Shown piece after piece: positions 1 to 32,866 of a stretch of DNA of 32,866 nucleotides. Each line of letters starts with the position of its first letter. Positions within the stretch are counted from its first letter, which is position 1. The DNA comes from Octopus bimaculoides. Taxonomy: Eukaryota. A program made the translations under genes and the position numbers. Under the pieces are notes generated by a model that did no database searches, was not told the origin of the DNA, and worked only from the letters and a program-made list of their open reading frames with translations. The stretch covers positions 30,581,065-30,613,930 of the forward strand of contig NC_068983.1 in assembly GCF_001194135.2 (NCBI RefSeq), written 5' to 3'.

Positions 1-2023
1 GTAACGTTACGTGACACGTCAGGGATTCGCCAGAGGTGCAGAGCCGACTCATAACGTTACGCGACACGTCGGGGGATTCACCAGAGGGGCAGATATGACT
101 CATAACGCTACGTGACACGTCGGGGATTCGCTAGAGGGGTACAACCGACTCAGAACGTTACGCGACACATTGGGGATTCGCCAGAGGCGACTCAGAATGT
201 TAGGTGACACGTCGGGTGATTCGCCAGAAGGGCAGAACCGACTCATAACGTTACGCGACACGTCGGGGGATTAACCAGACGGGCAGATATGACTCACAAC
301 GTTACGTGACACGTCGGGTGATTCGCCAGAAGGGCAGAGCCGCCTCATAACTTTACGTGACACGTCGAGGATTCGCTAGAGGGGCAGAGCCGACTCGTAA
401 CGTTACGCGAGACGTCGGGGGATTCGCCAGTGGGGCAGCGCAGACTCCTATCTTTACGCGACACGTCGGGGCATTCGCCAGAAGGGCAGAGCCGACTCAT
501 AACGTTACACGACACGTCGGGGGATTCGCCAGAGAGACAGAGCCGACTTATAACGTCACGTGACCCGTCGGGGATTCGCCAGAGTGGAAGAGACGACTCA
601 CAAGGTTACGTGACACGTCGGGTGATTCGCCACAAGTGCAGAGCCGACTCATAACGTTAGGTGACACGTCGGGGGATTCGTCAGAGGGGCAGAGCCGACT
701 CATAACGTTACGCGACACGTTGGTCATTCGCCAGAGGGGCAGAGCCGACTCACAACGCTACGTGACACGTCGGGTGATTCGCCAGAAGGGCAGAGCCGCC
801 TCATAACTTTACGTGACACGTCGNNNNNNNNNNNNNNNNNNNNNNNNNNNNNNNNNNNNNNNNNNNNNNNNNNNNNNNNNNNNNNNNNNNNNNNNNNNNN
901 NNNNNNNNNNNNNNNNNNNNNNNNNNNNNNNNNNNNNNNNNNNNNNNNNNNNNNNNNNNNNNNNNNNNNNNNNNNNNNNNNNNNNNNNNNNNNNNNNNNN
1001 NNNNNNNNNNNNNNNNNNNNNNNNNNNNNNNNNNNNNNNNNNNNNNNNNNNNNNNNNNNNNNNNNNNNNNNNNNNNNNNNNNNNNNNNNNNNNNNNNNNN
1101 NNNNNNNNNNNNNNNNNNNNNNNNNNNNNNNNNNNNNNNNNNNNNNNNNNNNNNNNNNNNNNNNNNNNNNNNNNNNNNNNNNNNNNNNNNNNNNNNNNNN
1201 NNNNNNNNNNNNNNNNNNNNNNNNNNNNNNNNNNNNNNNNNNNNNNNNNNNNNNNNNNNNNNNNNNNNNNNNNNNNNNNNNNNNNNNNNNNNNNNNNNNN
1301 NNNNNNNNNNNNNNNNNNNNNNNNNNNNNNNNNNNNNNNNNNNNNNNNNNNNNNNNNNNNNNNNNNNNNNNNNNNNNNNNNNNNNNNNNNNNNNNNNNNN
1401 NNNNNNNNNNNNNNNNNNNNNNNNNNNNNNNNNNNNNNNNNNNNNNNNNNNNNNNNNNNNNNNNNNNNNNNNNNNNNNNNNNNNNNNNNNNNNNNNNNNN
1501 NNNNNNNNNNNNNNNNNNNNNNNNNNNNNNNNNNNNNNNNNNNNNNNNNNNNNNNNNNNNNNNNNNNNNNNNNNNNNNNNNNNNNNNNNNNNNNNNNNNN
1601 NNNNNNNNNNNNNNNNNNNNNNNNNNNNNNNNNNNNNNNNNNNNNNNNNNNNNNNNNNNNNNNNNNNNNNNNNNNNNNNNNNNNNNNNNNNNNNNNNNNN
1701 NNNNNNNNNNNNCACTCATAACGTTACGCGACACGTTGGGGATTCGCCAGAGGGGCAGAGCCGATTCACAACGTTACGTGACACGTCGGGGGATTCGCCA
1801 GAAGGGCAGAGCCGACTCATAACGTTACGTGCCACGTCATGGGATTCGCCAGAGGGGCAGAGCCGAGTCATAACGATACGTGACACATCGGGGGATTCGC
1901 CAGAGGGGCAGAGCCGACTCATAACGTTACGCGACACGTCGGGGCATTCGCCAGAGGGGCAGAGCCGACTCATAACATTACGCGACACGTCGGGGGATTC
2001 GCCAGAGGGGCAGAGCCGACTCA
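1..2023. repeat. GC/CpG-rich 51-bp minisatellite array, interrupted by N gap 824-1712 and running off the left edge
   Basis: Consensus unit GACTCATAACGTTACGCGACACGTCGGGGGATTCGCCAGAGGGGCAGAGCC recurs with period 51 (GACTC at 46 and 97). About 16 units lie in 1-823 and about 6 in 1713-2023. The minus-strand ORFs show the matching 17-aa repeat DVSRNVMSRLCPSGESP. Confidence 0.97.
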
Positions 2024-2454
2024 ACGTTGCTTGTCCTGAACATTGCTTGTCCTGAAATAAAAGTTTAAATCTGATTTGAAGACAAAACAATGAAGTTAAA
2101 ATATTTAACAAAATGATACTAAATATTGATTTTATTTGTTTATTTCATTTGTCAATTAATTGATAATTTATGAGATCATTAAAAAATTTGCATAATATGT
2201 TTACATCAAATGATATGGTCAGAAGCATAGTTTAGCAAGCTGTTTGTGTGGTATAGCTTTGAACGTAGTCTGGATTGGAAATGTTTATGTTGTAGAGAAC
2301 GACCGTGAGAACCAAGGAGATGGTGACGAATAGAAGAGGCTCCTTTTAACGTGTCGCACGGTCGACACAAATTATATAGTATAACATAAGAGTACTCGCA
2401 TGTGAGATGCGAGAAAATGCCAGCAAGGAAAGAAAGACACGACCGTTAGATATA

Positions 2455-3575
2455 TCTATATATATATAAAAATGAGAATGTGTGTCTGTCTGTCTGTGTG
2501 TGTGAATCCCTAAAACTCGAGAACTACGCAACCAATTTCATTCAAATTTTACAGATGCCTTACTTAGGGTTCCAGTTGTGTTTTAGTCAAAAAAAATTTT
2601 AACTCCTTGCAGAGTTCGAGCCCACAGCAACATAATATCTCCTCCACTATTTAAGTATTACGTGTCAAAAGTGAAACAAAAACACTCATGTCAAATACTT
2701 TCACTTTAAAAATGAAACTATTCTAACTGAAACAATCGCATTTCGATACTGTAATGACAGATACTTTCAGAGAAAGAGAGAGAGAGAGAGAGATGTATAT
2801 GTATNNNNNNNNNNNNNNNNNNNNNNNNNNNNNNNNNNNNNNNNNNNNNNNNNNNNNNNNNNNNNNNNNNNNNNNNNNNNNNNNNNNNNNNNNNNNNNNN
2901 NNNNNNNNNNNNNNNNNNNNNNNNNNNNNNNNNNNNNNNNNNNNNNNNNNNNNNNNNNNNNNNNNNNNNNNNNNNNNNNNNNNNNNNNNNNNNNNNNNNN
3001 NNNNNNNNNNNNNNNNNNNNNNNNNNNNNNNNNNNNNNNNNNNNNNNNNNNNNNNNNNNNNNNNNNNNNNNNNNNNNNNNNNNNNNNNNNNNNNNNNNNN
3101 NNNNNNNNNNNNNNNNNNNNNNNNNNNNNNNNNNNNNNNNNNNNNNNNNNNNNNNNNNNNNNNNNNNNNNNNNNNNNNNNNNNNNNNNNNNNNNNNNNNN
3201 NNNNNNNNNNNNNNNNNNNNNNNNNNNNNNNNNNNNNNNNNNNNNNNNNNNNAGTAAATGAGACGCATCTTTGCCTCCACTGATTCACTTGCAAAGTGTT
3301 GAGTAAAATTATTTCGTTGCAGACCTCCTTTGGGTCTTTTTATTATCACTACGACACACATAGTCCCCAGTTGGTAATATTGATTTCAAGGCCCTCCTAG
3401 ATGAGATATTGGCATTCCACTTAATGTCTATGTTCCATGCTGGCATGGATTGGAGAGTTATTAATGTAGAAATATGGTATCGTAGCTACTAACAGTTGAG
3501 GGTTGCGTAGTCTAGATGGCGTTTTTAGATTTCATTATTCTCTTTAACCCGGGCAAAGCCGGGTATTTCTGCTAG
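2455..3575 (+). mobile_element. Non-autonomous Helitron (interior contains N gap 2805-3252)
   Basis: 5' end A|TCTATATATATAAAAATGAGAATG at 2455, followed by (GTCT)n/(GT)n. 3' hairpin ACCCGG-GCAAAG-CCGGGT (3547-3564), then CTAG|T at 3572-3576. Removing the element restores one (AT)n run (gttagatata|tatatatataaag), as expected for A|T insertion without a TSD. The gap means the two ends could belong to different copies. Confidence 0.7.
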
Positions 3576-3734
3576 TATATATATAAAGAGAAGTTTATTA
3601 GCGTAGTAAACTGTGGGTCTGTGCATGTGGCAATATAAATAACACAATATGTATGACTGGCCTTCGTATAAACAAGAGTGTGTATACATAATATGTGTGT
3701 GTGAATGAGAAATACAGAGCATGGAATAAGAGTC

Positions 3735-4368
3735 TGTAACATAGACGATAAGCGTCCTGAACAAAGATAGGAAAATACCCGTTCATAGAAGAGTTACACA
3801 GTAGGTAGAATGTCTGTACATAAGAGGTTGTGGCTTCTAGGCAGAGCTGAAGTGTCACATGTCATGAGTGAAGTTCAGGCTTCTATGCTGAGTCAGTTAC
3901 TTGAATACAGAAGATTCTCGCAGGTTGTTCTGGCTGTTCTTTCGAGGTGGAAACAATCCACACAAACAGTGTTGAGATGGAACTGCGGTTGCTGTTGGTA
4001 GTGTGTACGCTGGCGGCAGTGGTGTTGGTGCTGGAAACTGGCTTGAGCTGTGTTCTGTGAGATGGTCAACGAACAGACCTGTGAGAGGTCTGAAATCGAA
4101 GACAAACTAGCGTGGATAAAGCAAGGCTATTTATGGAGAAAAAAGGGGCTCCAGAAACAGCAGAAAAACACTCTCTCACGTGACCTTATCAGAAGACCAC
4201 GATTGGTTGATGTTCACTCTGGCGCGAAACAGAACTGGAGACAAATGCCGCACAAATAAGAGCCAATCAGGGTGATGGACACAGCAGGGTCCAAGCGGGC
4301 CAAAGGCTAGATGTTACCTGCTACATTCGAATTTGTAAATAAATACCCGAGGGAGAGGTTTCACTACA
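3735..4368. promoter_or_regulatory. Promoter-like motif cluster, possibly a solo LTR
   Basis: TCACGTGA E-box 4176-4183, CTTATCA (GATA) 4185-4191, ATTGG 4202-4206, GGCGCGAAA (E2F consensus TTTCGCGCC on minus) 4221-4229, CCAAT 4263-4267. The segment is bounded by TGTA (3735) and TACA (4368), with AATAAA at 4338-4343. No TSD was found. Confidence 0.35.
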
Positions 4369-4699
4369 ATGTATTTAGCAAGTCAAAATTAGTAAAAATA
4401 TTATCATCATATAATGCAACAGAAATGGTTTATTTTATGGGTTTGCTTTAAAAGTCACCTGTTGTAATGAAGGTGCTATTTATACATTTAATGACATGAA
4501 GACTTGTATGTGCCATCTATGACAGATTGCAGTGAAGAGTTAAACACTGTCAGTGAGGCTATTGTGGGTAATTGTGCATAGGAATAAATGTGGTACCAGT
4601 CAGTTTACTTGCATTTCTCAGTAGACAGGTAAACATTTTTGGTCCTTCATCCTTTCTTAGAATCAATTATTCATGTAAACTGTATTGTGACAGTGTCAG

Positions 4700-4800
4700 G
4701 AAGCAGAAAACATTTATCAAATCCATGTCCAAAGTGCTGCACAATGAGACTGAACCCAAGACCACAGGGTTGGGAAACAAACTTAACCATAGAGCCATAC
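4700..4800 (-). mobile_element. Decayed tRNA-derived SINE head (family B)
   Basis: Resembles the head of the 7159-7556 copy (gagactgaacccaagaccac...aaacttaacca). Confidence 0.6.
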
Positions 4801-4825
4801 CTGTGTATGTATGTGTGTGAGCACA

Positions 4826-4835
<10 letters not shown>

Positions 4836-4906
<71 letters not shown>
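4836..4906. repeat. (TA)n(TG)n compound microsatellite
   Basis: Read directly from the sequence. Confidence 0.95.
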
Positions 4907-4908
<2 letters not shown>

Positions 4909-4909
4909 T

Positions 4910-5103
4910 ATGTTGCCATGTCTTGACGTCACACAACAGTTGTAAATGAGCAACACTATCATATAAGGGATATCTTTCATTTCCAATCTTCAATGAAAGC
5001 ATGGCTGGCCATGGAGAAATATTCCTTGCTGGACATAGAAAATCTGCCACAGTGAATTCTGCCTGGCCCATGCAAACATGGAAAATGGACGTTGATGATG
5101 ATG
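4910..5103 (+). mobile_element. Old retroposon with RTE-type tail (ccatgcaaacatggaaaatggacgttgatgatgatg)
   Basis: The tail matches family A. The body aligns by eye to the reverse complement of 5508-5750. Confidence 0.7.
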
Positions 5104-5507
5104 CTAACCAAATGTAGATTAGTAAAAAAAAAAGAAGAAAAAGTAAAGAATTTTTGCCTACAGGGTCACATATTTAATAAAGATAGCCAGTTGGAATTTG
5201 GTCTGCAGGTCATAGTTTGCTGAATCTTGACTTAAAATACCGAATTCGTTAACAGATAGTTTCAGGCTTGAGTATTTGTCTCACAGGATTGTTTTGAATT
5301 TCTTATGAAACATAGTAAGAAATGACAAGTTGCTTATGAATACCTTCAAAGATAACAGAAGATACCAAAAAAACAATAACTATGGTTGTGTATATGAATG
5401 GTATAAATCAACTGGTCTCAAAGAACTTGATTACTTCTATTAGAAAAAAAAAACAACAGAAAAATAAATCTGAAAAATACTGTAAGCAGGAGTGTGTAGT
5501 TTAATTA

Positions 5508-5900
5508 TCATCACCATCATTTAATATCCACTTTTCCATGTTTGCATGAGTCAGACAGAACTTGCTGAAACATTTCCTGCAGCTAGATGCTCTTCCTGTC
5601 ACTAACCCACATCTGTTTCCAGGCAAAATATTTCCCTATGGTCAGACATGTTTTTGTAGAACGTTAGAAACAAAAGAAACAGACAACATTGCTTGTATGA
5701 TAGAAATACTCATTTACAACCATCATGTAATGTCAAGACAAGAGTACACACAAACACACACATACATCTATATATGATGGACTTTATTAAATTTCCACCA
5801 ACCAAATCTACTCAGGGCTATAACAGAAAACACTTGTTAAAGAGGGATTGAACCCAAGATCATATGCTTTGGAAGTGTTTCTTAACTACACAATCACACT
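5508..5900 (-). mobile_element. Old retroposon with RTE-type tail, followed by a SINE-B-like head remnant
   Basis: catcaccatcatttaatatccacttttccatgtttgcatg tail, a body homologous to 4910-5103, and a B-box-like ggattgaaccc near 5845. Confidence 0.65.
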
Positions 5901-6116
5901 TGGACCTTGCCCAACCTGTGACAAAATAATGGTAAGAGAAAGCTATTTTAGTCTGTGGTTTAGAAATCTGAATCAGTAATATAGATTACAAAGGAGGACG
6001 GTGATTTGGAATTGTATATAAGAGTATGAGCTGCAAGGTGGTGTTAGAAGAAATGATTGGAAAGTTATTAGTAGCAGAATAACCTCTGGAATGAACTCTA
6101 CCCTGTGAATGATCAT

Positions 6117-6209
6117 TTAAGCCGCTCGCTTCCTTACTTTAGAACCTCTCTTCTTTTTGTCTTGGAGTAGGCGCTGTCGAAGTTCCTTTCTTCTTGTATC
6201 TTCCTTTTC
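6117..6209 (-). CDS. NHEJ1: NHEJ1/XLF last coding exon (phase 0): EKEDTRRKELRQRLLQDKKKRGSKVRKRAA*
   Basis: Acceptor tattgttttcctag|GAA at 6209 and TAA at 6119-6117. The charged-then-basic C-terminus is what XLF tails look like, and the phase matches both candidate donors of the upstream exon. Confidence 0.75.
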   Translation of the reverse strand, partial: EKEDTRRKELRQRLLQDKKKRGSKVRKRAA

Positions 6210-6860
6210 CTAGGAAAACAATAATAATGTATCATGTCAATGAAATAGAATTTGTACTTATTTCTTTTCTTTTTTTTTTCCATATTCTTCGTCATTATTT
6301 TTATCATGAATACCAATGGCATGAACAACAGCGAAAAAAAAAAAAAAACGGTAACAAGAAAAATCTGAAGTCTGCCAACATTCCTTCCTCCATATGATGC
6401 CACATGGAAGGACTTAGCTCTTGTTAATCAAATTATTTCATCGATGAAAATCCACTGTCACATATAGAAAAATTAATAAGTAAAAGGACACTGTCTAAGT
6501 ATAATGTAATACAAAGTAAATATCATAAGATAAAGATAATAAAATGACTACACGTGTTTCATAACCAATTTTCAAATAGAAAGAAAATTTAAATCGATTA
6601 AAACTATCGAAAATCAATTCTATTCAAAAGTATAGCTAATCTTCAGGTCAAAATACAACAATAATAATAATAAAAGAATGTATATATCAACCAACAATAA
6701 ATAACAAATGAAGGTATATAAAATACTTATTATATTAAGATAGAAAAATATTATTAAAAATATCAAAATAATAAACATTCCATAATCAACCCTACGTCCA
6801 TTATAATATAAGCTAACAGGAATATTATATGCAAAAACCAACTTAACGAATTTTTCGTTT

Positions 6861-6863
<3 letters not shown>

Positions 6864-6915
<52 letters not shown>
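6864..6915. repeat. (TA)n(TG)n microsatellite
   Basis: Read directly from the sequence. Confidence 0.95.
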
Positions 6916-7158
6916 TGTGATTTGGTATCAGTTCCACTATGCAGCACCTTGGACAAGTTTTTTTTACTACGGTGCTGGTATTAATATTGCTTCTGTTGCT
7001 AGTACATATTTTTTTAACAAGCTAATCGTGACACCAGCACCTGTTCTAGCAGTTTTTCTATATATCACTGGTGGAGAGCTGAGTCACTGCTATCTCTAAT
7101 GGTTGAGCGTCCATCATTGATGACACCAAGGAAGATTGGAATTATGTGATCTGGTGGT

Positions 7159-7556
7159 CTCTTCACTCTTTTACTCTTTTACTTGTTTCAGTCATTTGAC
7201 TGTGGCCATGCTGGAGCACCACCTTTAGTCGAGCAAATCGACCCCAGGACTTATTCTTTGGAAACCTAGTACTTATTCTATCGGTCTCTTTTGCCGAACC
7301 GCTAAGTTACGGGGACGTAAACACACCACCATCGGTTGTCAAGCGATGTTGGGGGACAAACACAGACACATAAACACATATATACACATATACGACGGGC
7401 TTCTTTCAGTTTCCGTCTACCAAATCCACTCACAAGGCTTTGGTCAGCCCGAGGCTATAATAGAAGACACTTGCCCAAGGTGCCACGCAGTGGGACTGAA
7501 CCCAGAACCATGTGGTTGGTAAGCAAGCTACTTACCACACAGCCACTCCTACGCCT
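7159..7556 (-). mobile_element. Full-length young tRNA-derived SINE (family B)
   Basis: On minus: A-box-like TGGCTGTGTGGT, B-box GGTTCAGTCCC, then gcaccttgggcaagtgtctt (resembles a CORE-type domain, from memory), an internal (TA/TG) tract and a (GAGTAAAA)n tail. Partial copies occur at 4700, 11330, 14070, 17311, 20183, 29490, 29810 and 31020. Confidence 0.9.
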
Positions 7557-8125
7557 ATGGAGATGGCAGGGATTTATCTCCCTCACTAGTTATATAAACA
7601 AGAGTGCATTTTGCACCAAAACCAAATATGAGTTTCTCTCATGGTACCTACAACAGTATGGCTTGTTCTAACAGAACATCCACATTTAAGAGGACATAAA
7701 TGTTACCTCTCAGTATTAATACTGTTTCTTGCTAATATACAATTTTCAAAACATCAAATGTTTTTATATTTTTGCCTTCAAATTCTAGTCTTTTTTCCAA
7801 TAATGTTTTACTGGTACTTTTCTCCATGTGGTATTGATATGTGGGTCAACTATTACATACATCTCACAATATGATAATTTATTCACTAATCCTTTAGCAA
7901 ATAACAAACTAGCTGTCACTAATAAAAAAAATACTGATGGGATACTTGTATAATGTAGAGACCCCTTCAAAGCCAGATGTATTGTGATATTGTGTAACTA
8001 AGTGGTCTGCCTAGAAACATAACAAAGTGACAGCAGCAGCAGATTTTGAACTCATGACCCATGAGTTGGGATATTTGTATTTCATCCACTCAGCCTTCCA
8101 CAGACATTAACATGATAGTCTAGAT

Positions 8126-8230
8126 CAGTGTTCCTCAAAGTGGGTTCTGTGAAACAGCTTTAAAAAATCCCATATCCATAAGATAAGGGGTCTTCGAAGT
8201 TGATTCTCCTGGTTTTATATGAGCCACCAA
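8126..8230 (+). mobile_element. hAT-Charlie-type terminal fragment
   Basis: CAGTGTTCCTCAAAGTGGG resembles Charlie/MER TIRs and is immediately preceded by GTCTAGAT (8118-8125), the NTCTAGAN target consensus. The other end was not found. Confidence 0.45.
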
Positions 8231-8305
8231 GAAAGGCTACGAAGTCGTTTGATCTGCTAGAAATAACAGTCAAATCTTCCTACTGTTTTAAACACGAACA
8301 ATACA

Positions 8306-8531
8306 TTAACCCTTTAGCGTTTAAACTGGCTATATCTGGCCCAAATATTCTATCTATTTTATATTCAAACTGACCAGATCTAGCCTCTCAAACCTACCCT
8401 ACAATGTTATTCTAAAAATAAACTATCACATCATTGAAATCTCAAAGCTACAAGATAATGCATTATTAACATTATTATGTGAATAAACAAGCATTACATT
8501 TGATAAAGTAATCTGAATGTTGAAGAGTTAA
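8306..8531. mobile_element. piggyBac-type MITE, family P1
   Basis: TTAA|CCCTTTAGC ... ctgaatgttgaagag|TTAA. The interior is the reverse complement of the 15140-15369 copy. Confidence 0.8.
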
Positions 8532-8672
8532 ACAACACTTTCCAAGAGACTATGCCTGAATAAAACAGGTGGTTGTGGATTGGATCATAAGTTTGCTGGA
8601 TCAAGGATGATGCAGGATAAACAACAATAGCAACAAGAAGATTAAAGGACAAAGAGAACAAGATATACATGC

Positions 8673-8836
8673 CTTCTCTAAAATCTTTGACATGGACGGT
8701 GAAGTCACAAGAGGACATATTTCTACCTCATTCTTTACTGGCTCCTTTTTATCCAGGTATGAAGTGCCATTCAACCAAGAAGGACCACCTGCTTTGTAAG
8801 CACGTTCAGAACTTTCGTTGCTATCACTAGTATCAC
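8673..8836 (-). CDS. NHEJ1: NHEJ1/XLF penultimate coding exon (phase 1 to 0): GDTSDSNESSERAYKAGGPSWLNGTSYLDKKEPVKNEVEICPLVTSPSMSKILEK
   Basis: Strong acceptor ttaatttattttcag|GT at 8836, open frame, low-complexity S/E/K/P-rich tail. The donor is either AAG|GCATGT (8673, 164-nt exon) or GAG|GTAGAA (8727, 110-nt exon). Both are phase 0 and in frame with 6209. Confidence 0.7.
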
Positions 8837-9142
8837 CTGAAAATAAATTAAAATGATTAAATTAAATTAAATAAATTAAAATAATTAAAACACAATTTCA
8901 CCAATTGCAAAGAGAGTGAATTGCCTGGAATGTTAAAATTGTAGTTTAAGGATGATGTATTCAAATATACTGCAAGAATTTTGTTGGGTCTTGGGACAGG
9001 GTTCTTATGTGCTTTTCTGCGATGATAATGTAGGCCAATATAGGATTGGCATAACCCATGGAATATCAGAAAAAAATGCCATGCAGCGTTTAGTTATGGC
9101 TCTTTGCATTCTGAGTTCAAATCTTTCCAGAGTAACTTTTCT

Positions 9143-9455
9143 TTTCATCATCATCATTGTCTAACATCTACTTTCCATGCTGGTATGGGTTGGACAGTGA
9201 TAGGTCCTGGAAGCTAGAAGATTGCATCAAACTCTACTGTCTGCTTTAGCATGGTTTTTATGGCTGTACACTCTCTGAGTGGTTGGCGTTAGGAAGGGCA
9301 TCCAGCTGTAGAAACTCTGCCAAATCAGATTGGAGCCTAGTGTTGCCATCCGGTTTCACCAGTCCTCAGTCAAATCGTCCAACCCATGCTAGCATGGAAA
9401 GCAGACGTTAAACGATGATGATGATGCCCTTCTTAATGTCAATGTCCTTCCTAAT
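9143..9455. mobile_element. Nested RTE-3'-end elements: young family A copy (+, 9267-9426) inside an older minus copy
   Basis: The older copy reads ...atggctg|[insert]|gatgcccttc..., and the inner copy ends ccatgctagcatggaaagcagacgttaaac(gat)n. Confidence 0.8.
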
Positions 9456-9519
9456 GCCAAATCCCCACTGGATTTAACTACAGCCATTGCCGAAATGCAA
9501 AGCCTTTAAGTTAAAAACC

Positions 9520-9935
9520 AGTATTATGGTTGCTGTTGTTTAACTCTAAGTCAGCTCTGATTGAGTAAATCCATGATTAAAGGTATTTCATCAATAACCA
9601 TCTTATCTCTTTTACCCAAGCATAGTACACATTATCCTATATTACGTTTTTAAGATGGTAGAGTTGATATGAGACAGTTTTGGCTACTGTATCTTAGAGG
9701 TCAAATGACCATGTAGAAGTTTCCTCATTAGCTTGTTAACCCTATATATGTCGCTGTTTAGCCTGAGGTCAGATAATTTCTACAACCAAAGCAATCCAAA
9801 TATGACAATTCTGCCTTTTCCTTATATGCACAAAACCAGGACCACATTATCCAAGTATCCTTTAAAATACTAATGTAGGAGCTGAGGAAAATTTTGCAAC
9901 TATTTCTAGCAGATCAAGCGGACACATACTGGCTC
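9520..9935 (-). mobile_element. Two decayed copies of SINE-like family D ((CAA)n tail; tttggctgctatttctagcaggtcag motif)
   Basis: The motif and the ttgttgttta(g/a)cc tail are shared with 12345-12520, 14330-14530 and 30060-30200 (+). Confidence 0.6.
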
Positions 9936-9965
9936 AATTATTGGGTTACAGGCATTATTATTGTT

Positions 9966-10576
9966 AAGGTGGCAAGCTAGCAGAATTGTTAGCATGTTAA
10001 GCGAACTGCTTAGCAGTGTTTTATCTGCTGCTGTGTTCCGAGTTCTAATTCTGCTGCGGTCGACTTTGCCTTTCATCCTTTCAGGGTCGATAAATTAAGT
10101 ACCAGTGAAACACCGGGGTCGATTAAATCAATTAGTCCCCCCCACAAAAAATTTCAAGCCTTGTACCTATAGTAGAAAGGATTATTATTATGATTATTAT
10201 TATTATTATTATTATTAAGGTGGCGAGCTGGCAGAATCGTTAGCACTCCAGGCAAAATGCTTAGCAGAATTTCGTCTGTCTTTATGTTCCAAGTTCAAAT
10301 TTTGTGGTTGATAAATTAAGTACCAGTGAAAAACTGGGGTCGATGTAATTGACTATCCCCCTTTCCCCAAATTTCAGGCCATGTGCCTATTATTATTATT
10401 ATTATTATTATTATAAGTAGTAGTAATAGTAGTCACCAAGGCCAATTTTGCCTTTCATCCTTTCAGGTTTAACAAAATAAAAGACCAGTCAAGTACTAAG
10501 ATTGATCTAATCAACATAACCCCCTCTCCTAATAATTGCTGTCCTTGAGCCAAAATTACAAAGAAGAATCATTATT
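9966..10576 (+). mobile_element. Head-to-tail cluster of tRNA-derived SINE family C (9966-10215, 10217-10415, partial 10436-10576)
   Basis: Head aaggtggcgagctggcagaatcgttagc...gttcaaatt, central ctttgcctttcatcctttcagggtcgataaattaagtaccag (resembles the Meta/MESC SINE domain, from memory) and an (ATT)n tail. Confidence 0.88.
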
Positions 10577-11003
10577 CATCATCATCATCGTTTAACGTCC
10601 GCTTTCCATGCTAGCATGGGTTGGACAATTTGACTGAGGACTGGTGAAACGAGATGGCTACACCAGGCTCCAATCTGATCTGGCAGAGATTCTACAGCTG
10701 GATGCCCTTCCTAACGCCAACCACTCTGAGAGTGTAGTGGGTGCTTTTATGTGTCACTGGCACGAGGGCCAGTCCTGCGGTACTGGCAACGCCCACGCTC
10801 AAAATGGTGTATTTTACGTGCCATCTGCACGAGGGCCAGTCACACGGTACTGGCATGGCTATGCTCAAAAAGGTGTTTTTTNNNNNNNNNNCTGCACGAG
10901 GGCCAGTCACACGGTACTGGCATGGCTATGCTCAAAAAGGTGTTTTTTACGTGCCACCTGCACAGGAGCCAGTCCAGCAGCACTGGCAACGACCTTGCTC
11001 GAA
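10577..11003 (-). mobile_element. Long family A element (RTE LINE 3'-end derivative) with internal ~63-bp tandem units
   Basis: (cat)n-cgtttaacgtccgctttCCATGCTAGCATGGgttggac tail, ggatgcccttcctaacgccaacc motif, and repeated gcacgagggccagtc...tttacgtgcca units. Confidence 0.88.
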
Positions 11004-11329
11004 TGATTATTATTATTATTATTATTATTGTTGTTGTTGTTGTAGCAGACACAGAACCCACAGTGCTGAGACTCCTTATTTTCCTGCAACTTTATTTAAC
11101 TTATTTTGTCTCCATTTATAATGGTCAGCAATTCATTAAATCAACTTCATTAGTTCATTAGATGTAGTTGATAGTTTTTGTTACTTAGATGATCTTATTG
11201 ATGCTGAAGACTACAAGAGAACCTATAAATGGCTGTTCATTACCTACAATTTAAAAACAAGAAGAACACATTGGAGAATGTAGTTCTGGATACATAATGA
11301 CTGAAAAAAACAAACCATCAATCCTCACC

Positions 11330-11476
11330 TGTTGGGGTTCTTTCAGTTTCTGTCAACCAAATCCACCCACAAAGCTTTCGTCAGCCCAATGCTATAGTAG
11401 AAGACACTCAAGGTGCTGTGTATTGAGACTGAACTCTAGACCACATGCATGGAAAGCAAATATCTCAACCACACCT
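11330..11476 (-). mobile_element. SINE family B 5' part, decayed
   Basis: ttctttcagtttctgtcaaccaaatcc...gagactgaactc aligns to 7159-7556. Confidence 0.75.
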
Positions 11477-12109
11477 TAGAAATTATCAGTTTGATATATC
11501 TGACAAATGTCCATTTTCAATGTAATGATTTTTTGGCATAGGCAAAATGCCACAAATTTGATGGTGGGTCGTAGACAAAACATTTGATTCTCAATACTTA
11601 ACTTGTAATTTTTTTTCTTATCAACTCAGGGAAGATGGAAATGCAATGCTGACATTGGAGTACAAAGGGACATAACTATATATTGCCAGTCATCCTGGTT
11701 GGCTTGACTGATTCTGAGTTGGCATTGAGTAATCAAGTTAATGGAAGTGAATAAAGAAAAAAATGCAGTGTTATTAAAACTAAACTTTATCTCAGAACAG
11801 TTAGCTACAAAACAAGTTGCATAGTTAACAGCATATTTCAGTTTCATAAGAATAACATACAACTGAGTCAGAAATATATAAGAGTTCATATAACAATCAA
11901 GGAATGTTCAATAATGAAAAGTTATGTAAAATATCCTCTTTGTTCAACAAGAAAAACATTATCTCTAAAAATTCACCACAATAGGCAGAAAGAAACTTAG
12001 TTTAGGACATGCCATGTCCCTTACAAACACATAAATTTATGTAGATAAATCTCAGACAATCAAAGTATTTACAATCATTGCTAATTAAAATGGATATGTT
12101 GACACAACT

Positions 12110-12326
12110 CCCTTTTGATACCAATCTGCCTGTGTTCCTGGTCAGATAACACAAATTTTCTATTTCAAAGTGATCTAAACAAAAGTCTTTCATCCAAATT
12201 TCGTGTTAGTGCATGCACCAAACAGCAGCTTAATAATGACAAAGTTATGTTACTAAATCCATTATTTTAAAAAGTTATTGAAAAAAAAATGTTATGTATT
12301 TCAACAAAAATATGGTATCAAAAGGG
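12110..12326. mobile_element. piggyBac-type MITE, family P2
   Basis: Perfect 14-bp TIR CCCTTTTGATACCA (12110-12123) / TGGTATCAAAAGGG (12313-12326). The TTAA flanks are degenerate. A decayed paralogue lies at 23212-23440. Confidence 0.8.
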
Positions 12327-12344
12327 TTACATAAAACTGATTGT

Positions 12345-12520
12345 TGTTGTTGTTTAACCCCAGGACTGACCTGACTGAACAGATTTATGATCAAAGGTAT
12401 TCCTGCAGTGATCATGTCACCTTTTTTTTTTTGCATAAATTCCTTACTCAACACATCCTGCATTTTTCTTTATGATAATAGGATGTGATTCAGGGTGGAA
12501 ATTTGGCTACTGTTTCTAAA
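12345..12520 (-). mobile_element. SINE-like family D copy
   Basis: ttgttgttgttgtttaaccccagg...atttggctactgtttcta. Confidence 0.6.
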
Positions 12521-12529
12521 GATGGGCTT

Positions 12530-12573
12530 GATAAAATTGATTAAGCATCGATAAAATTGATTAAGCATCGATA
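12530..12573. repeat. Perfect 20-bp tandem duplication GATAAAATTGATTAAGCATC x2.2
   Basis: 12530-12549 is identical to 12550-12569, followed by GATA. Confidence 0.95.
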
Positions 12574-13212
12574 CAAACCTCAGATTTATAAGGAGTGAGT
12601 GAGTAATATTGTTATGAAATTCACATCTTTAGAAATATTTACTTTTTTTTATAGCAAATAGTCTCATGGGAGTACCAAGACCTTTCCAGTTCTTCTCTGA
12701 CATCTTCAGGGAATATGTTGGCTGTCAGAATACAGTGAGTGCTAGTCTGGTTCAAATGCTTACAACAGAGTGAGAGTGAACCTCATTAAAGGTACACAAA
12801 GACCAAATGGTGGCTTTAGGCCTTCTGGTGAAGGAAGAAAACTTGGAGATTCTGATCTGAATGCTTGAAACACAGTTAACTTTGCTGAAGGCATATAAAG
12901 ACCAAGTGACAGTGGTGTTACTCCAAAAGGTCTCCTACTAAAGGGAGAAAACTGGAGGTCTGCTCCAAGTGTTTACAGGAGAGTGAACCTTGCTAAAGGC
13001 ACCCACTGAAAGACCAGGTGGAAGTGTTAGTTTGGGAAACATGTGACATTGTCAGCAACTAGGCTAGTGGATTTAGCACAGCAGAAATCTAATGAAACCT
13101 GGTTTTATATTATTGACAATGGATCAGTATTTAGAAGGATATCATGACTGCTATGATGATATAGTCAGTCATGACAAGTTGTGAGAGATCAAGAATTATA
13201 TTGACCATTATT

Positions 13213-13672
13213 AAGGTGGCAACAAGGTGGTGAGCTGGCCAAATCGTTAGCACGCTGGACAAAATGCTTAGCGGTATTTTGCCCATCACTATGTTCTGTG
13301 TTCAAATTCCGCTGAGGTCAACCTTGCCTTTCGCAATCGATAAATTAAATAACAGTGACTCACTGGGGTCGATGCAATCAACTATTAAGTCCCCTCCCCA
13401 AAATTTCAGGCCTTGTGCTTTCAGTAGAAAGGATTATTAAGGTGGCAAGCTGGTAGAATTGCTACTGCACCAGACAAAATTCTTAGTGGTATTTCTTTTG
13501 CCTCTTTATGTTCTGAATGCAAATGCTGCCAAGGCTGACTGCCTTTCATCCTTTTGGGGTAAAAAAAAAGTACTGATAGAGCACGGGGTGGGGTGGGGGT
13601 CAATGTAATTGACTTCCTGCATCCCTTAATAAAATTTCTGACATTGTACCAAAATTCAAAAGAATTATTATT
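13213..13672 (+). mobile_element. Second head-to-tail SINE family C dimer (13213-13437, 13439-13672)
   Basis: Same head, central domain and ATT tail. The junction gaaaggattatt|aaggtggc has the same form as at 10216. Confidence 0.85.
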
Positions 13673-14329
13673 TGTATACCAAAACATTTTAACAAGGGAA
13701 ATCCCATAATAGTTTAGGCTGATCACTCCATTATAGCACGACAAAAATCTAATTGTCTTTGGCATATCAGAAAAACAGTTATTCTTTTACTTACATTGGT
13801 TTTAGTGATTGGACTGCATCTAGGCTGGGGTACAACCTTCAAGTCGATTATTATATCAACCCAGAGCTTTCACTAATGTTTCCTCTACCATTCTCATAAA
13901 ATATGAAATGCAAAGTAGGCAATGTAATAAAGGTAAATAGCAATTGTCACAAGATATTTCAGTGAGTATGTACCAGTTTGCTCCCAATGTTGATATAACC
14001 ACATACAAAAGACTTCCACACTTTCCTTCAACCAAATTCTACCATTGACAAACACAAGGTTAAGAAAGAAAACACTTGCCCTAAGTGCCATGTGATGAGA
14101 CTGAACCCAACACCTTGTAGTTGCAAAGTTAACTTCTTAACCACAGTCATACTTGTTTTCATTCTGCAGATATCTTGGTATTTGAATTAAATAATTCCAG
14201 ATAGAATTTGAATTTCACTTCCATAAATATTTATATACAATGAGAAACAACAAAATATTACTCTATATATTCTATGTGAACATTAGAATTTCTTTTTTTT
14301 TTACTCTTGACTCCAGTAAACACTATTGA

Positions 14330-14530
14330 CAGTTTTGTTGTTTAGCCTGAGCTCAGATCAACTTTGACTGAGCACACATGATTAGAAGCACTCCAGCCAT
14401 GACCATCCCATGATTTGGCATATTTAAGTACTACATCATCAAAAATATGCTTTCTCTTTTTAAAATGGTTGAGTGTAATTTGGCTGCTTTTTCTAACAGG
14501 TCAGATGACCACACAGAGGTTCATTGTTGT
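14330..14530 (-). mobile_element. SINE-like family D copy
   Basis: ttgttgtttagcctgagctcag...aatttggctgctttttctaacaggtcagatgacc. Confidence 0.6.
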
Positions 14531-15139
14531 TGCTGGTACTATTGCAACACCAAATAGCAACTTATAGGTGCCTTTTCTGTAACAAGTTATCTAATTCATT
14601 TTCTTTGGAACTAGGTAATTTTTATATGAAAAAAACAAAAACAAACAAAAACTGCAAGAAATTTCAACATTATCAATCAATACCCAACAAATATATTAAC
14701 TGTAAGCAACAACATAAGATGTGAAGATAACTGCCAAGGCACAATTGTTTAGAGAAAGAAAATAGATTCTTTTTTAACAAAACAACACTAAAATCAGTTA
14801 TAAAATATATATTTTACTTAGAATGGAAAAAGATTTTTTAATATTAAGTCAAATCATTTTCCTAAGGAAAAATAAATAATAACATTTATCTTGAATAAAT
14901 AATCTATAAAGTTAATGAGTCTAATTGACATTTAGATTAGATTTATATAAGAAATAGGATTTATTTAAAAGCTTTAGGAGGCATTGACTGATTTAAGAGG
15001 GTTATTGTGGTAGTTGGCTGAGATTTGTAGGTGTAGATGTAATTGTTGAAAATTAATGTTTTAATGTAAGATAGAAATTTCAGAAAAAACAATTCATTTT
15101 TCAGCAGAATGAAAGGTAAACTGAATATTAAGAATGAGT

Positions 15140-15369
15140 TTAACCCTTTAGCATTCAGACTACTCTGTCAAAATGTAATGCTTATTTATTCACATTGCTT
15201 TGAATAATCATGCATTACCTTGTAGTTTCATGATTCTGAGGATGTGATTGTTTATTTTTAGAATGACATTATGTAGGATAGGTGTGAGAGACTGAATCTG
15301 GCCTGTCTGAACATAAAACAGGTAGAGTATTTTGGCCTGATATGACCAGTTTACATGCTAAAGGATTAA
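15140..15369. mobile_element. piggyBac-type MITE, family P1
   Basis: TTAA|CCCTTTAGCAT ... ATGCTAAAGGA|TTAA, the inverse of 8306-8531. Confidence 0.85.
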
Positions 15370-15685
15370 GGTGATGAGAAACAGATGGTGTGTAAAGCAA
15401 AGGAAAATAAAAAAATAGCAGTACAAGATCCAGCCTCAGTTTTGTCCTTTAACTAATAATGATATCGTTTGGCACAAATCCACAAATTTGTAGGCAACAG
15501 GGAAAATAATGAATTAAACAGAAGCCCCTGCTATTTGTCTGGTACTTGTTTATATAAGACTCAAGGTGGAAGGTAAAAATCAAATCTAATTCTGATAGGA
15601 TTTGAACTCAGATGTAACTTCTCATAACTATTGATGCAATACAGAATTATTTCAAATCCTCAACCTTCAGCCTGCTAATGTGTCT

Positions 15686-15696
15686 TTTATTTTATT
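15686..15696 (-). terminator. Candidate polyadenylation signal of the zinc-finger exon
   Basis: Two overlapping AATAAA on minus (plus TTTATT at 15686-15691 and 15691-15696), about 225 nt after the stop. Confidence 0.5.
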
Positions 15697-15919
15697 TTTT
15701 CTTTTGTTTTTTTCTTGTAGCAAAAATACATTTTGAAGCCTAGTTGTGAAAACACCTACAAATTATTAAGAGCAGCAATGTCTTTGGTGTTGTTGCTGTC
15801 CTTTCCTCACCCAGTACACCTAAAACTACAGACTGTCAGAAGCAAAACAACTCCTTGATAGAAAATATAATATATATACATAAATTTGACCTATATATTG
15901 TTGAATAGTTAAACAGCCA

Positions 15920-16677
15920 TCAGCAACAAAGATTGTGATTTGGTATTTCTGTGTTGAGAATAACTGGCTGATTAAAACATTTCTCAGTATGGTACCGCAA
16001 TGATGAACGCCATTTATAAATCTTATTGCAGCGTCGACATCGATAATGTTGACTGCCATGCTGACCACGCATGTGAGTGGAAAGAGAGTCTTTTGACGAA
16101 CAAGTCTGCTCACAGATGTTACATCGAAACAACTCACCACCATGGTGCTTTGTACGACCACAGAAACGTTTATGGGATAACAAACTTTTTTTGAAACGAA
16201 ATGTTAAATTACATCGGTCACATTTTTCTTCTAGTATGTGATGTTTGTCAATGTGAGCTTTGTATGTCCAGAAACTATCAAAACCACGACCGCATATCGA
16301 GCAGTTGAATAGAAATTTTCCAAGGTGTTTAGAATTCATGTGACTCTGCAATCCATATTGAGTTTTATAGTGCTGACCACATTGTGGACAAGATATATTC
16401 CCAGCATTAAACAATGGCAATGGATCAGCCAGAACTGTTTGCTGAAGTTGACCATCAAAGTTGGCATTGATACTTAGAGCAGAGTCTCTGTGGTACATGC
16501 TGACATGATGAAGCAGAAGTTCTTGAGAACTGGTTGAAAATATGCACTGGTTGCAATCATAGATGTCAGGGCCAATGTTAACCTTCTGCTCATGTTCTTC
16601 TACAGCAGTCGACAGTTCAGCAAGCTCTGTGAACACATTGGAAGATTCTTCTATGGGTTTTGTAATTTCAAAGGTTT
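15920..16677 (-). CDS. Terminal exon encoding six zinc fingers (4 C2H2 + 2 C2HC), phase-1 acceptor; candidate alternative last exon of NHEJ1
   Basis: Acceptor catttcatttccacttccag|AA ACC TTT at 16677. The frame is open to TGA at 15922-15920 and there is no in-frame ATG before the first finger. Fingers: CNQC..HHVSMYH, CPQC..HMNSKH, CSIC..HIDKH, CDRC..HKRFC, CNIC..HMRGQH, CRRC..KWRSSLRYHTEKC. Confidence 0.92.
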
Positions 16678-17310
16678 CTGGAAGTGGAAATGAAATGTAA
16701 GACGGAATATAAATATTAGTTATCCAAATATTAGTTATCTAGAAATTACAAGATTTTAGTAAAAATTAACAAACAATTAACTATTAATCAAAAAATATTC
16801 TTTCTTTTATCATAAAAAACTCTTGTAGGTAAGTAGTAAGCACTGCCACTTGAATTAACACCAGAATATTATTACTATTTCACTGACTAACTTGAGCGAT
16901 TAAAGCAAAGCTGAGATTGACAACAGTTCAGTCAACCAAAAGTTAAAATAGTACATTAGTCACGGGAGCACAACAAGAGATATTACCTCTTTCATTTTCA
17001 TCTTTTTCAGTCATTAGTCAACCTCATCTTACTAAACAACCCTCTTAGTCACAACTCTTTTACTTTTTCAGAATAAAGTGACATGAATCTTAATTATACT
17101 GTATGATCTTTAGTCAGATGCTCTTTCATTCTCAATCTGCTACTCTCAAATAACATTTTGTCTTTGATAAAGAGCTTAGTCTAAAAAGCCCTTTATCTTA
17201 TGGCACACCTGATCAATTTTGTGAACTTTATCAATTGATTTTTTTTCCACAGCAAATGTGATGTCAAATTAATAAAATCATGGTTTTATTTATTTCCAAA
17301 GTGTTTCCAT

Positions 17311-17393
17311 AGGCAGGAGTGGCTGTGGGGTAAGTAGCTTGCTTACCAACCACATGGTCCCGGGTTCAGTCCCACTGCGTGGCACCTTGGGCA
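17311..17393 (+). mobile_element. SINE family B head only
   Basis: aggcaggagtggctgtggggtaagtagcttgcttaccaaccacatggtcccgggttcagtcccactgcgtggcaccttgggca is nearly identical to the 7556 head and is fused to an RTE 3' UTR. Confidence 0.9.
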
Positions 17394-18851
17394 CACAGGT
17401 GCTTGTACATGGCACCACCATGAGTGCTTTACACAGCCAGAAGGACGGGTCTTAATACTTTGGCTGTTGGGTATGGGTCTTCTTGAGTATGGTCAGACAC
17501 TGGGTATTTCAGTCCTTTGTCATTTTGCCTGAAAGGTTCAGTTCCTGGGTCTCCCACTTCCACGTGTTCCATCTGCTTTGAGAGATCATCACTTCTTTAT
17601 GGCACTGTCAGCATCCAGCTGCATCACGTAACCAAACCAGAGCAATCTCCTCTCTTGCACATAGCAACAAATTTTTCTTATGCCTAACTTCTCTCTCAGA
17701 ACACTGGTACTCTATTGAACACGTACACTTACATTACAAATCCAATGGAGCATACTAGCCTCATTCCTTTCTAACCTTTGCATGTCCTCTGCATTCAGAG
17801 CCCATGTCTCACTACCATGTAGAATTGCTGTCGTATACATGCATTATACAATCTTCCTTTCACTTGAAGAGAGAAATCTTTCATGGCCAACAGAGGTAAC
17901 AGCTCTCTGAATTTCTGCCATCCTATTACACTCTCTGCGCATCCTCTCCCACTACTAATTTGGTTCCCAAGGTAGCAGAAATTATCTACTACCGCTAACG
18001 AGCCCCCAGGGTATTTGAGAAAATCAATTTCCCGAGTCTCTAAAGTTTTTAAGGACCCTGTGCATCTTGCACATGCGAAAACTATCTTCTCTGATAACCT
18101 TCCAATTAACCCACTGTACCTCTTGTGTGTCCATAGCTTTTGCACTGGGTACACTGTATGGAGTTTCTGCCTACACCTTTCCTACAAATTCAATATGGCA
18201 ACCTACCTGAGGGGGATAGGGACCTGTCAGTTTTCTTGCTAAGTTAACCTTGAGGCCCTTAAATTCCAGGTTTTACTTCCACACATGGCATTTTTCATCT
18301 AGTTCTGATATGGAATTCACTATGATGACAAGATCATCAGCATATAGTCATACCCATGATGAAAAGGAGGGGACTAAGGTCCAAACCTTGATAAACCCTT
18401 ACCTGCACACCAAATTCTTCCCTGTACTTGTGGTTAACTCTCACCTTACTGACAGTATCTTTGTACATGGCCTGTACAGCTCTCACCAGCCACTTGTCTA
18501 TACCTAGCCTTCTCAGAGTCCATCATATCACACAGCAGGGCACTCTACTGAAGGCTTCCTCTAGATCAACAAATGCCAGTTATAATGTCTTATTCTTAGC
18601 AAAGTACTTTTCTTGTGGTTGCCTGACTATGAAAATAATGTCAGTAGTGTTTCTTCCCCGGACAAAGCAGGACTGCATTTTGTCTAGCCTAATTCTGCTC
18701 CTAATTAATTGGGCAATAACTCTCTGTAATTTTCATCACCCGGTTCAGAAAAATTGATGCCTCTAAAGTTGCTACCCTTGTAGCAGCAAACAATTATGCT
18801 GCTAAGCCAGTCACTGGGTATCACACCTTCTTGAATGACCTGATTAACTAT
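17393..18851 (-). mobile_element. Decayed RTE-clade LINE: RT domain through C-terminus into the 3' UTR
   Basis: Across frames: IVNQVIQEGVIPSDWLSSIIVCCYKG, LYADDL (~18330-18347), a Cys-rich QCTQCKLWTHKR..CARCTG insert, WQKFRELLPLL...KGRLYNAC, and an HGSETW-type segment. Many stops and frameshifts. Confidence 0.9.
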
Positions 18852-19427
18852 GCAGGGTGGCCAGCCCGTATCCTATCTTACCGGATAGTTGGAAAAATTG
18901 ACTCTAGTATTTATTTTCGAAGTCTGGTGATTATCAGTCTCTTTATGTGAACTGCTAAGTTATGATGACTTAAACAAACCAATACCAGTTGTCAGCTGTG
19001 ACTATCTCATCTTTTAAAATTAGTAACCAAATCTCATATCCCACTCCATCATCTTAAAAAGGGGACACATTGGATAGTAATAATGATGATGATGATGATA
19101 CAAAAATGATCATTGCTTGGAATTGCAAGAGTCCTCTGCAGGGTTCGTGAAGCATGATCAGTAAACAAGTGTCACCTTAGTTAACTGGCTGTGGGCAGCT
19201 GACACTTTCCACCACACCCAACAAAATAAAGCTGAAATTTTTCATGAAATAATTATAATAATAATAATAATAATAACAAAATTTTCAAGACAGAGGTACC
19301 CTTGATTGAAACGTCTGATCCCCAACAACAACAGTGGCAGCAATATGAATTTTGTATTTCTGTATGAAATAAGCAAACATTTACAAGAACATAATGATAA
19401 ATAAACACAAGTAAATAATGTAAATAT

Positions 19428-19763
19428 CGGAGACCCCCTTCGGTCATGAATGACCATGGGATTGCACATAGAAAGTTACCCTCCGAGGCACAAGTCCGGG
19501 AAAGGTTGTTTATGGAAGACCAGCAGTCGCCCATGCATACCGGTCTCCCCTCTCCACGCCACCAGTGTTATCCAAGGGAAAGACAAAGGCCAATACAGCT
19601 TGGCACCAGTGATGTCGCAACTCATTTCTACAGCTGAGTGAACTGGAGCAATGTGAAATAAAGTGTCTTGCTCAAGAACACAACATGCAGCCTGGTCTGG
19701 GATTCGAATTCATAACCTGATGGTCATAAATTTGACTCTAACCACTGAGCCATGCGCCTTCAC
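19428..19763 (-). mobile_element. Full-length tRNA-derived SINE (family E) with 9-bp TSD
   Basis: A-box TGGCTCAGTGG, B-box ATTCGAATCCC and 3' stem-loop GGTCA-TTCA-TGACC. TSD TGTAAATAT at 19419-19427 and 19764-19772. Confidence 0.9.
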
Positions 19764-19822
19764 TGTAAATATATAATGTAAATATATACACAATAATTAC
19801 CATACAAATAAATAATGGCAAA

Positions 19823-19891
19823 CATCATCATCATCATCATCATCGTTTAACGTCCGCTTTCCATGCTAGCATGGGTTGGACGATTTGACTG
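19823..19891 (-). mobile_element. Young family A tail running into N gap 19892-19921
   Basis: (cat)n cgtttaacgtccgctttccatgctagcatgggttggacgatttgactga. Confidence 0.85.
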
Positions 19892-19921
19892 ANNNNNNNN
19901 NNNNNNNNNNNNNNNNNNNNN

Positions 19922-19975
<54 letters not shown>

Positions 19976-20011
19976 AGTGTGTGTGTATACATACACATAT
20001 ACATTATATAT

Positions 20012-20330
20012 AAGGAGGTGAACTGGCAGAATCGTTAGCATGTCAGGTAAAGTAATTAGTGACATTTCATCTGTCTTTGCACTCTCGGTTCAAATGCCAC
20101 CAGGGTCATTCTACCTGGTCAGCTCCTGTCAACCATCCTACCCATGCATGCATGGAAGATGGATATTAAACGATGATGACGACAAGCTTCTTTCAGTTTA
20201 TGTCTATCAAATCCACTTACAAGGTTTTGGTCAACCTGAGGCCATAGCAGAAGACACTTGCACAAAGTGCTTTGCAATGGGACTGAAACCAAAACAGTGT
20301 GGTTGGGAAGCAAGAATCTTACCACACAGA
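20012..20330. mobile_element. Patchwork: SINE C2 head (+, 20012-20107), family A tail (+, 20110-20182), SINE B 5' part (-, 20183-20330)
   Basis: Each segment aligns to other copies in the window. Confidence 0.75.
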
Positions 20331-20370
20331 CAATATATATATATCTAACATATATATATATATATATATA

Positions 20371-20503
20371 TCTAACATCTATGCTAGCATAGGTTGGACG
20401 ATTTGACTGAGGACTGGCGAACCAGAAGGCTGCACCAGGCTCTAATCTGATCTGGCAGAGTTTCTACAGCTGGATGCCCTTCCAAACGCCAACCACTCCG
20501 AGA

Positions 20504-20507
<4 letters not shown>
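20371..20507 (-). mobile_element. Short family A copy flanked by (TA)n tracts
   Basis: atgctagcataggttggacgatttgactgagg...ccactccgagagtgt. Confidence 0.85.
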
Positions 20508-20546
<39 letters not shown>

Positions 20547-20990
20547 CTGAACCTTGCAAGGGAGATGACAAATGACTGCAACAAATATCAAAGTATTGTG
20601 CTGAAGAAGACCAATCCAAATCAGGTAAGCATGGAGAGATGGCTATTGAGTTGGCAGTGGTGGGTGGTGATGTTTTGTTAAATACTAAGATACACACACA
20701 TTCAGAGACTACAACATTCAAGAAATACAGATACACTCATAGACAGCCAACTATATATATACACATTATGCATACTCACACATAGATATATACATAGAGC
20801 TGTACACTCATGAAACACATACAATACAGTTATACTCACAATCAGACCTCTATGCCGGTTACATACACATACACACATATGAGGTCAGTTACACCAAATA
20901 AGAATTGACCTGGGATATGATGATTCATTCAACCTATACCAGGATGGAAAAATTGTGGTAAAAATAATGATGATATTTTATATAATATAT

Positions 20991-21210
20991 AAGGAGGTGA
21001 GCTGGCAGAATCATTAGCATGCTGGGTAAAATGATTAGTGACATTTCATCCGTCATTACGTTTTGGGTTCAAATGCTGCCAGGGTTGACTTTGCCTTTCA
21101 TCCTTCCCGGGTTGATAAAATAAGTACCATTTGAGCACTGTGGTCCATGTAATCTACTTAGCCCTTCTCCCAAAATTGCTGGCTTTGTGTCAAAATTTGA
21201 AACCAATATC
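20991..21210 (+). mobile_element. SINE subfamily C2 (aaggaggtgagctggcagaatc head)
   Basis: The head is shared with 20012 and the central gactttgcctttcatcc domain is present. Confidence 0.85.
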
Positions 21211-21505
21211 CTATGTTTTCCATCTCCCACCAGATCATCCTATCAGGGCTTTACTCTCATTTGACGTAGCAGCTACAGGCTGCAGGAGGTATCATGGCAG
21301 GCCCCGCACACCAGATGGGTGGACATGATTAAGGAAGATCTCCAGAGGCTTGACATCACTGTGGAGGATGCAGGAGAGCTGGCACAGGACCAGCAGTAAT
21401 GGAGAGCACTAGTGGATCTAGTTGGCTCTACACGTGATGATATCTGAGACCACTAACTTGGAATGACCCCAGCCCCATCAAGCAAGAGCATGACCTACCT
21501 AGTAG
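21211..21505 (+). mobile_element. 3' end of a different RTE-clade LINE
   Basis: With one frameshift: HLPPDHPIRALL...GRPRT-RWVDMIKEDLQRLDITVEDAGELAQDQQ*WRALV, a typical RTE ORF C-terminus. Confidence 0.8.
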
Positions 21506-21639
21506 TCAAAAGAAAACAGAACACTACTAACTGGAAGTGGCCATACTCGATATACAGAGAGAAAGTAAGTAGGTAAAAAAAGATGTAGGAGGATTGCAAG
21601 CAGGCTGACAAAGGATTTTATATTTTAAAAATGCATAGG

Positions 21640-22228
21640 AATAGTTAGTTGATGGCAACAGTGGAGGTGAGTGTTGCAAAAGCATTGTAGTCAAGGTAAG
21701 GATGAAGTGAAAAATGTTCAGGGAATTTATCTTTGTCAGTAACAAAGGACTTCTTTCTGCAAATGAAGAGTAGACTGTACAACACTTGTGTACAAAGTGT
21801 GATACAATATATGGTAGTGCTTATGGGCACTGTGCATGGGGATATGTAAAAGCTGAAAAGAAATGGAGTATGCTCCACTAGGTGCGTGAGAGTAACATGC
21901 AAGAACAGCAGAGCACAAGTGTGTTGGGTGAAAGACTCCAGCTTTAGAGGTATCAAGTGAGTTGTGCAGGAGGGAAAACTGTTCTGGCATGAATAAGTGA
22001 TGTGTATGAAGAATGCAAGTTGGGCGAAAACAATGTAAAATGAAACAAAGAGGAAGTTAAAAAGAAACACAAAGAAGACTTGGGAATTTGTGGTGAAATT
22101 TGATCTCAAAGTGTTGGACCGCACAAAGGTGATGACAAATGGCTGTGACAAGTGGGAAGATATTGTATAGAAACAGACCTGCTGAACTCATGCCAGCACG
22201 GAAAAGCAGACATAAAAATGATTATGAT
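21640..22228 (+). mobile_element. Highly decayed RTE LINE RT C-terminus ending in the family A tail
   Basis: LQMKSRLYNTCVQS...FRGIK*VVQEGKLFW parallels the 17395-17900 segment and ends ctcatgccagcacggaaaagcagacataaaaatgattatgat. Confidence 0.7.
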
Positions 22229-22329
22229 AGTTCTTAATCTCACAGAGGCAATGACAAGTGACCAAAACTGTTGGCAGTTTGCTATGCTTGAGAAGACACA
22301 TTATGCTTAGTGGAATTAAAGTCATGGCC

Positions 22330-22548
22330 AGTGCAGCAATGTGTAAAAGGCATCTGTGCCAGTGACACATTAAAGTCACCCGTGCTGGTGACATGTTAAA
22401 GGCACTCAGTGGAGTGGTTGGTGTTAGGAAGAGCATCCAGCTGTAGAAACCAAGCCTGGAGTTGCTTTCCAGCTGACCAGTTCCAGTCAAACTGTCTAAC
22501 TCATGCCAGCATGGAAAATAGGCACTAAATGATGATGATGATGATGAT
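22330..22548 (+). mobile_element. Older family A element
   Basis: gagtggttggtgttaggaagagcatccagctgtagaaac...catgccagcatggaaaa...(gat)n. Confidence 0.85.
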
Positions 22549-23211
22549 AAACCAGCAAGCTGGGTGTGACCTAATACATCTACCTCTCTTCTATTATCCC
22601 ATCTGTCTATCAACCCCAAATTCATACAAAAGTTGATACCAGCAGCAACCAACAAGTCATGGTTTCTTCCATTCCTTTCTCCTTTAAACATTCTTGAAGG
22701 ACCTGCAATGGATGTTCTCTTTCCTCTCTAATTAAGCCATAAAAGGAAATTTCTATACAAGAAAATAGAATGATTAAATAATGCTTCAAATGAAAAATAC
22801 CAAATTAAACTAAAAACATTGAGCTGCCAGATAGCTTTTAATTAAGCAGAGTTTGAATTTGTTGTAAACTGGTTTAGTTCTTTTGTTTGCACCCTTCAGG
22901 AATGGTAAAAAGATAAGCATTAGTAACTAACATAACAAGTATTGGAAACTTATCAATTTTTTTTGGTTTCAACAGCAACATGCTCTGTTCTAATTGATTT
23001 GTTGCTACAACCATGTCTGGTTTGTTGCACTTTCTCAATCAATACCATACTTAACCTAGCTAAGACAGACTGATAGCCAAACTAGATGGCACATTAGATT
23101 AGTGTTAACATATTTAATGTAGGGAACATTCAATGTATATTTAACTAGTAAATGTACATTTGCTGGAGTAGGAAAATAAAATTGTTTAGAGAATAAATGA
23201 TTCAGAGACAG

Positions 23212-23440
23212 TTAATTCTTTTAATATCAACCTGCTTGAGACTACTTCGGTTTTAAAGTCTTATTCAAATTAAAATCTTCCACCATGACTTAGAAATAAA
23301 AACCTCTTTTATGTTCCAAACACCACCATAATAGTGAAAAAATTATTTTACTAAATTCCCATCAATTTCTTGATTATTTAAAAAATTAATTGGAACACAT
23401 AATCTGTGTAATTCTTAAAAAATATAGTCACAAAAGGGTT
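23212..23440. mobile_element. Decayed piggyBac-type MITE, family P2
   Basis: ttaattcttttaatatcaa ... tatagtcacaaaagggtt; the interior resembles 12110-12326. Confidence 0.55.
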
Positions 23441-24322
23441 CAGTTAGTATTAACATATCCATTGCAGAGAGCCAAGACTGTGAGATAGTGAAACACATAG
23501 GGCTAACGAGTGACAAAAAAATCTTGTCCATATTGTCAATATGGGCCTAAAAGAAACCATCTGAATTTCAGTCAGATGTAGATGTGATTTTGATATAGAG
23601 GAGGAAAGATCTGTCTTGGTATAGTTTTATACACAAGATTTTATGGGAATTAACAGAAAAAAACAAAACAACAACTTTGGTTTATGATATGAAGTTTTAT
23701 GATATTTATGAAACTATAATGAACAAAGTTATAAGAATTGTGTAAACAGTAAAATAATAATGGAGAAACGCAAGTAAATGATGGCAGCAAGGGAAAATAA
23801 ATAATGATGAGAATGGTAATTCTTTTAGGCTGAGTAAACCACCTTTTATAAAACAGACACATTTCTCTATTTTAGTGGCATGTATTCCTGTCATTGGATC
23901 AATGGAACTGTTTATTCATTGATTATAATGCAAATGGCAAAGTATTTCAGACAGTGGTACCATTGACATAATACCAAAGCAGAATCAGTGACACATTATA
24001 TGATTTGACTGGCTGATTATTTAATATCATTCACAAGATTCAGGCTGACTCAAGGCCATGAAATAAAAGACACTTGTTCAAGGAACTTTGCAGCAAAATC
24101 AAAAGCAAAACTTTTTGATTCAGAAGATTCTTAACTGTATTATGCTCTTGGAACATAATACAATGATAAATACAGAAAGGATATGCCAAGACAAAACTCA
24201 CAAAAGGGACCACTGTAAACCTGAAAAACAGATTGTTGACTATGGTGGTGGTGATGATGATGATGATGACAACAATAACAGGTGACAATGACAAAATTTT
24301 ACAAAAGAATTAGGACAACTAC

Positions 24323-24443
24323 CTGGATCTGCTTTGCTACATTTGTGCAACCATGTGTATTTTGTCATAATTTGCCGATAAAGATCCTGACCATAACTTT
24401 CAAAAGCAGTTGTCCCCAACAGTTTCACATTATCTTCAAATTC
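24323..24443 (-). CDS. NHEJ1: NHEJ1/XLF exon (phase 0 to 1): EFEDNVKLLGTTAFESYGQDLYRQIMTKYTWLHKCSKADP
   Basis: tgcag|GAA ... CCAG|gtagtt, 121 nt. AFESYGQDLY aligns to human PFVMNLQDLY (recalled sequence). Confidence 0.88.
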
Positions 24444-24829
24444 CTGCATTTTTCAAAGAAAAAAGAAAGAAAGAAATAACAATAAAACAAAATAATTAAG
24501 CTTCATCAATTAATCAAAGACAAAAAAAATGAGGCAATGCAGTTGGAACATTAAACATCAATAACAACAATAACAAACATAAGTACTGTTACCTTGGAAA
24601 TATTTAATAAGACTTGATATTACATGTAAAATGATCCTTTCCAATGGTATTAAAGCAACTGGAAGGAAACATGACTGTTTGGTTAGCATATGAGTCCTGC
24701 ATAACTATAACCAAAAGATCTCATATGCAGAGATGAAGAATTTTCGGCTGTGGATTAAGTTCCATGGACTGTGATGAATACAAGGAATTGGACCAGGTAT
24801 TGTCAGATACAGTGACTGAAAGAAGTGGC

Positions 24830-25080
24830 TATAGTAGCCACTGCAGCTCATTCAATTTCAACCAGTTGTGGAAGGTTGATTTATGTCTTTTGATCTGAAT
24901 GGCTTCTTTAATCTGTAGGTTACCAACTATACTGCCTGTAGCTTTGACAGTGACTGCCCTATCTTTATTTATGTTCCTAAATTTATCAAAGTGTTTCATG
25001 AACAATGATGTCCATCTAGAGATGTTTCTTGATTCTGTTGCATTACAGCCAAGTAGCATTGGCTATGTGATATTCATGAC
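24830..25080 (-). mobile_element. Decayed Penelope-like element, GIY-YIG endonuclease C-terminal part
   Basis: Across frames: GCNA / TRIKKHL / SLFMKHF / LQIKEAIQIKRHK. These match the C..C..RIKEH..KH..KIKEAI.I pattern of PLE GIY-YIG domains. The YIG motif itself appears deleted. Confidence 0.55.
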
Positions 25081-25425
25081 TGAACCTGGTACACACATAG
25101 CAGATGGGGTAGTTGGCCACAATGTATAGGTTTGTCATTGGAGAGTTACTTCTGAGATGAACATTTCCATAGGGAAAGTCAGTGATCAGTTGCATATCCA
25201 GCTCTTCTTTATGGATAGCCTTGTAGGAAACAGAAGAGATAGTCCAGGGTCAAGAAAAGTGGAGAAAAGTTGTCTTCTATGGGCTATATTCAAATTGGGA
25301 ATGAAGGGCTTAAGTAAGAAACTCTATGTCCTGGCAAAAAAGACAGGGTTGTAACAACTGGAATGTTTCTGATCATAGGGTTAGCTTGATCAGGACTCCT
25401 TGGGTTAAAATAACAATCCACTCAC

Positions 25426-25487
25426 CTTTGATAGCACCATATTGTTTCCAAAGGATGTTTCATCAAAGTAGACAGTTGCTAATTGCT
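25426..25487 (-). CDS. NHEJ1: NHEJ1/XLF exon (phase 1 to 0): KQLATVYFDETSFGNNMVLSK
   Basis: atcatttcag|AG ... AAG|gtgagt, 62 nt. Aligns to human DRLKTEPFEENSF (recalled sequence). Confidence 0.88.
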
Positions 25488-25652
25488 CTGAAATGATGAT
25501 ATAAAAATATTAATATTAGAAGATTTAATTTTTACCCAAATAGTGAAGAATAACAGAACACAGTTTGTCAATGTATCAATCTATAACAGGAACTCTGTTC
25601 AAAAAGAACAATTTAAAAACTGCTTCTTGTTGATGTGTACATCTTTTGCCTA

Positions 25653-25846
25653 TGTATATATATATATATATATACAGATATATATATATATATACATACA
25701 GATATATATATATATATACATACAGATATATATATATATATATATACATACAGATATATATATATATATATATATACATACAGNNNNNNNNNNNNNNNNN
25801 NNNNNNNNNNNNNNNNNNNNNNNNNNNNNNNNNNNNNNNNNNNNNN

Positions 25847-25892
<46 letters not shown>
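25653..25892. repeat. Compound (TA)n-CATACAGA higher-order microsatellite and (TA)n, with N gap 25784-25846
   Basis: Units of about 24-30 bp: (TA)n CATACAGA. Confidence 0.95.
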
Positions 25893-25895
<3 letters not shown>

Positions 25896-26050
25896 GAGAA
25901 TGTACGAAAAAAACAACAACAGACGAGGACAGGTGGTGTAAACAACAAAAGGATGTATTAGTATGACGCTCGGGAATACGGAAAGTCTTTAACGTTTCGA
26001 GCTACGCTCTTCAACAGAAAGAATACGGAGAAAACAAGGAGAAAAAAAAT
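25893..26050 (-). mobile_element. Penelope-type terminal repeat fragment with a hammerhead-like core
   Basis: Minus strand reads ctttctgTTGAAGAgcgtagctCGAAACGTTaaagactttc, CpG-rich and adjacent to (TA)n. The family assignment is inferred. Confidence 0.45.
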
Positions 26051-26330
26051 TGAATGGTGTTGGTCAACGGTCTATCATAGCTTCTGCTGACTGGGAAGAA
26101 ATAAGTGATATAGGATATAGATATCCACTTCATACAGCTCAACTGAGTAGCGCTCGGATAGAGCTTCAGGAATATAAAATTAAGGAGGGGAGAAAACAAA
26201 TTCAAAGGCTGATGTATATATTCATTCAATCCATATATTTATATATTTACATTTATAAATTTTTATACGTTTGTAAATTTTTATATGTGTATGAATTTTT
26301 ATATATTTACAAATTTTCATGTATATGTAT

Positions 26331-27722
26331 GTGGGCTATGACCCTCTCCATGACTTTCGATCCAACAATTTGATATCTCTGTAATTATTCGTATCTAATG
26401 CATCACCTTAACCTTTGTAGCAGTTGACTATGGTGCTGCTACACCAGTCATTGGGTATGATTTCTTCATGTATCACCTGATTGACTATACAGGTGACTAG
26501 ACTATAGCCGACACCACCAGATATTTTAAGCATTTCTGCGGTGATTCCTGGTGGGCCGGGGGCTTTCCCTGTCTTCATACCCTTAATTGCTTTATCTACC
26601 AAGGTACTGTCAATTCGGATAGCTGGTCTCTTGGTTGGGTCGACATTCGGTAGACTTTCTTTCTCCCATTCATTCTCTTCATTTAGCAACCTTTCATAGT
26701 GATGTCTCCAAGTCTCTCTCCTTGCAGCCTCATTGAATGCAAGTGAGCCATCATTCATGCAGACACATTTCTCTCTTATGACATCACGATTCTCTCTCAC
26801 ACACTGTCTTGCAACACGAGCCACCTCAAGTCTTTGGTCCTCATGACCCATAACATTGGCAAATTTTTTTCTGGCTAAGTAAACCTGTCTCCTAGCTTCC
26901 CTTCTGGCAATCTGATACAATTCCCTGCTACCACCATTCTTCCAGTCTTTCCAAGCCTGCTTCTTTTCCCTAATGGCCCTGTCAATTACATTGTTCCACC
27001 ACCATGTTACCTTGGGTTGAGATGGGACTTTGCACCATCCACAGATCTGGTCAGTAGCCCTCAACAGGTTGTCCCATACAAACCTCCAGTTATCTTCCAC
27101 ATCATGTGATGCTATATCCCCCTCTATTTTGTCAAAAGCTTTGAATAACACGTTTCTAAATCTCTGTCCATTTGCAGGATCCTTAAGCTTCCAGACCCTT
27201 CTTCTCCATGCTGGTCATCTTCTGGGTATCCATTTAGCCCCGATCCTGAAGTCGCTAACTACTAATCCATGTTGTGGGGTGCATTCTTCACCTAAGAAGG
27301 TTTTGGCATTTATAAGTAGCCATTTTTACCGTTTCCTGGTGAGGATGTAACCAATTTGACTAGTGTATCTACTAGATCGGTAGGTGACTGGCAGGTTTCC
27401 TGAAGTTAGTATTGCAGACCATAAGGTCATTTGCATCACAGAATCCAGCAGCCTGGTTCCCTCCTCATTGCGGGAACCAAAACCATAGCCTCCATGTATG
27501 CCATGGAAGACTCCTGCATGTTGTCCAACATGCCCATTGAAGTCACCAGCTACAAAGAGAAGGTCTCTGTCATTCGTCGTCGAGGTAATCTGCAAGAGGG
27601 TGTCATAAAATCGGTCTTTCTGTTCATCAGGTAGCCCCAGCTGAGGGGCATAGGACGAGATAATGATTGCTAAACCATGTTGCAGCACTAATCTAATCTT
27701 AAGTATTTTATCACAGGTTCTG
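26331..27722 (-). mobile_element. RTE-clade LINE fragment: APE endonuclease C-half, linker and start of RT
   Basis: SSYAPQLGLPDEQKDRFY...VAGDFNGHVG (APE), then WWWNNVIDRAIREKK...KAPGPPGITAEMLK...IPNDWCSSTIVNCYKG*GDALDTNNYRDIKL. Frameshifts and stops are present and both ends are truncated. Confidence 0.95.
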
Positions 27723-27913
27723 ACAAGAAACTTATTTAATTACAAATAAACTATGAATTAATATCAAAGTTTACAACATGCAATTATTCTTGCAAGTTTG
27801 AGAAGCATTAAATTAATGACTGACAGGTTGAAGGAGCTTGTGGTTCCTTGCTTTCTCAGTTTGGTCTAAGATATAGCAGTTAAAATGACAAAAAAATATT
27901 TAAAATGATTTAC

Positions 27914-28052
27914 TTTGATTAAGTTTAACAGACTGGGCTCTGTAATCCTCAATTTCTAAATCCTTTTTGGAAATAATATGAATAAGTTCTCTCTGGCGAC
28001 GATTCAACTCGGACACCATCATTAAAAGTGGAATAGTCATGTTCTCAGAGAC
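27914..28052 (-). CDS. NHEJ1: NHEJ1/XLF coiled-coil exon (phase 0 to 1): VSENMTIPLLMMVSELNRRQRELIHIISKKDLEIEDYRAQSVKLNQ
   Basis: cttgtcatcag|GTC ... CAAA|gtaaat, 139 nt. Aligns to human VSQHLIRPL...RELATLLHMKDLEIQDY (recalled sequence). Confidence 0.93.
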
Positions 28053-28297
28053 CTGATGACAAGGGAAAAATAGAAAGAAAACTAAAATAACAAAATAGTT
28101 GAAAAATTTAGAAGCAAAATTATTTTATTTACTTTCAGAATATTTTTCATCACAAATATATAAAAAGGCTTAGAAGCTGACTTAGACTAAAATACACACT
28201 AGAAAGTCTGCATTTCTGATAAATGAATTCTTTATTAACTCATCCAAGAAAAATAAATAAATAAATAACTGTAACAAAGAAAATTGATAAAAATTAC

Positions 28298-28492
28298 CAT
28301 TTCTTCATGTGCTGGTTCTCCAATCAATTGCCAAGTGAAAGGGAACCTAGAAAGTTTGGAATTAATCCATATATGCATAGTTCCTTTGTCATCTTTGGAA
28401 ATTCTCAAATTGTCAGACGGATTTTTATCTATATTCAGTTTAATATGCTCAAGAATTTTAGAAATTGGAGCTTCTAGATTGGGATTAAGTTC
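28298..28492 (-). CDS. NHEJ1: NHEJ1/XLF head-domain exon (phase 0 to 0): ELNPNLEAPISKILEHIKLNIDKNPSDNLRISKDDKGTMHIWINSKLSRFPFTWQLIGEPAHEEM
   Basis: ttgttttag|GAA ... ATG|gtaatt, 195 nt. ELNPNLEAP resembles human ELNKRLTAP and SKLSRFPFTW resembles SELSGLPFYW (recalled sequence). Confidence 0.93.
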
Positions 28493-29266
28493 CTAAAACA
28501 AAGTAAAATAAATTAGAAAATATAGTATCATTTCATAATAAATAAAACTGAGATAAAATTATAACTACATCAATAAATCAGAGTGAAGCATGAATTTATA
28601 TTAAAGTTCCTAGGTACGTTTCACCATTATGGTTGTTTGGAGGCCTGCGATAGAATGAAATATACTAAGAATACATGGTTAATAAGCTCAATTTGAATCT
28701 CTATGGAATCCTTTTCTTACAACAGTCATCTAAATTTCTCAGTCAATAAAGAAAAAAAGCAGAAACTATGGATACTGCAGCTCTTCACAATTACACATAT
28801 AAAGAAATAGCCAACTGTGAAGATAATTCTTTCTGCTTTTATTTTTTTATACTGAATGACTGCAGTACTTCTTTTGGGTAGCCTACCATTGCTTTCTCCA
28901 CTTTTCTTCTATGGAACCAGAGTTATCATGAAGTGTGTCATCCAAATGCTGATTTATGATGTGATGGATATTTACTTCCATTGATCTATAAGTATTTGTT
29001 CATTCAGTTATTCATTTAGCATTCTCCCCCCCCCCCCCATGGATTAGATGGGGAGTTATTAGAGGCAAGATATTATAGCCTAATGCACTTCTTGTCACCA
29101 GTCCTCCTCTGTTTTTCAAATAAAAGGTTTTTTTTTTTATTAGCAGTCTTTTAAAGAGCAGAACAATAGGTCATAATGTCAACATCATCATTTCACTTGA
29201 GTGGCAACAAGAATGGAATATGAACAATATTAACAATGCACACACACACACATATGTATGTATGTA

Positions 29267-29475
29267 TATAGGGTGTCCATAAATTGTGTTTACAACTTCC
29301 ACAATTTATCATCAAGCTATGTTGCATACAACCACTGGAGCCTATGTGGAAGTATTCTGATTTTTCTAATAAAAGTTGTTTTGTGTGCCTGTGTTTTCCA
29401 ATAAACTCTAAGTTATCCTTACTTTTCTTATTTCTCTGAACTTTTGAAATTGTAAAGGTAATTGGATATTCTATA
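29267..29475. mobile_element. Decayed Tc1/mariner-type MITE
   Basis: tatagggtgtccataaattgtgtttacaacttc versus the reverse complement of the right end, tatagaatatccaattacctttacaatttc; TA flanks. Confidence 0.45.
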
Positions 29476-30211
29476 CACACACACACAAAGCTTCCTGCAG
29501 TTTCCATCCATCAAATTCACAATCAGCCCAGTGATTATCCAAAGTAGAATGCAATGGGACTGAACCCAAAACTATATGGTTGCTTGGCAAACTTTTTAAC
29601 CACATGCCCATACCTACAGCAGTGACTGTGACCATTTTTCAAGCTCTCTGAATGGTGGCAGGAAGTTATGCACAGAGCAGAAAGCTAGCTTGAATACTTG
29701 TAACAGAGTAGACTCCACTAAAGGCAATCAGGGGCCAAATGGTGATGTTAAACTGAATGATAGATGAAGTTTACCACCCATGAAAAGAAACAATCCCTCT
29801 GATGAGCTACCATACAGTTTCCATCTATTCTGTTCCACTCACAATGAATTTGTCACCCCAAGGCCATAATAAGTGTCATACAGTGGAATTGAATCCACAC
29901 CCCGTGGATGTAAAATAAACTTAACCAAACAGTCATGTTTAATCTGTGATCTAGTTACTGTGTAGCTTCATCCAGCAGTGACTTCAACAGCATATAAACA
30001 ATTGACAGATTTATGAGCAGGAGCCTAAAGATATAACATGCAAGAGACACACACAAACCAACTTTTATATGGTTGCTCAACCTGCTAAGAGCAGCAGCTA
30101 CTGCCATCATAAATAAGGGTACAACACAGTGAGAAATGTATTCCTAGACATACATTAAATGAATGTGATGGCCATGACAGAATAGGCTAAACAACAATAA
30201 CATGCAGGAGA

Positions 30212-30390
30212 ATCATCATCATCATCATCATCGTCATCATCGTCGTTTAACGTCTGCTTTCCATGCTAGCATGGGTTGGACGATTTGACTGAGGACTGGT
30301 GGACCAAGTGGCTACATGAGGCTCCAATCTGATTTGGCAGAGTTTCTACAGCTGGATGCCCTTCTTAACACCAACCACTCCGAGAGTGTA
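30212..30390 (-). mobile_element. Short young family A copy
   Basis: (cat)n tail through ccactccgagagtgta. Confidence 0.88.
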
Positions 30391-30639
30391 GAATATACTC
30401 CATTTATATGTAGAAATATACTGCACCCACCATTGTAGTTTTTGTAGATACAAGGTACAGTGTGAGAGTGTCGGCAAGTTGCTTATAAAGCACACAGTGT
30501 GGGTCAAGAGATCTAGTCACTGTTGCAGCTGATCTTCAGTGTATTTATATTATTTTTTCACACGTTTAACTAGCAGCAGTAACAGGTTATTCTAATGCAG
30601 ACAGTGACTGACACATTTTATATTGAGTCTTTTTTTACC

Positions 30640-30882
30640 TGTGCTGGTGCCATGTAAAAAACACACACTGGTTCCATGTAAAAACACCTGTGATGGCGCC
30701 ATGTAAAAAGCACTCAGCACACTCTGTAAAATGGTTGGCATTAGGAAGGGCATCCAGCAATAGAGATCATACCAAAACAGATAATGGGGGACTGGTGCAA
30801 GCCTTCGGCTTGCCAGCTTCTCCAGTCAAACCATCCAACCGATGCCAGCATGGAAAATGGATGTTAAATGATGATAATGATG
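30640..30882 (+). mobile_element. Older family A element with three short gtgccatgtaaaaa(g)cac units
   Basis: The units are followed by ggttggcattaggaagggcatccagc and the tail. Confidence 0.85.
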
Positions 30883-31417
30883 GTCAAAGGGCAGGGATTA
30901 CAGAATTAGTAGAGTGCATTAGTACTTTAAGCTCTGAAATCACATTCCACTAGGGTTGACTATCTTTTATCCCTGTAAGTTTGGGAGATTAAATATCAAC
31001 TGACTGGGGATTATTGGATTTACTACAAAAATGGCTGTGAGGCTAAGAAGTTTGCATTACAACCATGTATTTCTCAGTTTGCTCTCACCATACAACACAG
31101 TCTTCTACTGTAACCTTGTGTTGACCAATACTTTGTGTGTAAATTCTCTGCTCTTTACTTTCTGAGTTCACAATCCACTGAAGTCAACTTTATCACCACC
31201 CCACACTTGAGGGTCGATAAAATAAAGTATCAATTGAGTACTAAGATTGATTCCTCTTTCCCTTTCTCTCTCTGAATCAGCTATCTCCAACAAAGATGCT
31301 AGCTAGTCCCAAAAGAGGATTCAGCTAAGGATCAGCAACCTGTTATTACAGTAATAAACCAAAGAAAACATTTGCAGCTCTGAGGCAGAAATGGTGGTTG
31401 TGGATGGAGAAAGGGTA

Positions 31418-31723
31418 GTGGCACGTGAAAAGACATTCGAGCGAGTTCGTTGCCAGTACCGTTGGACTGGCTCCTGTGCAGGTGGCACGTAAAATACACC
31501 ATTTCGAGCGTGGCCGTTGCCAGTACCTCCTGACTGGCCTTCGTGTCGGTGGCACATAAAAGCACCCACTACACTCTCGGAATGGTTGGCGTTAGGAAGA
31601 GCACCCAGCTGTAGAAACTCTGCCAAATCAGATTGGAGTCTGGTGTAGCCATCTGGTTCACCAGTCAAATCGTCCAACCCATGCTAGCATGGAAAGCGGA
31701 CGTTAAACAATGATGATGATGAT
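31418..31723 (+). mobile_element. Long young family A element with internal ~60-bp units
   Basis: Inverse homologue of 10577-11003. Confidence 0.88.
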
Positions 31724-31732
31724 ATATCTACA

Positions 31733-31970
31733 TACATGGGGTGAGTCAAAAGTAGTGCTCAATTCCTGTTTTAGGTTTGATATGTACGACTTCCCAACTG
31801 GGAGATAATTTTGACTCTTAATTCTTGTTTCACAGGTTGGGATATCAAAGAGTATTAACAACATGATCCAGATTTAGTAACTTTCAAAAAACTGTCAGTA
31901 ATAACCTGCAGAGCAACAAAGAAAGGCATGGCTTCTCAGAGACCAGGTGCTACTTTTGACTCACCCTGTA
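31733..31970. mobile_element. Tc1/mariner-type MITE
   Basis: TA|CA(T)GGGGTGAGTCAAAAGTAG ... CTACTTTTGACTCACCCTG|TA, an ~19-bp TIR with TA TSD. Confidence 0.85.
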
Positions 31971-32524
31971 TATGAAGAACAACCAGTAAATTAAACAGAA
32001 GTACTTAGTAGTATTCATATCCAATCTAGCTATCTATCTTTAAGGACCACTTTGCTAGTCATTCTTATGGTGTTGATAAAGTACCAAAATGCTGGGGATC
32101 AATATTATCAACTAAAGGAGTAATCGAATACTTGTTCCTGATAAATTTGTGACTGTGGCTCTACATAGTCACTTGACTAGCTAAACATGGCAGCCAAATC
32201 TCTTAAATAATATGTTACTGTAGAAACAAAGCAAAAGGTTCCAAATGTATTATAAGTCTAGAGGGTGCTACTGGACATGTGTTGTTGTGCTGAGTATACC
32301 AAACAAGTTACTCATTTTAGTCTTCTATTAGAATTCTGTTCACTTTTATGATGCTATATAAGAATATGTATGGCATTCCTTCGATATTGGTCTACAGAGT
32401 GTCATTGTAAGGAGATGACGTCATTCACCCTCTTTTTCAGCTTAGCCTCTTTATCTATGTCATGAGGGGAGGTTTATGGGTGAATGAAGTTGTGTACCAT
32501 TATTAAAGGATTGCATATATATAT

Positions 32525-32790
32525 ATCACGTCTGGTCTTATAGCCTTTTCCGTTTGATTTCCTGTCTTGTTTTCTGTCCGCCACTACATTCCTCCATGGT
32601 ACAAATTTAATTTGTGGTCCGTCGGAAGAGCCATTTTAACGATGTGTCCTGCCCTAACTCTTTGAAACGCCAGTGTTAGAATGGTGGCAGCTGATGAAGG
32701 AAAATGTTCTTTATGTGGCCTGTGTGTTTTCTGTACTCTGGTTATTATTTTTTTGTCTACATTTTGTTTGCAATGTCTTGTACCCAGATA
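32525..32790. repeat. Unclassified interspersed repeat, possibly a Penelope-type terminal region
   Basis: A GC-richer block between (TA)n tracts that contains GAAACGCC (32664) and CTGATGA (32691). The family was not identified. Confidence 0.3.
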
Positions 32791-32866
32791 TGCATCTATA
32801 TATACAGGTAGATGTAGGTATGCACATACATGTACGTATATATGCATATACTCATTTATTATTTGT

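What the first reader, a model, noticed from the sequence alone, without database searches (positions are those of the whole stretch)
15920..24443. Candidate XLF-zinc-finger isoform: a six-finger alternative last exon inside the NHEJ1 intron
Seen: the XLF exon 24443-24323 ends in phase 1 (CCA G|gt). The intact zinc-finger exon lies 7.6 kb downstream on the same strand and starts in phase 1 (cag|AA ACC). It has no ATG before its first finger, and it has its own stop and AATAAA. Splicing gives ...KCSKADP-E-TFEITKPIEESSNVFTELAEL...YDCNQC, 251 further residues. The canonical phase-1 acceptor (8836) lies beyond it, so the layout is that of mutually exclusive last exons. Established: the XLF head and coiled coil dimerise and bind XRCC4, while the disordered C-tail carries the Ku-binding motif/NLS. 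Inference: one isoform would swap the Ku-recruitment tail for a zinc-finger array, possibly targeting an NHEJ scaffold to specific DNA, or using the XLF dimer as lola/mod(mdg4) use BTB. I know of no described XLF-ZF isoform but could not search.
Basis: partly seen in the sequence, partly recalled or inferred. Interest (0 to 1): 0.92.

Follow-up and report, generated by a model that had tools for sequence, protein, structure and literature searches.

The report
Octopus XLF–zinc-finger alternative last exon
Inside an intron of the octopus DNA-repair gene NHEJ1/XLF lies a conserved six-zinc-finger exon which existing RefSeq and UniProt gene models already splice onto the XLF core in place of its Ku-binding tail; the exon is real and old, but the isoform is already annotated and its function is untested.

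Summary
The window is Octopus bimaculoides chromosome CM046603.1, with NHEJ1/XLF on the minus strand. Exon 5 (24443-24323) ends in phase 1. The zinc-finger (ZF) exon (16677-15920) starts in phase 1, has no ATG before finger 1, and has its own stop.

Joining the exons reproduces RefSeq XP_014769226.1 (= UniProt A0A0L8HUQ8, 490 aa) residue for residue. So the "new" isoform is already an annotated model. O. sinensis has equivalent isoforms X1-X3 beside a canonical 323-aa X4. No searchable paper cites any of these protein accessions.

The ZF exon lies in the same intron, on the same strand and in the same phase in O. vulgaris, O. sinensis and Argonauta hians. In Argonauta it is only 917 nt past exon 5. 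It is under purifying selection (dN/dS 0.07), and all 24 zinc ligands are invariant.

The assembly gap sits in the intron, and its flanks are collinear in gap-free relatives.

Caveats: I could not examine RNA reads. Argonauta's annotation has no fusion isoform. Linkage to NHEJ1 is unknown in a more distant cephalopod contig. The canonical path has two further exons, not one.

Verdict: a real, conserved alternative terminal exon and a new member of a known kind. Its function is unknown.

The parts
28298..28492 (-). NHEJ1/XLF coding exon 2 (second half of the head domain). Exon 1 lies outside the window, at L003 10001-10198.
   Evidence: Pfam XLF N-terminal domain hit on this stretch. The exon table reproduces XP_014769226.1.
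27914..28052 (-). XLF exon 3, coiled coil. Ends in phase 1 (CAAA|gtaaat).
   Evidence: Pfam XLF_CC, E 6.6e-8. Exon table.
25426..25487 (-). XLF exon 4, 62 nt (KQLATVYFDETSFGNNMVLSK). Goes from phase 1 to phase 0.
24323..24443 (-). XLF exon 5, the last common exon. Donor CCAG|gtagtt in phase 1.
   Evidence: The donor is conserved in Argonauta.
16678..24322 (-). Intron between exon 5 and the ZF exon, 7,645 nt. It contains the assembly gap 19893-19921 and same-strand open-reading-frame fragments that look, by eye only, like a degenerate reverse-transcriptase (LINE-type) remnant (about 17798-18872).
   Evidence: Pfam found no family in the two fragments scanned. Apart from exon 5, the only block conserved with Argonauta is the ZF exon start plus about 50 nt before its acceptor; two weak matches lie in inverted orientation and look like repeats.
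15920..16677 (-). Alternative 3'-terminal coding exon. It has a phase-1 acceptor, an acidic linker, six zinc fingers (C2H2, C2H2, C2H2, C2HC, C2H2, C2HC) and a TGA stop.
16132..16138 (-). Internal phase-1 donor G|GTGAGT within the ZF exon. The O. vulgaris 503-aa model uses it to make an in-frame four-finger cassette joined to exon 6.
   Evidence: It is GCGAGT in Argonauta and absent in L001, so it is not conserved.
15686..15696 (-). Two overlapping AATAAA motifs 224 and 229 nt after the ZF stop.
   Evidence: They are not conserved in O. vulgaris or O. sinensis; a conserved pair lies about 664 and 730 nt after the stop.
8673..8836 (-). Canonical XLF exon 6. Phase-1 acceptor; ends with a GC donor (AAG|gcatgt).
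   Evidence: Same junction as in O. sinensis isoform X4.
6117..6209 (-). Canonical XLF last coding exon: the basic tail ...QDKKKRGSKVRKRAA* (Ku-binding-motif/NLS-like).

Best explanation
Octopod NHEJ1 is one gene with two 3' ends.

Exons 1-5 encode the complete structured XLF module: head, coiled coil and fold-back. After exon 5 (phase-1 donor at 24323) the transcript can take one of two routes.

(a) It splices to exon 6 (8836) and exon 7. This gives canonical XLF of 323 aa with the basic Ku-binding/NLS-like tail.

(b) It splices to the intronic acceptor at 16677 and ends downstream of 15920. This gives a 490-aa protein in which the tail is replaced by an acidic linker and six zinc fingers. 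Fingers 2-4 and 5-6 are spaced like tandem DNA-binding C2H2 arrays.

Shown here: the anatomy, the exact match to existing gene models, the conserved position and phase, and purifying selection.

Inferred: that the junction is used in real mRNA. Also inferred is that the product is a dimeric XLF scaffold, probably still able to bind XRCC4 and to pair with canonical XLF, which reaches nucleic acid through its fingers rather than through Ku.
For: - The conceptual splice equals XP_014769226.1 / A0A0L8HUQ8.
- The source names for this accession include both 'PREDICTED...112-like isoform X1' and '...112 isoform X1'. I read that as two naming rounds, which is my inference.
- O. sinensis has ZF-ended isoforms X1-X3 and canonical X4.
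- Pfam on the 490-aa protein: XLF 1.6e-24, XLF_CC 2.7e-9, zf-C2H2 4.5e-14.
- Residues 16-228 align to human XLF 9-226.
- The same intron, strand and phase-1 acceptor are found in O. vulgaris, O. sinensis and Argonauta, where the exon sits 917 nt after exon 5 with no other conserved block between them.
- dN/dS between O. bimaculoides and Argonauta is 0.070 for the ZF exon and 0.058 for XLF exons 1-5, at dS of about 1.2.
- All 24 zinc ligands are invariant in four sequences.
- There is no in-frame ATG before finger 1 in any species, so an upstream coding exon is required.
- Fingers 2-6 align as a block with ZNF568, CTCF and PRDM9 arrays.
Against: - I saw no RNA evidence directly.
- The Argonauta hians RefSeq gene has a longest product of only 326 aa, and its ZF exon is unannotated.
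- In the most distant ZF ortholog (L001, 62% identity) no XLF exon lies within 10 kb on either side.
- No Logan transcript contig carrying the full fusion protein is on record.
- The O. vulgaris annotation joins the pieces differently, as a cassette.
- A phase match alone has a 1-in-3 chance.
Confidence: 0.75

Rival explanations
1. The ZF exon is the last exon of a separate gene nested in, or overlapping, NHEJ1. Its own 5' coding exon(s) lie elsewhere, and the XLF-ZF models are chimeras made by annotation pipelines.
For: - Argonauta's annotation has no fusion.
- L001 shows no XLF exons within 10 kb.
- The O. vulgaris pipeline used O. bimaculoides UniProt proteins as evidence, so it is not independent.
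Against: - No conserved ATG-bearing exon lies between exon 5 and the ZF exon; in Argonauta that interval is only 917 nt.
- None of the four genome records lists a separate gene there.
- Models with the same exon 5-to-ZF junction exist for two species and in the GenBank-derived UniProt entry.
Confidence: 0.13
2. The main product uses the ZF exon as an in-frame internal cassette (16677-16138, four fingers). It is spliced through the internal GTGAGT donor to exon 6, so it keeps the Ku tail, as in O. vulgaris CAI9719355.1 (503 aa).
For: - The donor G|GTGAGT is strong and in phase 1, and the model exists.
Against: - The donor is GCGAGT in Argonauta and absent in L001.
- Fingers 5-6 and the region up to the stop are the best conserved part: 86% identity over the last 147 aa to L001. 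That would be unexplained if this part were intronic.
- The model is an EVidenceModeler consensus of mixed evidence.
Confidence: 0.07
3. The ZF open reading frame is a non-functional relic, either a captured ZNF fragment or transposon cargo, that gene predictors pick up only because it is long and in phase.
For: The intron is full of repeats and retroelement-like debris.
Against: - dN/dS is 0.07 across saturated synonymous divergence.
- All zinc ligands are invariant.
- The acceptor and about 50 nt upstream are conserved in an otherwise unalignable intron.
- No terminal inverted repeats flank the exon.
Confidence: 0.02

Closest known systems
RefSeq XP_014769226.1 / UniProt A0A0L8HUQ8 (O. bimaculoides 'zinc finger protein 112 isoform X1'); O. 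sinensis XP_036356896.1, XP_036356897.1 and XP_029633395.1
   Same: Identical protein: the window's exons 2-5 plus the ZF exon give residues 67-490 exactly.
   Different: These are automatic models named after the fingers. No paper in the library cites any of the accessions, and the XLF-plus-fingers architecture appears not to have been discussed.
CSB-PGBD3 (human ERCC6 intron 5 piggyBac transposase used as an alternative 3'-terminal exon; PMC2268245, PMC3459987)
   Same: - A DNA-repair gene whose first five exons are alternatively spliced to an intron-resident ORF.
- The intronic ORF supplies a different C-terminal half, presumed DNA-binding here.
- Both isoforms come from one promoter, and the arrangement has been conserved over a long time.
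   Different: Here the captured ORF is a C2H2/C2HC finger array with no sign of transposon ends. The host is the NHEJ scaffold XLF, not a SWI/SNF ATPase. Expression has not been shown.
Drosophila lola / mod(mdg4) type loci (common 5' dimerisation exons plus alternative 3' zinc-finger exons; from my own knowledge)
   Same: A common N-terminal dimerising module is joined to an alternative 3' exon that encodes fingers, including C2HC-type fingers.
   Different: There is one alternative ZF exon, not dozens. The common module is XLF rather than BTB, and there is no hint of trans-splicing. The other isoform is a classical repair factor, not another transcription factor.
Canonical XLF/Cernunnos (human NHEJ1; PDB 2R9A, 2QM4)
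   Same: The head and coiled coil are homologous (E 7e-19). The canonical octopus isoform has a basic C-terminal tail.
   Different: The ZF isoform lacks that tail altogether. None of the 20 XLF homologs listed from other molluscs carries a zinc-finger domain.

Membership tests
XLF/Cernunnos (NHEJ1) | XLF N-terminal head domain (Pfam PF09302) | tested here: met
   E 1.6e-24 on the 490-aa product. E 4.9e-5 on the window's exon 2 alone.
XLF/Cernunnos (NHEJ1) | XLF coiled-coil region (PF21928) and end-to-end similarity to solved human XLF | tested here: met
   XLF_CC E 2.7e-9. phmmer to 2R9A E 7e-19, query residues 16-228 against human 9-226.
XLF/Cernunnos (NHEJ1) | Basic C-terminal Ku-binding motif / NLS | tested here: not met
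   The tail is present only in the canonical isoform (exon 7...KKKRGSKVRKRAA). It is absent from the ZF isoform, which ends ...NHNLCC. Ku binding itself cannot be tested here.
XLF/Cernunnos (NHEJ1) | Homodimerisation and XRCC4 binding through the head (human L115 region) | not testable with these tools
   The alignment puts F at the position of human L115 (SRFPF against SGLPF) and keeps L65. This is suggestive only.
Tandem C2H2 zinc-finger DNA-binding proteins | C-x2-C-x12-H-x3-4-H/C units with conserved ligands | tested here: met
   Pfam zf-C2H2 E 4e-16. Six units; all 24 ligands are invariant in four sequences.
Tandem C2H2 zinc-finger DNA-binding proteins | Canonical spacing of about 7 residues between fingers, allowing them to wrap the major groove | tested here: inconclusive
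   Fingers 2-3-4 and 5-6 have 6-7-residue linkers and align en bloc to ZNF568, CTCF and PRDM9. The linkers are not TGEKP. Finger 1 is about 33 residues away, and the gap between fingers 4 and 5 is 12 residues. DNA binding was not tested.
Alternative 3'-terminal exon fusions of the CSB-PGBD3 kind | An intron-resident ORF with its own splice acceptor, stop and poly(A) signal, in frame with the upstream host donor | tested here: met
   Acceptor, phase and stop. AATAAA motifs lie downstream, and conservation is seen only for the distal pair.
Alternative 3'-terminal exon fusions of the CSB-PGBD3 kind | The fusion mRNA or protein has been demonstrated | not testable with these tools
Only gene models are available.
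Alternative 3'-terminal exon fusions of the CSB-PGBD3 kind | The captured ORF is transposon-derived (terminal repeats, transposase) | tested here: not met
   No flanking inverted repeats beyond chance. The ORF is a finger array only.
lola / mod(mdg4)-type loci | BTB common exons and many alternative ZF or FLYWCH 3' exons | tested here: not met
   The common part is XLF. Only one ZF ORF was seen in the window's minus-strand open frames and in the protein mappings of the four loci.

The most novel reading that the evidence does not exclude
The XLF-ZF isoform is an expressed, ancient (octopod-wide, perhaps coleoid-wide) protein. It would tether the XLF-XRCC4 end-bridging scaffold to specific DNA sequences or structures independently of Ku, making it a sequence-directed end-joining or chromatin-bridging factor with no counterpart in other animals.
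Probability: 0.15. Interest if true: 0.8.

Novelty: new member of a known kind. Interest (0 to 1): 0.5.

Why it matters
XLF is normally brought to DNA breaks through Ku by its short basic tail. A conserved isoform that keeps the whole dimerising, XRCC4-binding body but replaces that tail with six zinc fingers would be a natural experiment in re-targeting the end-joining scaffold. It would also be a second example, after CSB-PGBD3, of a repair gene sharing its 5' half with a presumed DNA-binding module.

The isoform has sat in RefSeq and UniProt under a misleading 'zinc finger protein 112' name. Its constraint equals that of XLF itself across octopod superfamilies, so it is unlikely to be noise. 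The public octopus RNA-seq and Iso-Seq data should make it easy to test.

Tried and rejected
- Word-indexed protein searches with the ZF exon and with XLF exons 3, 5 and 6: these missed the RefSeq fusion proteins. They returned only ORF calls on unspliced DNA contigs (P0001; P0002, a read-through of an intron). The full HMMER scan found the cluster.
- tblastn and tblastx of XLF exons, octopus and decapodiform-like, against L001: no hits within ±10 kb.
- JGI metagenome scan for ZF orthologs: only unrelated 24-40% identical finger proteins.
- Names of the next-best ZF hits: 'uncharacterized' giant finger proteins at 36% identity or less, so they give no clue to the exon's origin.
- Transposon origin: no terminal inverted repeats.
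- Literature: no paper cites any of the five protein accessions, and a search combining NHEJ1, zinc finger, alternative last exon and cephalopod found nothing relevant.
- The Argonaut genome paper gave no divergence date, so I quote only dS.


Full report
**What is in the sequence**

On the minus strand, 24443-24323 is an open exon (EFEDNV...KCSKADP) with acceptor ...aatgcag| and donor CCAG|gtagtt, which leaves one base (phase 1). At 16677 a pyrimidine-rich acceptor (...catttccacttccag|) opens a reading frame in phase 1. The frame runs to TGA at 15920. At 272 stop-free codons it is the longest open stretch on that strand of the window. Pfam sees C2H2 fingers (E 4e-16). By inspection there are six fingers: C2H2, then after about 33 residues C2H2-C2H2-C2HC, then C2H2-C2HC. 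There is no in-frame ATG before finger 1.

**The assembly gap**

The gap 19893-19921 lies in the intron beside an (AT)n run. The window is identical to GCA_001194135.2 chromosome CM046603.1, which still carries the gap. In the gap-free O. vulgaris locus the gap's two flanks map in the same order and orientation. In O. sinensis the nearest aligned blocks on either side are also collinear. The gap therefore has no bearing on exon order, strand or frame.

**The host gene is NHEJ1/XLF**

- A three-frame Pfam scan of 24300-32866 found the XLF N-terminal domain at about 28492-28300 and XLF_CC at about 28050-27915.
- The full exon table, in window coordinates, is:
  - exon 1: outside the window
  - exon 2: 28492-28298
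  - exon 3: 28052-27914
  - exon 4: 25487-25426
  - exon 5: 24443-24323
  - canonical exon 6: 8836-8673 (GC donor)
  - canonical exon 7: 6209-6117
- The canonical path gives a 323-aa XLF ending ...KKKRGSKVRKRAA.
- Exons 1-5 (238 aa) align to human XLF residues 9-226, the whole crystallised head, coiled coil and fold-back (E 7e-19).
- The alternative junction therefore sits where the disordered tail begins.

**The isoform already exists in databases**

- A full HMMER scan of 1.8 billion representatives with the ZF exon returned one close hit, P0003 (95% identity, ZF at residues 240-430 of 503).
- Its 90% cluster holds:
  - O. bimaculoides XP_014769226.1 ('zinc finger protein 112 isoform X1', 490 aa), which is also UniProt A0A0L8HUQ8 and a EukProt entry;
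  - O. sinensis XP_036356896.1 and XP_036356897.1 (527 aa) and XP_029633395.1 (490 aa);
  - O. vulgaris CAI9719355.1 (503 aa).
- Concatenating the exons above with 16677-15920 reproduces XP_014769226.1 exactly.
- The whole protein scores XLF 1.6e-24, XLF_CC 2.7e-9 and zf-C2H2 4.5e-14.
- O. sinensis also has a canonical isoform X4 of 323 aa.
- From my own knowledge of the NCBI pipeline, extra isoforms are normally kept only when transcript or RNA-seq alignments support them. I could not read the evidence lines, so this is a lead, not a test.
- No paper in the library cites any of the five protein accessions, and a search combining NHEJ1, zinc finger, alternative last exon and cephalopod found nothing relevant.

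**Comparative test**

- The ZF exon lies between XLF exons 5 and 6, on the same strand and with the same ...CCACTTCCAG|AAAC acceptor, in O. vulgaris (L004), O. sinensis (L005) and Argonauta hians (L006).
- In Argonauta it starts only 917 nt after the exon 5 donor (GATCCAG|gtagtc).
- In that interval nothing but the last ~50 nt before the acceptor aligns collinearly to Octopus, so no hidden first exon is conserved there.
- Between O. bimaculoides and Argonauta, dN/dS is 0.070 for the ZF exon and 0.058 for XLF exons 1-5, at dS of about 1.2.
- A much more distant ortholog (L001) comes from an ENA metagenome assembly. It is 62% identical overall and 86% identical over the last 147 aa.
- L001 also lacks a starting ATG and has a phase-1 acceptor (ctgtag|AG).
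- All 24 zinc ligands are invariant.
- No XLF exon lies within 10 kb of the L001 exon, and the contig could not be extended. Linkage beyond octopods is therefore open.

**What argues for caution**

- Argonauta's RefSeq gene has a longest product of 326 aa and leaves the ZF exon unannotated.
- The O. vulgaris model uses an internal G|GTGAGT donor (16138|16137) to make an in-frame four-finger cassette that keeps the tail.
- That annotation is an EVidenceModeler consensus which took O. bimaculoides UniProt proteins as input.
- The internal donor is not conserved: it is GCGAGT in Argonauta and absent in L001.
- The cassette model would also discard the most conserved fingers. I therefore rate it as a minor form or an artefact.

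**Mechanism**

The best-supported reading is one promoter and two 3' ends. One choice is splicing of exon 5 to the intronic ZF exon plus polyadenylation. The other is splicing on to exons 6-7.

The ZF isoform keeps everything needed, by homology, for XLF dimerisation and XRCC4 contact. It loses the Ku-binding/NLS-like tail and gains an acidic linker and six fingers. Blocks 2-4 and 5-6 are spaced like DNA-binding arrays.

Whether it targets end joining, acts as a dominant modifier of canonical XLF, or has a function unrelated to repair is inference.

**Comparison with known systems**

- It works like CSB-PGBD3, a repair gene whose exons 1-5 are alternatively spliced to an intron-resident ORF (PMC2268245, PMC3459987). 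Here there are no transposon hallmarks.
- It works in part like lola/mod(mdg4), but with a single alternative exon and a non-BTB core.
- None of the 20 listed XLF homologs from other molluscs carries a zinc-finger domain.

**Verdict**

This is a real and conserved alternative terminal exon. It is a new member of a known kind, already present as an automatic gene model, undescribed in the searchable literature and untested for function.

Noticed in passing
window 8673 (minus strand), exon 6 donor: Canonical XLF exon 6 ends with a GC donor (GAGAAG|gcatgt), giving a GC-AG intron. The same junction is used in the O. sinensis canonical isoform X4.
   Followed up: partly
L004 34249-34660 and L005 34022-34450: In O. 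vulgaris and O. sinensis a ~280-nt element with a tRNA-like head is inserted about 30 nt after the ZF stop. It comes with a ~114-nt duplication of the exon's 3' end, and the second copy has CGA in place of TGA. The odd 527-aa O. sinensis isoforms X1 and X2 join the first copy to the second. This may mean the transcripts came from a haplotype without the insertion.
   Followed up: partly
window 16132-16138: An internal G|GTGAGT donor in phase 1 inside the ZF exon would allow an in-frame four-finger cassette joined to exon 6, as in the O. vulgaris model. It is not conserved outside Octopus.
   Followed up: yes
window 26411-27739 and 17798-18872 (minus strand): Retroelement-like ORF remnants sit in NHEJ1 introns on the gene's strand. 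The ORF at 27739-27329 gives a weak, below-threshold match to Pfam Exo_endo_phos_2 (E 0.003). The other fragments look reverse-transcriptase-like by eye but have no Pfam hit.
   Followed up: partly
window 2-823 and 1714-2023: A G+C-rich 51-nt tandem satellite (80-90% matches between copies) lies on both sides of the 889-N assembly gap. More copies lie beyond the window in L003.
   Followed up: partly
window 10644-11120 (+) and 31321-31680 (-): Two copies of an interspersed repeat, in opposite orientation, give similar long ORF artefacts (…GYTRLQSDLAE.LQL.ALPNANHSESVVGAFMCH…). Related ORF fragments recur in other introns, for example near 20467 and 30349.
   Followed up: no
tool behaviour, versus 26: The word-indexed protein search never returned the XLF-ZF cluster (P0003/P0153), although that cluster is 95-100% identical to the queries. 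Only the exhaustive HMMER scan found it, so negative results from the indexed search should not be over-read.
   Followed up: partly
L006 19328-20067 (Argonauta hians): An intact, strongly conserved ZF exon is not part of any annotated gene model in the Argonauta record. This is probably an annotation gap.
   Followed up: partly
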